Below are positions 1 through 64,000 of a stretch of 64,000 bases of DNA, in pieces. This DNA comes from Vicinamibacterales bacterium (GTDB lineage: Bacteria; Acidobacteriota; Vicinamibacteria; Vicinamibacterales; JAMQPK01). The stretch's first letter is position 1, and the number at the start of each line of letters is the position of its first letter. The position numbers and the translations under genes were made by a program. Under the pieces are notes generated by a model that made no database searches, was not told the DNA's origin, and saw only the letters and a list, made by a program, of their open reading frames with translations. The stretch spans positions 899,209 to 963,208 of the forward strand of contig CAVVBP010000010.1 in NCBI GenBank assembly GCA_963746535.1, written 5' to 3'.

Positions 1-1201
1 ACGCGTAACAGGATGAGCGAGGTGGTCATCCGTTCTCACAAGTTTCATAACACCAGCAGCCGTAAGCGCGACGGCAATAGCCGCGGCGCCTGCCGCGATC
101 AGAATCACACGACGATGCGCACGCGTTGACAGGGAGCTCACGAGCGGGTTGGATGTCGTTTCGAGATCGACGCCGCGCGTCGCCAATATCGCGAAGCCGT
201 TGCTTCGGATCTTTCTCGAAACAACGCCGCAACAGCTCGCGCACTGCTGGCGGCGTGGCGGTCGGCAGCACGGACCAGTCGGGCTCGCGCTCGAGGATGG
301 CTGCAATGACATCCGAGACGGTCTGGCCCCGAAACGCCAAGCGGCCGGTGAGCATTTCATAGAGCACGCAACCGAACGCCCAGATGTCGGTGCGCTTATC
401 GACCGGCAGCGCCGCGTGCCTGCTCGGGGCTCATGTACGGCGGGTGTGCCGAAAATAGCGCCTTCCCGGGTGGCCAGCGTCTCGGTCGCCGGCGCGTTCG
501 ATTGATTCGATGAATGCGCGAACTTCGCCAGCCCGAAGTCCAGCACTTTCACCTGGCCGTCTGCCGTGAGTTTGATGTTCCCGGGCTTGAGATCGCGATG
601 GATGATGCCTTTTTCGTGTGCGGCGTCGAGCGCTTCGGCAATCTGTCGCGCGATCTTCAGCGCATCGCCCATCGAGACAGGTCCCTTGCAGGATCCGCTC
701 GGCGAGTGTGGGCCCTTCCACGAGCTCCAACACCAGCGCCGCGATGCCAGACGATTCCTCAAATCCGTGAATGGTGCCGATGTGCGGGTGGTTTAGTGAA
801 GCAAGTACCCGCGCCTCGCGCTGGAACCTGGAGAGGCGTTCAGGATCGGACGCAATGCCGGCCGGCAGCACTTTGATCGCCACATCGCGACCGAGCTTTG
901 TATCGCGCGCGCGATACACTTCGCCCATCCCGCCCGCGCCGAGCAGCGAGTCAATTCGATAGACGCCGATCTGTTTGCCGATCAGCTCTTCCGTGCCAAT
1001 CCCCAATCCCGAATCCCGAATCCCTAGTCCTGTTCCGAGTGCGTCAGCGCGACTCTGATTGGCGAGCAGGGATTCCACCTCCCCGCGCAGCACATCGTCG
1101 CCAGCGCACGCGTCGCGCACGAACGCCGCACGATCAACCGGCGAGCGCTCGAGCGCGTCGTGACAGATGTCTTCGATGCGCCGCCAGCGGTCGCCGCTCA
1201 T
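1..1201 (-). pseudogene. Ser/Thr protein kinase (ECF43-linked type); 3' end lies beyond window start; four +1 frameshifts as assembled
   Basis: ORF 431..1201 gives the [20 protein letters not shown]-domain plus kinase N-lobe ([17 protein letters not shown]). HRDLKPGNI and DFG are readable in the frame opening at 672. ORF 26..367 gives the C-lobe ([10 protein letters not shown]). A TM segment [17 protein letters not shown] lies in a frame that stays open to nt 1. The start overlaps the upstream kinase stop (ATGA). Confidence 0.85.
996..1030 (-). repeat. GGGATT-family hexamer tract inside kinase linker coding sequence (encodes [11 protein letters not shown])
   Basis: Minus strand reads GGGATTCGGGATTCGGGATTGGGGATTGG, four G-runs with 3-4 nt loops. 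It sits at the same position in all three kinase paralogs. Confidence 0.8.
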
Positions 1202-4079
1202 TCCCTAGTCACGCCCGAGCGTTCGGCGAGCACGATGTCGCTCGACCATTGGACGTAGCCCATGATGAGGGACGAACCGTCGCTGCTCCAGGCCATGCCC
1301 CGCAGATACACGCCGGGCCGGAGGTCCGGCAACTTCCGCGGTGGCTGAGTACCGCCAGGCTCGAAAATCCAGATGTACCCCGCACGTGGGCCGGGCAGTC
1401 CCGCGACGGCCAAAAGCCGCCCATCTGGTGACCAGGACATGAAACCGTTGCCGAACAGGTCTGCGACATCCGGCAGTCCGGTGTAGAGCGGCTTGCCAGT
1501 GCTGCTTACAAAACGCAGCACCGCCGGTGACGGTTCCACGTACGCGATCACATCTTCGCGCGGCGACCAGGCCGGCGCGTGCGCCGCAAGCGGCGTAGAC
1601 ACGCGGCGAGTACGCCCGTCGGCCACCGATACGATGGAGAGACCCGGTACCTTAGCTCCCGGCGTCGCGTACACAATCTCGCGTCCGTCGGGCGACCGAG
1701 CTGAGAGTGTCGAGTACGTCTGCAACAAGAACGAGGCGTGGGGCACCACCCTCGGCGCTCACCACCCAGATACCGCGGCGTCCACCGCGATCCGACACGA
1801 ATGCCACTTGCTGTCCGTCTGGAGAGAACACGGGCCTATCGTCCAGCGCAGGACCCGACGTCAATGGTGTCGGTTGGGTGAGATTTCCCGCCGCCGTCCA
1901 GATGTGACGGTTGCCGTCACGAGACGAGCTGAATAACAAGCGCTGCCCGTCGCGGGACCAGGACGGATCGAAGTCGCCGGTGAAACCATCGGTCAGTGGC
2001 TCGAGCTCGATGGGACGGTCGAATACCACCTGAGCACGCACCAGCCTCTGTCGTGCGTCCACCGACGTGGCGACAAGCCGGCGGCCGTCTGGTGTCACAG
2101 AAGGCGCACCATACTCCCCGACACCGGTCGTCAACCGATGATCCAGTCCCGTCCGAAAGTCGCGCCACCAGAGGCTGAGATCGACGCTGTCTGGATTTGC
2201 CGCATAGTAGAGGCCACGGCCATCAGGACTTGGAAAAGGATATGCCGCGCGCCGCGCGCTCTTCACAACGGGTTCAATCGCGCCGCTGGACGCCAGCGCT
2301 CGATACACCTCCGTCGGCTCGGTGTTGAAATTCTGAATCCCGTAGTTGAAGTAAATGTACTGTCCATCCGGCGACCACCGTGTCCAGTGGATGTGCCGGC
2401 CGTTCTGTATCGGAACAAGCTCGCGTACGTTCTGCCCGTCGGCATCGGCGATGCCAAGGGCGTCGCCCGCGGAACCTCTCCCGCGCGTGAATGAAACCTG
2501 CTTGCCGTCGGGAGACCAGTGGAGGCCGGAATCGGGTGCTTTCAAAAGGGGCCGCGGAACTCCACCAAGCGGGGCTGCAATGACCCACGAATACGTGCCC
2601 ACCTGATCTGGCCGTCGGGCGTCGAAAGCGATCTGCGTTCCGTCGGGCGAGATGTCGAGACCGCTGATGAAATCCTGCGACTGCACGACAAGGCCCGTCG
2701 ACGCGGTGAGGTTAGCTGGATCACCGCCCGCCACGAACTTGACCCAGACGTCAGTCTGTCCGCGGGCGTCCGAGAGATACGCGACCCACTTGCCATCCGG
2801 GGAGATGGCAGGCGCGAATCTGTACGCCGGGGTCGACACCAGTCGCACGATACGATCGAACACGGGGACGGCGTCGGGCGCAGTGCGCAGGGCCAGAACG
2901 GCGATGAGTGTGGCACTCACACCCGCGGTCGCCGAAAGGGCGCTCCAGAGGAGCGTCGATCGGCGGGCGCTCTTGATCGGTTTTGAGGGTGACGCCGTGG
3001 TCGTTTGCAGCGAAGGCCCATCAACGTCTTTCAGCACCGCGCGCGCGTCGCCGATGTCGCGAAGGCGGAGCTTCGGGTCCTTCTCGAGACAATGGCGCAT
3101 CAACCGCAGGACCGCGGGAGGAGTAGCCGCTGGTAGTGCGGTCCAGTCGGGCTCGCGGTCCACGACCGCAGCTAACGTGTCGGTGATCGTCGCGCGTAAG
3201 AAGGACGCCCTCCGCGTCAGCATTTCGTACAACACGCAACCGAACGCCCAGATGTCGGCGCGCTTATCGACCGGCTGGCCGCGCGCCTGCTCGGGGCTCA
3301 TGTAGGCGGCCGTCCCGAGGATCGCGCCTCCACGCGTCCCACCGACGGTCACCGTCGGCGACTGGGTCAGATCCGGTCCGCGACTCGCCGGCAAACACCT
3401 TGGCCAGGCCAAAGTCGAGCACCTTCACGACGCCGTCGGGCGTGATCTTGATATTGGCAGGCTTCAGATCCCGGTGGACGATCCCTCTCTCATGCGCAGC
3501 ATCGAGCGCATCCGCGATCTGCTTCGCGATCCCCAGCGCTTCGCTAAGGGAGAGCGGACCCTTCGCCACACGATCGGCTAACGTCAGGCCCTCAACCAGT
3601 TCCAACACCAACGCACGGTGCTCCGTCCGACTCCTCGACGCCGTAGATCGCCGCCGATGTGTGGATGATTGAGCGACGCGAGCATGCGTGCCTCGCGCTC
3701 GAAGCGTGCCAGCCGGTCGGGATCCGTCGTAAACGCGCGCGGGCAAGAACTTGACGGCCACATCGCGCCCCAGCTTCGTATCGCGCGCGCGATAGACCTC
3801 GCCCATCCCGCCCGCACCGAGCAGCGACACAACCTTGTAAACGCCGATCTGCGTACCGATCAGCTCTTCCGTACGCATTCCCAATCCCGAATCCCGAATC
3901 CCTAATCCCGTTCCGACTGCGTCCGCGCGACTCTGGTTGGCGAGCAGGGATTCCACCTCCCCGCGCAGCACATCGTCGCCAGCGCACGCGTCGCGCACGA
4001 ACGCCGCACGATCATCCGGACGGCGCTCGAGCGCGTCGTGGCAGATGTCTTCGATACGCCGCCAGCGGTCGCCGCTCAC
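1198..4079 (-). pseudogene. Ser/Thr kinase - TM - PD40/TolB-like beta-propeller; multiple frameshifts as assembled
   Basis: Fragments are collinear with the intact paralog 5023..7890. ORF 3264..4160 has [19 protein letters not shown] from GTG 4079, HRDLKPANI and DFG. ORF 3584..3832 has [27 protein letters not shown] 1652..3412 has MSPEQARG, the C-lobe, a TM and SPDG-type propeller repeats. ORF 1198..1749 holds the last blades. Confidence 0.85.
3878..3910 (-). repeat. GGGATT-family hexamer tract inside kinase linker coding sequence
   Basis: Minus strand reads GGGATTAGGGATTCGGGATTCGGGATTGGG, five G-runs. It encodes [11 protein letters not shown]. Confidence 0.8.
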
Positions 4080-4159
4080 TTCTTCAGTCAGCGAGTGTAA
4101 GGAACAGGCATCGGGACTCGAGCCCGTGAGGGATTGTACTTGCCCTCCGCAACTTCCCA

Positions 4160-4232
4160 TGGCCCATTTCGGGGGGCTTTCCCGCCTCTCTGTCCACGGC
4201 CGGAATGCCCCGGCCGCGAGGAGGGCGTCGCG
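4160..4232 (+). promoter_or_regulatory. Conserved 5' leader of the HExxH gene family, diverged copy
   Basis: TGGCCCATTTCG...TTTCCCGCC block, then hairpin GGCCGG-aatgcc-CCGGCC, then SD GAGGAGGG 6 nt before ATG 4233. Partial anti-SD pairing remains (CGCCT with GGGCG). Confidence 0.45.
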
Positions 4233-4832
4233 ATGGGCCGTCTTACCCGAGTTGCTGGATTGGTGCTATGCGCGGCAATGACAGGCTGGCAGCCGGCGGC
4301 AGCTCAGACACCGGAGCGTCTCAGGGTGAAGGTGCTGCTTCAGGACGAAGCCGGGGCGCCAGCCGACCTGCTCGAAGAGGCAAAACGCGCGGCCGCGCGC
4401 GTGTTCGGGCTCTCGAACATCGACCTCGAGTGGCTCGAACCCGGGCCCTATCAGCCTCGCTCTCTCACCCTGAGGGTTGTGGCGGCACCGATCGGCACCG
4501 AGAGCCGTCATCGCTTCGTCCTGGGGATGGCGCCGGGAACGCTAAAGGCACGGGGGATCATCGCCTTCGCCTTCTATGACCGCATTCAGATCTACGGTGC
4601 GGACCTCGGACTCGATGGCTCTCAGATGCTCGGCCATGTGATCGCGCACGAACTCGGTCATCTGCTGCTGCCGTATGACGCGCATTCCCTTACGGGCGTT
4701 ATGCGTAGGGGTTGGGATGAAGCCCAGGCGAACCAGGCAAGGATGGGACTACTGACGTTTACACCACATCAGGCGGCGCTGATACGCGAGCGTCTGTCCG
4801 CTTCCCCTTCGCGTCATGCACCTGCCCGATGA
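4233..4832 (+). CDS. Small secreted HExxH metalloprotease-like protein, paralog 1
   Basis: In frame within ORF 4134..4832; ATG 4233 has an SD. Signal-peptide-like [25 protein letters not shown]. Motif [23 protein letters not shown]. Confidence 0.75.
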
Positions 4833-5022
4833 CGAGAGTAGTGAACAGGCACAGTTATGGCACCATAGCCAGCCGACGGCGATGGTCGGTTAGTGCGGCA
4901 GTTGCTGCATCCACCCGATGGCAATCATGTTCGTCGAGGCTTCCTGGGGCAGGTGGAAAGCCAAGACCTACGCGCGAACGCGCGACCTCAAGACGCAGGG
5001 GCGTGTCGCGCTCAAGCTTGCC

Positions 5023-7890
5023 CTATGGACCGCGGTCGTTCAACCAGAAGTGATCGAACATGACAATGTGACTGACCTCGTCGTTCCGGTTGACGACGAC
5101 TGCGCGTCCCTCGTCGGTCCAACCGGCCCGGAACGTGACGTGAAACGGCAGTCTAGCGGCAATTCGCGACTGGCCCGTCGCGACGTCGAAAATTCGAACG
5201 ACATCGTGCTCGCGGTCTTCGCGAAACGGCGCGCTGATCTCTCGTCCATCCGGCCTGAAAACGGGCAGTGAGTAATTGCCGCCCGTAACAGGCCGCTCCC
5301 AGACAGGCGCACCCCGTTCCACGTCGATGAGTCGCACACCACTGCCAGCGCTCGAGCCCGTCGTGACGATCCACGTACCGCTCCCGTCTGGGCGAGCGAT
5401 CCAGTCGCCGCGGAATCCCTGATCCAACAGCTTCTCCGGCGACCCTCCCGAGGCGCGGATCCGCCAGGTTTCTTGCCGATCGACACGATAGGTCTGATAC
5501 GCAATCCATTCACCATCAGGCGACCATACCGGCCAGGAATCGGCAGGCTCATCACTTGTGAGCTGCCGCAGGTCGGAACCATCGACTCGCTGGGTCCAGA
5601 TGTCCGAATGTCCCGATGCAATCGACGCAAACGCCACGCGTGTGCCGTCCGGTGACAGTGAGGAGTGTGAGATCGCATCACCCGGCACCGTTGTGATCTG
5701 GGATAGGTGCGCGCCGGGATCGGGAGGTGCAGTCCACAGATTGCGGCTGCCACTCGCCGGACTGTTGAAGAGCATTGTTCGTCCATCACGGGACACGAAC
5801 GTCCACAGAGGACCCGCGAACTCGCCAATCAGTCGAACTGCGGCTCGCCCGTTCGTGTCGGGATCGGACCCGAGCGGAACCTTCCAGATTTCCTGTAAGT
5901 AATGGAGGCGTGTCGCGATCAGACGCGATCCGTCAGCCGACACACTTGGTGCATAGAGCCCGTCTCCGACGGTCGTTGTCAGGCGAACGATGGAGCCGTC
6001 CTGGGTATCGAGGACGCCAAGATCGGCGGGCGCCTGCTGTCTCGCCAGCGGCAGGTAGGAAATGACCAGATGCCGGTTGTCTGGCAACCACACCGGCTGT
6101 CCGCCGTCATTGGCGGTCGAGAGCTGCGCCACTCGACGCTGCTGTCCTGTCGACGCATCGACGACGAACACATTGGTCGGTCCGAAAAGCGCCCCATCCG
6201 AATACGTGATCGAGCGGCTATCGGGAGACCACGCTGGACGGCCAACATTGTTTCTGATGCGTTCGACGAGCGTTCGAGCGCCGCTCCCGTCGAGCGCCAT
6301 CACGCCAATGGTCCAGCCATCCTTCCCGCGGGTCAGATATGCCAGGCGTTTTCCATCAGGTGATGGTGCCGGCGTCTGCGCGCTGTCGATGACCTTTCGC
6401 GGTTGTCCGCCCAACGCGCCGGTTCGCCAGATTCCGGTGCCGGCCTCGTCGATGCGCGTGTAATAGATCGTGTCCCCGTCGGGGGCGAAGGCCGGGCGCT
6501 CTTCTTCCGCGGCGTCGCTCGTGAGCCGGACTGGCTCGCCTCCCGACACCTGACGCAGATAGATGTCTGGTGTACCGCCATGATTCGACACGAAGACGAA
6601 CGACCGACCGTCAGGAGACAGTGATCCTCCGGACTCGGTCCCGTCGTAGTTGGTGAGCTGGCTTGCAATTATTCGCGCAGGCACTCCTCCGGAAGACGAT
6701 ACCGTTGCAAGCCGGGTCAACGCGATCGCAACGACGACGGCGCTGATTACAACCCCGGCAATCGCGCCCGCGGCAACCAGAGGCCAGCGCAGGGGCTTTC
6801 TCCCGGACTCAAGCGCTGAATCGGGTTCAGGGGCTGGCGCTCCAGAAGGCGCATCGTCCAACTCGATCCGCGCATCGGCGATGTCGCGCAGTCGTTGGCG
6901 GACGTCCGTTTCAAGACATCGCTGAATCAGACGAGTGATTGGTCGTGGTGTCGCCGAGAGGATAGACCAGTTCGGTCTGCCTTCGACCACAGCGGCCAAC
7001 GTGTCGGTCAGAGTGTCCCGCGCGAAGGCGGCGCGGCCCGCCAACATCTCGTACAGGACGCAGCCGAACGCCCAGATGTCCGTACGCTTATCCACTGGCA
7101 ACCCGCGCGCCTGTTCGGGGCTCATGTAGGCGGGTGTGCCGAAAATGGCGCCTTCCCGGGTGGCTAGCGTCTCGGTGGCCGGCATGCCCGATTGATTCGA
7201 TGAGTGCGCAAACTTCGCCAGGCCGAAGTCCAGCACTTTCACCTGGCCCTCTGCCGTGAGCTTGATGTTCGCGGGCTTCAGGTCGCGATGAACAATCCCT
7301 TTCTCGTGGGCGACATCCAACGCTTCGGCAATCTGCCGCGCGATCTTCAGCGCCTCGCCCATCGAGACCGGCCCTTTAAGGATTCGCTCGGCGAGCGTCG
7401 GGCCTTCCACGAGCTCCAACACCAGCGCCGCGATGCCATCGGATTCCTCGAATCCGTGAATCGCGCCGATGTGCGGATGGTTCAGGGAGGCGAGCACGCG
7501 CGCTTCGCGTTGGAACCTGGTGAGGCGCTCGGGATCGGACGCAATGCCGGCCGGCAGCACTTTGATGGCGACATCCCGCTGCAGCTTCGTATCTCGCGCG
7601 CGATACACTTCGCCCATCCCGCCCGCGCCGAGCAGCGACACCACCTTGTAAACGCCGATCTGCGTACCGATCAGCTCTTCCGTGCTCATCCCCAATCTCG
7701 AAGCACGAATCCCGAATCCCGTTCCGAGTGCGTCCGCCCGACTCTGGTTGGCGAGCAGCGATTCCACTTCGGCGCGCAGGCCCTCGTCGTTGCCGCACGT
7801 CTCGCGCACGAACGTCGACCGCTCGCCCGGAGCGTGCTCGAGCGCGGCGTACACGATCTCTTCGACCCGCCGCCAGTCGCTAATCTCCAA
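5023..7890 (-). CDS. Ser/Thr protein kinase - TM - PD40/TolB-like beta-propeller (intact, 955 aa)
   Basis: ORF 5023..7890 with a TTG start 15 nt after the sigma stop. N-domain EISDWRRVEEIVYAALE; [36 protein letters not shown] segment LVAAGAIAGVVISAVVVAIAL. Many SPDG/WSPDG propeller repeats. Confidence 0.9.
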   Translation of the reverse strand: MEISDWRRVEEIVYAALEHAPGERSTFVRETCGNDEGLRAEVESLLANQSRADALGTGFGIRASRLGMSTEELIGTQIGVYKVVSLLGAGGMGEVYRARDTKLQRDVAIKVLPAGIASDPERLTRFQREARVLASLNHPHIGAIHGFEESDGIAALVLELVEGPTLAERILKGPVSMGEALKIARQIAEALDVAHEKGIVHRDLKPANIKLTAEGQVKVLDFGLAKFAHSSNQSGMPATETLATREGAIFGTPAYMSPEQARGLPVDKRTDIWAFGCVLYEMLAGRAAFARDTLTDTLAAVVEGRPNWSILSATPRPITRLIQRCLETDVRQRLRDIADARIELDDAPSGAPAPEPDSALESGRKPLRWPLVAAGAIAGVVISAVVVAIALTRLATVSSSGGVPARIIASQLTNYDGTESGGSLSPDGRSFVFVSNHGGTPDIYLRQVSGGEPVRLTSDAAEEERPAFAPDGDTIYYTRIDEAGTGIWRTGALGGQPRKVIDSAQTPAPSPDGKRLAYLTRGKDGWTIGVMALDGSGARTLVERIRNNVGRPAWSPDSRSITYSDGALFGPTNVFVVDASTGQQRRVAQLSTANDGGQPVWLPDNRHLVISYLPLARQQAPADLGVLDTQDGSIVRLTTTVGDGLYAPSVSADGSRLIATRLHYLQEIWKVPLGSDPDTNGRAAVRLIGEFAGPLWTFVSRDGRTMLFNSPASGSRNLWTAPPDPGAHLSQITTVPGDAISHSSLSPDGTRVAFASIASGHSDIWTQRVDGSDLRQLTSDEPADSWPVWSPDGEWIAYQTYRVDRQETWRIRASGGSPEKLLDQGFRGDWIARPDGSGTWIVTTGSSAGSGVRLIDVERGAPVWERPVTGGNYSLPVFRPDGREISAPFREDREHDVVRIFDVATGQSRIAARLPFHVTFRAGWTDEGRAVVVNRNDEVSHIVMFDHFWLNDRGP
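7688..7722 (-). repeat. Degenerate GGGATT-family tract in kinase linker coding sequence
   Basis: Minus strand reads GGGATTCGGGATTCGTGCTTCGAGATTGGGG, encoding GFGIRASRLGM. Same position as in the other two kinases but decayed. Confidence 0.6.
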
Positions 7891-7905
7891 TCCCTAATCC
7901 CTAAA
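7887..7905 (-). repeat. TTAGGG-like hexamer tract forming the sigma-kinase intercistronic spacer
   Basis: Minus strand reads TTTAGGGATTAGGGATTGG between the sigma stop (7906) and the kinase TTG (7890). It is purine-rich and may serve as the SD. Confidence 0.7.
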
Positions 7906-8559
7906 TCACTTTCTCCGGAGCTCCCTAAGCAACCAAAGTTTGGCCATCGTCCAGTCGCGCTTCACCGTTCGCACCGACATATCCAGGGCTTCGGCCGTTT
8001 CCTCGATGCTCAACCCGCCAAAGAAGCGCAGCTCGACCACCTGGCTTTTTCTCGGGTCGATCTGCTCCAACGCTTTCAGCGCGTCGTCCAGCGCGATGAC
8101 ATCCGCAGGCTGTTCCACGACACCAACTCGACCTTCGTCGAGCGTCACGTTGTGCGCACCAGCGCCGCGCTTCTGGTATCCGCGGGCGCGCGCACCGTCG
8201 ACCAGGACTTGTCGCATGAGGCGCGAAGACATCGCAAAAAAGTGCGCACGGTCCTGCCATTTGACTTGCCGGGAGTCGACCAGCTTGAGGTAGGCCTCAT
8301 TGACGAGCGCGGTCGGCTGAAGGGTGTGCCCCACGCGCTCGTGTCCCATATGCCGGCGGGCAATGCGGCGCAACTCGGCATGGACCATGGGAACGAGGCG
8401 ATCGAACGCAGCGTCATCGCCGTGTCCCCAGGCCAGGAGGAGCGCCGTTACCTCGGGGTTTGCAGGAATTGGCACCGGAAACCGAGCCGGCGCCCATTCT
8501 ATCCGTCGTTCCTGTCCGGCGTCGTCCTTTCCTCCCACTAATCCCTCCCCAATCCCCAA
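7906..8559 (-). CDS. ECF sigma factor, STK-associated type (ECF43 / Sigma70_ECF PF07638-like)
   Basis: VTALLLAWGHGDDAAFDRLVPMVHAELRRIARRHM..HTLQPTALVNEAYLKLV, with a C-terminal region-4 HTH (LSIEETAEALDMSVRTVKRDW). The longest ORF starts at TTG 8559 inside a repeat; the true start is probably internal, e.g. GTG 8475. Confidence 0.85.
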   Translation of the reverse strand: MGIGEGLVGGKDDAGQERRIEWAPARFPVPIPANPEVTALLLAWGHGDDAAFDRLVPMVHAELRRIARRHMGHERVGHTLQPTALVNEAYLKLVDSRQVKWQDRAHFFAMSSRLMRQVLVDGARARGYQKRGAGAHNVTLDEGRVGVVEQPADVIALDDALKALEQIDPRKSQVVELRFFGGLSIEETAEALDMSVRTVKRDWTMAKLWLLRELRRK

Positions 8560-8563
8560 TCAC
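8531..8563 (-). repeat. GGGATT-family hexamer tract upstream of, or in the 5' end of, the sigma ORF
   Basis: Minus strand reads GTGATTGGGGATTGGGGAGGGATTAGTGGGAGG. Confidence 0.7.
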
Positions 8564-8579
8564 TGTTCGGGTGCCCCGA

Positions 8580-8652
8580 TGGCCCTTTTCGCTCCCGTTT
8601 CCCGCCTCCGGGTTCACGGCCGGGATTCACCCGGCCCCCGGAGGAGGACGAG
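8580..8652 (+). promoter_or_regulatory. Conserved structured 5' leader of HExxH paralog 2 (SD-sequestering helix)
   Basis: TGGCCCTTTTCGCTCCCGTTTCCCGCCTCC is identical in three copies. CCTCCGGG (8605-8612) pairs with CCCGGAGG (8637-8644, overlapping the SD). This encloses the hairpin GGCCGGG-ATTCA-CCCGGCC (8618-8636). ATG at 8653. Confidence 0.55.
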
Positions 8653-9240
8653 ATGGGCCGGGCAGTTTGGATTGCTGGACTGGGGTTGGTGGCGGCTCTC
8701 GCAGCAAGCGATCGCTGCGCTGCGGAAACCATCGAACCGTTGGCCCTCGAGGTACTCGTAATTGACGAGGTGGGTGTTCCCGCCGACACGCTGCGGCAGG
8801 CCCAACAGGAAGCGAGTCGCATCTTAGGAGCTGTGGGGATCAGGCTCGTATGGGTCAGTGGCCAAATGCCGCAGGGTGCTCGTTATCTCGTCATCAGGGT
8901 CATCTCGGAGCCCATGAGCCCCATGACCAGGAACGCTAGTGTGCTCGGCACAGCGGCGTCCTCCAAGAGCAACGGCGCGACGACGGCATCGCTTTTCTAT
9001 GAGCGAATAGTCCAGGAGTCTGGCCGACTTGGAGTTGACGCTTCCCTTCTGCTCGGCCACGTGATGGCGCACGAGATGGGGCATCTACTCCTTCCAGGTG
9101 GATCGCACACACCAACGGGATTGATGAAAGCCGGCTGGGATAGACACCAGTCGGTGCTGGCGTCGACCGGCAAATTGACTTTCGCGCCCAACCAGGCGTC
9201 GCTGATTCGTGCGCGCCTCAGCACGCGAACGAATCCCTAA
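8653..9240 (+). CDS. Small secreted HExxH metalloprotease-like protein, paralog 2
   Basis: ORF 8653..9240. Signal-peptide-like MGRAVWIAGLGLVAALAASDRCAAE. Motif HVMAHEMGHLLLPGGSHTPTGLM. Confidence 0.8.
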   Translation: MGRAVWIAGLGLVAALAASDRCAAETIEPLALEVLVIDEVGVPADTLRQAQQEASRILGAVGIRLVWVSGQMPQGARYLVIRVISEPMSPMTRNASVLGTAASSKSNGATTASLFYERIVQESGRLGVDASLLLGHVMAHEMGHLLLPGGSHTPTGLMKAGWDRHQSVLASTGKLTFAPNQASLIRARLSTRTNP

Positions 9241-9283
9241 TCCCCAATCCCTCAGCCCTAAGCCTTCAGCCTTCAGCCCTCCG
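9232..9283 (-). repeat. Hexamer (CCCTAA/CCCCAA) plus heptamer (CAGCCYT x4) tract between paralogs 2 and 3
   Basis: Plus strand reads AATCCCTAATCCCCAATCCCTCAGCCCTAAGCCTTCAGCCTTCAGCCCT. Minus strand has GGG-ctga-GGG-att-GGGG-atta-GGG. It overlaps the paralog 2 stop codon. Confidence 0.8.
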
Positions 9284-9289
9284 TCCCCC

Positions 9290-9361
9290 TGGCCCTTTTC
9301 GCTCCCGTTTCCCGCCTCCCCGTTCACGGCCGGGATTGACCCGGCCCCTGGGGAGGACGAG
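9290..9361 (+). promoter_or_regulatory. Conserved structured 5' leader of HExxH paralog 3
   Basis: Same 30-nt block. The outer helix is CCTCCCCG (9315-9322) with TGGGGAGG (9349-9356), with two base pairs swapped G-C to C-G relative to copies 2 and 4. Inner hairpin GGCCGGG-ATTGA-CCCGGCC. Confidence 0.55.
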
Positions 9362-9949
9362 ATGGGCCGCACGGGTTGGATCGCAATGGTCGCGCTCTGG
9401 GGAACGCTGATGGGCGCATCAGATGTGGCGGCAGAAGCCTCTGGCCCCATCACGATTCACGCGCGGATCCTTGACGAAGTCGGCCTTCCGGCGAGGACAG
9501 TCCAGCAGGCACAGGATGAGACCAGCCGCATCTTCAAGAGCGCCGGAATCGCGCTGTCATGGCTAACCGACGGTAACTCGCAGGCAGGTACCCTGACGAT
9601 CAAAATCGTCTCGACTCCGCTCGGTTCGAAGGGCAAGAAACAAAACGTGCTCGGCATGGCTCCAGGCTCCAGGGAGACGCGCGGAAGGGTCGCTTGGCTG
9701 TTCTATCCGCGTATTGCCGATCTGGCCGAGGCGCGTCGCATTGAGATCTCGCGGTTTCTGGGTCATGTCATGGCGCACGAGATGGGCCATCTCCTCTTGC
9801 CGTTCGGCTCGCACGCGGTCATCGGACTGATGAAGGACAGCTGGGACTCCCATCAGATTCTTCTTGCATCAGCGGGCACCCTGACGTTCGAACCGAGCCA
9901 GGCCGCGTTGATCCGTGCGCGGCTGCGGGAAACGTCGTCGGGCAACTGA
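9362..9949 (+). CDS. Small secreted HExxH metalloprotease-like protein, paralog 3
   Basis: In frame in ORF 9209..9949; ATG 9362 follows the SD GGGGAGG. Signal-peptide-like MGRTGWIAMVALWGTLMGASDVAAE. Motif HVMAHEMGHLLLPFGSHAVIGLM. Confidence 0.8.
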   Translation: MGRTGWIAMVALWGTLMGASDVAAEASGPITIHARILDEVGLPARTVQQAQDETSRIFKSAGIALSWLTDGNSQAGTLTIKIVSTPLGSKGKKQNVLGMAPGSRETRGRVAWLFYPRIADLAEARRIEISRFLGHVMAHEMGHLLLPFGSHAVIGLMKDSWDSHQILLASAGTLTFEPSQAALIRARLRETSSGN

Positions 9950-10032
9950 CGAGAAACACGAACCCGCTAGACAATTCCTTCTGGCCCTTTTCGAGGCGGA
10001 CTCCCACACGCTGCCGCCGAGCTGATGAAGGG

Positions 10033-10085
10033 GCCTAAGCCTTAGTCCCCAATCCCTCAGCCCTCAGCCTTAAGCCTTCAGCCCT
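10033..10085 (-). repeat. Hexamer/heptamer tract between paralogs 3 and 4
   Basis: GCCTAAGCCTTAGTCCCCAATCCCTCAGCCCTCAGCCTTAAGCCTTCAGCCCT. Same architecture as 9232-9283. Confidence 0.8.
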
Positions 10086-10089
10086 CCGA

Positions 10090-10162
10090 TGGCCCTTTTC
10101 GCTCCCGTTTCCCGCCTCCGGGTTCACGGCTGGGACTTCCCCGGCCCCCGGAGGGAAGCGAG
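10090..10162 (+). promoter_or_regulatory. Conserved structured 5' leader of HExxH paralog 4
   Basis: Same 30-nt block. CCTCCGGG (10115-10122) pairs with CCCGGAGG (10147-10154). Inner hairpin GGCTGGG-ACTTC-CCCGGCC with one G-U wobble. Confidence 0.55.
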
Positions 10163-10759
10163 ATGGGCCAAACGTGCAGAATCGCGGGATTGGTGATGGC
10201 GGCGGTCCTAGTGGGAAGTACGAGGTCGGCGGCCGGACCACTGGAACCGCTGACCTTGGAGGTGCTCGTCCTCGACGGGGTCGGCGTGCCGGCCGATATC
10301 CTCCAACAGGCCCAAGACGAAGCCAGCCGCATCTTCGAGCTTTCCGGCATCCGCCTCGTATGGGCTGGCGGCCGAACCCCGAATGCCCGACACGTGATCC
10401 TCAAAATCGCCTCGGCACCACCCAGCCGCAAGAGTCGCCAACCCGGCGTTCTCGGCCTTGCTGTCGAGACAAACCAAGCCACCGGCATCCTCGCATGGCT
10501 TTTTTACGACCGGATTGACGAGCATCGGCGGGTGCTCGGACTGGAGGCGCCACTGCTCCTGGGTCACGTGATGGCGCATGAAATGGGCCACCTCCTGCTG
10601 CCTACAGGGTCGCACGTGCAGAGCGGGGTCATGAGGGGCGGTTGGGACAAGTTGCAGGCCTCACTCGCGAAATCTCGAAGCCTGCGCTTCGGACCGGATG
10701 AGACCCGCGAGATCCGGGCGCACCTGCTGCGCGACAGCAATCTCGTCGCGATGCGCTAG
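10163..10759 (+). CDS. Small secreted HExxH metalloprotease-like protein, paralog 4
   Basis: ORF 10163..10759. Signal-peptide-like MGQTCRIAGLVMAAVLVGSTRSAAG. Motif HVMAHEMGHLLLPTGSHVQSGVM. Confidence 0.8.
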   Translation: MGQTCRIAGLVMAAVLVGSTRSAAGPLEPLTLEVLVLDGVGVPADILQQAQDEASRIFELSGIRLVWAGGRTPNARHVILKIASAPPSRKSRQPGVLGLAVETNQATGILAWLFYDRIDEHRRVLGLEAPLLLGHVMAHEMGHLLLPTGSHVQSGVMRGGWDKLQASLAKSRSLRFGPDETREIRAHLLRDSNLVAMR

Positions 10760-11830
10760 CGACGTCCAAGGCGCGCTATTGCCCAGCGCAGGTGCTCGCC
10801 AACCACCGGGTCCGATATCGACGGCTCCGAGGGTTCCTCGCGTAATGCCTCGAGCGCGCCGGGGTCGTTCGAGTTTCCGATTGTTACGGCGAGATTACGG
10901 CGCAGCCCTCGTACCCCCGCCCGCGTCATGGACGTCTCTCCGATGAGCCCGGCAAGATCGCTATCGGTGCGCCGCCAGAGATCAACAAGACTCTGCGCGT
11001 TCAAATCGCCGCGCGAGGACCACGACGGATCGACGGGGACGGACCGGCACCGCGTTCCACGGGCACACTTCCTGACAGATATCGCAGCCGAAGATGTGAT
11101 TGCCGATGCCCTCGCGATGCTCTTCTGGAATCGAGCCACGGTACTCGATGGTGAGATACGAGATGCATTTAGTCGCGTCCAGCACATGGGGCGCCGCAAA
11201 GGCACCAGTGGGACAGGCCTCGAGACAGAGCGTGCACGTGCCGCACTGGTCGAGCGAGGGCGAGTCGGCCTCGAGCGGCAGGCTGCAGACGATCGTGCCC
11301 AGCAGCAGCCACGACCCGAGATCGGGATTGATCACGCACGTGTTCTTGCCAATCCAACCGACGCCCGCGTACTGCGCGTAGACACGCTCCTGCACCGGTC
11401 CGGTATCGACATAGGCGCGTGCATCGAAGGGTTCCGTATGCTGCGACCGCATCCAGGCAAGGAGCGCATCGAGGCGCTCACCCAGCACGTCGTGGTAGTC
11501 GCGGCTCCAGGCATAGCGCGCCACTTCCCCGCGCTCGGGATCGTGACGCTCGATCGAATACGGCTCGCCGGTGTTGTAGAGCGCGCCAACGACGATCACC
11601 GAGCGCGCCGTCGGTATGACATTGCGCACGTCGGCGCGTCGCTCGGCCGATCGGGGAAGATACCCCATCGTGCCGGCGTAGCCTTTCGCAATCCACTGCT
11701 TGAAGAAGCCGAGCTCGGGAAAGGCTTCCGCGGGCGCGACGCCGCACAGCTCGAATCCGAGCTCGCGCGCGCGACTCTTTACCGCAACGCTGGTGAGGCT
11801 ATCTTTCGACGCAGAGTCGCAGAGCCGCAC
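10756..11830 (-). CDS. queG: Epoxyqueuosine reductase QueG (one frameshift near 11040 as assembled)
   Basis: The middle of ORF 10982..12208 has KSRARELGFELCGVAP, two 4Fe-4S motifs (CGTCTLCLEACP, CDICQEVCPWN) and TKCISYLTIE. The C-terminal HEAT-like tail is in ORF 10756..11205. The start (GTG 11830) is uncertain. Confidence 0.75.
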
Positions 11831-11913
11831 AGAATCTTCAGGCACCCGTGTCCAGAATGCTCCTGAAAAAAATTCTCTGCGCCTCAGCGTCTCTGCGTCA
11901 AGGCTTGCTTCTC

Positions 11914-13529
11914 TTACGGCAGCGCGAACGCCGTCAGCGTGCTGCCGGCCGGGACGAGGTAGGTACTGACGTCCGTCCACCATGTAGGTCGTCCCGCCTG
12001 TCGAGCGGACGCCGGTACCGAGCTGGTAGTGCCACAGATTCCGGCCGGTCTTGGTCTCGACTGCCATGACGTTGCCGTCGCCGTCGCCGGCAAACACCAG
12101 GCCCGAGGCCGTCGTCAGGACACCGGAGGAGGAAACCGTCGAGTAGCGGAACTCCCACTTCCGATCGCCCGTGACGGGATCGATCGCGCGCAAGGCACCG
12201 TAGTTCACGTGACTGCGTCAGACGCACGCCGCCGCCGCCCGCGTAGCGTTCACCGTCTTGAACGGCTCGTTGTACGAGTAGTACGTCGCGCACGTCTCGC
12301 GCGCCGTCACGATGAAGAGCCGGTTGGTGGGATCGTAGGACGGAGAATAGAAATTCGTCCCGCCGCCGGCATCGGGACACGTTCGCGCCCCTTCCTCCGT
12401 CGGCAGTGTGCCCGGGCAGCAGCATCGGCCGGCCTTCGGGACTGATTTCCTTCGCCCAGGTCGTCTGGACGAACGGCTTGGCGACGATCATGCTTGCCCG
12501 TTGGTGCGATCGAGCGTGTAGAAGAAGCCGTTGCGGTTGGCGAACATCACGCCTTGCGCGGCTGCCCGCTGATGGTCAGGTCGGCGAGGATCGGCACCTG
12601 CGTCGAATCCCAGTCGTGCACGTCGTGCGGCGTGAACTGGATAGTGCCAGCGCAGCTTGCCGGTGTCGGCGTCGAGCGCGACCAGCGACGCCGTGTACAG
12701 GTTGTCGCCTTCGCGCGCGGCGCTGTAGTAGTCGGGACCCGGGTTGCCGGTGCCGTAGAAGACCAGGTTCTGCTCCGGATCGTAGGTGCCGGTCACCCAG
12801 ATCGATCCGCCGCCGCCGATCGTCCAGCGAATCGCCCGCGGCCACGTGTTGTCGCCCGGCTCGCCGGGCCCGCGACGCGTGTAGAAGCGCCACGCGCGCT
12901 TGCCGGTGTGTCGCGTCGTACGCGTCGATGAAGCCGCGGATGCCGAACTCGCCGCCGGCGACGCCGACGATGACTTTGTCCTTCACGACGAGCGGCGCGA
13001 CGGTCGACCGAGTAGCCGCGACTTGTAGTCGGCGAGCGTCGACGTCCCAGACGACCGCGCCGGTCTTCATGTCGAGCGCCAGGAGATGCGCGTCGAGCGT
13101 GCGCCATGAACAGCCGGTCGCCGAGCACGCCGAAGCCGCGATTGACCGGCCCGCAGCACGCCCTGAGGTCGTCGGGCAGCTTACGGCGGTAGCGCCAGAT
13201 CTGCCGTCCGGTGCGCGCGTCGATCGCCCACGCGTCGCTCCCGCAGCCCGTGACGTACAGGACGCCGTCGATCACGAGCGGCGTCGATTCGAAAGTTGCC
13301 GAGCGTGCCGGTCTGGAACGTCCACTGCGGATTCGAGCTGGCCGACGTTCTCGGGCGTGATCTGCGTCAGCGGGCTGTGCCGATGGCCGACGTAGTTGCC
13401 CGAGTAGGTCAGCCACTTCGTGCCGTCCTGCAGGCCGGCGAGGATGTCCTGGTTGGTGACGGTGGGCGGGCCGGCCTGCTGCGCCGCGAGTGAAACCGAG
13501 CAGAGGACGGCCATCAACAAAGGACGCAT
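11914..13529 (-). pseudogene. PQQ-dependent dehydrogenase (methanol/ethanol family), paralog 1; many frameshifts as assembled
   Basis: Fragments in ORFs 13272..13616 (MRPLLMAVLCSVSLAAQQ signal), 12793..13416, 12576..13070, 12488..12796, 11934..12491 and the 5' part of 10982..12208 are collinear with the intact paralog 13639..15249. Removing one inserted nt restores the ...TLTAFALP* terminus at 11914. Confidence 0.8.
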
Positions 13530-13546
13530 AGGGCCTCCCTGAAACT

Positions 13547-13620
13547 TGTCATGGCAGATGGCAAATGGCAAATGGCAAAGAGTTCCTGCTGCCATCAGCC
13601 ATCTGCCATGTGCCATGACA
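13547..13620. repeat. TGCCAT-hexamer imperfect hairpin element (intercistronic)
   Basis: TGTCATGGCAGATGGCAAATGGCAAATGGCA, an 11-nt loop, then TGCCATCAGCCATCTGCCATGTGCCATGACA. Arms are about 31 nt and mostly complementary. Confidence 0.8.
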
Positions 13621-13638
13621 GATCACTTACTCGCCGAG

Positions 13639-15249
13639 CTACGGCAGCGCGAACGCGGTCAGCGCGGCGCCAGACGGGAACAGCAGATACTGCTTGCCAT
13701 CCACCATGTATGTCGTCCCGCCAGTCGACCGCAGGCCCACGCCCGTCTGGTAGTGCCACAGGTACTTTCCGTTCCTCGAATCGAGCGCGATGAGGTTGCC
13801 GTCGCCGTCACCCGAAAACACCAGGCCCGACGCCGTCGTCAGGACACCCGACGATGAGGTGCCCTGATAGCGGAACTCCCACTTGCGTTCGCCGGTGATC
13901 GGATCGATCGCGCGCAGCGCCCCGTAGGCTACGTGGTCAGGTGCCCGTGTCGTCCCGCCGGACTGGTACTGTTCCCCCCTCCTGAACGGCTCGTTGAAGG
14001 TGAAGTAGGTGGCGCACGTCTCTTGTGCGTTCACGAAAAACAGCCGTTGCGTCGGGTCGTACGACGGCGAATAGAAGTTGGTGCCGCCGCCCAGATTGGG
14101 GCATACCTTGGTGCTGCCTTCCTCGCTCGGATTGGTGCCAGGGTTGAGAATTGGCCGTCCCTCCGGGCTGATCTCCTTGGCCCAGTTCTGCGCGATGAAC
14201 GGTTTGGCCAGAATCATCCGGCCGTTCGTCCGATCGAGCACGTAGAAGAACCCATTGCGATTGGCAAACAACATGGTCTTGCGCGGTGTGCCGTTGATCG
14301 TGAGATCGGCGAGCACCGGCACCTGCGTCGAATCCCAGTCGTGCAAGTCGTGCGGCGTGAACTGAAAATGCCACTTCAACTGCCCGGTGTCGGCGTCCAG
14401 TGCGACTGCCGAACACGTGTAGAGGTTGTCTCCCTCGCGCGCCGGGCTGTAGTAATCGGGGCCCGGATTACCGGTGCCGAAGAACACCAGATTCTGTTCG
14501 GGATCGTATGTGCCTGATACCCAGATCGACCCGCCACCCCGCAAATACGCGTCCGAGCCTTTCGGCCACGTCTGCCCGCCCGGCTGATCGGGACCGGCCA
14601 CGGTATAGAACCGCCAGATCCTCTTCCCTGTGTTCACGTCGTACGCGTCGATGAACCCGCGAATGCCGAACTCCGCGCCGGCCACGCCGACGATCACTTT
14701 GTCTTTCACCACGATCGGGGCCACCGTGACCGAATATCCGTGTGAATACTCAGCCATCTCGGCATCCCAAATCACGTCGCCCGTCTTGATGTCGAGCGCA
14801 ACGATGTGCGCGTCGCCAGTGCCGAGAAACAGTTTGTCGCCAAGAACCGCCATGCCTCGGTTGTTCGGACCGCAGCACCCGCGGAAGTCGTCGGGCATGT
14901 TGCGACGGTACCGCCAGATCTGGCGGCCGGTTCGCGCGTCGATGGCCCAGGCGTTGCCGTTGAAGCCCGTGACATACAAGACGTTGTCTACCAATAGCGG
15001 CGTCGTCTGGAAATTCGGTGTGAGGCCCGTCTGGAAGGTCCACTGCGCTTTGAGTTGGCTGACGTTGGCGGCCGTAATCTGCGTCAACGGGCTGAACCGA
15101 TGACCCGCGTAGTTGCCGTGATAGATGAGCCACTTCGATCCGTCGCTCGGAAGGCCGCCAAGGATGTCCTGGCCTGTCACGGTGCCCGGAGCGGGCTGTT
15201 GCGCCGCGAGCGTGACCGAGCAGATGAGCACGAGCAGCAACGGACGCAT
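13639..15249 (-). CDS. PQQ-dependent dehydrogenase (methanol/ethanol family), paralog 2, intact
   Basis: In ORF 13639..15342; ATG 15249 has SD GGAGGCC. Signal MRPLLLVLICSVTLAAQQ. Vicinal Cys RGCCGPNNRG. Propeller W-motifs. HDWDST around the catalytic Asp. Confidence 0.85.
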   Translation of the reverse strand: MRPLLLVLICSVTLAAQQPAPGTVTGQDILGGLPSDGSKWLIYHGNYAGHRFSPLTQITAANVSQLKAQWTFQTGLTPNFQTTPLLVDNVLYVTGFNGNAWAIDARTGRQIWRYRRNMPDDFRGCCGPNNRGMAVLGDKLFLGTGDAHIVALDIKTGDVIWDAEMAEYSHGYSVTVAPIVVKDKVIVGVAGAEFGIRGFIDAYDVNTGKRIWRFYTVAGPDQPGGQTWPKGSDAYLRGGGSIWVSGTYDPEQNLVFFGTGNPGPDYYSPAREGDNLYTCSAVALDADTGQLKWHFQFTPHDLHDWDSTQVPVLADLTINGTPRKTMLFANRNGFFYVLDRTNGRMILAKPFIAQNWAKEISPEGRPILNPGTNPSEEGSTKVCPNLGGGTNFYSPSYDPTQRLFFVNAQETCATYFTFNEPFRRGEQYQSGGTTRAPDHVAYGALRAIDPITGERKWEFRYQGTSSSGVLTTASGLVFSGDGDGNLIALDSRNGKYLWHYQTGVGLRSTGGTTYMVDGKQYLLFPSGAALTAFALP

Positions 15250-15266
15250 AGGGCCTCCATGACGCG

Positions 15267-15346
15267 TGTCATGGCAGATGGCAAATGGCAGATGGCAGAG
15301 CTGTCCCTTGCCATCATCCATCTGCCCTCTGCCATTTGCCATGACA
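15267..15346. repeat. TGCCAT-hexamer imperfect hairpin element (intercistronic)
   Basis: TGTCATGGCAGATGGCAAATGGCAGATGGCAGAG ... TTGCCATCATCCATCTGCCCTCTGCCATTTGCCATGACA. Confidence 0.8.
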
Positions 15347-15364
15347 GAGCACTTGCCGGCCGAG

Positions 15365-16977
15365 CTACGGCAGCGCGAACGCGGTCAGCGCGGCGCCCGA
15401 CGGGAACAGCAGAGTACTGCTTGCCGTCAACCATGTAGGTCGTGCCGCCGTTCGAACGAAGACCGTTGCCCAGCTGATAGTGCCAGAGGTACTTCCCGTT
15501 CCTCGAGTCGAGCGCGATGACGTTGCCGTCGCCGTCGCCCGAGAACACGAGGCCGGCCGCGGTCGTCAGGACGCCCGACGCCGACGTCGTCTGATAGCGG
15601 AACTCCCACTTGCGCTCGCCGGTGATCGGATCGATCGCGCGCAGCGCCCCGTAGTTCTTCTGCTCGGGTGGCCGCGTGGTGCCGCCGGACTCGTACCTGC
15701 TCCCCTTGCCTGAACGGCTCGTGCCAGGAGTAGTAGATGGCGCACGTCTCGCGCGCGTTCACGAAAAAGAGCCGCTGCGTCGGATCGTAGGCCGGCGAGA
15801 AGAAGTTGGTGCCTCCGCCCAGATCCGGGCACACCTTGATGCTGCCTTCCTCGCTGGGGTCGATGCCGGGGTTGAGAATCGGCCGCCCTTCGGGGCTGAT
15901 CTCCTTGGCCCAGTTCTGCGACACGAACGGCTTCGCGGAGATGATGCGGCCATTGGTCCGATCGAGCACGTAGAAGAACCCGTTGCGATTGGCAAACAGC
16001 ATCGTCTTACGCGGTTGGCCGTTGATCGTGAGATCGGCGAGGACCGGCACCTGCGTGGAGTCCCAGTCGTGCAGGTCGTGCGGCGTGAACTGGTAATGCC
16101 ACTTGAGCTGGCCCGTATCGGCGTCGAGCGCAACCGCCGAGCAGGTATACAAGTTGTCGCCCTCACGCGCGGGGCTGAAGTAATCCGGTCCCGGGTTGCC
16201 GGTGCCAAAGAACACCAGATTCTGTTCGGGATCGTAGGTGCCCGACACCCAGATCGAGCCGCCACCGCGGAGATAGGCGTCCGAGCCTTTCGGCCAGGTC
16301 TGGCCACCCGGCTGATCGGGTCCGGCGACCGTGTAGAACTTCCACGCCGACTTGCCCGTGTCCACGTTCATCGCCTCGATGAATCCGCGGATACCAAACT
16401 CGGCGCCCGCCATCCCGATGATGACTTTGTCTTTGACGACGATCGGTGCGACGGTAATCGAATAGCCCTTCGTGTAATCCGCCAGCTCGCGATCCCAGAC
16501 GACGTCGCCCGTTTTGATGTCCAGCGCGACGAGATGGGCGTCTCCCGTTCCGAGGAACAGCTTGTCGCCGAGCACGGCCATGCCCCGGTTGTTCGGACCG
16601 CAGCAGCCGCGGAAGTCGTCCGGCATGTTCCGCCGGTACCGCCAGACCTGCCTGCCCGTTCGCGCATCGATGGCCCAGGCGTTGCCGTTGAAGCCGCTGA
16701 CGTAAAGGATGTTGTCCACGAAGAGCGGCGTGGTCTGGAAATTCGGGGTGAGGCCCGTCTGGAACGTCCACTGCGCCTTGAGCTGGCTGACGTTGGCGGG
16801 CGTAACCTGGGTCAACGGGCTGAACCGATGGCCCGCGTAGTTGCCGTGATAGATGAGCCACTTCGATCCGTCGCTCGGAAGGCCGGCAAGGATGTCCTGG
16901 TTCGTCACGGTGCCCGGAGCGGGCTGCTGCGCCGCGAGCGTGACTGAGCAAACGACGACCATCAATAATGCGCGCAT
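15365..16977 (-). CDS. PQQ-dependent dehydrogenase, paralog 3 (about two frameshifts in the 3' third as assembled)
   Basis: ORF 15427..16977 is in frame to ...EPFRQGEQ. The C-terminus continues in ORF 15177..15548 (FSGDGDGNVIALDSRNGKYLWHYQ). Removing one inserted T restores ...LLFPSGAALTAFALP* ending at 15365. Confidence 0.8.
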
Positions 16978-16985
16978 AGGCCTCC

Positions 16986-17807
16986 TTAACGAACCGCCAC
17001 GTCGTACCCGCGCAGCGTGGTGAGATAGCCGACCAGATCGCTCAGGTCGCTATCGTTCAGCCGCTTCGGGTCGAAAGCCGGCATCAGCGAGTTCTTGTCG
17101 TAGGTCACTTCCACGTCCGACTTCTTGTAACCCTGAATGCGCTCGCCCATGTCCATCACCTGGATCGAGAACGCGTCTTCGTTCTTCTTCGCGCCGCGCA
17201 CCTTCTGCCCGTTCTTCGTGACGACCGTGACCGTCTCGTACGCGGGTGGGATCACTTCGGCCGGCGTCCTGATTTCACGGACGAGCGCCGCGCGCGTGCG
17301 CGCCGAGCCGATGCGGCTGAGATCGGGGCCCAGGCGACCGCCTTTCCCCGCAACGCGATGGCAGTTCTGGCACTGTTTGGCGAACAACTGCTCGCCATTG
17401 GCGACGTTGCCGACGGGGGTCGTGTCGGCCGGCGTCACCGCGCTCATGTTGCGCAGATACGCCATCATTTGCAGGATTTCGTGGTCGGGCCGGGTGCTGG
17501 CCGGCATCTCCGACCCCGGCACACCCCTGCGAATCGTCTGGAACAGGGCTTCGTCGCTCGCGCCCCCCATAAAGGCGATGAGGTTGGGACCGCGATAGCC
17601 CAGCGCATCGAGGCCGTGGCACTCGCCGCACATCCTGCGATACAGGGACATGCCGCCTCGGATGGATTCCTTGTTGTTCAAATGGGGATTGCTGCCGGGA
17701 TATTGCTGTGAACGCTCCTCTTTGCGTTCCGGGGCTTGGGCGGCCAGGTAGCTGCTGCCGGCAAGCGTCACGAATCCTAGTATGAGTACAGAGCTGAACC
17801 GGGTCAT
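16986..17807 (-). CDS. Dihaem c-type cytochrome, probable electron acceptor of the PQQ dehydrogenases
   Basis: ORF 16986..17807 with a signal peptide and two CxxCH motifs (CGECH, CQNCH). It is the first gene of the same-strand cluster. Confidence 0.8.
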   Translation of the reverse strand: MTRFSSVLILGFVTLAGSSYLAAQAPERKEERSQQYPGSNPHLNNKESIRGGMSLYRRMCGECHGLDALGYRGPNLIAFMGGASDEALFQTIRRGVPGSEMPASTRPDHEILQMMAYLRNMSAVTPADTTPVGNVANGEQLFAKQCQNCHRVAGKGGRLGPDLSRIGSARTRAALVREIRTPAEVIPPAYETVTVVTKNGQKVRGAKKNEDAFSIQVMDMGERIQGYKKSDVEVTYDKNSLMPAFDPKRLNDSDLSDLVGYLTTLRGYDVAVR

Positions 17808-17869
17808 CGGCCCCTCCTAGCTTGCGTTGGCGATGGGTGCAGTTTTATCACAAGTCAGGGTCCGGCAAC

Positions 17870-20598
<2,729 letters not shown>

Positions 20599-20611
20599 TC
20601 TGATGATCCTA

Positions 20612-21118
20612 TCAAAACGCGAGTTCAATCCAGATATCTGTCGCACCGGTCTTCCCGCTCTCGCCTGAAATCCCTTTTCCGGAAAGGACGCCGCCATTGC
20701 GTTCGATGATCCTGGCGGAACCGACATTATCGTCGTCACAGGTAATTCGAGCCCGGCTGATGCCCTGTTCACGAAGCACGGGCAGGGCGAGCCGCAGCAA
20801 CTCTGTTCCGTAACCACGGCGTCGCATCGTCGGTCGAACGTCGTATCCGACGTGGCCACCCTCCTGTTCCAATGCCGGCGTGAGCCGATATCGAAGCCGG
20901 ATGCAGGCGACGATCCTGCCGGAATCCTCGAGCCACAACTCGGTGCCGGGAACCCTGCCTTCGGGCTGAGCGTCGAGCCTCCCATCTGCGATCTTGCGAA
21001 GGTAGGCAGGAAAATCGTTCAAGGCCAGGACGTAGCGCATGTCCCCCGACGCGCGGCACTCCGCCGCCATCTCGAGAAATGCCGCTTGCCATTCTTCCGA
21101 TGGTTCAACCAGTCTCAC
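20612..21118 (-). CDS. GNAT family N-acetyltransferase
   Basis: ORF 20612..21184 with [22 protein letters not shown] (acetyl-CoA-binding-type motif). The likely start is GTG 21118, just after the lpxB end. Confidence 0.7.
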
Positions 21119-22254
21119 GCTCGCGGACTCCCGCCACTTCCAACACCGCCTCCGCCGCCCGCCCGCTCGCTCCCGGGCTTCCAAGCTTCGCGCGCACCTC
21201 GCCGAGCGCGCGGCGCGCTTCGTCGGCGCGCTGTGGATTGGTGAGAAATGCGATCGTCTCGGCGGCGATGCTCTCCGCCGTGCACTCGTCCTGGATCAGC
21301 TCGGGCACGATGCGCCGGCCGGCGATCAGGTTCACCATCGCCACGTTGTCGACCAGCAGAAATCGGCGGCCGAGCTTGTAGGTCAGCGGTGACAGCCGGT
21401 AGATCACCACCATCGGACGTCCATGAAGCGCCGCCTGGACCGTTGCCGTGCCCGAGGCGGTCACCGCCACGTCAGACACGGCCAGCACATCGTCGGTTCG
21501 TGCGAGCACCTCGATGGGCGGGGTGCCGTTCCATTTCGTATCCGAGAACAGCCGGTCGTCGAGCGCAGGCGCACGCGCGATGACGAACTGCGACTCTGGC
21601 AGCCGGCGTCGTGATGCGGGTCACCGCATCGCGCATCACCGGCAGCAGCCGTTCGACTTCGTTCGGCCGGCTGCCCGGCAACAGCGCCACGATCGGCCGC
21701 GCCGGGTCGAGCCCGAGCTCGTGCAGAAACCGATCCTTGGGCTCCTGCGCGCGCGCGAGATCGACGAGCGGATGGCCGACAAACTGCACCGGCACGCCGG
21801 CGTTGCGATAGATTTGCTCCTCGAACGGAAAGATCACCAGCACGCGATCGACGAGACGCTTCATCAACCGCATCCGGCTCCTGCGCCAGGCCCAGAGCTG
21901 CGGGCTGATGTAATAGACGATCGGGATACCGAGCTTCTTGACGGCCGACGCGAGCCGGAAATTGAAGTCGGGGAAATCGATGACAACCAGCGCGTCCGGT
22001 TTTTCGCTTCGGGCCGCATCGACGAGCCGGTTCAGCACGGCAAGCGACCTGGGTACCACCCGGAGCGCCTCGACGAGGCCGGTCACGCTGAGCCCGCGAT
22101 AGTCCGCCAGCAGCTCTCCGCCTCCGGCCATCAGGCGCTGGCCGCCAAGGCCGAAAATGGCGGCGTCGGGCTGCCGCCGCCGAATTTCAACTGCGAGGGC
22201 GCCGGCGTATAAGTCGCCGGACGGCTCCCCGCAGGAAATCATGATTTTGTTCAA
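21105..22254 (-). CDS. lpxB: Lipid-A-disaccharide synthase (one +1 frameshift near 21606 as assembled)
   Basis: ORF 21472..22254 (MISCGEPSGDLYAGAL..YYISPQLWAWR) plus ORF 21105..21509 (ASGTATVQAALHGRPMVVIYR). Removing one C restores the reading frame. Confidence 0.85.
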
Positions 22255-23711
22255 CGCTTCTTGAGATTGGCGGCGGTCAGATCGAGATCGCTGAGAGAGA
22301 TCAGCTCGTAGTTGTCGAAGCCCGCCTTGGGCAGCTGTTCCTTGAACTTCGCGGCGTCGCCGACCATGACGATCGACAGCCGATCGGGCTGGATGTAGGC
22401 GCGGGCGACCCGCAGCACGTCATCGGGGGTCACTGCGTTCGCGCGCTGCCGGTACGTGCGCAGCTCGTCGAGCGATAAATCGTAGAACACCGCGTTGACG
22501 ACCTGGCGCGCGATCGCCCCGGGCGTTTCGATCGTCAGCGGAAAGCTGCCCGTCATGTACGCCTGGGCGCCGGCCAGCTCGCCATCGCCGATGCGCTCGC
22601 GCTGAAGCCGGGTGAACTCGTCGACGATGACGCGCACGGCTTCGCCGCTGGCCTCGGTGCGCGTGTCGGTTTCCGCGGTGATGTCGCCCGCCAGCAGCAT
22701 CGGCGTGAGGTCGGCCGACGCCGAGTACGTGAGGCCGCGTTCGGAACGCAGCACGCGGAACAGGCGGTTGCTGCCCTCGCCCCCCAGGATGCGAATCGCC
22801 TGATCCATGCTCATGTAATCGGACGTCTTGCGGGGAATACCAAGCTGGCCCACCCGCACCGACGTTTGAACCGAATCGGGCTTGTCGACGACGATGACAC
22901 GCCGCGTCGGGCGAGGAGGATCGGTCAGCGTCGGCGTCTGCACGGCCTGGCGCTGCCAGTCGCCGAACACGCGCGACGCGCCGTTCATCGCTTCGTCGGC
23001 GGTGATATCGCCCACGATCGCGAGAATGCTGTTGTTCGGCGCGAAATACCTGCGGTGGAACTCGCGAAGATCGTCGCGCGTGATCTTGCTGATGGTGTCT
23101 GGCAACCCGGTATCGGGCACCCCGTACGGATGGAACCCGTAGATCAGCCGATTCAGCACCGCACGCGCGATGAAGTCGGGCGATTCGAGGCTGACGGCCA
23201 GATTCTCGATCGTCTGCCGGCGCTGGCGCTCGATTTCCTCGGGCGCGAACGCCGGCCGCCGAATGACATCGGCGAGCATGTCCATGCCCACGTCGAAGCT
23301 GTCCTTCATGACGAGCACGGTCGCCGACGTCACATCGCTGTCGGCGCCGGTTCCCAGTGCGCCACCGATCGAATCAATCGCGTCGGCGATTTCAAAGGCG
23401 CTGCGCGTCGCCGTTCCCTGGTTCAGCAGCGTGCCCATCAGCGCCGCCGTGCCGTTCTTTCCCGGCGGATCGTAGGCCGAGCCGGCGCGCACGATGAGGC
23501 GCATCGTGATCTCGGGCTGCTCGTGATGCATGACGATGATCACCTGCATCCCGTTGGGCAGCGCGCGCAGCTCGTATGGCGGGAAGCTGACGGGCCTGGA
23601 CGCGAGCGGCCGGGGCGGATTCTCGACGGGCCAGTTGACCGCCTGCGCGGCCACACCTGCAACGGCCGCCGCCGAGAGCACGATCGTCGAGGCCAGAAGC
23701 GCGCGGCGCAT
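22251..23711 (-). CDS. M16 family peptidase, non-catalytic partner (no HxxEH)
   Basis: ORF 22251..23711 with a signal peptide and M16 fold signatures, but GTAALMGTLLNQG in place of the zinc motif. Confidence 0.75.
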   Translation of the reverse strand: MRRALLASTIVLSAAAVAGVAAQAVNWPVENPPRPLASRPVSFPPYELRALPNGMQVIIVMHHEQPEITMRLIVRAGSAYDPPGKNGTAALMGTLLNQGTATRSAFEIADAIDSIGGALGTGADSDVTSATVLVMKDSFDVGMDMLADVIRRPAFAPEEIERQRRQTIENLAVSLESPDFIARAVLNRLIYGFHPYGVPDTGLPDTISKITRDDLREFHRRYFAPNNSILAIVGDITADEAMNGASRVFGDWQRQAVQTPTLTDPPRPTRRVIVVDKPDSVQTSVRVGQLGIPRKTSDYMSMDQAIRILGGEGSNRLFRVLRSERGLTYSASADLTPMLLAGDITAETDTRTEASGEAVRVIVDEFTRLQRERIGDGELAGAQAYMTGSFPLTIETPGAIARQVVNAVFYDLSLDELRTYRQRANAVTPDDVLRVARAYIQPDRLSIVMVGDAAKFKEQLPKAGFDNYELISLSDLDLTAANLKKR

Positions 23712-25066
23712 CAGCGGGCCCCTTTCGGCAGAATCTTCAGCACGAGGCGGCTCTCCGGCGTGAAGTAGGTCTTGGCGACGCGCTGAAGATCCGAGACCTT
23801 CATGTTCGTGAAAATCTCCACTTCGCCGTCCGCCGTCGTTATGTCGTCGTGGATGACGACGGCATGGGCCAGCTGGCTCGCCTTGCCGCGCACCGATTCG
23901 CGATCGACGATGTAATCGCGGAAAAACTGGTTCTTGGCGCGCTGCAGCTCGCGCTCGGAAATCGGCTGCGTGCGCAGCTTGTCGAACTCGGCGACCAGCG
24001 CCTTTTCGACCTCGTCGTGCGTGTGTCCCGGCGCCACCAGCGCGACTGCAAAGAACAGGTTCGGCTCTTCGATGATGTTCCCGCCGCCGAACGCCGACAG
24101 CGCGATTTGTTTTTCGTAGACCAGCGACTGATAGATGCGCGAGCTGTCACCATCCGACAGGATCTTCGACGTCAGGTGCAGCGGATACGAATCGGGGTTC
24201 CCGTCCCAGGTGATCGGATACGCCACGATGACGGCCGGCAGCGGCCAGCTCTCGTTGACGGTGATCCGGCGCTCGGCCTTGGTCGGCGCTTCACGTGGAT
24301 AGTCGCGCGGAATCACGCGATCGGACTTCGGCACGCGGCCGAAGTAGCGGGTCACCAGCTCTTTGGCCTGCGCCATGTCGAAGTCGCCCACGATCGCCAT
24401 GGTCGCGTTGTGCGGCACGTAGAACTGGCTGTGAAAATCGCGCACGTCTTCGACCGACGCCGCGTCGAGATCCTTCATGCTGCCGATGGTCGTGTGCTTG
24501 TACGGGCTCACCGTATAGAACTGGTCGTACAGGATCTCCGACAACCGGCCGAACGGCGGATTGTCGACGCGCAGGCGGCGCTCTTCCTTGACCACCTCGC
24601 GCTCGTTCTCGAACGTCGACTTGTCGATGCGAAGCGTCGCCATGCGATCCGCTTCCATCCACAGCACCAGCGGTAGGTACTGCGACGGCACCGTCTGCCA
24701 GAACACGGTCGCGTCGTCGTTGGTGTACGCGTTGCTCTGCCCGCCGATGCTCGCGAGCATCGACGCGTGCTCTTCAGGATCCACGTTCTTCGAGCCCTTG
24801 AACATCATGTGCTCGAACAGATGGGCGAACCCCGTGCGGCCGGGCTTCTCGTCCTTCGAGCCGACGTGATACCAGAGCTCGACGTGCACGATCGGCGTGG
24901 AATGGTCCGGCGACAACACGACCGTGAGGCCGTTGGGCAGCTTCATCATCTCGTACTTGAGATGCGGCGGGCGCACAGCGGCGGTGACCGGAGCGAGCGT
25001 CAAGACAACGCCAAACGCCACGGCAATCAGCAGTTTTCGGGGCATGTGTGACAGCATCATGGGCAA
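23711..25066 (-). CDS. M16 family zinc peptidase (active-type HxxEH)
   Basis: ORF 23711..25066 with GFAHLFEHMMFKGS and a signal/TM N-terminus. Confidence 0.8.
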   Translation of the reverse strand: MPMMLSHMPRKLLIAVAFGVVLTLAPVTAAVRPPHLKYEMMKLPNGLTVVLSPDHSTPIVHVELWYHVGSKDEKPGRTGFAHLFEHMMFKGSKNVDPEEHASMLASIGGQSNAYTNDDATVFWQTVPSQYLPLVLWMEADRMATLRIDKSTFENEREVVKEERRLRVDNPPFGRLSEILYDQFYTVSPYKHTTIGSMKDLDAASVEDVRDFHSQFYVPHNATMAIVGDFDMAQAKELVTRYFGRVPKSDRVIPRDYPREAPTKAERRITVNESWPLPAVIVAYPITWDGNPDSYPLHLTSKILSDGDSSRIYQSLVYEKQIALSAFGGGNIIEEPNLFFAVALVAPGHTHDEVEKALVAEFDKLRTQPISERELQRAKNQFFRDYIVDRESVRGKASQLAHAVVIHDDITTADGEVEIFTNMKVSDLQRVAKTYFTPESRLVLKILPKGAR

Positions 25067-25081
25067 CAGTACGTAGCCGGC

Positions 25082-26134
25082 TCAGCTCGATCCTGATCTT
25101 AACTTGGATTCCTCGAGCGCCGCCTCGAGCTCCAGGATTCTCTGTTCCAAATCCACGATCTTCTTCCGCAGCTCGGGCAGCTTCTTGAAGATGACCGACG
25201 ATTTCAGCCATTCCTTGTTGTCGATGGCCGGATAGCCAGATACAAATGTGCCGTCCGGTACCGAATTCGTAATTCCCGTCTGCCCCACGGCCGACACACC
25301 GTCGCCGATGGTGACGTGCCCCGCCACGCCCACCTGTCCCGCGAGGGTCACGTTGTCGCCGATCGACGTGCTGCCGGCAATGCCCACCTGGGCCGCCAGC
25401 AGCGTGTTGCGACCGACCTGCACGCCATGGCCAATCTGCACGAGGTTGTCGATCTTGGCACCGGCCTGGATGCGCGTCTCGCCGACCGCCGGACGATCGA
25501 TCGTCGCGTTCGCGCCAATCTCCACGTCGTCTTCGATGACGACGCCGGCCGCTTGCGGGATCTTCTGGTGGGTGCCGTCGGACCTTTTGACAAACCCGTA
25601 GCCATCACTGCCGATGACCGCACCGTTCTGAAGGATCACGCGGTTGCCGATGACGACACGCTCACGCACGGCGACGTGAGAATGGATGACGCAATCCTGG
25701 CCGACGACCGCACCGTCGCCAATGCACACGTTCGGATAGATCACGGTGCGATCGCCGATGCGAGCGCCGCGGCCGACCGACGAAAACGGGCCGATCGACA
25801 CGTCGCGCCCGATCGACGCGTCGGGCGCGACGAAGCTGAGCTCGTCGACGCCGGCCGCCGGATGTACGGGTTCAGCGAACACCGAGAGCGCGTTCGCAAA
25901 GACGAGGTAGGGATGCCTGGTGCGCAGCATCGCACACGGCGCGGGCGGCGCATCTTCGCCGATGATGACGGCCGACGCGCGCGTCCGCCGGAGTGCGGCC
26001 GCGTACTTGCGGTTGGCGAAAAACGTCAGGTCGCCCTCGCCCGCCTGCTCGAGCCCGGCCACGCGACGGATCTCCAGCCCTCCATCGCCTTCGAGCCGGC
26101 ACCCCAGCCGCTCCGCGAGCTCGCTCAGCCGCAT
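25082..26134 (-). CDS. lpxD: UDP-3-O-acylglucosamine N-acyltransferase
   Basis: ORF 25082..26134. N-terminal LpxD domain (LSELAERLG), hexapeptide repeats, and a C-terminal helical tail. Confidence 0.85.
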
Positions 26135-26150
26135 GTGCGAAAGCAGAATA

Positions 26151-26843
26151 TCACGCGGCCTTCATCGAGGTTCGCTCGAAGAATTTCGCGAGATGCGGCA
26201 GACGCAGCGCAGACGCCACTTCGAGCACCTCGCGGTCGCGCTCGTGCGGCGCCAGCACGAGGACGCGGCGCAACCGCGAGATCTGCGGGCTGGGACAGGT
26301 TGCCCAGCGGATCTCGGTGAGGGCGTGCCTGGCCCCGCGCCGGGACAAATAGTGACCGACGAGCCGGAACCCGAAGTAGTAGGCAATCACGTTCGGGCCG
26401 GGCACGAAAAACAGCACGCCGGATACCACGAACAACAGCCCGTCGATGACGATCCATTTCATGTGGCGATCGGCCTCGCGCTGCAGCTCGGCGCGGGCAA
26501 GCGACGTGACATCGGCTGCCGACATGTCGTCGGGATAGTGCAGCATCAGCTCGGATTCGTTTCGCAGACGCCACAACAGCCGCTGCTCGGCAATCTTCTC
26601 GGCGATCCAGCACATGGCACGGTCCTTCAGGCGCTCTGACCAGGATCGTGGACCTTCGTCACGCCGCTCGCCGCTCAGGCGCTCTTCCTCCACCCGCGCC
26701 AGCGCCTCCCTGAAATTGGCGTACAGCGCGGCGAAGCGCCCCTTCGGCGCCTCTCCGGGCGGAATCGCAGCGTCGGCACCGGCTTCGTGCTCGCAATAGA
26801 GCTCGTACCGGTCGGCCGCGACCGGGATGAAATACACATCCAT
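26151..26843 (-). CDS. Hypothetical membrane protein
   Basis: ORF 26151..26942. The probable start MDVYFIPV at 26843 abuts the upstream stop. Hydrophobic hairpin [30 protein letters not shown]. Confidence 0.5.
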
Positions 26844-27751
26844 CAAGGATTCGCCGGTGCCGCACCCTGGCCGTTCCGGCGCCGCTGCGGAGTCCGCGGT
26901 GGAGGGGTGGCCGAAAGTTGGGGCTTGCCCGCCTGTTCCCATGCACTCGTGATGACTGAGGCGACGGCCGTGATGGCGTCGTTCAATCGCTTCTCCAGAA
27001 CAGGACGAGTGCTGGTGAAGAAAGTTTCAAAATACCGATCGTCGTAGACGTCGCGATCGCCGATGGCCTTCTTATCGGCCGCCAGCACACCGGCTGCAAG
27101 CTGCGAGCTTTCGAGCAGCGTCTCGAAAATGAAGTCGCGCTCGTGCGTGATCGGCTTGAGCGCACCCGGCTTGATCGTCAGCTGCTTCTGATACCGGACG
27201 AACAGCTCGTCTTCCCACCGGTTGTGCAGGCCCGTCTGGCCGGTCAACTGGCCGTTGTAGTTGAGCACGGCATGCAGCGGCACGTGCGCATCGGCCACGT
27301 AGTGGCCGATGATGGCGGAAAAGAATCGGATGTCGCTGTAGGCGTACTGCCCGTTCTTGTGTACGGCCTCGAAGCCGCGAATCAGGCGCCCGGCAATCTC
27401 GTGCGTACGCCACGGCAGCAGGCCGTTCTCCCTGAGCTCGTCGATGCCGTATTTCTTAAGCGCTTCGTCATAGCCGCGCGGAAGGTCGTTGAACGGGTAC
27501 TTGCCGTAGGCATCGAAATCGAGGAAGTGATTCGGCGGCTCCTCGGCGAAGCCCGCGTTGCGCCAAAGATCGGGATCGATCGCGCGCTCGACGATGAACG
27601 CACGGTTCGCCTCGAAGAAGGGGCGCAGGGGCGCAGGCAGGATGTCGATGGCGCGCGCCACGATGAATTTGTGCGCGTCGAACCCCCACGCGCCGGCGTT
27701 CGACGGACACATCAGCAGGACCGTCAGCAGCCCGATACCGAACACACGCAT
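26843..27751 (-). CDS. S1/P1 nuclease-like or zinc phospholipase C-like secreted protein
   Basis: ORF 26843..27751. The signal peptide is followed by WGFDAHKF; HYVADAHVPLH is a metal-binding-type motif. Confidence 0.55.
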   Translation of the reverse strand: MRVFGIGLLTVLLMCPSNAGAWGFDAHKFIVARAIDILPAPLRPFFEANRAFIVERAIDPDLWRNAGFAEEPPNHFLDFDAYGKYPFNDLPRGYDEALKKYGIDELRENGLLPWRTHEIAGRLIRGFEAVHKNGQYAYSDIRFFSAIIGHYVADAHVPLHAVLNYNGQLTGQTGLHNRWEDELFVRYQKQLTIKPGALKPITHERDFIFETLLESSQLAAGVLAADKKAIGDRDVYDDRYFETFFTSTRPVLEKRLNDAITAVASVITSAWEQAGKPQLSATPPPRTPQRRRNGQGAAPANP

Positions 27752-27767
27752 ACCTTATTATCGCTGA

Positions 27768-28670
27768 ATGCCTCGTCTTGGCGCGCACATGTCGATCGCC
27801 GGTGGGCTCCCGAACGCCATCGCCCGCGCGGCGATCCACGGCTGCGAGACGCTGCAAATCTTCAGCAGGAACGCCAGCCAGTGGCGCGCCCGTCCGTTAC
27901 CGCGCGAAGAGGTCGCCGCATTCAGGCGAGCCGCCGGCGAGAGCGGGGTTTTTCCGATCGTCGCGCATGCCAGCTACCTTATCAATATCGCGACGGCCGC
28001 TCCGGCGCTGCGTGCGCAATCGATCGCGGCCCTGGGCGAAGAGGTGGATCGCGCCGAGGCGCTGGGCCTGCTGGGTGTCGTCCTGCATCCCGGGGCACGG
28101 TTGACCGCCTCGACCGATGAGGCCGTTGCACTCGTCTCGGCCGCGCTCGGCCAGGTGCTGAAGGAACGGCCGCGCGGCAAGACGATGATCCTCATCGAGC
28201 ACACGGCCGGCCAGGGCAGCGCGATGGGCGCGTCGTTCGAGGAAATCGCCGCGATGCTCGACGGCGTCAAGGGCGGCAAACGGCTCGGCGTCTGCCTGGA
28301 TACCTGCCACCTGCTCGCGTCGGGCTACGACCTGTGCTCGACGAAGGGTTACGAAGAGACCTTCGACGCCTTCGACCGGCTCATCGGATTCGAGCGCCTC
28401 AAGGTGTTTCACCTGAACGATTCGAAGAAACCGTGCATGAGCCGCGTCGATCGCCACGAGCACATCGGCAAGGGCTGCATCGGCCTGGAGCCGTTTCGAC
28501 GCCTGGTGAACGATCCGCGCTTCGCGCACCTGCCGATGCTTCTGGAGACGGAAAAGAGCGAGTGGCGGGAACGGGGGACGATGGGAATCGACCCCCTGGA
28601 CGAGATGAATCTGAATGTGTTGCGGGGCCTACGGTCAAAACAGAAGATCAGAAGGTCAGAAGAAGATTAG
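27768..28670 (+). CDS. nfo: Deoxyribonuclease IV (endonuclease IV)
   Basis: ORF 27768..28670 with LGAHMSIAGG, LVLHPG, ILIEHTAGQG and CLDTCHL. Confidence 0.85.
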   Translation: MPRLGAHMSIAGGLPNAIARAAIHGCETLQIFSRNASQWRARPLPREEVAAFRRAAGESGVFPIVAHASYLINIATAAPALRAQSIAALGEEVDRAEALGLLGVVLHPGARLTASTDEAVALVSAALGQVLKERPRGKTMILIEHTAGQGSAMGASFEEIAAMLDGVKGGKRLGVCLDTCHLLASGYDLCSTKGYEETFDAFDRLIGFERLKVFHLNDSKKPCMSRVDRHEHIGKGCIGLEPFRRLVNDPRFAHLPMLLETEKSEWRERGTMGIDPLDEMNLNVLRGLRSKQKIRRSEED

Positions 28671-28865
28671 TTTTGTTCAGGGGGAAGGCCAGGCGGTCTT
28701 CGTCGCGGAAGGCCGGCAGGATCTTGCCGCGAAGCTCGCCGAGCTCTTTCCCACCCATGCGCGCTTCAAGGCACTGAGCCAGGCCTGGACGGCAAAACCG
28801 TTCTGCCCAAACGGCCACTACGGCAGTCTGCAGTAGCCAGTTCTCAGTAGTTAGTAGATTCCCTT

Positions 28866-28930
28866 GGTAGGGCTCAGCTTCAGCTGAGCAAATGGCGCTG
28901 CCGGTGGCTCAACTAAAGTTGAGCCCTACC
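28866..28930. repeat. Nested palindromic element immediately 3' of the AMMECR1 gene
   Basis: GGTAGGGCTCA (28866-76) and TGAGCCCTACC (28920-30) are perfect 11-bp inverted repeats. Local hairpins GCTCAGC-ttca-GCTGAGC and GGCTCAAC-taaa-GTTGAGCC compete for the same bases. Confidence 0.7.
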
Positions 28931-29504
28931 AGCAGGTCTCAGATTCCCCAAACACCTCTGCTTCGAACTTATAGAGGCTTGCGCCCGTCCTCCAGGCGTT
29001 GCGGGGCAATCCAGCCTTGGCCGCCGTCTGCGACGCAAACTCGGCGGCGCTCCAATTCCGCACGCTGGCCACTTGCGGCAGCAGCAATCCACGACGGTGG
29101 CCCAGCTCGACGATCAACCCGTGGCGTCCGACCACGACCTCGCCGATCTCGCTCACCCGCTCGATCGGTCCGAGCACCGAGATCTCGATGTCCACCTCGT
29201 TCCATTCATCAAGGGCCAGCGCGGGAAATCTCGGATCTGAAATCGCCGCCGAGACAGCACACCGGTCGACGACATCGATCAACGGCACATCATCTTCGGG
29301 ATACCCGATACAGCCGCGAAGCTCTCCGTTGAGGTGGAGCGTCACAAAGGCTCCAGCCCGAAAGTCAGCGTTGGCCTTGTCCGCATTAGCGGCGCCAGCC
29401 GCGGAGGTGGATGCGTTAGGCTTGGGAGCGCCGATGGCGCGCGCGATCGCGGCACGCGCCATGCGCAGAAGGCTCTTCTTGGAATCCTCTGTCAGCGGCG
29501 TCAT
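28926..29504 (-). CDS. AMMECR1 domain protein (AmmeMemoRadiSam system protein A-like)
   Basis: ORF 28926..29504 with AFVTLHLNGELRGCIGY. Confidence 0.8.
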   Translation of the reverse strand: MTPLTEDSKKSLLRMARAAIARAIGAPKPNASTSAAGAANADKANADFRAGAFVTLHLNGELRGCIGYPEDDVPLIDVVDRCAVSAAISDPRFPALALDEWNEVDIEISVLGPIERVSEIGEVVVGRHGLIVELGHRRGLLLPQVASVRNWSAAEFASQTAAKAGLPRNAWRTGASLYKFEAEVFGESETCW

Positions 29505-30343
29505 CAGACAGCCTGCGCGACGAACGTGCCGAACGCCGCGGCCAGGTACCCCACGACCGCATCTTTGTCGCCGGAGACATCACCCGAATCGCCGTACCTG
29601 AGAACGCGCGCATCCCGGGCGCCGAGTTGTTTCGCGGCCTTCATGACCGACACGGTCGGCCCTCCCCCGCACGCATGCTGCGGAAACCCTTCGAGCAACG
29701 ACATCAGCCCGTTGGAATCGAATCGCTGCACCTGATGGATGACCATCTTGTCGAGCTTGGCCGCAACGGTGGCGCTTTGATAGTGAGACAGGTCGGTGCT
29801 GGCAATCAGCACGGCGTGGCGGCCCTTCACGGCCGCCGCGATGGCGTCGCCGAGCGCCTCGGCGGTCTGGCGAAGCTGATGTCCCATGACGAGCGGTACG
29901 ATCGCAATCTGTGGCAGCACGCGCTTGAGAAATGGCAACTGCATCTCGAGCGAGTGTTCGCGCACGTGCGCGGTCGGATGCGATTTGATGAGCGGCGAGC
30001 CCGCGGCGATCGCCGACGCCAGATCTTCGGCGATGGGGACCTTCCCGAACGGCGTCTCGAATGCGCCTTGCTCGTACACCGCAACGCCCTCGAAGCCGAC
30101 ATAGTGCGAAGGGCCAACGAGGATCGCCACCTCGAAATCTCTTCCCCGAAGCATGTTGTAGGCGTGCGCGGCGATAGGACCGGAGTACATGAGCCCGGCG
30201 TGTGGCGCGATGATGGCCAGCGGGTCGCCGACCGGCGGTTCATCGGCAGCCGCCAGGTACCCATCGACTTCGCGCGCGAGCGTATCGGGATCGGCCGGGT
30301 ACCACGTTCCCGCAACGGCGGCGCGCCGTAGGTGCTTCATCAA
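29504..30343 (-). CDS. MEMO1 family protein (AmmeMemoRadiSam system protein B-like)
   Basis: ORF 29504..30343 with RRAAVAGTWYPADP and IIAPHAGLMYSG. It shares one nt with the downstream AMMECR1 start. Confidence 0.8.
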   Translation of the reverse strand: MMKHLRRAAVAGTWYPADPDTLAREVDGYLAAADEPPVGDPLAIIAPHAGLMYSGPIAAHAYNMLRGRDFEVAILVGPSHYVGFEGVAVYEQGAFETPFGKVPIAEDLASAIAAGSPLIKSHPTAHVREHSLEMQLPFLKRVLPQIAIVPLVMGHQLRQTAEALGDAIAAAVKGRHAVLIASTDLSHYQSATVAAKLDKMVIHQVQRFDSNGLMSLLEGFPQHACGGGPTVSVMKAAKQLGARDARVLRYGDSGDVSGDKDAVVGYLAAAFGTFVAQAV

Positions 30344-30374
30344 ATCTGGAATCTACCGCATGGTAGCATTTGGC

Positions 30375-30671
30375 ATGCCCGAGCGGCTGACCCGCGCCGA
30401 TGTCGATCGCATTGCCACGCTCGCCCGTCTGGACCTGACCGACACCGAAAAAGATCTCTTCGTCCACCAGTTGTCGCACGTCCTCGAATACGCCGAGCAG
30501 ATCCAGCAGATCGACACGACCGGCGTGCCGCCGACCTCGCAGGTGCTGTCGCGCATGCCGGCCGACCGGCCCGACGAACCACGACCCGGCCTCACGAACG
30601 CGGAAGCGCTGGCCAACGCCCCCGATCCGTCGCCGCAAACCGGCCTCTTCCGCGTCCCCCGGGTGCTGTGA
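30375..30671 (+). CDS. gatC: Asp/Glu-tRNA amidotransferase subunit C
   Basis: In ORF 30189..30671 from MPERLTRADVDRIATLARLDLTDTEKD. Confidence 0.8.
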   Translation: MPERLTRADVDRIATLARLDLTDTEKDLFVHQLSHVLEYAEQIQQIDTTGVPPTSQVLSRMPADRPDEPRPGLTNAEALANAPDPSPQTGLFRVPRVL

Positions 30672-32140
30672 GCACGATTCCCTTTCGAACCGCCCGGGAA
30701 ATCCGGGATGCCGTGAGCGGCCGCAGCGTGTCGGCCGTCCAGGTCTGCGAGCACGCGCTGGCCACCATCGACGCGGCCAATCCAAAGCTGAACGCGTTTC
30801 TGACGGTGGCTCGCGACCGCGCGCTCGAACGCGCGCGAGCGATCGATCGCGAAGGGCACACAGGACCGCTGGCCGGCGTGCCGGTCGCGCTCAAAGACAA
30901 CATCCTGACCCGCGGCGTCACCACGACAGCCTCGTCGCGCATGCTTCAGCGATTCGTTCCACCCTACGATGCGACGGTCGTGACGCGTCTCGAGGCGGCG
31001 GGCGCCATCGTGATGGGCAAGACCAACTGCGACGAGTTCGCCATGGGCTCGACCACCGAGAACTCGGCGTTCGGACCGTCGCGCAATCCGTGGAATCCGG
31101 ATCACATTTCGGGCGGCTCGAGCGGAGGATCGGCGGTCGCGGTCGCCTCGGGTATGTCGCCCATCGCACTCGGGTCGGACACCGGCGGATCCATCCGACA
31201 GCCGGCCTCGCTATGCGGCGTCGTCGGCCTGAAGCCGACATACGGTCGTGTCTCGCGATACGGCTTGATTGCGTTTGCTTCGTCGCTCGATCAGATCGGT
31301 CCGATGGCGCGCACGACGTACGACGCCGCGACGGCGCTTGCCGTCCTTGCGGGTCCCGACCCCTGCGATTCGACGGCTTCCCAGGAACCCGTCGCCGACT
31401 ATGTTGGTGGATTGACGGGCGACATCAGGGGTGCGCGCCTCGGCGTGCCCGGAAAGATGCTGCAGGAAGGCGTGGAAGCCCCCGTGCGGAGCGCTTTCTA
31501 TGCGGCACTCGAGGTCTTGCGGGGGCGCGGGGCGGAGCTCGTCGACATCGACCTGCCGCACGCGAGCTATGCCATCGCCACTTATTACGTCATCGCCACT
31601 GCCGAAGCCAGCTCGAACCTCGCGCGCTACGACGGCGTCCGCTATGGATTCCGCACGGAGAACGCGGGAAATTTGAAAGAGATGTACGAAAGAACCCGCA
31701 GCCAGGGGTTCGGGCCGGAAGTAAAGCGCCGCATCATGCTCGGCACTTACGTGCTGAGCGCCGGTTACTACGACGCGTACTACCTGAAGGCACAGCAGGT
31801 GCGAACGCTCGTGCGCCGCGATTACGAGCAGGCGTTTCAGAAGGTCGACGCGGTCGCGATGCCGACCAGCCCGACGGCCGCATTCAGAATCGGCGAGAAG
31901 ATCGAGGACCCGTTATCGCTCTACCTGACCGACGTCTTCACCGTCAGCGCCAACCTCGCGGGATTGCCGGGGCTGAGCATCCCGTGCGGACGCACACCCA
32001 ATCGGCTGCCGATCGGACTGCAGCTGACGGGCCGGCCGTTCGACGAAGCGACGCTGCTGAGGATTGGGGATGCTTACGAGCGCGAAACGAACTGGACGGA
32101 AGAAAACCCGGCTGACGCAGGGGTTCGTAAAGGTTCGTAA
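30668..32140 (+). CDS. gatA: Asp/Glu-tRNA amidotransferase subunit A
   Basis: In ORF 30332..32140 from GTG 30668, overlapping the gatC stop. Amidase signature [12 protein letters not shown]; [11 protein letters not shown]. Confidence 0.9.
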
Positions 32141-32157
32141 AGGTTTACGAACCGTTC

Positions 32158-32430
32158 TTATGTTTTTTTCGCCCGTTCGATCAGTTCGGGCGTTTTCAGC
32201 ACGTCGATCGGTCCGCGCGGCGCATCGGGAGGCATGTAGCGGACAAACGCCTCCTGACCCACCTTTTCTTCCAGACTCTTCACGACCATCGACCCGCGGC
32301 TGGTGGTGGGCCGCAGCTTGGGAAATCCGAGGATGATGCAGAAGCCGAGGAACAACACCAGGACGAACACCGTACTCGACCCGAGCGCGATCAGTGCTCC
32401 GACGACGAGATCGATGACGTCCTGCGACAT
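32158..32430 (-). CDS. Small hypothetical membrane protein
   Basis: ORF 32158..32430 with one long hydrophobic segment, LVVGALIALGSSTVFVLVLFLGFCIILGF. Confidence 0.4.
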   Translation of the reverse strand: MSQDVIDLVVGALIALGSSTVFVLVLFLGFCIILGFPKLRPTTSRGSMVVKSLEEKVGQEAFVRYMPPDAPRGPIDVLKTPELIERAKKT

Positions 32431-32714
32431 CAGACGCCGGACTCGATGTTGTGGACCGGAGGCTTGGCCGGCGGCAAATCGAATTGCACCAGACGGCGCC
32501 GAACCTCTTCCATCGCGACCCGTTCGGCCTTGTGGGGCTGCGGATGGGTCTCGTGGACGGTGTGCGCGAGCCGAGGCCGGGCGCCCCGTCGAAGCTGCTT
32601 GGCGCGAAGAGCGGCTATATCTACGAAAAGAAAGCGGTTAGAGACCAAGGGCGCCGGCTCGACGGGTTCCGGTGTTTCGACGATCTCTCCAGACTGTGGG
32701 ATTTCAAGTTCCAT
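32430..32714 (-). CDS. rpoZ: DNA-directed RNA polymerase subunit omega-like
   Basis: ORF 32430..32714 with NRFLFVDIAALRAKQLRRGARP and KAERVAMEEV. Confidence 0.6.
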   Translation of the reverse strand: MELEIPQSGEIVETPEPVEPAPLVSNRFLFVDIAALRAKQLRRGARPRLAHTVHETHPQPHKAERVAMEEVRRRLVQFDLPPAKPPVHNIESGV

Positions 32715-32754
32715 AACGGTCTAGGATACAAGAACTTACGTTGACGCCGCAAGT

Positions 32755-32818
32755 GATTAGGGATTGGGGATTAGCAGGGATCCGGGCCCCTAATCCCGAA
32801 TCCCCAATCGCCAATCCC
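32755..32818. repeat. GGGATT-family hexamers in inverted-repeat arrangement
   Basis: GATTAGGGATTGGGGATTAGCAGGGAT, then ccgggc, then CCCTAATCCCGAATCCCCAATCGCCAATCCC. There are G-runs on both strands. Confidence 0.75.
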
Positions 32819-32819
32819 T

Positions 32820-32852
32820 GTGAATGTGGCAGCGTTACGCTGCCACATTCAC
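32820..32852 (-). other. Perfect 15-bp-stem hairpin centred on the hsp20 stop codon
   Basis: GTGAATGTGGCAGCG-TTA-CGCTGCCACATTCAC. The TTA centre is the reverse complement of the hsp20 TAA. No U-tract follows. Confidence 0.8.
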
Positions 32853-33212
32853 TTTGATCTGCTTGGGCTTCGCTTCCTCGCGAAGCGGCAGCTTGATGCT
32901 GAGCACGCCGTTCTTGTACTCGGCCTCGACCCGGTTGGGGTCGACCGTGTGCGGCAGCGCGAACGACCGGGTGAACGTCCCGTAGCTCCGCTCGACGCGG
33001 TGGAACTGGTCGTCCTTGACCGTCTGCTCGGCCTTCTTCTCGCCGCGAATGGTCAGCGTGAAGTTCTCGACGGTGATGTCGAGATCCTCCTTGTTCATGC
33101 CCGGCACTTCCGCCTTGATCACCAGCTCGTGCTCGCCCGTGCTGTAAATATCCACGGGGGGCAGCCAATTTCCACCGAACTCACGAAACGGATCCCAACG
33201 AACGATTGCCAT
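32835..33212 (-). CDS. Hsp20/alpha-crystallin family small heat-shock protein
   Basis: ORF 32835..33212 with VDIYSTGEHELVIKAEVPGMNKEDLDITV and SFALP. Confidence 0.85.
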   Translation of the reverse strand: MAIVRWDPFREFGGNWLPPVDIYSTGEHELVIKAEVPGMNKEDLDITVENFTLTIRGEKKAEQTVKDDQFHRVERSYGTFTRSFALPHTVDPNRVEAEYKNGVLSIKLPLREEAKPKQIKVNVAA

Positions 33213-33232
33213 TGTGTGCCTCCTTAATTAGT

Positions 33233-33256
33233 GGCCATCTGCCATTTGCCATCAGC
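33233..33256. repeat. Solo arm of the TGCCAT-hexamer element
   Basis: GGCCATCTGCCATTTGCCATCAGC between the dnaK stop and the hsp20 SD. No inverted partner. Confidence 0.6.
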
Positions 33257-33264
33257 CCCGATGC

Positions 33265-35201
<1,937 letters not shown>

Positions 35202-35208
35202 GCATGTT

Positions 35209-35231
35209 ATATGAGCTAAATACACTCATAT
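35209..35231. promoter_or_regulatory. Palindrome ATATGAG-N9-CTCATAT upstream of the dnaK -35 (candidate operator)
   Basis: Perfect 7-bp arms with a 9-nt spacer, in an AT-rich patch. Confidence 0.35.
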
Positions 35232-35270
35232 TATAACCGGCTCAGAATCAGCGAGTTGGGGTGGGTCGGA

Positions 35271-35326
35271 AAGGGGTCGGGAGGGGTTTTCGAGGGTTCC
35301 TCTATGAAAACCCCTCCCGACCCCTT
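35271..35326. repeat. GGGGTCGGGAGGGG palindromic element, intergenic copy
   Basis: AAGGGGTCGGGAGGGGTTTTC, a 14-nt loop, then GAAAACCCCTCCCGACCCCTT: a perfect 21-bp stem. It ends 12 nt before GTG 35338. Confidence 0.85.
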
Positions 35327-35337
35327 ATATTTGGGCC

Positions 35338-36153
35338 GTGAGCGAAATCCGGTTGCTGTTTCTGGGAGACATCGTCGGGAAGCCCGGGCGGGAGCTCGTC
35401 CGGAAAGGCCTCCCTTCATTGATAGAGCACTACGCGGTCGATCTGGTGATCGCCAACGCGGAAAACGCCGCGGCCGGCCGAGGCATCACGCGCGAGATCG
35501 GCGACCAGTTGCTGAACTGGGGGGTCGATGTCATGACCTCCGGCAACCACATCTGGTCCCAGCGGGAAGCCGTCGACTACATCGGCGCCGAAGCCCGGCT
35601 CCTGCGTCCGGCCAACTTCCCCGCCGGCGTGCCCGGCAACGGCAGCTATCTCGCCCGCACCGCGCAGGGCCGCCCGGTTGGCGTGATCAACGTCATGGGC
35701 CGCGTCTTCATGCAGGAGCTCGACAATCCGTTCGCGCGCGTCCTCGAAGAAATCGAAGCGCTGCGGGGACGCACGCGCATCATCTTCGTGGACTTCCATG
35801 CGGAAGCCACTTCAGAGAAGATCGCGATGGGCTGGCACCTCGACGGGAAAGTCACCGCCGTCGTCGGCACGCACACGCACGTCCAGACCGCCGACGAACA
35901 GATCCTGCCTGGCGGTACCGCCTATCTGACCGATGTGGGCATGACTGGGCCGCACGATGGCATCATCGGCGTGGAAAAGGCGGCCGTCCTCGACAAGTTT
36001 CTCCGCGGTATGCCGGTGCGCATGGAAACGGCAAGCGGCAACCCGCGCCTCAACGGCATCCTGATTGCTGCCGACGAAGCCACGGGCAAGGCGACCTCGA
36101 TTCAGCGCCTGAGCCTGTCGGCCAGAGAACTGGAACATGAGCTCGCTGTTTGA
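35338..36153 (+). CDS. YmdB-like metallophosphoesterase (TIGR00282 family)
   Basis: ORF 35338..36153 (GTG start) with LLFLGDIVGKPGR, ANAENAAAGRGIT, SGNH and FHAEATSEK. Confidence 0.8.
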   Translation: MSEIRLLFLGDIVGKPGRELVRKGLPSLIEHYAVDLVIANAENAAAGRGITREIGDQLLNWGVDVMTSGNHIWSQREAVDYIGAEARLLRPANFPAGVPGNGSYLARTAQGRPVGVINVMGRVFMQELDNPFARVLEEIEALRGRTRIIFVDFHAEATSEKIAMGWHLDGKVTAVVGTHTHVQTADEQILPGGTAYLTDVGMTGPHDGIIGVEKAAVLDKFLRGMPVRMETASGNPRLNGILIAADEATGKATSIQRLSLSARELEHELAV

Positions 36154-37549
36154 TCTGCCGTTCGACGAACCGGAATCCGAGCCAAAGGACGCCACGCCTG
36201 CCGCGCGCCAGCGGACGGTCATCACGGTAAGCGACCTCACGGCGAACATCCGCGACATCCTGGAAAACGCGTACTCCGAGGTCTGGGTCGAAGCAGAAAT
36301 CTCCAACTGCCGCCTGTGGAATACGGGGCATCTGTACTTCACGCTGAAAGACCCCGCGTCGCAAATCAAAGCGGTCATGTTCCGGTCCGACGTTCGCACG
36401 CTCAAGTTCAAGCCCGAAGACGGTCTGCACGTGGTGGTGCGCGGCCGCGTGAGCGTGTACGAGCCCAAGGGTGAATATCAGCTGGTCTGCGAGCGGATGG
36501 AGCCGCATGGCCTGGGCGCGCTACAACTCGCGTTCGACCAGCTGAAAAGACGCCTGCACGCGGAGGGCCTGTTCGATGCCGCGCGCAAGCGTGCGCTGCC
36601 GGCGTTGCCACGCAAGATCGGCATCGTCACGTCGCTCGACGGCGCGGCGATACGCGACATCCTGAAAGTGCTCAGCCGCCGCTACCCGAACGCACACGTC
36701 ATCATTCGCCCGGCGCGGGTTCAAGGCGAGGGCGCCGCAGCGGAGGTGGCGCAGGGCATCAGGGACATCGTGAAGATTCCGGGCATCGACGTCGTCATCG
36801 TCGGACGGGGCGGCGGCTCGATCGAGGATTTGTGGGCGTTCAACGAAGAACCGGTGGCCAGAGCCATAGCGGCGTCGCCGGTGCCGATCATCTCGGCGGT
36901 CGGGCACGAAGTCGACGTCACCATCGCCGACTTCGCGGCCGACGTGCGGGCGCCCACACCATCGGCCGCGGCCGAGATCGTCGTCGCGCGCAAGGAAGAT
37001 TTCTGCGGTCATATCGAACGCTTGAGCGATCGTCTGAGCGCCGCGGTACGCGGATCGATCGCCCGCCTGGAATCGAGGATTCACCAGCTCAACCGCAGAC
37101 CCGGATTCGCGGGCTGGTCCGCCCGCCTTGCGCTGCGGGGACGGCACTGCGCGGAAACCACCCATGCCTTGCGACATGCGGCGAGGGCGGCGGTCAGCCG
37201 TCGGCTGCGGGTGTATCAAGGATTGCGACTGCAGCTCGAGCAGTTCGATCTGCGGCGCCGCCTGGGAAGTGTTCGCGCCCGGCTGGTCGGCGTGGACGGC
37301 GACTTGCGCGCCGCGGCCCACCGACGGCAACATCGCGCGGAAGCGCGCCTGCAGACATGTGCCGCGCGTCTCGACAGCCTGAGCCCGCTCGCCGTGCTCG
37401 GCCGTGGATACGCCGTGGTGTGGGACGAGTCTCGCACGCACGTCATTCGCGCGGCCACCGAGGTCAAGCGCGGCGATGCGGTTCGTGTCACGTTGTCCCA
37501 GGGAGAACTGGAATGCAAGGTGGTGAAAACTGATGGACTCGACAATTAA
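36137..37549 (+). CDS. xseA: Exodeoxyribonuclease VII large subunit
   Basis: ORF 36137..37549. OB-fold N-terminus (WVEAEISN), GIVTS and RGGGSIEDLW. Confidence 0.9.
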   Translation: MSSLFDLPFDEPESEPKDATPAARQRTVITVSDLTANIRDILENAYSEVWVEAEISNCRLWNTGHLYFTLKDPASQIKAVMFRSDVRTLKFKPEDGLHVVVRGRVSVYEPKGEYQLVCERMEPHGLGALQLAFDQLKRRLHAEGLFDAARKRALPALPRKIGIVTSLDGAAIRDILKVLSRRYPNAHVIIRPARVQGEGAAAEVAQGIRDIVKIPGIDVVIVGRGGGSIEDLWAFNEEPVARAIAASPVPIISAVGHEVDVTIADFAADVRAPTPSAAAEIVVARKEDFCGHIERLSDRLSAAVRGSIARLESRIHQLNRRPGFAGWSARLALRGRHCAETTHALRHAARAAVSRRLRVYQGLRLQLEQFDLRRRLGSVRARLVGVDGDLRAAAHRRQHRAEARLQTCAARLDSLSPLAVLGRGYAVVWDESRTHVIRAATEVKRGDAVRVTLSQGELECKVVKTDGLDN

Positions 37550-37769
37550 GGATTTCGAGGCAGCCATCGCCGAGCTCGAAACCATCGTGAAGAAGCTCGA
37601 GGAAGGCGACCTCGCGCTCGAGAAGTCGCTCGAGCTCTACGAACGTGGCGTGCAGCTGTCGCGCTTCTGCCATACACGGCTGGAAGAAGCCGAGAAACGC
37701 ATCGAGATTCTCAACGAGCGCGGCGACCTGCGACCTGCCGGCGCCGCGTTTTCGAAAGACGACAAGTAG
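37533..37769 (+). CDS. xseB: Exodeoxyribonuclease VII small subunit
   Basis: ORF 37533..37769 with FEAAIAELETIVKKLEEGDLALEKSLELYERG. Confidence 0.85.
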   Translation: MDSTIKDFEAAIAELETIVKKLEEGDLALEKSLELYERGVQLSRFCHTRLEEAEKRIEILNERGDLRPAGAAFSKDDK

Positions 37770-37770
37770 C

Positions 37771-38694
37771 ATGCCGGTGGCTTCGCTTTCGGAGTACCTC
37801 GATACGCGCCGCGCGCAGATAGACGCGGCGTTGATGCGATTTCTCCCGGCCGCACCGGACTGCCCTCCAGGCCTCGAAGCGGCGATGCGGTACAGCCTCG
37901 ATGCCGGCGGCAAGCGCCTGCGTCCCATCCTGGCCCTGGCCGCTGCGGAAGCGGTCGGCGGTTCGTCGGGCCACACCGAGCAGGCCCTGGCCGCGGCACT
38001 ACCGGCCGCGTGCGCGGTCGAGTTCATCCACACCTATTCCCTGATTCACGACGACCTTCCGGCAATGGACGATGACTCGCTCAGGCGGGGCCGGCCGACC
38101 AACCATGTCGTGCACGGCGAGGGGCTCGCGATTCTGGCAGGCGACGGGCTGCTGACCGAAGCCTTCGCGCTGCTCGCGCTCGAACCGCGCGAGCCGGAGC
38201 TGGCGTCGCGAAAAATTCGCGCCATCCAGGTGATCGCTACGGCGGCCGGTGCGTGCGGCATGGTCGGCGGCCAGGCGATCGATCTTCAGGCCGTCGGGTC
38301 TGCGACGAGCTTCGACGAACAGTCGCTGCAGGATATGCACGCCCGCAAGACCGGCGCCCTCATTCGTGCGGCCGCTGTCGCCGGCGCCGTCATGGGCGGT
38401 GGAACGGACGCTGCCGTCCGGGCCGTCGAAGAATACGGCCGGCAGCTCGGGCTGGCGTTTCAGATCGTCGATGACATTCTCGACGTCGAGGGCGATGCGC
38501 AGGCGCTCGGCAAGACGGCCGGCAAGGACGCGCGCGCCGGCAAACCCACCTATCCGTCGGTCTACGGCCTCGAGGCGTCGCGGCGGCTCGCTGCCGAGCG
38601 GCATGAGCACGCCATCGCGGCGCTGCGTCCGGCTGGTCTCCAGCAGAGCCGCCTGGCCGATATCGCGTCCTGGGTCGTGAAACGAAGCAATTGA
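37771..38694 (+). CDS. ispA: Polyprenyl (farnesyl/geranylgeranyl) diphosphate synthase
   Basis: In ORF 37645..38694 from ATG 37771. Motifs LIHDDLPAMDDDSLRRG and FQIVDDILD. Confidence 0.85.
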   Translation: MPVASLSEYLDTRRAQIDAALMRFLPAAPDCPPGLEAAMRYSLDAGGKRLRPILALAAAEAVGGSSGHTEQALAAALPAACAVEFIHTYSLIHDDLPAMDDDSLRRGRPTNHVVHGEGLAILAGDGLLTEAFALLALEPREPELASRKIRAIQVIATAAGACGMVGGQAIDLQAVGSATSFDEQSLQDMHARKTGALIRAAAVAGAVMGGGTDAAVRAVEEYGRQLGLAFQIVDDILDVEGDAQALGKTAGKDARAGKPTYPSVYGLEASRRLAAERHEHAIAALRPAGLQQSRLADIASWVVKRSN

Positions 38695-39440
38695 AAGTTC
38701 GTCTCGATAGTCTGCTCGTCAGCCGTGGCCTGGCGCAGTCGCGCGAACGCGCGACCGCACTGATTCTCTCGGGGGTCGTGCTGGTCAATGGTGAGGCTGC
38801 CAGCAAGGCGGGCCAGCAGGTCGCCGACGATGCCGCGGTCGCGCTGAAGGCGCCGGACCATCCGTATGTGGGTCGAGGCGGCATCAAGCTCGCGCACGCG
38901 CTCGACGAGTTCGGCATCGCCGTTGACGGACGCGACGCGCTCGATATCGGGGCATCCACGGGCGGCTTCACCGACGTGCTGCTGAAGCGCGGGGCTGTAC
39001 GCGTGGTTGCCTACGACGTCGGCCACGGACAGCTCGATTGGGGACTCCGCAACGATCCGCGCGTCGTGGTCGTCGAGCGCGCCAACGCGCGAACGCTCGA
39101 GCCGGGCGACCTGCCTTCGCTCGTCGACATCGTCACAATTGATGTGTCGTTCATCTCCCTGCGGCACATTTTCCCCCGCATTCCCCCGCTGCTCGGAGCC
39201 GCCGCCGACGTCATCGCGCTGGTGAAACCGCAGTTCGAGGCGGGGCGCGCGGAGGTCGGCAAGAAAGGTGTCGTGCGCGACCCAATCGTGCAGGCGCGGG
39301 TGGTCGAAGACGCCGCGCGCGCGGCCGCTGAGGTAGGATTGGTCCGCGTCGCGATGACCGAATCTCCAATCACGGGTGACGCGGGCAACCGCGAGTTCTT
39401 CCTGCATCTGCGGGTGTCGGCGCCCCGCGACACGGCATGA
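38691..39440 (+). CDS. tlyA: TlyA family rRNA 2'-O-methyltransferase
   Basis: ORF 38691..39440 (TTG start). S4 domain RLDSLLVSRGLAQSR, then DIGASTGGFTDVLL. Confidence 0.85.
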   Translation: MKVRLDSLLVSRGLAQSRERATALILSGVVLVNGEAASKAGQQVADDAAVALKAPDHPYVGRGGIKLAHALDEFGIAVDGRDALDIGASTGGFTDVLLKRGAVRVVAYDVGHGQLDWGLRNDPRVVVVERANARTLEPGDLPSLVDIVTIDVSFISLRHIFPRIPPLLGAAADVIALVKPQFEAGRAEVGKKGVVRDPIVQARVVEDAARAAAEVGLVRVAMTESPITGDAGNREFFLHLRVSAPRDTA

Positions 39441-40318
39441 CCGCGGTCGGTATCGTTGCAAAGGCGCGTCTCGAGCGTGCCGCCAGCCATCTCGTGCAAA
39501 TCGCCTCGTGGCTCGAAGAGCGGCACATCACCCCGGTGTTCGATCCCGACACCGCCGCGCTCGCCGAATCGGCCGGCGCCAACGGCCAGTTCAAGACCGT
39601 CGATCGCGACGATCTGCCCCGGCATGTCGACGTCATCGTGGTCCTCGGAGGCGACGGCACGCTGCTCGGAACGGCCGGCCGCATCGCCAAGGCGAAATCC
39701 GATATTCCCATCCTCGGCGTCAACTTCGGCAGCCTGGGATTTCTCACCGAGGTGACACTGCCCGAGATTTACGCGTCACTCGAGACGGCGGTGAACGGCA
39801 CGGCCCAGATCGAAGAACGCATGATGCTGCAGGTCGCGGTCGAGGCGGACGGCGGCCGCGTCGCCGATCGGATTGTGCTGAACGACGTCGTCGTCACGCA
39901 GGGGGCGCTCTCGCGCATCATCGAGTTGTCGGTGTCGGTCGATGGCGAGTTCATGATGCGCGTCAAAGCCGACGGGCTCATCATCGCCAGTCCGACGGGC
40001 ACGACGGCTTACAACCTGTCGGCGGGCGGGCCCATCGTGCATCCGCACGTCGACGGGCTGACAATCACCCCCATCGCGCCGCACACGTTGACCAACCGCC
40101 CTGTCGTCGTGCCCGGGTCCAGCCAGATTCGCATCCAGCCCCTCATCCGCGACGAACAGAGCGAAGTGTTCGCCACGTTCGACGGGCAGGCACTGCTGCC
40201 GCTGAAGAGCAACTGCGTCGTCAGCGTCGGCCGCGCGGACAAACCGCTGCGTCTCATCCGCGCCTCGGCCCGGGGATACTTTCAGGTGTTGAGAGAAAAG
40301 CTGAAATGGGGGAACTGA
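39437..40318 (+). CDS. nadK: NAD kinase
   Basis: ORF 39437..40318 with VLGGDGTLL, NFGSLGFL and PTGTTAYNLSAGGPIV. Confidence 0.9.
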   Translation: MTAVGIVAKARLERAASHLVQIASWLEERHITPVFDPDTAALAESAGANGQFKTVDRDDLPRHVDVIVVLGGDGTLLGTAGRIAKAKSDIPILGVNFGSLGFLTEVTLPEIYASLETAVNGTAQIEERMMLQVAVEADGGRVADRIVLNDVVVTQGALSRIIELSVSVDGEFMMRVKADGLIIASPTGTTAYNLSAGGPIVHPHVDGLTITPIAPHTLTNRPVVVPGSSQIRIQPLIRDEQSEVFATFDGQALLPLKSNCVVSVGRADKPLRLIRASARGYFQVLREKLKWGN

Positions 40319-40319
40319 T

Positions 40320-40649
40320 TCACATATCCCGATCCGCCGTCCGGATGTTGTAGCCCTCCTCGATCGGCAGCACCCAAATACGGCCATCACCAATATCGCC
40401 CGTGCGCGCGTGCTTCATGACGACGGTGATGACTTCGTCCACGAGATCGTCCGACACGGCCATTTCAATCATCGTCTTCGGCAGCAGACTAATATCGTAT
40501 TCCTGGCCGCGATACACAGCTTTGTGGCCCTTCTGGTGCCCGTGACCCCTCACTTCTGTAATCGTCATGCCCGACACAGACGCCTTTTCGAGGGCTTCAC
40601 GTACTTCTTCGACCTTGTTTGGTCGAACAATGCACTTTATGAGCTTCAT
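40320..40649 (-). CDS. glnB: P-II family nitrogen regulatory protein
   Basis: ORF 40320..40649 with MKLIKCIVRPNKVEEV and GDGRIWV. T-loop region GHGHQKGHKAVYRGQEY. Confidence 0.8.
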   Translation of the reverse strand: MKLIKCIVRPNKVEEVREALEKASVSGMTITEVRGHGHQKGHKAVYRGQEYDISLLPKTMIEMAVSDDLVDEVITVVMKHARTGDIGDGRIWVLPIEEGYNIRTADRDM

Positions 40650-40678
40650 TTGGCCCGCAAATTCTACTGTAAACTTAT

Positions 40679-41404
40679 GTGCCTATGTCGGAGGCCTTCA
40701 CGGTCATTGTGGGAGCACGCCAACTCCACGACGCTCTCCGTGATAACGCAGGCGCCACGGGCGATGTCCTGACGTTCGGCGACGACGAACCGCTCAAAGC
40801 GCTCGAAACGATCGCCGTCCGGCGGCCGCGCATCGTGGCCGTCGAGCGCCTCTTCGCCGCGACATCGCGAGGCGCCGCGCTCATCAACCGCATCAAAGCC
40901 GACCCCGCTCTTTCCGGGGCGGAAATTCGAATCGTGGCCCACGACGGCACGTATGCGCGCGTGTCGCCGCGCCGGACGCCGCCCGCACAGCCGCTGCCAG
41001 CCGTCGTCCCAGTGGCGACGCCCGCAGTCGCGGTTGAAATCGAGTCCGTCGTTGGACCGATCGTTCCCCCACAACCGGCCGCGAACGATCAGTACTCCAT
41101 CTCGCGGCGGGCACCGCGGTTTCGCATGCTCGATGGCACCGAAGCACAGGTGGACGGCTCGCTCGCCCGCATCGTCGATCTCTCCACGATCGGCGCGCAG
41201 ATTCTTTCACCCACACCGCTGAAGCCCGACCAGCTCGTTCGCGTCGTGCTCGTCGACGAGCGCGGCGCCGTACGGTTTCACGGCGCCGTGGCGTGGGCCT
41301 CGTACGAGATTCCGAAGGGGATTTCGCAATACCGAGCGGGGCTGGAATTCAAAGGTGCGGAACTGAAGGTGCTCGACACCTTCTGCCGCCTGCACAAAAC
41401 GTAG
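40679..41404 (+). CDS. PilZ domain protein
   Basis: ORF 40679..41404. The C-terminal RRAPR ... DLSTIG matches the PilZ RxxxR / DxSxxG motifs. Confidence 0.65.
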   Translation: MPMSEAFTVIVGARQLHDALRDNAGATGDVLTFGDDEPLKALETIAVRRPRIVAVERLFAATSRGAALINRIKADPALSGAEIRIVAHDGTYARVSPRRTPPAQPLPAVVPVATPAVAVEIESVVGPIVPPQPAANDQYSISRRAPRFRMLDGTEAQVDGSLARIVDLSTIGAQILSPTPLKPDQLVRVVLVDERGAVRFHGAVAWASYEIPKGISQYRAGLEFKGAELKVLDTFCRLHKT

Positions 41405-41412
41405 GACCGCCG

Positions 41413-42723
41413 CTACAGCGCGCCGACGCCGAACCACTCGGCGGCCGCAGATCGCTCCCTGATGATCGTGTCGTTGCGACCCGATCCGGTTGACACGATC
41501 GACACCGGCACGCCGCTCACTTCTTCGAGAAATGCGACGTATCGCTGCGCTTCGCGCGGCAGATCGTCGAAGCGCGTCACACCGGAGCTGGGACGTCCCC
41601 AGCCTGGAAGCCTCTCGTACACCGGCTCGCAGTTCGCGAGCACATGGAGATCGGCCGGCCACTCGGTCAGGACCTGACCCTCGTACTTGTAGCCGGTGCA
41701 CACCTGGATGTCGTCGAGGCCGTCGAGGACATCGAGCTTGGTCAGGGCCACGCTGTCGAGGCCGTTGATGCGCGCGGCGTAGCGGGCCACCACGGCGTCG
41801 TACCAGCCGCAACGGCGCGGGCGGCCGGTGACCGATCCGAACTCTTTGCCGCTGTCGCGCAGCCGATCGCCGGCGGCCCCGGTCAACTCGGTCGGCATCG
41901 GCCCTTCGCCCACGCGCGTGGCGTACGCCTTCACGACCCCCAGTACGCCGTGAATCATCTTCGGGCTCACGCCGAGCCCGGTGCAGACGCCTCCAATCGT
42001 CGAATTCGAGGACGTCACGAAGGGATACGTGCCATGGTCGATGTCGAGCAGGGTGCCCTGAGCGCCTTCAAAAAGGATGGCGCGTCCCGCGGCGCTCGTT
42101 TTGGCTAGAAACAGCGAAATATCGGTCACCCAGGGCTTCATCCGCTCACCATAGGCGAGCATCTGATCGAACAAGGGCCGCCAGTCGAGCTGTGATTCCT
42201 TGATCAGGCGGTTGCGGGCCTGCACGTTCTCGCGAATCTCCTGCTCGAGGCCCGCACGATCGAACAGGTCGCGCACGCGGATCCCACGCCGGCCGATCTT
42301 GTCTTCGTAGGCCGGCCCGATTCCGCGCGACGTCGTGCCGATCTTGCGCTCGCCGCGCCGGGCTTCGGACAACAGGTCGAGCTCGCGGTGATACGGAAGG
42401 ATCAGATGGGCGCGCTCGCTGACGAGCAGACGGCCGCTGACGTCGTACCCCAGGGTCGCCAGCTCGTCGATCTCCGTGAAGAGGGCCTGCGGATCGACGA
42501 CGACGCCGTTGCCGATGGCGCAGGTGACGTGGGAATGGAGAATCCCCGACGGCAGAAGCCGGAGGATGATCTTCTTCGTGTCGACGTATACCGTGTGGCC
42601 GGCGTTATGCCCGCCCTGATAGCGCGCCACGACGGCAAAGCGCGGTGTCAACAGATCCACGACCTTGCCCTTGCCCTCGTCACCCCACTGCGCACCGAGT
42701 ACTGCGATGTTCATGGCCGACAC
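41413..42723 (-). CDS. purA: Adenylosuccinate synthetase
   Basis: ORF 41413..42723 with GAQWGDEGKGK, GGHNAGHT and TTSRGIGPAYEDK. Confidence 0.95.
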   Translation of the reverse strand: MSAMNIAVLGAQWGDEGKGKVVDLLTPRFAVVARYQGGHNAGHTVYVDTKKIILRLLPSGILHSHVTCAIGNGVVVDPQALFTEIDELATLGYDVSGRLLVSERAHLILPYHRELDLLSEARRGERKIGTTSRGIGPAYEDKIGRRGIRVRDLFDRAGLEQEIRENVQARNRLIKESQLDWRPLFDQMLAYGERMKPWVTDISLFLAKTSAAGRAILFEGAQGTLLDIDHGTYPFVTSSNSTIGGVCTGLGVSPKMIHGVLGVVKAYATRVGEGPMPTELTGAAGDRLRDSGKEFGSVTGRPRRCGWYDAVVARYAARINGLDSVALTKLDVLDGLDDIQVCTGYKYEGQVLTEWPADLHVLANCEPVYERLPGWGRPSSGVTRFDDLPREAQRYVAFLEEVSGVPVSIVSTGSGRNDTIIRERSAAAEWFGVGAL

Positions 42724-42831
42724 ATTCTACATTGTTGTGTGTTTTCCCTGAGAATTCCAACAATGAACATCCCGAGAAGTTCAATTGACGTTACACGGGA
42801 CTTGTCAAACAAATTTTTTTTAATTTTCAAA

Positions 42832-42860
42832 TTGACAACGCAGGCGCGCGGTCTTAACTT
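42832..42860 (+). promoter_or_regulatory. Candidate sigma70 promoter in the AT-rich purA/ATPase divergent region
   Basis: TTGACA, a 17-nt spacer, then TAACTT, preceded by an A/T run (AAATTTTTTTTAATTTTCAAA) resembling an UP element. Confidence 0.35.
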
Positions 42861-42895
42861 CTGTCTTTCTTTTTCGCGAACGCCTTCACGCATCT

Positions 42896-44080
42896 GTGCC
42901 CACACACGAATCACTCACGGCGTCCAGACCTTCACTCGAACGGCGCATCCTCGCCGGGTTAGATGCGTCACCATCGCGCATCCCGGTCGTGCTCGGCGAC
43001 TTCCGTACGGGACGGACGCAACTGCTCTACCGGCTGCGCGACCGCATCGGACGGACGCAGTGCCAGCACATCGATCTCGAACGATCGGCGACGACACCCG
43101 AGCGCTTCTACAACGCGATTGTCAACGCGTCGCCGTTCAAGGTGCCGGCGCACGTGCAGCCGGCGTCCGCGCGTGAAGCGTTCGACGCCGCGCTCGTCTT
43201 TTTCGATCAGGCGCGTTCCGCGGGCGGCAACGAACCCGCGACGTTCCTCTTCGACGAAGTGCTCGAGCTGCGCACCTTCGAGAGTTTCCCGGGTCTGCGG
43301 ACGGCATTGCGGGAACTGCTCAAGACGCTGGCCACCAGCCCGAACCGTTTCGTGCTGACGACGCGCTATATCTCACGGGCTCATAGACATCTCAGGGATG
43401 CGACGGCCCGGTTCGAGGTCATCCACGTGCCGCCCCTCGCCCTGGCGGAGGTCCGCGACCTGATGCTGTCGCTCGACGGCGGTCGATCGCTGTTCGGTGA
43501 CGAGGTCGGCGCCGACTCGCTGGCGCGCGCGGTTCACACGTTGTCGGACGGCCGCGTCGGATACGCGCGGGCGATCGGCGACGCGCTGAACCACATGGTC
43601 GACGCGCAGGGCGTCGGCGACCCGGTCAGCGCGCTCACATCGCTCTTGTCGCCCGACGGCCGGCTCGCGGCCGCGTGCGCCTCGAGCTACGAGCTGCGCC
43701 TGCATCGGGCGCGCGGCTATGGCGCGCTGAAAGCGATTCTTGAAATCCTCGCGCTGGAAGAGCCGCTGACCCTCACCGAAGTCGCGCACCGTCTCAAGCG
43801 GACGCCCGGTTCGACCAAGGACTACCTGTCGTGGCTCGAGGATGTCGACCTCATCGTGTCGCAACGCAAACGCTACAGCTTCAGCGATCCCCTGCTTCGG
43901 GTGTGGGTCAGGCTCTACTGCCGGCCGTCGTGCCCGTCGGATGAAGAGGTGGCTCGCGAAGTGCAATCCTACGCGCTGAGCCGGCTGCCGCAGCAGGAGC
44001 CCGCGATGGTCGTCGCCGGCGGCGGCGAGAGCGACGGCGACGAAGACCGGAAGCCCTGGGGCATCATCGAGATAGATTGA
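42896..44080 (+). CDS. Arch_ATPase/DUF234-like ATP-binding protein with an atypical Walker A
   Basis: ORF 42896..44080 (GTG start). GDFRTGRT replaces the GxxxxGKT motif. Walker B-like FLFDEV. C-terminal winged-helix-like segment (LTLTEVAHRLKRTPGSTKDYLSWL). Confidence 0.55.
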   Translation: MPTHESLTASRPSLERRILAGLDASPSRIPVVLGDFRTGRTQLLYRLRDRIGRTQCQHIDLERSATTPERFYNAIVNASPFKVPAHVQPASAREAFDAALVFFDQARSAGGNEPATFLFDEVLELRTFESFPGLRTALRELLKTLATSPNRFVLTTRYISRAHRHLRDATARFEVIHVPPLALAEVRDLMLSLDGGRSLFGDEVGADSLARAVHTLSDGRVGYARAIGDALNHMVDAQGVGDPVSALTSLLSPDGRLAAACASSYELRLHRARGYGALKAILEILALEEPLTLTEVAHRLKRTPGSTKDYLSWLEDVDLIVSQRKRYSFSDPLLRVWVRLYCRPSCPSDEEVAREVQSYALSRLPQQEPAMVVAGGGESDGDEDRKPWGIIEID

Positions 44081-44084
44081 ATCT

Positions 44085-45035
44085 CTAGATTTCGGGCCTC
44101 ACGTTCAGCATCTCCAAGGCCAGCCGCGCGGCTTCCTGCTCTGCTTCCTTCTTGCTGCGGCCGGTCGCTTCGGCCATCGGTCTCCCGTCGATCCGCACCT
44201 GCACCTGAAACGTCTTGTGGTGATCGGGACCCACTTCACCGATGACGATGTACTCGGGCAGCGGGCCGCCCGTCGACTGCACCCGCTCCTGCAGCGCTGA
44301 CTTGAAATCATGGAAGGCAGCCGTGGGCGTTTGTGCCTCGTTGACGAGCTCCTCGAACTGCCGGGCGATGAACGTCGTGGCCTGTTCGATGCCGCCGTCC
44401 AGATAGATCGCGGCAATCAGCGCCTCGTAGCCGTCGGCGAGCAGCGCCTGCTTGCGGCGGCCGCCCGTTTTCTCCTCTCCTCGCCCCAGGAGCAGGTGTT
44501 CCCCCAGGTCGAGACGTTCCGCGAGCCTGGCGAGCGACGCGGTTGAGACGAGCGTCGCTTTCATCTTCGATTTCCACCCCTCGTCCTGGCTGGGAAACTG
44601 CCGGAACAGCAGGTCGGCAATCGCGAAGCCGAGCACCGCGTCGCCGAGAAACTCCAGCGACTCGTTGTCGAACACGCCGCCGCTGACGTCCTCGTTGGCG
44701 CGGGAGGTATGCGTCAGCGCGTGTTCGAGCAGGCCCTGATCGCGGAACGTATAGCCGGTGCGGCGCTCGAGCGCGGAGAACTCGCCGCGCAGCGGAATCA
44801 CGCGGCCGCCCGACTGGTCGATGCGATGGCTGTCGATCACCCGGCGGGCTTCGTCGGCCTCCTCGGGCCTCACGGAAATCCTGATTTCGGCGATCCCGGC
44901 GCCACCGACGGGAAATATCGATTGCGGCGCGTCCGACGACACCAGCGACTCGATGCCATGGCTCTCGAGCAGGCCCCGAACGACGCGCGCCTCGATGTCG
45001 GACGCGCTCCTGAACACGATCGTCAACTCATGCAT
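44085..45035 (-). CDS. rnc: Ribonuclease III with an about 85-aa N-terminal DUF2007-like extension
   Basis: In ORF 44085..45119 from ATG 45035. RNase III signature ALTHTSRANE..ESLEFLGDAVLG and a C-terminal dsRBD (FQVQVRIDGRPMAEATGRSKKEAEQEAA). Confidence 0.85.
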   Translation of the reverse strand: MHELTIVFRSASDIEARVVRGLLESHGIESLVSSDAPQSIFPVGGAGIAEIRISVRPEEADEARRVIDSHRIDQSGGRVIPLRGEFSALERRTGYTFRDQGLLEHALTHTSRANEDVSGGVFDNESLEFLGDAVLGFAIADLLFRQFPSQDEGWKSKMKATLVSTASLARLAERLDLGEHLLLGRGEEKTGGRRKQALLADGYEALIAAIYLDGGIEQATTFIARQFEELVNEAQTPTAAFHDFKSALQERVQSTGGPLPEYIVIGEVGPDHHKTFQVQVRIDGRPMAEATGRSKKEAEQEAARLALEMLNVRPEI

Positions 45036-46810
45036 TAGTCGACCTTCAGAATCATCATCGTGATGTCGTCGTGCTGCGGCTGCCCCTGTGCGAAGGCCAT
45101 CACGTTCTCCAGCACGCAATCTCGAATCGCCTCGGGAGAACGGTCGACGTTCGCTTCGAGGCAGGCCGCGAGGCGCTGCTCTCCGAAGCAGTCTCCGTCG
45201 CGATCCATCGCGTCGCTGATCCCGTCGGTGAAAAAGAAGAAGAGGTCGCCTGGGGCCATTGGCAGGGTCAGCTCTTCCAGGAAGCGTTCAAACCGTACTC
45301 CGCCGTCGAGATTCAGGCCCAGCACCATGCCGTCGGGCGCGATGATTTCGGCGCGCCGCGAGAGGCCGCCGTTCGAAGCAATCCTGATGAACGGCGTGTG
45401 GCCGGCGCGGGCGCAGGTCAACGTGCGCGCAACCGGATCCACGACCGCATAGGTCATCGTGATGAAGCTGCGGCTGTCGAGATGACGCGAAATAATGCGG
45501 TTCGCTTCGATGAGCAGCGCGCGCGGGGAGGTATAGATGCGGGTCAGCGACAGCATCAAACCCTTCAATTCCGCCATGTACAGCGCCGCCGACGTGCCCT
45601 TGCCCGCGACATCGGCGATGAGCAGCCCGACGCGCCCGTCGGGAAGCGGCAGAAAGTCATAGTAATCGCCGCCGACCTCCTTCGCCGGCGCGCACAACCC
45701 CACCACGCTCATGCCCGGCGCTTCGAACGTGCCGTGCGGCAGCAGCGACATCTGGATGTCGCGCGCAATGCGCAGCTCCTGTTCGAGCCGCCGCTTCTCA
45801 TCCTGCTCGGCGAGCAGATGGTGGATGCGGCCGGTCATGTCGTTGAACGAGGCGGCGAGCGTGCCGAGCTGATCGTCGGATCGGACGGCGATGCGATGCT
45901 CGAAGTCGCCGCTCTTGACGCGCTCGGTACCGTCGAAGAGCTCGTCGACCGACGAGGTGATGGTTCGGGCCAGCGCGAGACCGTTGCCGAGCGCCACGAC
46001 TTCGATGACGAGCAGCAGTACACCGATGCCGACCAGCACGATGAGCAGCCCCTGCTGAATGCCGACGGGCGCGCCATCACGAGGCCTGCCGAGCCAGTTG
46101 TAGAGCGTGGCGACCTCGACGCTCATCCCGATCGTCGTGCGCTCGGATCTCCCCGTTTCCCAATCCACATACGTCAGGAACGTCGCGGTGTTGAAGAGCG
46201 ATCGCGGCCGCGATTCGCCGAGCATGATGCCCGATACGGCCAGCGCACCTTCGTCCAGCGCCTCGTCCAGCGGCAGATCGATGACGACCGCATACCGCGA
46301 CCGTCGATCGTTTGGCAGCGCGACCGCTCTGGCGACGGTGGCTTTCTGGATCAGCCCGGAGAAATTGTGGCCGCCCATCCAGGCCGGGAGCGTCTCCGCC
46401 GGAACGACCTCGAGCGACACGCCCGGATACCGTGTGGAAATCGCCAACTGGCGGCGCTGAATGATGCCGGCGCGCGCGTCCGGTTCCGATCGTTCGATTT
46501 CGAACAGCGTCGTCCGTCCGAAGACGGCCGCCTGCTCGACGAGGCGATCCACGCGTTCGTGGATCAGATAGGAGCTGACGTCGAAGAACACGAGGAGAAA
46601 CGCCAGCAGCGAAAAGGTCACGAGCAGCAGGATTGGCACCGCGCCGACGAGCACGTATGAGAGGATCAGCTTTCGGCTGACCCGCCACAACAGGCCCGAG
46701 CGGGCGAGCCGCGTGACGCGATAGACCGAGATGGCGACGAGAACGAGCAGCGCGAAATTGACCGTGCGATCGAGCGTCACCTGCCCGGGTGCGGCCAGCC
46801 AGACCAGCAC
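45035..46810 (-). CDS. Membrane sensor PP2C (SpoIIE/RsbU-type) Ser/Thr phosphatase with HAMP domain
   Basis: ORF 45035..46810. N-terminal TMs, an extracytoplasmic segment, a second TM plus HAMP, then a PP2C domain (GDYYDF, ADVAGKG, TDGISDA). Its stop overlaps the rnc start (TAATG). Confidence 0.8.
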   Translation of the reverse strand: MLVWLAAPGQVTLDRTVNFALLVLVAISVYRVTRLARSGLLWRVSRKLILSYVLVGAVPILLLVTFSLLAFLLVFFDVSSYLIHERVDRLVEQAAVFGRTTLFEIERSEPDARAGIIQRRQLAISTRYPGVSLEVVPAETLPAWMGGHNFSGLIQKATVARAVALPNDRRSRYAVVIDLPLDEALDEGALAVSGIMLGESRPRSLFNTATFLTYVDWETGRSERTTIGMSVEVATLYNWLGRPRDGAPVGIQQGLLIVLVGIGVLLLVIEVVALGNGLALARTITSSVDELFDGTERVKSGDFEHRIAVRSDDQLGTLAASFNDMTGRIHHLLAEQDEKRRLEQELRIARDIQMSLLPHGTFEAPGMSVVGLCAPAKEVGGDYYDFLPLPDGRVGLLIADVAGKGTSAALYMAELKGLMLSLTRIYTSPRALLIEANRIISRHLDSRSFITMTYAVVDPVARTLTCARAGHTPFIRIASNGGLSRRAEIIAPDGMVLGLNLDGGVRFERFLEELTLPMAPGDLFFFFTDGISDAMDRDGDCFGEQRLAACLEANVDRSPEAIRDCVLENVMAFAQGQPQHDDITMMILKVD

Positions 46811-46859
46811 TTTGAGCAGAATCGCGGCGATCCAGAGGGCAGGAATGGCGCGAATGATA

Positions 46860-47183
46860 TCACCCGGCGGTGGACTCTCGAATCCAGCTCAGGTAGGCGT
46901 CGCTGCCATCGAGAATCGGCAGGACGATGAACTCGGGAACTTCGTAGTCGTGCAGCTCGAACAGACGCGCCTTCAGCGCGGGCACGCGCGTCTTCGTGGT
47001 CTTCATGATGAGCTGCCGTTCCTGTTCGGCCTCCACCTCGCCCTTCCACCGGTAGACCGACTCCATCAGGGCGAGCACGTTGACGCAAGCGGCCAGGCGT
47101 TCGCTGACGAGCATCGACGCCAGCTTGTGGCCGTCGGTCATCCGCGAGATGGTCGTCCAGACGACCACGCAGTCGTTTTCCAT
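46860..47183 (-). CDS. cutA: Divalent-cation tolerance protein CutA
   Basis: ORF 46860..47183 with LAACVNVL..SVYRWKGEVE..E. Confidence 0.8.
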   Translation of the reverse strand: MENDCVVVWTTISRMTDGHKLASMLVSERLAACVNVLALMESVYRWKGEVEAEQERQLIMKTTKTRVPALKARLFELHDYEVPEFIVLPILDGSDAYLSWIRESTAG

Positions 47184-47256
47184 CGCGTCCCCCTAATTAC
47201 TCCTTGTACTTCCGCCGAAAATGCTGTACTAAGTTAGGGACTTTACTACACAAGAA

Positions 47257-47601
47257 ATGGCGACCCCGCGGCTTCCATCCACCCAGGCTGTCCAACGCGC
47301 GCAACGGCGCGGACAGCGCATTCTCGCCGGCCTGTTCTTCTTCGTGGTCTGCGTCCTGGGCGTCGATGCGCTGGTCGGCGATCAGGGGCTCATGGCCACC
47401 ATCCGGGCGCGCAAACAGTATGATGATCTGGCCGCCGACCTCGCGCGGCTGCGATCCGAGAACGCGGCGCTGCGCGAAGAGGCACGCCGGCTGCGCGAAG
47501 ACCCGGCCGCGATTGAGGAAATCGCGCGGCGCGAGCTCGGCCTCATGAGCCCCGGAGAGAAATTGTTCATCATTCGCGATACCGACCCCTCCGCCAAGTA
47601 A
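47257..47601 (+). CDS. ftsB: Septum formation initiator (FtsB/DivIC family)
   Basis: ORF 47257..47601. One TM, a coiled coil, and EEIARRELGLMSPGEKLF. Confidence 0.75.
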   Translation: MATPRLPSTQAVQRAQRRGQRILAGLFFFVVCVLGVDALVGDQGLMATIRARKQYDDLAADLARLRSENAALREEARRLREDPAAIEEIARRELGLMSPGEKLFIIRDTDPSAK

Positions 47602-47612
47602 GCCGCCGCCGC

Positions 47613-48257
47613 ATGTCGCAGCTCATCGATTTTGTCCTTCACTTCGATCGACATCTGCTCGAGTTCGTCCAGCAATACGGGACCTGGGTCTACGGCATCC
47701 TGTTCGCGATCGTCTTCGCCGAAACCGGCCTGGTCGTCACACCGTTCCTGCCCGGTGATTCGCTGCTCTTCGCGGTTGGCGCGCTCAGCGCCACGGGCGT
47801 GCTGAATCCATGGCTGTGCTACGTGCTGCTCATCGGGGCCGCGGTGCTGGGTGACGGCGTGAACTATTCGATCGGCCGCCGCATCGGCCCCCGGCTCCTG
47901 GGCCGCGGCGACGGACCGGCCTTTTCGCACCGGCTGATCAATCCCGAGCACGTGAAGCGCGCGCACGAGTTCTTCGAGCAGCATGGCGGAAAGGCGGTCG
48001 TGCTCGCCCGATTCGTGCCCATCGTGCGCACCTTCCTGCCCTTCGTGGCGGGTGCCGCCGAGATGAACGCGGGCTCGTTCCTCTTCTACAACATCACCGG
48101 CGGCATCGGCTGGGTCACGATCTGCATGGGGGCCGGGTTCCTGTTCGGCAACGTGCCGATCATCAAGGAGAACTTCACGCTGGTGACCATCGGGATCGTG
48201 TTCGTCTCAATCCTGCCGATGGTGTTCGAGGTCCTCAAGCACAGACGCCGGGTCTGA
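47613..48257 (+). CDS. dedA: DedA family membrane protein
   Basis: ORF 47613..48257 with FAETGLVVTPFLPGDSLLF and ARFVPIVRTF. Confidence 0.8.
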   Translation: MSQLIDFVLHFDRHLLEFVQQYGTWVYGILFAIVFAETGLVVTPFLPGDSLLFAVGALSATGVLNPWLCYVLLIGAAVLGDGVNYSIGRRIGPRLLGRGDGPAFSHRLINPEHVKRAHEFFEQHGGKAVVLARFVPIVRTFLPFVAGAAEMNAGSFLFYNITGGIGWVTICMGAGFLFGNVPIIKENFTLVTIGIVFVSILPMVFEVLKHRRRV

Positions 48258-48302
48258 AGAGCGAGACCCGGCCTGCGGCATTGCCACATGCCTGTTTCTG
48301 AA

Positions 48303-49029
48303 TCACTCGCCCAGGTAGGCCTCGCGCACGCGCGGATCGCTCGCCATCTCTGCCGCGGTGCCCTCGAAGATCACGGCTCCGGTCTCGAGCACGTAGCCGC
48401 GATCGGAGTGCTTCAGCGCGGCGTTGGCGTTCTGCTCGACGAGCAGCACCGTCGTGCCCTCGGCTTTGATCTCGTCGATGGTGCTGAAAATGGTCTGGCA
48501 GACGATGGGCGCCAGCCCGAGCGACGGTTCGTCGAGCAGCAGCAGCTTGGGGTGGGACATCAGCGCGCGGGCGATCGCGAGCATCTGCTGCTCGCCTCCC
48601 GAGAGCGTGCCCGCGCGCTGCTTGATGCGTTCCTTGAGGCGCGGGAACAGCACGAACCCGCGTTCGAGATCGCGCTTGATGACCGCCTTGTCCTTCGTCA
48701 GGTAGGCGCCCATTTCGAGGTTCTCGAGCACGGTGAGGTTCGCGAACACGCCGCGGCCCTCGGGCGCCATCGAGATGCCGCGCGCGACCAGCTTGTGCGC
48801 GGCACTCCCGGTGATGTCCGTGCCGTCGAAGGTAATCCGGCCGCTCGTGGGCGCCAGCAGGCCGGTAATGGCGCGCAGGGTCGTCGACTTGCCGGCGCCG
48901 TTCGCGCCGATGCAGCGTCACGACCTCGCCGGCGCGGACCGTCAGCGAGACGTCGCGCAGCGCGTGAATCGCGCCGTAGAAGACGTTGACGTTCTCGAGC
49001 GCAAGCAGAACGCCGTCAGCCGCCGCCAA
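48303..49029 (-). CDS. livF: Branched-chain amino acid ABC transporter ATP-binding protein LivF-type (one +1 frameshift near 48915)
   Basis: ORF 48303..48770 ([22 protein letters not shown]) plus the N-terminus in ORF 48235..49029. Removing one inserted C restores [13 protein letters not shown]. Confidence 0.85.
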
Positions 49030-49778
49030 GGTACGCCTCGATGACCTTCGGGTTCTTCTGAATCTCGGCGGGTGTGCCGATGGCGATCGCCTCGCCGTAG
49101 TCGATGACCTGAATGGTCTCGCAGATGCCCATCACGACCTTCATGTTGTGCTCGACGAGCAGGATCGTCAGCTTCGAATTCGTCGCGCAGCCAGCGGATC
49201 AGGCGCATGAGCTCGAGCGATTCCTGCGGGATTCATCCCGGCCGCCGGCTCGTCGAGCAGCAGCAGCTTCGGTTCGGTCGCGAGCGCGCGCGCAATTTCC
49301 AGCCGCCGCTGGCTGCCGTACGGCAGGCTCGTCGCGGGCTCGTCGGCGAACCGCTCGAGATCGAAGATCTTCAGCAGCTCCATCGCCCGGTCGTGCGTCT
49401 CGCGCTCTTCGCGGTGATGCCGGCCGGTGCCGAGCACGGCGTCGGCGCAGCATCTGGCGGCTCCGCAGGTGATGCGCCGTCATCACGTTCTCGAGCACGG
49501 TCATGTCGGCGAACAGCCGGATGTTCTGAAACGTGCGCGCGATGCCGAGCTCGCGTAATCTCGTACGGCTTCTTCTCCGTCGATGCGCGTGCCGTCGAAT
49601 TCGAATCTCGCCCTCGGTCGGGCGATAGACGCCCGTCAGCAGGTTGAACACGGTCGTCTTGCCGGCGCCATTCGGGCCGATGAGGCCGTACAAGGCGCCG
49701 CGCGGCACCGTCATTGTCAGCGATCTTGACGGCCGTCAGGCCGCCGAAGCGCATCGTGACGTCGCGCGCCTGACGAGC
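49016..49778 (-). pseudogene. livG: ABC transporter ATP-binding protein LivG-type, several frameshifts as assembled
   Basis: Fragments: MRFGGLTAV (ORF 49371..49754), GLIGPNGAGKTTVFN (49199..49714), [33 protein letters not shown] (49168..49437), and the 3' end in 48942..49208. Confidence 0.8.
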
Positions 49779-49791
49779 ATCGGCGCGTGGT

Positions 49792-50832
49792 ACTCAAGCG
49801 CGGCTCCGTCCGCTCGACGCCGGACGGCAGTCCGGCGCCGCAGCCAGCCCAGCAGAACTCGCGACGCCCGAGCAGTCCCTGCGGCCGGAAGATCATCAGC
49901 AGGATGAGCAGCAGCGCGTACATCACCATCCGCAGGCCGGGAAACTGCTGATCGAAGGTCCGCAGCGCTTCGGGCAGGATGGTCAGGTCGTCGCGCCGAG
50001 CACGGCGCCGGTGATCGAGCCGATGCCGCCGAGCACGATCATGACGATGACTTCGATCGATTTCACGAAGTTCAGGTTCTGCGGGTTCAGCGGATTCGCG
50101 AACAGCTGGCCCGACAGCCCGCCCGCCACGCCGGCCAGCGCCGCGCTGATGACAAACGCCATCACCTTGTAGCGGGTGGTGTTGATGCCCATGGCCTCGG
50201 CGGCAATCTCGTCGCCGCGAATCGGCAGACAGCGCGCGCCCGAACGTCGACATGGCGATGTTGCGCACGATGACGATCGTCATGATCGCCATCGCGAAGA
50301 TCCAGAAGAAGTTCGTGATGGGGATGGCGTCGGTGAACCCGGTCGCGCCGCCCACGGCCGGAATGTTCAGGATGATGACGCGGATGATCTCGCCGAATCC
50401 CAGCGTGACGATGGCCAGGTAGTCGCCCTTCAGGCGAAGCGAGGGAATACCGACCAGCAGGCCGGCCGCGGCGGCGGCGAGCGGCGCCAGCCAGCAGGCT
50501 CGGAATCATCACGATCGACCCGCCGAGCGGATCGCCGAGCGTGCTGCCGGCCAGCGCCGCGATCGCCCGGCCGTGATAGACGGTCAGGTAGGTCGCCGTG
50601 TAGCCGCCGACCGCCATGAACCCGGCGTGCCCGATCGAGAACTGCCCGGCCAGGCCGTTGATCAGGTTCAGGCTCACGGCCAGCGTGATGTTGATGCCGA
50701 TGAGATTGATGATGCGCGCGTAGTATGGATTGATCTGAAAGTCGCCGAACCCGTATTCGAAGATGTAGTTCAGCGCGGCGAGCACCGGCCAGGGTGCCGG
50801 CGATGACGAGCGATCTTTCTGGCCAGGCTCAT
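49792..50832 (-). pseudogene. livM: ABC transporter permease LivM-type, many frameshifts as assembled; 3' end uncertain
   Basis: Fragments: NLIGINITLAVSLNLINGLAGQFSIGHAGFMAVGGY (ORF 50162..50983), MGINTTRYKVMAFVISAALAGVAGGL (49983..50192), ALLLILLMIFRPQGLLGRRE (49717..50355). Confidence 0.75.
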
Positions 50833-50838
50833 GCGCCG

Positions 50839-51743
50839 CTAGACCTTTTCGGTGACCGACGTCCCGAGAATGCCGGCCGGCCGGAACAGCAGAATCAGGA
50901 TGAGCACCGCAAATGCCATCGCGTCGCGATAGGTGGAATACGCCGTCGCGCGAGATCCAGGTCTCCATCAGCCCGATCAGCATGCCGCCCGAGCATCGCG
51001 CCCGGAATGTTGCCGATGCCGCCCAGCACGGCCGCGACGAATGCCTTCAGCCCCGTCATCAGCCCCATCAGCGGATCGATGCGCGGAATCGAGAGCGCGA
51101 CCAGCACGCCCGCGACCGCCGCCAGCGCCGACCCGAGCGCGAAGGTGAAGGCAATCACGAAGTCGGTGTTGATGCCCATGAGCTGCGCCACCGACAGGTT
51201 GAACGACATCGCGCGCATCGCCTTCCCGATCTTCGTGCGGTGCACGATGAACTGCGAGGCCGAACATCAGCACGACGGCGACGACGATGATCAGCAGGCT
51301 CTGATTGGTGATCTGCACGCCGCCGATCGTGTAGGTCTCGGATCGGATCATCTGCGGGAAGAACCGCGGCGTCGCCCCGAACACCACCTGCCCGCCGTAC
51401 TCGAGCAGCAGCGACACGCCGATGGCGGTGATGAGCGAGGTGAGCCGGGAATGATGCCGCACCGGGCCGGTACGCGAGCCGCTCGATCAGAATCCCGATG
51501 CCCGCGCAGATCGCCATGGCACCCATCGTGACGACAATGGCGCCGAGAATCGACGGGTTGGCGTCCATGTTCAGCGCGTTGGCGAGGTAAGTACCCGGCG
51601 AACGCGCCGAGCATGTAGACGTCGCCGTGCGCGAAGTTGATGAGCCGCAGCACGCCGTACACCATCGTGTACCCGAGCGCGATGAGTGCGTAGATGGCGC
51701 CGAGCGAGAGGCCGTTAATGAACTGTTGGAGGAAGGTATCCAC
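50839..51743 (-). pseudogene. livH: ABC transporter permease LivH-type, many frameshifts as assembled
   Basis: GTG 51743 gives [30 protein letters not shown] (ORF 51348..51875). Further fragments lie in 51155..51568, 50977..51462, 50895..51245 and 50162..50983. The terminus ...AGILGTSVTEKV* ends at 50839. Confidence 0.8.
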
Positions 51744-52916
51744 TAATTCGGGTTGATGGTGGTCTTGTAGACGAACTTCACATCGCCGTTGACGAACTGT
51801 GACCTCCTGGATGACGGCCGGCTTGTCGACGTTGCGCTTGGCGTTCATCTTGAGTCGTCCCGTGACGCCGGGCACGTCGGCGGCCGCGAGCGCGTCGCGC
51901 AGCTTCGGCCCCTCGGTGCGCCTTGGCGCGCGTGATCGCGTCGGCCAGCACCTTGACGGCGTCGTAGCCGAGCGCGGCGATCGAATCGGGCTCGCGATTG
52001 AACTTCGCGCGATAGGCCTTCACGAAGTTCTGCACGATCGGATCGGGGTTGTCGCCGGAGTAGTGGTTCGAGATGAAGGTGTTCTTGAGCGCCTCGCGGC
52101 CGTTCTTCGAGCGCATCGCCCACCCAGCCGTCACCGCCCAGAATCGGCATCTTCATGCCGAGCTCGCGGGCCTGCCGCACGATGATGGCCGCCTCGGGGT
52201 AGTAGCCGGTCGCGAAGATCGCGTCGGGCTTCTGGCTGCGCACCTGCGTCAGGATGGCCTTGAAGTCGGCGTCGCCCGAGCTGTAGCTCACCGGGTCGAG
52301 CACCTGTCCGCCGAGGCGCGGTGAAGGTCTTCTGATCGAGTCGGTGAGCCCCACCGAGTAGTCCTGCTGAATGTCCTTCAGCACCGCGACCTTGCGCGCC
52401 TTGAGATCGTTGTAGGCGAACTTGGCGAGCACTTCGCCCTGGAACGGGATCGATGAAGCACACGCGGAAGATGTAGTCGCCGACCTCGCGTGACACGCTC
52501 GTTGGTCGACGCCGGGCGTGATCATCGGAATCTGATACTTCTGCGCCACCGGCGCGGCGGCCAGCGAGCGTCGGCTCGCCACCTCGCCGAGCACCGCCAC
52601 GACCTTGTCCTGCGTGATGAGCTTGGTGACCGCGTTCGACGCCTCCTCCGGGCTTGCTCTGATCGTCCTCGACGAGCAGCCTGATCTTGCGTCCGCCGAG
52701 CAGCCGCCCGCGTTGTTGATTTCGTCGACGGCGAGCTCGGGCACCCTCGACCGACGACTGTCCGAACGACGCGCCGTCGCCCGTCAGCGACCCGTACATG
52801 CCCACCAGAATGTCCCCGGTCGCACTCTGTTCAGTCGTACCCGATCGCCGCTCGCATGCCGACGACAGAGCCAGTACCAGTGCAAAAAAGATGAGGGTGG
52901 GACGGCAAAGTTTCAT
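51743..52916 (-). pseudogene. livK: ABC transporter periplasmic substrate-binding protein LivK-type, about ten frameshifts as assembled
   Basis: Start MKLCRPTLIFFALVLALSSAC (lipoprotein-like) in ORF 52131..52997. In-frame islands such as PEEASNAVTKLITQDKVVAVLGEV and GYYPEAAIIVRQARELGMKMPILGGDGW lie in 51845..52744. The tail is in 51778..52134 and 51348..51875. Confidence 0.8.
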
Positions 52917-52966
52917 AGGGCGGATTATAAAGGAGTTCTCAGTCTTCGGCTCGCCCAGGAGGCTCA

Positions 52967-53824
52967 GTGGACACGGCAGAAACCCGAATTCGAACAATTA
53001 CGTTGCCGGGCGGAGAACGCATCCCGGTGCTCGGCATCGGTACATGGAACATGGGCGACCATCGCCAGACGCGCGCCGCCGAGGTGGCGGCGTTGCAGCT
53101 GGCCGTCGACCTCGGCATGACGGTCGTCGACACCGCGGAGATGTACGGCAACGGCGCGGCCGAGTCGCTCGTGGCCGAGGCGCTGGGCGATCGACGCGAA
53201 CGGATCTTTCTGGTCAGCAAAGTGCTGCCGCAGCATGCGACCAGGCGCGGCACGATCTCGGCCTGCGAGGCCAGTCTTCGAAGGCTGAACACCGATCGTC
53301 TGGACCTGTATTTGCTGCATTGGCGCGGCGGCGTGCCGCTCGAAGACACGCTCGATGCGTTCACCACGTTGAAGCGCGACGGAAAGATCCGCCACTGGGG
53401 CGTCAGCAATCTCGACACCGATGACATGACCGAGCTTGCGGCGGTCGGGCCGCACGGCGGAACCCCCGCCGTCAACCAGGTGTTGTACAACCTGATGCGC
53501 CGCGGCATCGAATTCGACCTGCTGCCATGGTGCGGCGCGCGCGGCATCCCGATCATGGCGTACTCGCCGCTCGAGCAGTCTCGCTTGTCCACGCACCGTA
53601 CGCTACGAGTCATAGCCGCCCGAGTGGGCCGAACACCTTCGCAGATCGCGCTGGCGTGGGTGCTGCGTCAGCCCGGTGTCATGGCGATTCCGAAGGCAGG
53701 CCGTGTCGAGCACGTACGCGAGAATCGCGCGGCGCTCGATGTGTCGCTCACGCCCGAAGACCTCGCCGAACTTGACACAGCGTTTCGGCCGCCGACACGG
53801 AAAAGGCCGCTCGAAATGATTTGA
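52967..53824 (+). CDS. Aldo/keto reductase
   Basis: ORF 52967..53824 with DTAEMYGNG, LDLYLLHW and GVSN. Confidence 0.85.
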   Translation: MDTAETRIRTITLPGGERIPVLGIGTWNMGDHRQTRAAEVAALQLAVDLGMTVVDTAEMYGNGAAESLVAEALGDRRERIFLVSKVLPQHATRRGTISACEASLRRLNTDRLDLYLLHWRGGVPLEDTLDAFTTLKRDGKIRHWGVSNLDTDDMTELAAVGPHGGTPAVNQVLYNLMRRGIEFDLLPWCGARGIPIMAYSPLEQSRLSTHRTLRVIAARVGRTPSQIALAWVLRQPGVMAIPKAGRVEHVRENRAALDVSLTPEDLAELDTAFRPPTRKRPLEMI

Positions 53825-53844
53825 TGGTTGAGGAGAGTCTCGGT

Positions 53845-54666
53845 ATGATCCCGCTTCCCATGAAGAACATGTGCTGCCGTCTAATCGCATTGCCATTGCT
53901 GTGTGTCGTCCTCGCCTCGTCTCGCACGTGGGCGCAGGACAAGCCGTTCGAACCGGTGTCCGGGCAGCCTGGCAAGGACGTGGTCTGGGTGCCGACGCCC
54001 CAGGAACTGGTCGAGAAAATGCTCGATATGGCGAAGGTGACGCCGCAGGACATCGTCATCGACCTCGGCTCGGGGGACGGGCGCAACGTGATTGCCGCCG
54101 CCAAGCGGGGCGCGCGCGCGTTCGGCTTCGAGTTCAACCCCGACATGGTGGCCCTCTCGCGCCGCCGCGCGAAGGAGGCGGGCGTGTCCGAGCGCGCGAC
54201 GTTTATCGAAGGGGACATGTTCGAGGCCGATATCTCGAAAGCCACGGTGCTCGCGCTCTTTCTTCTGCCGAGCAACCTCGACAAGCTCGCGCCGAAGTTC
54301 ATGACGCTCAAGCCCGGCACCCGGATCGTCAACAACACGTTCAACGTGACGGGCTGGGAAGCGGATCAGTCTGAGACCATCGAAGGCAGTTGCACCAGCT
54401 GGTGCACGTCGATGCTGAACATCGTGCCCGCGCGTGTCGCCGGCACGTGGCGCATGGGCAGCGGCGACCTGACGCTGACGCAGAATTTCCAGATGGTGAC
54501 GGGCACGCTCGGCACGAACGCCGTCACCGGCCGACTGAATGGCGAACAGATCTCGTTCAAGGTCGGCGACACGCAATATACCGGCAAGGTGAACGGTGAA
54601 CGGATAGAAGGCACCGCGACCACCGCCGGCAAGGCTCAGAGCTGGAGCGCCACAAGGGCCAAATGA
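53845..54666 (+). CDS. Class I SAM-dependent methyltransferase with N-terminal signal peptide and a beta-rich C-terminal domain
   Basis: In ORF 53821..54666; ATG 53845 or 53860 follows GAGGAG. Signal-like MKNMCCRLIALPLLCVVLASSRTWAQ. SAM motif I VIDLGSGDGR. Confidence 0.7.
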   Translation: MIPLPMKNMCCRLIALPLLCVVLASSRTWAQDKPFEPVSGQPGKDVVWVPTPQELVEKMLDMAKVTPQDIVIDLGSGDGRNVIAAAKRGARAFGFEFNPDMVALSRRRAKEAGVSERATFIEGDMFEADISKATVLALFLLPSNLDKLAPKFMTLKPGTRIVNNTFNVTGWEADQSETIEGSCTSWCTSMLNIVPARVAGTWRMGSGDLTLTQNFQMVTGTLGTNAVTGRLNGEQISFKVGDTQYTGKVNGERIEGTATTAGKAQSWSATRAK

Positions 54667-54688
54667 AACTGGAAAGATTCCGGCATCG

Positions 54689-57403
54689 CTAGCGTTCCGC
54701 GATGATCCTGGGAACGCTCATCAGACCCGATGGCAGCGGCGTAAACGCGTCCATGTCCTGAAGCCTGAACCGCTGCCCGAACTGCTCGTTCACCGCACGG
54801 ACATCAGGCACCCGGCCGCCTTCTGCGAGCATATTGATCGCCGTGTTGTAGACCTCGAGCCGGATGTCGTTCCCCTCGCGGACGAACGGCGTGATGTCGA
54901 TGCGATACGGAGGCGCCCACAGTGTTCCCACGCGACGATCGTTCACGAAGACAGTCGCCGCGTCCCTGATCGGTGCTGCGACCACCGCCGCAAACGAGTT
55001 GCCGCGCATCGTGCCGTCGGCCAGCGCCTCACGATCCACTGGAGCGGCCGGGCCGAAGTCGAGGTAGATGCGCACACCCTCGGCCAGAAACTGCGGGCCG
55101 GCTTCCCAATGATGTCGGTACGTTGTTATACCTGAGTGGTAGCGTGTGCCAGGGTCGTCGGCCCAGGAATGGGGCAACGGTGCGTCACCCGTTATCTCTG
55201 CCACGTACTCGACTGCACCGGGCGGGCGCGCTGGAAATCTGATGAAGAGAGACCACGGCGATCGCAGTTCGGTCGTCGCGATCGATGTACGTGCCCTTCT
55301 GAGCGGCGCGCTTCCCTCGGACGAGCGGAACACGACGATGCGCGAGGCGTAGGCTTCCAACTCGAGCGCGACCTCGCCGGAACGTGCCTCGACGCGTTCG
55401 GTCGCCCCGGTCATCGGATCCCAGAGTTCGGCGTACGCGGTCGCCGATCGAAAGCGCGCGGTGACGTGATGAGAGCGATTGCTGGTGTTCGCCAGGAAAT
55501 ACACCTGCGTATCGCCGAGATCGCGGTGGACAAATCCAATTTCTCCCACCGCGGGCGTGAAGGTCAGATCTGGCTGCACCGCCTCGCGGAGCGCCCCCTG
55601 GAGATCGTTCGCCCGTACTGGCCGCAGCGACGGCCAGTCGCCTTCCGGCAGCCGGTCTACCGCAACGATCTTCCCGCCACCCCGAACGTAGCCAGCCAAC
55701 CACTGCTTAGTCGCTTCGGGAATCCAGCGGACGCCGGGCAGGACGATGACTTTATAGCCACGGCTTTGCGCCTCGTTCAATGTGCCATCGTCGAACGCGT
55801 CAAAGCTGTACCCACTATCGAGAATCGTCGGCACCAGCGACGGCGGCAATGCGCCGTTCACAGCCGCCCACAGATTAAGGTAGGCGCCGGTCCCCGGCCG
55901 CATGGCCGCGCGTGCATCCCCGGTCGGCGCGTAGACGCCCACGTCGGCAACCGGTGTTCCCTGTCGAAGAAGGAAACTCACGCGCTGGAGATAGGCGGAC
56001 AGGTCGGGCATGACCGGCCACCAGGGATTCTTATCGTTGAAGACGCCGGCCGCGTAGAACGGCCAGCCCGGTGTGCCCGCCTGCGGCGGCGATGCCGGCC
56101 ATCCGTGTCCGATCAGCTGATTGATCCCGGAAAGAAAGTGCTGGTCGGCTTCGCCCTTGATGTCGAGCGGTGTGGCGCGAAACGCCGGCGAGTGGATCCA
56201 CGTCCAGGTCTCGGAGGCGGCCACCGGCCGCCCGAAGAGATGAGCGGCTGATGCCGCCCATCGCGCCCGCGACAGCATACGCCATTCGAACCCTTCGCCG
56301 TCGAAGAGATCGGCGAAGCGAAAGCTCGACAGGGCCGCCGGCGGCGTGCCGTAGCCCTGGATGCGGAAGCGCACGTTGTTCTTGCGCGACCAGTCGCGAA
56401 TCGGAACCAGAAAGCGTTCTTCGTACAACTCGGTGAGCGTTTGCCCCGCGTCGCGGCGAACCGCGCGCGACCGTTCGCCGGTGTCGTATTCGAGCATCGG
56501 CAGCAGCGGGCGCAAGTCGTACCCCCGGCGCTTCTGGAATTCCACGAGCAGGTCGGGCGTCCAGTCCGCGTCGTACACCTCGAGGCTGTCGCAGAAGATC
56601 GCGTGGATCCCGCCAGGTCCTGCCGCCGCGACGAGCTTGTCGCCCACTTCGCGCAGGTGCGTCTCGATCGCGGCGCGTGAATAGTGATCGAGCACATACC
56701 CTTCGGCGCCAAGCGCCGGACGCTTGACGACCTGCCCGGTACGGCTGGCGAAATAGAAAAGGATGGTGCGGGGGCCGGGTCCAGCGGGGACTTGAATGGG
56801 GCCCCTCCCCAAGACATCAAGCGGCTGAAAGCTGCCCGCATCCACTTCGCGCACAGCGCCGCGCCCCACGAAGGCGGCGATCAGCTGCTCGTGTTCGTAC
56901 GGGACGGGACGCGCCAGGTGCAGTACGTCGGGGGGGATCTCGCGCCGGTCCGATCGCAGACGCGCAGACGCCAGTTCGGAGGTGATATGCGGGCCACCAA
57001 ACGACCAGCCGCTTCCAAGCGTGACGTCCATGCGCATCCCGAGCTCGCGCGCTTTCCGTGCCGTAAAACCAATGAGGTCGAGATACTCGGGCGACAGATA
57101 CCGGTAGTTGCGGAAGCCGCGCGCCGGATCGTCCACCGCCATGGGATAGACCGTCGCGATCTCGAAACCGCCGATGCCCCCTTCCTTCATGCGGCGCATC
57201 TCGTTTTCGATCTGTTCACGGGTGACCGAGGGCCCGAACCACCACCAGCGCATCATGATGCGGCTGTCGTCCGGGGGCGTCCTGAAGGCCTGTTCGAGCG
57301 CAGCCGATGCGCCACCAGCCTGCCTGGCTGCAACGCCGGCGCTCCCCGTCTGCCACGCTACGGCCAGTGCGGCCGCTATCAAGAGCCCTCGCCTGACACC
57401 CAT
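54689..57403 (-). CDS. Large secreted glycoside-hydrolase-like protein (family not determined)
   Basis: In ORF 54689..57484 from ATG 57403 (SD AAGGGGGG). Signal peptide, then MMRWWWFGP...GIGGFEI, typical of uncharacterised GH-like proteins. Confidence 0.6.
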   Translation of the reverse strand: MGVRRGLLIAAALAVAWQTGSAGVAARQAGGASAALEQAFRTPPDDSRIMMRWWWFGPSVTREQIENEMRRMKEGGIGGFEIATVYPMAVDDPARGFRNYRYLSPEYLDLIGFTARKARELGMRMDVTLGSGWSFGGPHITSELASARLRSDRREIPPDVLHLARPVPYEHEQLIAAFVGRGAVREVDAGSFQPLDVLGRGPIQVPAGPGPRTILFYFASRTGQVVKRPALGAEGYVLDHYSRAAIETHLREVGDKLVAAAGPGGIHAIFCDSLEVYDADWTPDLLVEFQKRRGYDLRPLLPMLEYDTGERSRAVRRDAGQTLTELYEERFLVPIRDWSRKNNVRFRIQGYGTPPAALSSFRFADLFDGEGFEWRMLSRARWAASAAHLFGRPVAASETWTWIHSPAFRATPLDIKGEADQHFLSGINQLIGHGWPASPPQAGTPGWPFYAAGVFNDKNPWWPVMPDLSAYLQRVSFLLRQGTPVADVGVYAPTGDARAAMRPGTGAYLNLWAAVNGALPPSLVPTILDSGYSFDAFDDGTLNEAQSRGYKVIVLPGVRWIPEATKQWLAGYVRGGGKIVAVDRLPEGDWPSLRPVRANDLQGALREAVQPDLTFTPAVGEIGFVHRDLGDTQVYFLANTSNRSHHVTARFRSATAYAELWDPMTGATERVEARSGEVALELEAYASRIVVFRSSEGSAPLRRARTSIATTELRSPWSLFIRFPARPPGAVEYVAEITGDAPLPHSWADDPGTRYHSGITTYRHHWEAGPQFLAEGVRIYLDFGPAAPVDREALADGTMRGNSFAAVVAAPIRDAATVFVNDRRVGTLWAPPYRIDITPFVREGNDIRLEVYNTAINMLAEGGRVPDVRAVNEQFGQRFRLQDMDAFTPLPSGLMSVPRIIAER

Positions 57404-57454
57404 CCAGGTCCCCCCTTGTCGGATCAAGCCCGATTCTATGCGCCACGTCCCTAT

Positions 57455-57470
57455 TTTGAACACGTTCAAA
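57455..57470. promoter_or_regulatory. Palindromic operator O1, TTTGAAC-AC-GTTCAAA
   Basis: Perfect 7-bp arms in the GH/TetR divergent intergenic region, 52 nt upstream of the GH ATG. Confidence 0.6.
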
Positions 57471-57476
57471 TATGAC

Positions 57477-57505
57477 TTGACCACTCGTGGTGATGCTCTT
57501 ACTCT
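57477..57505 (+). promoter_or_regulatory. Candidate sigma70 promoter of the tetR operon (leaderless)
   Basis: TTGACC, a 17-nt spacer, TACTCT, then 6 nt to ATG 57512. Confidence 0.4.
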
Positions 57506-57520
57506 TTGAACATGTTCAAA
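57505..57520. promoter_or_regulatory. Palindromic operator O2, TTTGAAC-AT-GTTCAAA
   Basis: A second copy 50 bp from O1 (centre to centre). It is centred on the tetR ATG (57512) and abuts the -10. Confidence 0.6.
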
Positions 57521-58216
57521 GACGGCGCGGTTCGCGCCATTCCCAAGCGTCCCGGGAGCGAAGAAACACGCCGCCAGATTCTCGACACCGCGCTTCAGCT
57601 CTTCCGGCAGCGTGGCTTCGAGGCAACCACCGTCCGCGATATCGCGAGCGGCGCCGGACTCTCACTGGGCGCGGCGTACTACTACTTCCCCAGCAAGGAG
57701 GCCATCGTCGCGGCCTACTACGACTACGTGCAACAGGAACACCTCAGCCGTTCACGCGAGGCGTTTGCCCGGACGAACGACTTACGAGCACGGCTGCGCG
57801 CCGCGCTCCACACCAAGATCGACATCATGGAGCACGATCGAAGCCTGCTGCGTGCGCTGTTTCGCTATGGCGGCGATCCAACCCACCCGCTGTCCTGGTT
57901 TGGTCCTGCAACCAACGAGCAGCGCCGGCTCAGCATTGCCGTGTTCGAAGAGGCCATCGCCGGGGAACGCTTACCCGACGATGTGCGCGAAGCCACACCG
58001 ACGTTGTTGTGGACTCTCCACATGGGCATCGTGTTGTTCTTTCTGCACGACAACTCCCCCAACCAGCAGCGAACGAGAAAGCTGATTGACGCGTCGGTGG
58101 CTTTCGTCGTCGACGTCAGGCGCATTGCGACATCGGCGCTTCTGCGGCCGATACGACGGCGGGTGATGAGCATCCTGAGCGACGCGGGATTGATTGGCGA
58201 GACGGGAGGTCTCTAG
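57506..58216 (+). CDS. TetR/AcrR family transcriptional regulator
   Basis: ORF 57506..58216; the likely start is ATG 57512. HTH region RRQILDTALQLFRQRGFEATTVRDIASGAGLSLGAAYYYF. Confidence 0.85.
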   Translation: MNMFKDGAVRAIPKRPGSEETRRQILDTALQLFRQRGFEATTVRDIASGAGLSLGAAYYYFPSKEAIVAAYYDYVQQEHLSRSREAFARTNDLRARLRAALHTKIDIMEHDRSLLRALFRYGGDPTHPLSWFGPATNEQRRLSIAVFEEAIAGERLPDDVREATPTLLWTLHMGIVLFFLHDNSPNQQRTRKLIDASVAFVVDVRRIATSALLRPIRRRVMSILSDAGLIGETGGL

Positions 58217-59454
58217 TGACGACCAGAGTACCTGTTGTGGCAATCAAGGTTGGAATCGTCGTCTTGCTTGCGGCGGCGGCCGTCATCGGTCCACGCGAAT
58301 CCCATGTGTGGTTTCAGCTTTTGATCTTCGCGATCGGCGCCTTCAACGTCCTCTTCACTGTCCCCGGCACCTACTGGATTCGAATCGCCGGCGTGGCAGC
58401 CTCGTTTGCCGCCATGCTCGTGCCAGCCGCCCGAGGGCCGGTGCTTCTCCTGTTCTGGCTGGTCTGGCCGCCCGCGTTTCTTGTGGCCTGGGCGCAGTCT
58501 CGATCGAAGGTTGATGAAGACGGCAACATCCAGGGATCTGAAAGAGCCGACGTATGGTCTCCTGCCCGCATCAGGGGCGCAACCCTCATTGTGGCGGTCG
58601 CGGTGGCGTCGCTCGTTTACAAGCTGATTTTCCACCAGCACCTTCAACAGACCGCCGCGCTGTTTGTCGGCATTCCAGCAGTGCTGGCCATTGTCGTCGT
58701 GTTGTTCGTCTCGCCGCGCTCGGCGACCGGCGTGGCGTGCAAAGCGGTCACGGTGGGATTGCTCGTCTCGCTCTTCTTCTTAGGCGAGGGCGTCCTCTGC
58801 ATCGTGATGTCGGCACCGATTTTCTACGCTGTCGCCGTGGGTGTGGCCGCGGCCATGAGCGCGGCGCGGCGGCGGTCCGACCACCCTGCTCGCACGCTGT
58901 ACTCGAGTGCCCTCGTCCTGACGATACTCGTCTCGAGCCTGGAAGGCATACCGAGCTCGTTCTCGTTCGACCGCCGTGAGTTTGTGACGACGACGAAAAT
59001 CGTGCGCGCACCGGCGAACGATATTCAGCGGGCGCTTCTCGAGCGCCCCCGGTTCGACCGCATCATGCCGCTCGAGCTGCGAATCGGCTTCCCCCGTCCA
59101 ACGTCCGTGCGCATCTCAGACGACGCCAACCGCTGGATCGTCCGGATGCGGGGCGGCGAAATGCGTGTGGATGGCATCGAGTCGCGCGCGGGCGATCTGG
59201 TGCTGGAGCTCGAAGCATCGCAGCCGGGACTCGTCCGGTGGCGCGCTCTCTCCGATAACAGCCATATGACCCACTTCCTGACATGGCGCGCCGCGACCGT
59301 GGAATGGCGGGCCATCGATCCCCAGACGACGAAGGTCACCTGGACGCTGCAGTACGACCGCGGCCTCGACCCAGCGTGGTATTTCGGTCCGTGGGAGAGG
59401 TACGTCGCGGGCATTGCGGCTGGCTATCTGATCGACGCCGTGGCGACCCCATGA
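58216..59454 (+). CDS. Polytopic membrane protein with a C-terminal SRPBCC/START-like soluble domain
   Basis: ORF 58216..59454; the GTG overlaps the tetR stop. About 8 hydrophobic segments, then an about 160-aa domain (FVTTTKIVRAPANDIQRALLE...WTLQYD). Confidence 0.5.
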   Translation: MTTRVPVVAIKVGIVVLLAAAAVIGPRESHVWFQLLIFAIGAFNVLFTVPGTYWIRIAGVAASFAAMLVPAARGPVLLLFWLVWPPAFLVAWAQSRSKVDEDGNIQGSERADVWSPARIRGATLIVAVAVASLVYKLIFHQHLQQTAALFVGIPAVLAIVVVLFVSPRSATGVACKAVTVGLLVSLFFLGEGVLCIVMSAPIFYAVAVGVAAAMSAARRRSDHPARTLYSSALVLTILVSSLEGIPSSFSFDRREFVTTTKIVRAPANDIQRALLERPRFDRIMPLELRIGFPRPTSVRISDDANRWIVRMRGGEMRVDGIESRAGDLVLELEASQPGLVRWRALSDNSHMTHFLTWRAATVEWRAIDPQTTKVTWTLQYDRGLDPAWYFGPWERYVAGIAAGYLIDAVATP

Positions 59455-60827
59455 TCGCCGCCGACCCGTACCTCGTCGTCCGTGCCGCGTCGATTTACGT
59501 CACCGTCGTGCTGACAATCGCCGCGTGGCTGTACTTCCAAAAGGGGTCGGGAGGGGTTTTTCGTTTTCTGAAAAACCCCTCCCGACCCCTCTTTGCGGGC
59601 GCTTTGCTCGCGTTTGCGTGGAATCTGCCGGTCCTGCTCCTCGTCAACGTGGCGGCACAGCGCTTCGGCTGGTGGCAATTCGACGCGGAGGGCGGCTTGT
59701 TGCTGGGGGTTCCGGTCGATTTTCTGCTCGCGTGGATATGGCTGTGGAGCGTCGTTCCATTGCTCGCGTTTGACGCGCTCGCCATTGGCGCAATCGCAAT
59801 CGTCGCGTTGGCGTTCGATCTCATCCTCATGCCCGCCGCGGAACCAGTCCTGCGCCTCGGACCGATGTGGCTTGTTGGTGAGGTCATCGCGCTCGCGGCC
59901 GGACTCGTCCCGGGCCTGCTGCTCGCCCGACTGACGATGCGAGACGAACGCCTGCCGGAACGTGCTGTTCTTCAAGTGATCGCGTTCTCGGGGCTCACGT
60001 TGTTCGTGCTGCCGGCCATCGTCATCGACGCCACGGGTGCCGGCTGGACGCGTCTGTTCGAACGCCCCACGTGGCAAATCAGCGTCATCATGCAGTGCCT
60101 CGCAATCCCCGCCATCATCGGGTTGTCGGCGGTCCAGGAATTCGTGACGCGCGGCGGCGGGACGCCGGTTCCCTACGATCCGCCCAAACGGATCGTGACC
60201 ACCGGCCTCTACGCGTACGTTCGAAATCCCATGCAGTTGTCGGCGGTCCTGCTGCTCTGCCTGCTGGGCCTGGCGTTGCAGAATGTCTGGCTCGCAGGCG
60301 CCGGCATCATGGCGCACATCTATTCAGCAGGGCTCGCGAGCTGGGACGAAGACGACGATCTGGACAAGCGCTTCGGAAGTGCGTGGGCCACGTATCGACG
60401 CGGAGTACGGACGTGGTGGCCGCGAGTGCGGCCGTGGCGCCCCGACGGCCGAGACGATCGCCTGTACGTCGCGGAAAGCTGTGGCATGTGCAGTGAGGTG
60501 GGCCGATGGTTTCGACACCGCGGCGTGCACGGCCTCGCGATCGTCCCCGCCGAAACCCATCCGTCTCGCGCGCTCACGAGGATTGCCTACGAATCGAGCG
60601 ACGGCTCCTACCGCGCCTCTGGCCTCGAGGCCGTAGCCCGAGCCCTCGAGCACGTGCACCTCGGGTGGACGTTGGTGGCCTGTTTCCTCCGGCTGCCGAT
60701 CGTACGCGAGTCTGTTCAGTTGCTCATCGACGCCTCTGGCGGCGAGCCGCGGCGCATCCCCGGTGCTCCGTGCGCGCCTGGCGGCGGTCCGATCTCGGCA
60801 AAAACGCGCGTGGGGCGCCTCTTATAA
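59451..60827 (+). CDS. Membrane ICMT/PEMT-like methyltransferase fused to a DCC (DUF393)-like CxxC domain
   Basis: In ORF 59283..60827 from ATG 59451 (ATGA overlap). GGGTPVPYDPPKRIVTTGLYAYVRNPMQLS, then LYVAESCGMCSEVGRWF. It carries the palindromic element in frame near its 5' end. Confidence 0.6.
   Translation: MIAADPYLVVRAASIYVTVVLTIAAWLYFQKGSGGVFRFLKNPSRPLFAGALLAFAWNLPVLLLVNVAAQRFGWWQFDAEGGLLLGVPVDFLLAWIWLWSVVPLLAFDALAIGAIAIVALAFDLILMPAAEPVLRLGPMWLVGEVIALAAGLVPGLLLARLTMRDERLPERAVLQVIAFSGLTLFVLPAIVIDATGAGWTRLFERPTWQISVIMQCLAIPAIIGLSAVQEFVTRGGGTPVPYDPPKRIVTTGLYAYVRNPMQLSAVLLLCLLGLALQNVWLAGAGIMAHIYSAGLASWDEDDDLDKRFGSAWATYRRGVRTWWPRVRPWRPDGRDDRLYVAESCGMCSEVGRWFRHRGVHGLAIVPAETHPSRALTRIAYESSDGSYRASGLEAVARALEHVHLGWTLVACFLRLPIVRESVQLLIDASGGEPRRIPGAPCAPGGGPISAKTRVGRLL
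59541..59590. repeat. GGGGTCGGGAGGGG palindromic element, intragenic in-frame copy
   Basis: AGGGGTCGGGAGGGGTTTTT, a 9-nt loop, then AAAAACCCCTCCCGACCCCT: a perfect 20-bp stem. Translated as KGSGGVFRFLKNPSRPL between two hydrophobic segments. Confidence 0.85.
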
Positions 60828-61050
60828 GGACGGACCGGCGGAGTGGATCGCGCGGAAAGTCTGCCTGTGGGATGACTTTTGGCGGACTTGCAGACTTTCG
60901 TCTGCCGGAGCCGCCACTCCGCGTGCGCGCCTGCGATTTTCCCTAACAAAACCGCAGGATATTTGGCATGGATCGTTCTTGCTGGTCAACGGAGTACGTC
61001 CGCCGATCGCGAGCAGAATCGGGGCGGGCGCCGGCCAGGAGGACCCTTCG

Positions 61051-61983
61051 ATGTCAGTCGTGCCACCACCACCGCCCGGGCGTGCGAACAGCCCGCAGGG
61101 GCAGTGGGAACGGCGAAACGCTGCCGATCTGTTGCAAGCCAACTTTCGAACCACCATGCGTGGATTCGATCGTGAGGAAGTGCGTACGGCTCTCGAAAGC
61201 GTCGCGGCCGACTATCGTGCACTTCAGCTGCAGAACGCATCGCTCCAGCGCCAGCTTGCCGATCTCGAGGCCGTCCTGCAGGCCTACCAGGATAACCGCT
61301 CGAACGGCGGCACCGCGCTGACCGCCAGTCAGGCGCTTCAGCGCGCCAACAGTGAAGCACGAGCGATCCTCGTGCGTGCCTACGCCCAGGCCGAGGAAAC
61401 CATGGCGCGCGTCACGGCATTAAGGAAAGATGCCGAACGCCCTATCGAAAACGTCGAACACGATCAGAAGAATTTCCAGGTTCTGCTGGCGTCCACGGTC
61501 TCCGAGCTGATGGCGATCGTCAAGGCGGCCGAGCAGAATCCCTACGATTTCGCGACGCCGCCGCCCGCGGCTGCGCCGTTGCGGCTCGAGGCCAACACGA
61601 CGCGAGTGGCCTGGCCAGTCGTGGACGCCGAGCCGGTCGCCAAGGCCGATCCTGTCGGGCACGTGCCTTTCGTACCGCGCGTGCAAGAGCCGGTTGTCCA
61701 TGAGGAACCCGCGGCGTTCGTGCAGTACGAAAGCCCCTTCTTGCTCGCGCAGGCCCAGCCCACGCACGTAAGCGAACCTGAGCTCGATCGCTTCGATCGG
61801 GTCGAGCCGGCCCCGCGGGGCGCGCTGGTGCCGATCGACTTCGTTCCCCGTACTCAGCGACGCAGCCTCATTGCTGCTGTCGAAGCGCATTCCGACGCAC
61901 CAGCCCCGGTCGATCCAATGGACGCCATCCTGAAGGCGCTCGACAAGGCCATGGTCGAAATACCCACCCTGCGGCGGGAGTAG
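61051..61983 (+). CDS. DivIVA domain-containing protein
   Basis: In ORF 60763..61983 from ATG 61051 (SD AGGAGG). FRTTMRGFDREEVRTALESVAADYRALQ plus a coiled coil. Confidence 0.7.
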   Translation: MSVVPPPPPGRANSPQGQWERRNAADLLQANFRTTMRGFDREEVRTALESVAADYRALQLQNASLQRQLADLEAVLQAYQDNRSNGGTALTASQALQRANSEARAILVRAYAQAEETMARVTALRKDAERPIENVEHDQKNFQVLLASTVSELMAIVKAAEQNPYDFATPPPAAAPLRLEANTTRVAWPVVDAEPVAKADPVGHVPFVPRVQEPVVHEEPAAFVQYESPFLLAQAQPTHVSEPELDRFDRVEPAPRGALVPIDFVPRTQRRSLIAAVEAHSDAPAPVDPMDAILKALDKAMVEIPTLRRE

Positions 61984-62183
61984 CCGGGGGGGGCGCCAAA
62001 TGTCTGCCGCCCATGGGTAGAGCCGACAAAAGTTCGTAATCCAAAGGTCTTTCCGGCCAAACACCGCAGATTTCGGGCTAAACGACCCGGCGAACGGGGC
62101 ATGCGAGTTGCTATTTGCGCTTCATGCTCGTTCTCCAGGCTCAGTGTGGGCCTTTACTGGCGCGTGCCCGGCGCGAATCGCTG

Positions 62184-64000
62184 ATGACCCGACTAATCAT
62201 CGTCGCTCAAATCTGCCTGCTACCCTTGACGTTGCTGCTGGGAACCGCGCGCACTGTTCACGCGCAGGAAACCTGGACGACGCTTCCGACGATCGCGACC
62301 TCGGATACGACCGGCGAAAAGCCGCAGTCGAAAGTGTGGTTCAACGGGCATACATGGTGGGCCGTCCTGCCGACCACCGCAGTTACGCCGACGGGCACCT
62401 GGCTCTTCCGGCTCGAACCCAATAACACGTGGACTCCCGTACTCCAGGTGACGTCGCTGAGGGGCAAGGCCGACACGAAAGCCATCGGCAACATCACGCA
62501 CGTGCTCGTCGCGGGGACCTCGTCGTCTCAACTCGTCTCTCTCGAGTACGTCCCGGCGTCCAACACATATCAACTGTGGTCGGCGCGGCCGACGCCGACG
62601 CCGGTGTACGTCGGCGAGACTGGAACGATCGATCTGGACTCAACGGGTCGTATGTGGCTTGCCACGGACAGCCCAAGCACCGTCGAGGTGTACTACAGCG
62701 ATTACCCCTACTCGACGTTCACGGGACCACAGTATCTGGCGACCGATACGAGCAGCGGCCAAATCACCTCTGTGGTGGCGCTGCCGAACAACACCGTCGG
62801 GGTGTTCTGGACAAATTTCGCCGCCCAGCGGTGGGGGTTCAGAGCCCACGTCGATGGCACCGATCCGACGGCGTGGCTCGCCGACGAAGCGCCGGGATGG
62901 GCCTTTCACCCGAATCAAGACATGGCCGACGACCATGTCAACCTGGCGGTGGCGAGCGATGGAACGCTGTACGCCGCGGTGAAGGCTGGCCACGCGTCTT
63001 CGTCTGTTCCGCTGATGTACCTGCTCGTCAGGCACCCGGGATCTGGTGGAAGCGGCACCTGGGACGATATTTACCCCGTCGGCAACAGCGGCACACGACC
63101 GGCTCTCGTGCTGAACGAAGATACGCAGAAACTGCAAGTCTTCATCAGCCAGTCTGGCGGTATTTACCTTTATGAGTCGCCGAAATGGCCGATCAGCTTC
63201 GGTCCCGGCCAGCTCGCGTTGTCTGGCACATTGAACGATCCCACCAGCACGAAAGACACGTGGGCCGGCCGTCTCGTCATGCTCGCCTCCAACGGAGGCA
63301 CGCACGGGCTGCTCATCACATCAGTACAAGGCCTCGTCGGTTCCTGGAAGATGAACGAGGGCAGCGGAACGCAGCTGCGCGACACATCCGGCTGGGGCAA
63401 CAACGCGAATCTCTCGGGCAGCCCCGCATGGACGCCGGTGCTGAACGGCTACGCGCTGACGTTGAACGGATCCACGCATGGCGTGGTTTCCGATCAGGCG
63501 AATCTCAACCTCACGACGGCCATCACGCTGAGCGCCTGGGTCAAACCGAATCTTCTCGCAACCCAGGACGTCATCAGCAGAGCCACGTTCGGCAGCGTCG
63601 ACGGTTACGCGCTGTCGCTGTTGTCGAACGGCAAGGCATCCGTCCATTTCAACCAGGCGTCGTTTGGCGATATCTATCGACTGGACTCGACGACGTCGTA
63701 CCCGACGAGCGGAAACACATGGATGCACATCGCCGCCACCTATAACGGCAGCACCATGCGGCTCTACATCAACGGCGTCGAAGAGAACTGGACGCCAGGG
63801 CCCGCGGCCATTGCGGCGAACCTCCTGAGCGTCGGCATCGCCGGGCAAGCCAACGGATCGCGCCGTTTCCGCGGCGACATGGATGACGTGCGCGTGTACA
63901 ACTACGCGCTCACACCCGCTGAAGTGGCCACGCTGTCGAGCAACGGTCCGGTGAAAGCCGACCTGATGGTCACCAAGAGCGACTCGGTCACGACGGTCTA
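62184..64000 (+). CDS. Secreted LamG (concanavalin A-like) domain protein, partial; runs off the window end
   Basis: Not in the ORF track because no stop lies in the window. I translated it codon by codon from ATG 62184 with no stop to nt 64000. Signal MTRLIIVAQICLLPLTLLLGTARTVHA. LamG-type segment LVGSWKMNEGSG...MHIAATYNGSTMRLYINGV...FRGDMDDVRVYNYALT. The end resembles a DUF11-type repeat (ADLMVTKSDS). Confidence 0.75.
   Translation, partial: MTRLIIVAQICLLPLTLLLGTARTVHAQETWTTLPTIATSDTTGEKPQSKVWFNGHTWWAVLPTTAVTPTGTWLFRLEPNNTWTPVLQVTSLRGKADTKAIGNITHVLVAGTSSSQLVSLEYVPASNTYQLWSARPTPTPVYVGETGTIDLDSTGRMWLATDSPSTVEVYYSDYPYSTFTGPQYLATDTSSGQITSVVALPNNTVGVFWTNFAAQRWGFRAHVDGTDPTAWLADEAPGWAFHPNQDMADDHVNLAVASDGTLYAAVKAGHASSSVPLMYLLVRHPGSGGSGTWDDIYPVGNSGTRPALVLNEDTQKLQVFISQSGGIYLYESPKWPISFGPGQLALSGTLNDPTSTKDTWAGRLVMLASNGGTHGLLITSVQGLVGSWKMNEGSGTQLRDTSGWGNNANLSGSPAWTPVLNGYALTLNGSTHGVVSDQANLNLTTAITLSAWVKPNLLATQDVISRATFGSVDGYALSLLSNGKASVHFNQASFGDIYRLDSTTSYPTSGNTWMHIAATYNGSTMRLYINGVEENWTPGPAAIAANLLSVGIAGQANGSRRFRGDMDDVRVYNYALTPAEVATLSSNGPVKADLMVTKSDSVTTV

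Follow-up and report, generated by a model that had tools for sequence, protein, structure and literature searches.

A sigma factor/kinase pair and divergent secreted HExxH genes in a soil acidobacterium point to an undescribed signalling module made of familiar parts

The source organism is a soil acidobacterium, and the window considered here, which is the whole 64-kb stretch of DNA that was analysed, carries a sigma factor/kinase pair head-to-head with four small secreted HExxH genes. The main features are listed below in order of position, followed by repeats scattered over the same region.

1-1201, minus strand: K3, kinase paralog cut by the window edge, with N-terminal and kinase domains and at least two frame breaks; probable pseudogene
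1198-4079, minus strand: K2, kinase-TM-PD40 paralog with frame breaks at about 3731, 3652/3618, 3356 and 1700; probable pseudogene
4159-4232, plus strand: leader of H1, with block 1 TGGCCCATTTC, block 2 TTCCCGCCTC (the anti-SD), an inner hairpin GGCCGG/CCGGCC and the Shine-Dalgarno sequence (SD) GGAGG
4233-4832, plus strand: H1, secreted HExxH (metzincin-like) protein of 199 aa, divergent from K2
5023-7890, minus strand: K1, intact 955-aa receptor Ser/Thr kinase with an N-terminal helical domain of about 70 aa, Pkinase, TM and a PD40/TolB-like propeller region
7875-7906, no strand: heptamer repeats (AATCCCN)n across the sigma-stop/K1-start junction
7906-8559, minus strand: ECF sigma factor (PF07638/TIGR02999), given as the longest ORF; likely start at GTG 8475 (189 aa)
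8579-8652, plus strand: leader of H2, folding into a three-tier hairpin (block 1 paired with AUGGGCC, block 2 with the SD)
8653-9240, plus strand: H2, secreted HExxH protein of 195 aa, divergent from the sigma gene (AF2 model, pLDDT 77)
9289-9361, plus strand: leader of H3, whose outer stem has a compensatory CCCCG/UGGGG variant
9362-9949, plus strand: H3, secreted HExxH protein of 195 aa, tandem copy
10089-10162, plus strand: leader of H4
10163-10759, plus strand: H4, secreted HExxH protein of 198 aa, tandem copy
998-1029, 3876-3914 and 7687-7725: further (AATCCCN)n in kinase linker coding regions
8544-8568, 9232-9263 and 10037-10061: further (AATCCCN)n 5' of the H2, H3 and H4 leaders

The sigma ORF matches PF07638 (E 4.8e-55) and TIGR02999 (E 3.3e-67) and is the single ECF43-like sigma factor of the window; its likely GTG start is the one found in a 97%-identical ortholog (locus L002). 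In the literature, kinase-linked ECF43 sigma factors are marked by a neighbouring Hanks kinase, the lack of an anti-sigma gene and an uncharged sigma-2.2 region with a Thr (PMC8999054, PMC13147305). All three features are found here, in line with the ECF43 assignment in the preliminary description of this DNA; sigma-2.2 reads LQPTALVNEAY, uncharged and with the conserved Thr, in place of the acidic DAED motif. Only 15 nt separate the sigma stop codon from the start of K1, which matches the Pkinase and PD40 models and is laid out as an N-terminal domain, a kinase domain (residues 81-334), one hydrophobic span (about 373-398) and PD40 repeats. ECF43 sigma factors are activated by a Hanks kinase in EcfP/PknT from Vibrio parahaemolyticus, the case to which the preliminary description correctly refers, and in EcfK/PknS from Xanthomonas citri (PMC8999054, PMC13147305). 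Like the window, both systems place an ECF sigma factor devoid of an anti-sigma gene beside a transmembrane Ser/Thr kinase, have an extra N-terminal helical segment ahead of the kinase domain, and share the uncharged sigma-2.2 region with its Thr (STTA or QTTA, versus QPTA here). Two differences can be noted. First, the sensor of PknS is made of TPR repeats, whereas that of K1 is a PD40 propeller. Second, the known targets are polymyxin-resistance or T6SS genes, whereas the candidate target in the window is a divergent array of secreted metallopeptidase genes.

The N-terminal domain is common to all three kinases, and the ATGA overlap of the K2 stop and K3 start (1198-1201) is real. Nevertheless, the three kinase paralogs first described were an overstatement, since two of them are disrupted and only K1 is intact; the remainder of that inventory (sigma factor, K1, four HExxH paralogs and their leaders) stands. 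K2 contains at least four frame changes, and K3 is reduced to ORFs 431-1201 and 26-367 with the middle out of frame. Both are probably real pseudogenes, likely decaying duplicates, because long ORFs nearby are uninterrupted (K1, plus others of 949, 931 and 633 aa) and because K2 differs from its ortholog at the related locus L004 by 6 frameshifting indels in 1,035 nt, against none in 600 nt for H1. An alternative is that the frameshifts are assembly (long-read consensus) errors and that the locus has three working kinases. Split genes do occur at the related long-read MAG loci L001, L004, L007 and L008, and at L006, assembled from Illumina reads, a kinase of 960 aa is intact. However, the breaks in the window are concentrated in K2, K3 and a PQQ-dehydrogenase paralog and lie outside homopolymers, while K1 and many ORFs of 500-950 aa are uninterrupted; together with the contrast between K2 and H1, this makes the assembly explanation unlikely.

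The four HExxH genes are intact and, as first described, H1 faces K2 and H2 faces the sigma gene. Each encodes a Sec-secreted protein, about 170 aa when mature, whose hydrophobic N-terminal signal ends at an AxA-like site and whose HExxH is invariant; the paralogs are 39-44% identical to H1 and 44-51% to H2. The family is large (7,623 clusters at 50% identity, E<=1e-10), no Pfam or NCBIfam model passed for it and, in keeping with the preliminary proposal, it matches no model of a characterised peptidase family. In two alignments the H, E and H, a third H and a Met are invariant or nearly so, giving the atypical motif HExxHx7H...M. The canonical metzincin motif is HExxHxxGxxH, which the family does not match. 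Structure comparison, advocated in the preliminary description, brought up a weak resemblance to metzincins: the best Foldseek matches are fragilysin, snapalysin, karilysin and MMPs, at E about 1e-3 and TM-scores of just 0.45-0.5, and a profile search of PDB sequences matched the fragilysin zinc site. The fold of the HExxH protein is thus weakly predicted to be metzincin-like. It has in common with the minimal metzincins (fragilysin (BFT), snapalysin, karilysin and MMP catalytic domains) its size, a similar order of beta-sheet and helices, and an HExxH helix with another His and an invariant Met after it. By contrast, its third His lies 8 rather than 6 residues past the second, the Gly is absent (HEMGHLLLPxGxH), and no pro-domain or cysteine switch can be recognised.

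The association of these genes with regulators was followed across genomes by a pattern scan with the peptide LGHVMAHE in one genome per GTDB species. It gave 79 loci, mostly from Acidobacteriota; the sample reflects a single peptide pattern and consists mostly of MAGs, some with taxonomic labels that resemble mis-binning. Among the 74 loci whose upstream sequence reaches 1.2 kb or more, 59 (80%), from different orders, have the HExxH gene divergently adjoining a membrane regulator with a PD40 propeller, and about 20% have no partner gene. The partner is a wHTH regulator in 31 loci, a wHTH-kinase in 8, a sigma factor in 18 and kinase-first in 2. Three regulator forms can be distinguished, with full architectures confirmed on examples: wHTH-TM-PD40, wHTH-kinase-TM-PD40, and sigma plus kinase-TM-PD40. 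The nearest divergent upstream ORFs (n=68) include matches to PD40 (33), Trans_reg_C (29), Pkinase (14) and PF07638 (12). Propeller regulators are the sole recurrent neighbour cluster (66 of 78 loci, within 6 kb), and the clades of the peptidase correspond to the type of regulator. The sigma-HExxH pairing of the preliminary description does recur, in 18 loci, but the conserved partner is the PD40 sensor, and wHTH is commoner than sigma.

ToxR/CadC-type proteins are membrane-bound one-component regulators with an N-terminal winged helix, one TM and a periplasmic sensor. The partner in 31-39 of the related loci has this layout, with Trans_reg_C at residues ~30-108, and wHTH-type loci likewise have conserved motifs between the two divergent genes: CGT(T/A)AC-like repeats at a spacing of about 21-22 nt, which are candidate operators. 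These regulators differ from the ToxR/CadC type in having a PD40 propeller as periplasmic domain, in having a Ser/Thr kinase inserted between wHTH and TM in eight loci, and in lacking a co-operonic partner of the ToxS or TcpH kind; in the window, a sigma factor plus kinase takes their place.

Could the adjacency be incidental, HExxH genes in a duplication-prone region simply lying near regulators to which they have no functional link? Acidobacteria are known for numerous kinase and ECF paralogs (PMC3174227), and the locus is in flux, with tandem copies, two broken kinases, heptamer repeats at junctions, and K1 wholly missing in L004. Nonetheless, the head-to-head arrangement is kept in 59 loci of different orders, and the background density of regulators is far lower: wHTH domains number 40 in the adjacent divergent position versus 9 elsewhere in 1.31 Mb of flanks, and sigma factors 18 versus 10. 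In the window itself, sigma, kinase and propeller matches are confined to those adjoining HExxH genes, the remaining 53 kb containing no other sigma or kinase. Given these counts, incidental adjacency is very unlikely, and a functional tie between HExxH and signalling genes, as first proposed, is strongly supported by synteny.

Each HExxH gene of the window is preceded by a leader of ~75 nt; over an upstream element of ~84 nt the four copies are 71-90% identical, far above the coding sequences. The core motif of this element occurs exactly four times in the 64 kb (0.00 expected), always before an HExxH paralog, and all 25 copies found precede an HExxH gene in a sigma-type locus. The structured leader first described is common to the four window paralogs but limited to a single group of clades; over the whole family, SD sequestration is not general (mean pairing probability 0.70 versus 0.70 in controls, p=0.23). 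The SD is paired in every individual fold (for H2, the MFE is about -54 kcal/mol when the fold takes in 24 nt of CDS). In the alignment, 88.7% of cells are paired and 11 pairs carry double changes, values reached by 0 of 500 shuffles, and the stems covary with different sequences (GGCCGGG/CCCGGCC, GACCGG/CCGGUC, GAGGACC/GGUCCUC, GCGAGUC/GGCUCGC). As modelled with this covariation, the leader is an RNA hairpin burying the SD and AUG. Other SD-sequestering 5' leaders, such as the ROSE and fourU RNA thermometers, likewise have a hairpin in which an anti-SD pairs with the SD and the AUG is occluded as well. The window leader differs in that it has a predicted stability (-40 to -55 kcal/mol) far above the thermometer range, is three-tiered with a sequence-conserved 5' block, has no Rfam match even at E<=1, and recurs ahead of every cistron in a tandem array.

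It might instead act mainly as DNA, as a sigma-dependent promoter or operator (TTTTCG...GTTTCCCGCC blocks plus palindrome), with RNA folding a by-product. A 5' block, TTTTCG-N5-10-GTTTCC(C)GCC, is indeed kept across sigma-type loci of several lineages despite differing hairpins, and wHTH-type loci lack it; this block could serve as a recognition site for a protein and not as RNA. The inner stem, moreover, doubles as a DNA palindrome. Yet the blocks are just 5-10 nt apart, a misfit for a -35/-10 pair, the stems covary, and their partners are the SD and start codon. Between tandem copies, 10-50 nt separate the previous stop codon from the leader, which favours an RNA element over a promoter. A mainly DNA-level role is, in our view, improbable.

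On balance, we lean towards reading the region as a single functional copy, alongside decayed duplicates, of a conserved module with two parts. The first would be a membrane regulator whose periplasmic sensor, a PD40/TolB-like beta-propeller, may respond to a peptide- or protein-like cue, as the preliminary description suggests for peptides released by the secreted proteins; the second would be one or more divergent genes for a small Sec-secreted zinc peptidase of metzincin-like fold. In this genome the regulator would be split in two: K1 would activate the sigma factor by phosphorylating the conserved Thr of sigma-2.2, and the activated sigma would directly drive transcription of the four peptidase genes. 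Elsewhere, in relatives, this propeller is joined to a winged-helix DNA-binding domain, either directly or through an intervening kinase, and faces the same peptidase gene. One intact kinase stands beside four peptidase genes, a copy imbalance that counts against the module reading, as do the loci that have no partner gene and the outcome of the promoter search: a sigma-70-type scan gave no result, and an ECF -35/-10 pair was not derivable.

The peptidase might also act on the sensor, clipping or binding its neighbour's propeller and so switching the kinase or wHTH on or off, much as a dedicated site-1 protease or a co-sensor would; were its expression also sigma-dependent, the resulting loop would reinforce or limit itself. 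Regulators and peptidases are nearly one-to-one in most loci, their types correspond, and the propeller is the conserved partner whatever the cytoplasmic output. The ECF43 kinase PknS autophosphorylated in versions without the periplasmic domain and not as the full-length protein (PMC13147305), so that removal of the ectodomain could activate such a kinase, and a tight translational lock would suit a dangerous feedback component. However, the genes are divergent, unlike co-operonic ToxS, TcpH or PsaF-type partners, and the window has four peptidase copies for one intact sensor, which leaves this possibility doubtful.

In the clade of the window, a leader precedes each peptidase cistron of the favoured two-part module, its 5' block pairing with AUG-GGC-C and its CCUCC block with the SD. 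Since the AUG and SD are occluded, translation would need the hairpin to be opened, and the leader may thus repress it. If this proposal is true, the hairpin would add a second level of control to a protease in which no pro-peptide can be recognised.

The sigma gene of the window (7906-8559, minus strand) matches PF07638 over 182 of 185 profile positions (E 4.8e-55) and TIGR02999 above the cutoff of that model (E 3.3e-67). Its true start is probably the GTG at 8475, since a 97%-identical ortholog has an ORF of only 190 aa. The kinase K1 (5023-7890, minus strand; 955 aa) begins 15 nt after the sigma stop codon and carries an N-terminal domain of about 70 aa, a Pkinase domain (81-334), one hydrophobic span and PD40 repeats, and its propeller region is also similar to the DPP-IV and prolyl-oligopeptidase propellers. 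The sigma gene has no neighbours other than K1 and the HExxH gene H2. Domain scans found no anti-sigma domain among the ORFs of 1-10.8 kb, and over the other 53 kb of the window they returned no further sigma, kinase or propeller. ECF43 sigmas have no anti-sigma and become active only once a neighbouring Hanks kinase has phosphorylated a conserved threonine, which lies in an STTA/QTTA motif of a sigma-2.2 from which the acidic DAED motif is absent (PMC8999054, PMC13147305). The sigma-2.2 of the window sigma reads HTLQPTALVNEAYL, is kept in the orthologs of L002, L006, L037, L046 and L064, and shows LQPTALVNEAY at the position of the phospho-acceptor threonine, with no DAED motif. The window sigma thus shows hallmarks of the ECF43 type to which the preliminary description had assigned it: the family match, the adjacent Hanks-type Ser/Thr kinase, the lack of an anti-sigma gene and an uncharged, Thr-bearing sigma-2.2. 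The kinase PknS likewise has an additional helical segment at its N terminus, and its autophosphorylation is held back by the periplasmic domain (PMC8999054, PMC13147305); diverse sensor domains are already known on ECF43-linked kinases (PMC13147305). The pair in the window appears to be a typical representative of this established class.

On the sigma strand, a TATAAT-like -10 box lies just upstream of the sigma start in L037 (about 9905-9925), L049 (about 9790-9810), L048 and L010. In L037 and L049 a perfect TATAAT stands 7-8 nt before the sigma ATG, which implies leaderless mRNAs; the window counterpart (8486-8491) is TAGAAT. The sequence suggests transcription of the sigma operon by the housekeeping sigma, in keeping with post-translational activation. 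The L004 locus (10617-11177, minus, with 10001-10564, plus, and 11317-11848, plus), from a close relative with a 98% identical sigma, has no K1 kinase. There the sigma gene directly follows an H1-like gene, and the H2-like gene is broken with its leader intact.

The four HExxH genes (H1-H4; 4233-4832, 8653-9240, 9362-9949 and 10163-10759, all on the plus strand) encode proteins 39-44% identical to H1 and 44-51% identical to H2. All four ORFs have a signal-peptide-like N-terminal segment, disordered in the AF2 model of H2, and share the stretch LGHV(M/I)AHE(M/L)GHLLLP, in line with their earlier description as secreted paralogs. In two alignments (28 and 62 sequences) the family consensus is HEMGHLLLPxGxH, with the third His 8 residues after the second and no Gly at +3; the metzincin motif HExxHxxGxxH/D is not matched. 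The H, E, H and third His are invariant or nearly so in both alignments, as is the Met of a GLM six residues after the third His, a conservation that points to an active enzyme. This Met aligns with the DLM of fragilysin, and the sequence profile weakly matches the zinc site and Met-turn of fragilysin (E 0.016). The AF2 model (pLDDT 77, core above 90; pTM 0.76) has the secondary-structure order of a small zincin. In the fold comparison that had been proposed, metzincin catalytic domains (fragilysin, snapalysin, karilysin, MMPs) did top the Foldseek list of PDB matches, but only weakly (E about 1e-3 to 1e-2, TM 0.41-0.51), and YbeY is also present among the matches. The predicted protein is therefore called metzincin-like and is not filed as a metzincin, because the canonical HExxHxxGxxH is absent.

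At curated cutoffs, the four paralogs match no Pfam or NCBIfam family, Pfam M10 and M12 included, so that the characterised peptidase family considered in the preliminary description did not emerge from these models. Peptidase_M10 is weakly matched by only 4 of 62 distant members (best E 2.6e-4), and the NCBIfam fragilysin model gives E 0.023, far under its cutoff. A word-index search recovered only 52 relatives; searching 1.84 billion cluster representatives with a profile gave 11,301 at E<=1e-3, of which 7,623 pass E<=1e-10 and 906 pass E<=1e-30, and two-domain proteins are among them. This defines a large unannotated family of putative mini-metallopeptidases, with thousands of 50%-identity clusters. 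Among the PADLOC anti-phage defence models, the HExxH proteins and the sigma match none, and K1 matches kinase models only, through its generic kinase domain. Another, distinct small secreted HExxH protein, with the motif GHELQHAIE, is encoded beside a PF07638 sigma at L065:2650-3165 (minus) and L070, about 6248-6333 (minus); its genes are preceded by the same leader 5' block and by another covarying hairpin (GAGGACC/GGUCCUC). At L021:9044-10510 (plus), two Asp_protease_2 (retropepsin-like) stretches share one open frame with an HExxH domain.

A scan of one genome per GTDB species gave 79 related loci, nearly all from Acidobacteriota MAGs (Vicinamibacterales, Bryobacterales, Terriglobia, Acidoferrum); a few near-identical loci with odd taxon labels probably reflect mis-binning. 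All-against-all clustering of the flanking ORFs returned propeller regulators as the only recurrent neighbour (66 of 78 loci). The nearest divergent upstream ORFs (n=68) carry PD40 in 33 cases, Trans_reg_C in 29, Pkinase in 14 and PF07638 in 12. Explicit scans resolved three architectures: Trans_reg_C-TM-PD40 (about 700-750 aa), Trans_reg_C-Pkinase-TM-PD40 (about 1,000 aa), and a separate sigma followed by N-domain-Pkinase-TM-PD40 (about 950 aa). It is always the DNA-binding part of the regulator that lies nearest the HExxH gene. Among the 74 loci with enough upstream sequence, 31 are of the winged-helix (wHTH) type, 8 wHTH-kinase, 18 sigma and 2 kinase-first, together 59 (80%). The expected enrichment of the HExxH family beside ECF43 sigmas and their kinases thus stands for this regulator set as a whole, but the sigma form (18 loci) is outnumbered by the wHTH form (31). 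Adjacent to the HExxH genes versus elsewhere in the 1.31 Mb of flanks, wHTH domains number 40 versus 9 and sigma domains 18 versus 10. The first layout (N-terminal Trans_reg_C, TM, periplasmic domain; L011, L013 and L036, for example) resembles ToxR and CadC, and a domain scan found no such regulator in the window itself. In the following loci the same layout has an inserted kinase, as a single protein of about 1,000 aa divergent to the HExxH gene:

L041:6798-9812, minus strand, Trans_reg_C, Hanks kinase, TM and PD40 propeller
L042:6331-9366, minus strand, same domains
L060:6404-9442, minus strand, same domains
L073:6714-9782, minus strand, same domains
L074:6654-9662, minus strand, same domains

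From its domains, this fusion is a predicted membrane-bound DNA-binding kinase. HExxH clades follow regulator type, except that sigma-type and wHTH-kinase-type loci occur together in one clade, suggesting interconversion between the two forms. In L020, L038, L055 and L078 an extra gene lies between the regulator and the HExxH gene.

The window had been described as carrying three kinase paralogs. Of these, K2 (1198-4079, minus) and K3 (<1-1201, minus) are not open genes, as homology to K1 jumps frames near 3731, 3652/3618, 3356 and 1700 in K2 and at least twice in K3. Errors in the consensus sequence could produce such breaks, an explanation that we consider unlikely: none of the sites is within a homopolymer, and K1 and many ORFs of 500-950 aa are intact elsewhere in the window. 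Against the orthologous locus L004, K2 has six frameshifting indels in 1,035 nt versus none in 600 nt for H1. K2 and K3 are read as probable decaying duplicates. Another pair in the window also combines a broken and an intact copy:

11951-13616, minus strand, PQQ-dependent dehydrogenase paralog broken into at least three frames, directly beside the intact copy
13639-15342, minus strand, intact PQQ-dependent dehydrogenase, 567 aa, adjoining the broken paralog

The tail of the broken dehydrogenase joins a QueG-like (epoxyqueuosine reductase) ORF (10982-12208) in the same frame.

The roughly 75-84 nt before the HExxH starts are 71-90% identical between paralogs versus about 40-50% for their proteins, and the core motif of this leader occurs 4 times in 64 kb versus 0.00 expected. 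The leader precedes every paralog in related Vicinamibacterales loci, with more diverged forms in L052, L064, L065 and L070. A covariance model found 25 copies in 1.38 Mb; every one stands before an HExxH gene in a sigma-type locus, and the winged-helix-type loci have none. Single-sequence folds gave the same three-tier hairpin throughout, in agreement with the structured leader noted previously: the outer tier pairs block 1 (UGGCCC UUUUC) with the start region ((C)GAxAU-GGGCC), the middle tier pairs block 2 (CCUCC) with the Shine-Dalgarno sequence (SD; GGAGG), and the inner GC stem has compensatory variants (GGCCGGG/CCCGGCC, GGCCGGC/GCCGGCC, GACCGG/CCGGUC, GAGGACC/GGUCCUC, GCGAGUC/GGCUCGC). 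With the corrected structure, on an alignment fitted to the first covariance model (R1), pairing extends to 88.7% of cells, and double changes are seen in 11 of 24 pairs. None of 500 shuffles came up to the real alignment in paired fraction, double changes or covariation score, and sliding the partners by 1-3 columns made pairing far worse. The outer helix of R1 was off by 3 columns; all copies were still found through P2, P3 and sequence. Covariation gives the hairpin moderate support and not proof, because it comes from closely related sequences in an alignment that had itself been fitted to a structure. RNAalifold on a MAFFT alignment recovered almost no structure, as stems were misaligned by loop-length differences.

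In tandem copies, block 1 begins as little as about 10 nt after the previous stop codon, which favours an RNA element for each cistron over a promoter. Rfam 15, RNA thermometers and riboswitches included, has no model that matches any part of the window at gathering score or, over 4000-10400, at E<=1, and no trans-acting complement of the anti-SD block was found in the window. SD sequestration as a general property of the wider HExxH family was ruled out (pairing probability 0.70 vs 0.70 in control genes, p=0.23), and the predicted SD lock is specific to the leader-bearing group of the window. The 5' block TTTTCG-N5-10-GTTTCC(C)GCC is common to sigma-type loci of other lineages, and it could also be a site recognised by a protein. 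A uORF from an upstream ATG (MALFAPVSRL...) was rejected on inspection: an SD is missing, and the copies do not differ preferentially at third codon positions. Remnants with blocks 1 and 2 only, and no HExxH gene after them, occur at L001:11328-11371 and L032:13634-13680; they are apparent traces of lost tandem copies.

A scan for ECF- or sigma-70-type promoters of the HExxH genes found none, and by eye only the conserved TTTTCG...GTTTCCCGCC block was seen, which misfits -35/-10 spacing. A sigma-54 reading of TGGCCC-N-GC was ruled out by spacing. In wHTH-type loci, inspection by eye shows conserved CGT(T/A)AC/GTAAT-like repeats about 21-22 nt apart in the intergenic region that the HExxH gene shares with its wHTH-PD40 regulator gene, and the intergenic regions of L011, L012, L015, L018, L019, L033, L035 and L047 (alignment A10) combine such repeats with a CATTGAGGTAC box. 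These repeats are candidate operators, as expected for OmpR/ToxR-type sites. The window also holds tandem heptamers (AATCCCN)n, or (GGGATTN)n on the minus strand, with 26 matches versus 0.38 expected. Seven of the eight sites are in the sigma/kinase/HExxH locus and the eighth is at 32755-32816:

998-1029, in a kinase linker, coding
3876-3914, in a kinase linker, coding
7687-7725, in a kinase linker, coding
7875-7906, across the junction of the sigma stop and K1 start
8544-8568, just 5' of the H2 leader
9232-9263, just 5' of the H3 leader
10037-10061, just 5' of the H4 leader

Their orientation would place GGGAUU repeats in the kinase mRNA and complementary AAUCCC repeats in the HExxH transcripts. 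The same repeats occur in L001, L002 and L005, and those of the window resemble the STRR heptamers of cyanobacteria. Possible roles include a recombination hot spot, a G-rich structure or RNA-RNA pairing.

From this organization we infer a sequence of four events. A periplasmic cue, plausibly a peptide or unfolded protein given the DPP-IV and TolB-like propeller similarity, would be sensed by the K1 propeller; K1 would phosphorylate the sigma; the phosphorylated sigma would transcribe the divergent HExxH gene and its tandem copies; and the leader would have to open before translation. In the wHTH versions, one protein would perform both the second and third steps. What the peptidase would then do has several answers. 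It could act on the sensor by clipping it, which we regard as doubtful, or it could destroy or generate the signal. A further version, a long shot in our estimation, has the peptidase serve at once as transcriptional output and as the protease that activates or inactivates its own PD40 sensor. Such a protease-gated switch would be wired interchangeably in Acidobacteriota, be it through a winged helix alone, through its fusion with a kinase, or through a kinase acting with a phosphorylation-dependent sigma; in the clade of the window a riboregulatory leader would lock translation, and the complementary heptamers (GGGAUU in kinase mRNA, AAUCCC in peptidase transcripts) might couple both arms at the RNA level.

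No description of the PD40-regulator/HExxH module was found in the literature. As far as the searchable literature shows, three features are new: the conserved pairing of a PD40-sensor regulator with an unannotated peptidase family, the three interchangeable transducers, including the wHTH-kinase-TM-PD40 fusion, and the leader RNA predicted to lock translation. Nothing in the module is as yet mechanistically unprecedented. Acidobacteriota, which rank with the most abundant bacteria of soil, have exceptional numbers of ECF sigmas and Ser/Thr kinases, for which no defined regulon was found in the literature. The module provides a conserved candidate target gene beside the regulator, testable in any tractable member, and makes a candidate regulon for acidobacterial kinase-dependent sigmas directly testable. 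The analysis also delimits a large unannotated mini-metallopeptidase family and a new leader RNA with a predicted translation lock. With one sensor and one target joined through three transducers, these loci constitute a natural swap experiment between kinase-to-sigma signalling and one-component membrane regulators.

Follow-up and report, generated by a model that had tools for sequence, protein, structure and literature searches.

A recurrent bipartite element upstream of tandem metzincin-like protease genes in Vicinamibacterales: probable sigma factor promoter and 5′-UTR hairpin

Four copies of a ca. 73-nt element precede the four HExxH genes in the window (i.e., the whole 64,000-nt stretch of DNA that was analysed; Table 1), and each copy is probably a sigma factor-dependent promoter joined to a 5′-UTR hairpin, in which a stretch resembling an anti-Shine-Dalgarno (anti-SD) sequence is incidental or inactive. 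In that case, every secreted metzincin-like protease gene would have its own copy as a compact unit of expression. More specifically, block 1 (TGGCCC plus TTTTCG) and block 2 (TTTCCCGCCTCC) would act as the -35 and -10 of a promoter recognised by the ECF43-like sigma factor of the divergent gene, which would be activated once the Thr in its QPTA motif is phosphorylated by the Ser/Thr kinase encoded alongside. Transcription would start at the CA conserved within TTCAC, ca. 10 nt 3′ of CCCGC, so that the mRNA would begin 1-3 nt before a 7-bp GC hairpin. This 5′-terminal hairpin would most likely serve as an mRNA stabiliser or a protein-binding site, and would be followed by an exposed GGAGG Shine-Dalgarno (SD) sequence and the ATG. 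The CCTCC sequence would in turn be part of the promoter DNA and absent from the native mRNA, with SD masking conceivable solely in RNAs that enter from upstream.

The first-pass annotation, made from the sequence letters, had described four copies in front of four HExxH genes, and all of its coordinates were confirmed against the sequence. Positions 1-30 are indeed identical in copies 2-4, and the downstream proteins (195-199 aa each) have diverged as described, being mutually 44-51% identical. The pairing arms CCTCCGGG/CCCGGAGG (copies 2 and 4) and CCTCCCCG/TGGGGAGG (copy 3), the hairpin GGCCGGG-loop-CCCGGCC with its G-U pair in copy 4, and a stray 12-mer at 9982-9993 were all retrieved as well. 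At up to two mismatches, the 12-mer pattern matched 15 times vs. 5.3 +/- 2.2 times in shuffles. The four window copies matched the element profile with E-values of 1e-17 to 5e-22 (the profile having been built with these same four), and independent support came from profile matches in other genomes and metagenomes (E = 1e-7 to 1e-22). The recurrence of the element is thus far beyond chance.

Table 1. Coordinates of the element copies, their parts and the neighbouring genes within the window.
Feature	Position	Strand	Remark
Element copy 1	4160-4232	+	ends at ATG of HExxH gene 4233-4832
Element copy 2	8580-8652	+	ends at ATG of HExxH gene 8653-9240
Element copy 3	9290-9361	+	ends at ATG of HExxH gene 9362-9949
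Element copy 4	10090-10162	+	ends at ATG of HExxH gene 10163-10759
Truncated orphan copy (block 1 and degenerate continuation)	9982-10002	+	no gene behind; after HExxH gene 3
Block 1 (TGGCCCTTTTCG), predicted -35 and T-tract, copy 2	8580-8591	+	near-invariant in 42 copies
Block 1, copies 1, 3, 4	4160-4171 (TGGCCCATTTCG), 9290-9301, 10090-10101	+	equivalent positions
Block 2 (TTTCCCGCCTCC), predicted -10 and discriminator, copy 2	8598-8609	+	near-invariant, fixed distance from block 1
Block 2, copies 1, 3, 4	4178-4189, 9308-9319, 10108-10119	+	equivalent positions
SD helix 5′ arm (CCTCCGGG), copy 2	8605-8612	+	pairs with 8637-8644 (CCCGGAGG); folds; co-variation weak
Predicted transcription start, conserved CA of TTCAC, copy 2	8615-8616	+	from short-distance homologues and coordinates
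Predicted transcription starts, copies 1, 3, 4	4195-4196, 9325-9326, 10125-10126	+	equivalent positions
Apical hairpin GGCCGGG-ATTCA-CCCGGCC, copy 2	8618-8636	+	41/42 copies fold
Apical hairpins, copies 1, 3, 4	4197-4216, 9328-9346, 10128-10146	+	equivalent positions
SD GGAGGAGG of HExxH gene 2	8640-8647	+	ATG at 8653
Other SDs	about 4218-4225, 9349-9355, 10150-10155	+	copies 1, 3, 4
HExxH gene 2	8653-9240	+	195 aa, signal-peptide-like N-terminus, HEMGHLLLPGGSH motif, metzincin-like predicted fold
ECF sigma factor gene (TIGR02999 / PF07638)	7906-8538	-	divergent from copy 2; true start may be GTG at 8475
Ser/Thr protein kinase gene, PD40/TolB-like beta-propeller repeats	5023-7890	-	directly downstream of sigma gene
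Second kinase/PD40 gene	1652-4079	-	divergent from copy 1; split into overlapping ORFs 3264-4160 and 1652-3412

Scans with the proteins, covering genomes and metagenomes, yielded 132 loci (L-numbered), and the element profile matched only Vicinamibacterales MAGs and related soil contigs. Each of the 42 distinct copies ran up to the ATG of an HExxH gene, and tandem arrays were frequent. Upon alignment, block 1 TGGCCCTTTTC and block 2 were near-invariant (columns 5-15 and 24-35), with an 8-nt spacer of variable sequence whose length was constant in 41/42 copies (and 1 nt longer in the other). Block 2, of which the last 5 nt correspond to the previously proposed anti-SD (CCTCC), is followed by three variable nt, a conserved (G)T(T/C)CAC, the hairpin, a GGAGG-type SD and the ATG. 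The TNCAC that stays unpaired between the helices is conserved and puts a CA dinucleotide at the homologous +1 position, and the conservation of ATGGGCC at the start is unusual for a region that encodes a signal-peptide N-terminus.

At 9982-9993, the stray 12-mer forms the start of a truncated extra copy of the element, to which a covariance model matched at 9978-10024 (E = 0.02). A comparable truncated copy (block 1, spacer and part of block 2) is located at 4329-4354 in L001, after the last gene of the array, and such orphan copies are probably left over from the loss of genes or from unequal recombination in the array. A mobile-element or MITE reading was ruled out because the element always lies at a fixed distance from the ATG of a homologous gene, across genomes.

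The HExxH proteins share an invariant HEMGHLLLPxGSH stretch, and Pfam and NCBIfam searches with them gave no match. With an AlphaFold2 model (pLDDT 69), Foldseek returned weak matches (E about 4e-3, TM 0.4-0.5) that were consistently metzincin catalytic domains (i.e., fragilysin, MMPs, karilysin and archaemetzincin), and a PDB profile search likewise gave a weak pointer to fragilysin. At the nucleotide level, the HEMGH codons (CACGAGATGGGCCAT; 9073-9087, 9775-9789 and 10576-10590) nearly repeat the surroundings of the start codon (ACGAGATGGGCC; 8649-8660, 9358-9369 and 10159-10170), to the point that both regions have 12 identical nt in common in gene 3, and both are reverse-complementary to block 1.

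A sigma-dependent promoter in the invariant 5′ block, as suggested earlier, agrees with the comparative data, i.e., the synteny, the two blocks and a motif kept in distant relatives. Indeed, distant HExxH homologues (Bryobacterales and others; ca. 30% protein identity) keep G-N4-TTTTCG-N8-TTCCGC upstream of the gene, and this bipartite motif was found in 16/107 of their upstream regions vs. 2.2% of background windows (p = 2e-9). The apical hairpin and CCTCC are absent in the distant homologues with the motif, CCTCC being conserved solely in the long-leader clade. Moreover, the motif lies 8-9 nt from the start codon in L022, L028, L031 and L048, compared with 22-26 nt or 39-45 nt elsewhere and 45-49 nt in the window family, and the predicted start at the CA follows from these shortest distances. 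In L031 and L048 an in-frame stop is situated two codons before the ATG, an SD is missing and the N-terminus is that of a typical signal peptide, so that the layout looks leaderless. A motif positioned 9 nt before such an SD-less start fits the -10 of a leaderless mRNA, and not a part of an SD-masking leader.

Some further variation was noted among the distant loci. The more distant L072, L073 and L084 carry unrelated hairpins at the position of the apical hairpin. L084 also has a second good bipartite motif (CAGTTTTCGTCCGCCGTTCCCGCCTCCA; 1083-1110) downstream of its HExxH gene with no HExxH homologue after it, which hints at possible further genes in the regulon. A further large set of distant HExxH genes (L012-L014, L068-L071, L076, L081, L091, L096, L114, L118-L120, L124, L128 and L129) is preceded by TTAGCTCGTCA and, ca. 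35 nt later, CATTGAGGTAC, without the bipartite motif, and this pair may reflect another kind of promoter or regulation within the gene family.

Acidobacteriota abound in kinase-activated ECF43-like sigma factors, for which the literature searched gave no description of targets. At nearly every locus with flanking sequence, the HExxH array is divergent from a sigma factor gene 72-99% identical to that of the window and from its kinase gene, and the same arrangement recurs, across the Acidobacteriota, at Bryobacterales and other distant loci (sigma factor 48-67% identical). No other regulator gene is conserved at these loci. Region 2.2 of the window sigma factor reads LQPTALVNEAYL, with QPTA in place of the acidic DAED motif, and an anti-sigma gene is missing; the uncharged Thr motif is thus found together with an adjacent Ser/Thr kinase, as is typical of the ECF43 type. 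An uncharged Thr motif instead of DAED is the hallmark of kinase-activated ECF43 sigma factors (PMC8999054, PMC13147305). By motif and neighbourhood, the window sigma factor therefore appears to match the phospho-activated ECF43 sigma factors. The ECF43/Hanks-type kinase pairs EcfP-PknT (Vibrio parahaemolyticus) and EcfK-PknS (Xanthomonas citri) similarly have a sigma factor gene adjoining a Ser/Thr kinase gene without an anti-sigma gene, and replace DAED by STTA or QTTA. Unlike in these pairs, the window kinase has a PD40 beta-propeller sensor part, and the predicted regulon is a tandem array of mini-metzincins. The motif G-N4-TTTTCG-N8-TTCCCGC can thus be put forward as a candidate promoter motif for the kinase-activated ECF43-like sigma factors of Acidobacteriota, and the tandem secreted mini-metzincins as their first candidate regulon.

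The window elements display by homology a TGGCCC-N17-CGCC arrangement with a T-tract after the -35, which is the geometry of ECF promoters. ECF target promoters are exemplified by GGAACTT-N16-TCTGA for RpoE and TGAAAC-N16-CGTA for SigW, and the element resembles them in having two short blocks ca. 17 nt apart, a T-tract after the -35, an adjoining sigma factor gene and a small dedicated regulon. However, ECF promoters are marked by a -35 with AAC and a -10 with CGT (PMC8103513), in place of which the predicted promoter has GGCCC and CCGCC, so that the T-tract and the CG of the -10 are its sole resemblance to the ECF consensus. Also unlike in ECF promoters, the motif is absent upstream of the sigma factor gene itself (no minus-strand copy was found there), and there is accordingly no sign of autoregulation. 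A published promoter motif for the ECF43/TIGR02999 group was not found in the literature searched, and the EcfK papers give none. Among sigma-70-type promoters and intrinsic terminators in 3900-11000, none was relevant and none was located between the genes.

The regions upstream of the first element of an array contain a conserved CATTGTACC / CATTCTATCC (4133-4138 and 8496-8501, minus strand), which recurs at the same position in L004, L006, L007, L008, L019 and L062. Its minus-strand sequence, TACAAT / TAGAAT, would make a good housekeeping -10 for the operon of the divergent kinase or sigma factor, and the Bryobacterales loci have GATTATAC (TATAAT) at the housekeeping -10 position. If used, the box at 8496-8501 implies that the sigma factor starts at GTG 8475 and not at 8538. 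The split second kinase/PD40 gene is either a frameshifted pseudogene or the result of a sequencing error, and a third kinase fragment is present at 173-1186.

With regard to RNA structure, the conservation claimed earlier for the apical hairpin was borne out: 41/42 copies fold into it, and some of the changes are compensatory. The loop-closing pair varies between G-C (17), C-G (7), U-G (5) and U-A (1), and the L008a hairpin (GACCGG/CCGGTC) displays a compensated G-C to A-U change. Furthermore, none of 5000 permutations (0/5000) paired non-cognate arms as well as the cognate ones. The hairpin was judged from per-sequence folds because its 3′ arm is misaligned between subfamilies in the MAFFT and model-based alignments, and RNAalifold on the model-based alignment, with this misaligned arm, returned no consensus structure. 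A conserved 5′-UTR stem-loop with compensatory changes is thus well supported as far as sequence comparison goes, its position at the 5′ end of the mRNA being a prediction. Stem-loops that stabilise a transcript from its 5′ terminus are known from the E. coli ompA 5′ UTR and the B. subtilis aprE leader, in which a stable hairpin likewise lies a few nt from the 5′ end (a predicted one in our case) and is followed by a strong SD; aprE, too, encodes a secreted protease.

The first-pass annotation had instead regarded the element as an SD-sequestering translational control RNA, and this claim is not well supported, since the anti-SD coincides with the 3′ end of the predicted -10 (and would therefore not be transcribed from that promoter) and the inner pairs of the helix are broken. 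Such a leader RNA, which we deem unlikely, would comprise the whole 73 nt, transcribed from an unrecognised upstream promoter, and its stacked hairpin would mask the SD and the start codon through helices of block 1 with the AUG region, of CCUCCNNN with the SD, and of the apical hairpin, to be opened by heat, ligand or protein. It would account for the unusual conservation of ATGGGCC, and full-length element folds were indeed more stable than shuffles (z = -2.4 to -4.6), whereas constructs starting at CUCC were not (z = -0.3 to -2.0). Partition-function folding also predicted the SD to be paired when the whole element is transcribed (P unpaired 0-0.16), compared with an accessibility of 0.65-0.87 in copies 2-4, and 0.23 in copy 1, for RNA beginning at the predicted start. 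The annotation had further staked its reading on where transcription starts: the homology-predicted start lies 3′ of the anti-SD arm, which speaks against it, while the pairing of the SD in the full RNA is in its favour. As for the SD helix itself, the outer five pairs (CCUCC/GGAGG) are almost invariant in the 42 copies, and they pair automatically, as any good SD is complementary to CCUCC. Solely the inner three pairs can show co-variation, and these are unpaired in 16-23/42 copies. Cognate arms had an advantage of 0.6-0.8 kcal/mol, with 29/5000 and 42/5000 permutations as good when relatedness is ignored, so that co-variation of this helix is weak, and the pair swaps between copies 2/4 and copy 3 that had been advanced as compensatory proof amount to a single lineage event (w3, L002b and L056c). 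Moreover, the region 5′ of block 1 has no conserved sequence that could act as a promoter, the stretch with the highest conservation (TTTCCCG) would end up as an unpaired internal loop, the conserved unpaired TNCAC would be left without a role, and the homologues with the motif 8-9 nt from the start codon leave no space for a leader. An Rfam search, as the annotation had proposed, gave no match at the gathering score in the whole window, and a search by E-value of positions 8400-10300 yielded chance-level eukaryotic matches alone (E = 0.5-0.9). Although a hairpin with possible pairing between a CCUCC-type anti-SD and an SD directly before the start codon recalls the ROSE and fourU thermometers, the element differs from these in having its anti-SD in a predicted promoter, in lacking convincing co-variation and an Rfam match, and in its helix, which is GC-rich and very stable and has none of the weak or mismatched pairs that thermometers typically contain. 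In more general terms, a promoter with CCTCC in its -10 region will always resemble an SD-sequestering riboregulator when viewed from sequence alone.

Nonetheless, the complementarity of both blocks to the initiation region exceeds the level expected from composition, a property that a pure promoter does not need. Block 1 can pair with the start-codon region CGAGAUGGGCC in most copies (z down to -3.9, family mean -1.45). For block 2 and the SD, z averaged -0.5 in the family and -1.1 among distant lineages, L113, L050 and L072 reaching p = 0.004-0.018. As a structure, the helix of block 1 with CGAGAUGGGCC (P1) was rejected: its complementarity is real, but co-variation is nil, in that cognate arms pair no better than non-cognate ones, and that compensating changes are missing both from the six copies whose start region is altered and from L003, where it is block 1 that has changed. 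The block 1 pairings in L072, L073 and L084 were likewise discarded, having failed the shuffle and permutation test. This complementarity, together with the L110/L111 hairpin described below and the clade-limited CCTCC, keeps in contention both a leader RNA, for which complementarity above composition in several lineages counts, and a dual use of the promoter sequence. In the latter, which we consider unlikely, the non-template strand of an ECF promoter (block 1 and CCTCC) would complement the SD and AUG, so that RNAs from upstream (i.e., from the previous gene of the array or from stray promoters) would fold back and stay untranslated, be cut or be terminated, and only sigma-initiated RNAs would be translated, providing a tight off-state for secreted proteases. 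All of the promoter evidence applies to this scenario as well, and it would make use of the complementarity of both blocks, of the switch in predicted SD accessibility with the RNA 5′ end, and of the tandem genes without terminators between them. In L110 and L111, moreover, a near-perfect 14-17 bp hairpin has its 5′ arm spanning the predicted start site (z = -5.3). A precedent exists in IS10/Tn10, for which Davis, Simons and Kleckner reportedly described protection from external promoters (fold-back inhibition) in 1985. The likeness to IS10/Tn10 and IS50, hypothetical for the element, is that an own promoter would start inside an inverted repeat and that the RBS-masking arm would be present only in read-through RNAs, although here a chromosomal protease array and not a transposase is concerned. 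However, no co-directional gene lies upstream of the first gene in any array, the co-variation is weak and lineage-dependent, block 1 complementarity to the start region is missing outside the Vicinamibacterales family, and pairing of a pyrimidine-rich promoter strand with a purine-rich SD readily arises from composition alone. If true, fold-back would be a rare chromosomal case of promoter choice deciding translatability, and would afford Tn10-like protection to a secreted-protease array under kinase and sigma factor control. Finally, the inverted repeats (GGCCGG..CCGGCC and CCTCCGGG..CCCGGAGG) could as DNA bind a dimeric repressor over -10 to +30. The palindromes do overlap the predicted -10 and start site, and short-leader homologues have similar ones (e.g., TTCCGCC-N6-GGCGGAGGAA in L050). 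Such an operator is nevertheless very improbable, given outer arms at least 26 nt apart, differing compensated hairpin variants within one genome (e.g., L008a and L008b), and the sigma factor and kinase being the sole conserved regulator genes at the locus.

Apart from the element, tandem heptamer repeats (AATCCCT, CCAATCC, CAGCCCT and AAGCCTT) are scattered through the window (996-1024, 3879-3910, 7688-7721, 7880-7904, 8546-8561, 9232-9280 and 10054-10086) and also occur upstream of the elements in L001, L002 and L005. C-rich, G-poor arrays occupy the gaps between the tandem HExxH genes and are situated just 5′ of the elements, and on the minus strand (AGGGATT)n directly precedes two start codons, GTG 8538 of the sigma factor and TTG 7890 of the kinase. 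The arrays are possibly Rho-loading sites or SD-like enhancers. In addition, opposed heptamer arrays make up long inverted repeats at 13548-13620, 15271-15342 and 32753-32852, with (ATGGCAA)4...(TGCCATC)4 occurring twice and (GGGATTA)n...(TAATCCC)n being followed by a second hairpin, and these look like a genome-wide family of intergenic hairpin elements.
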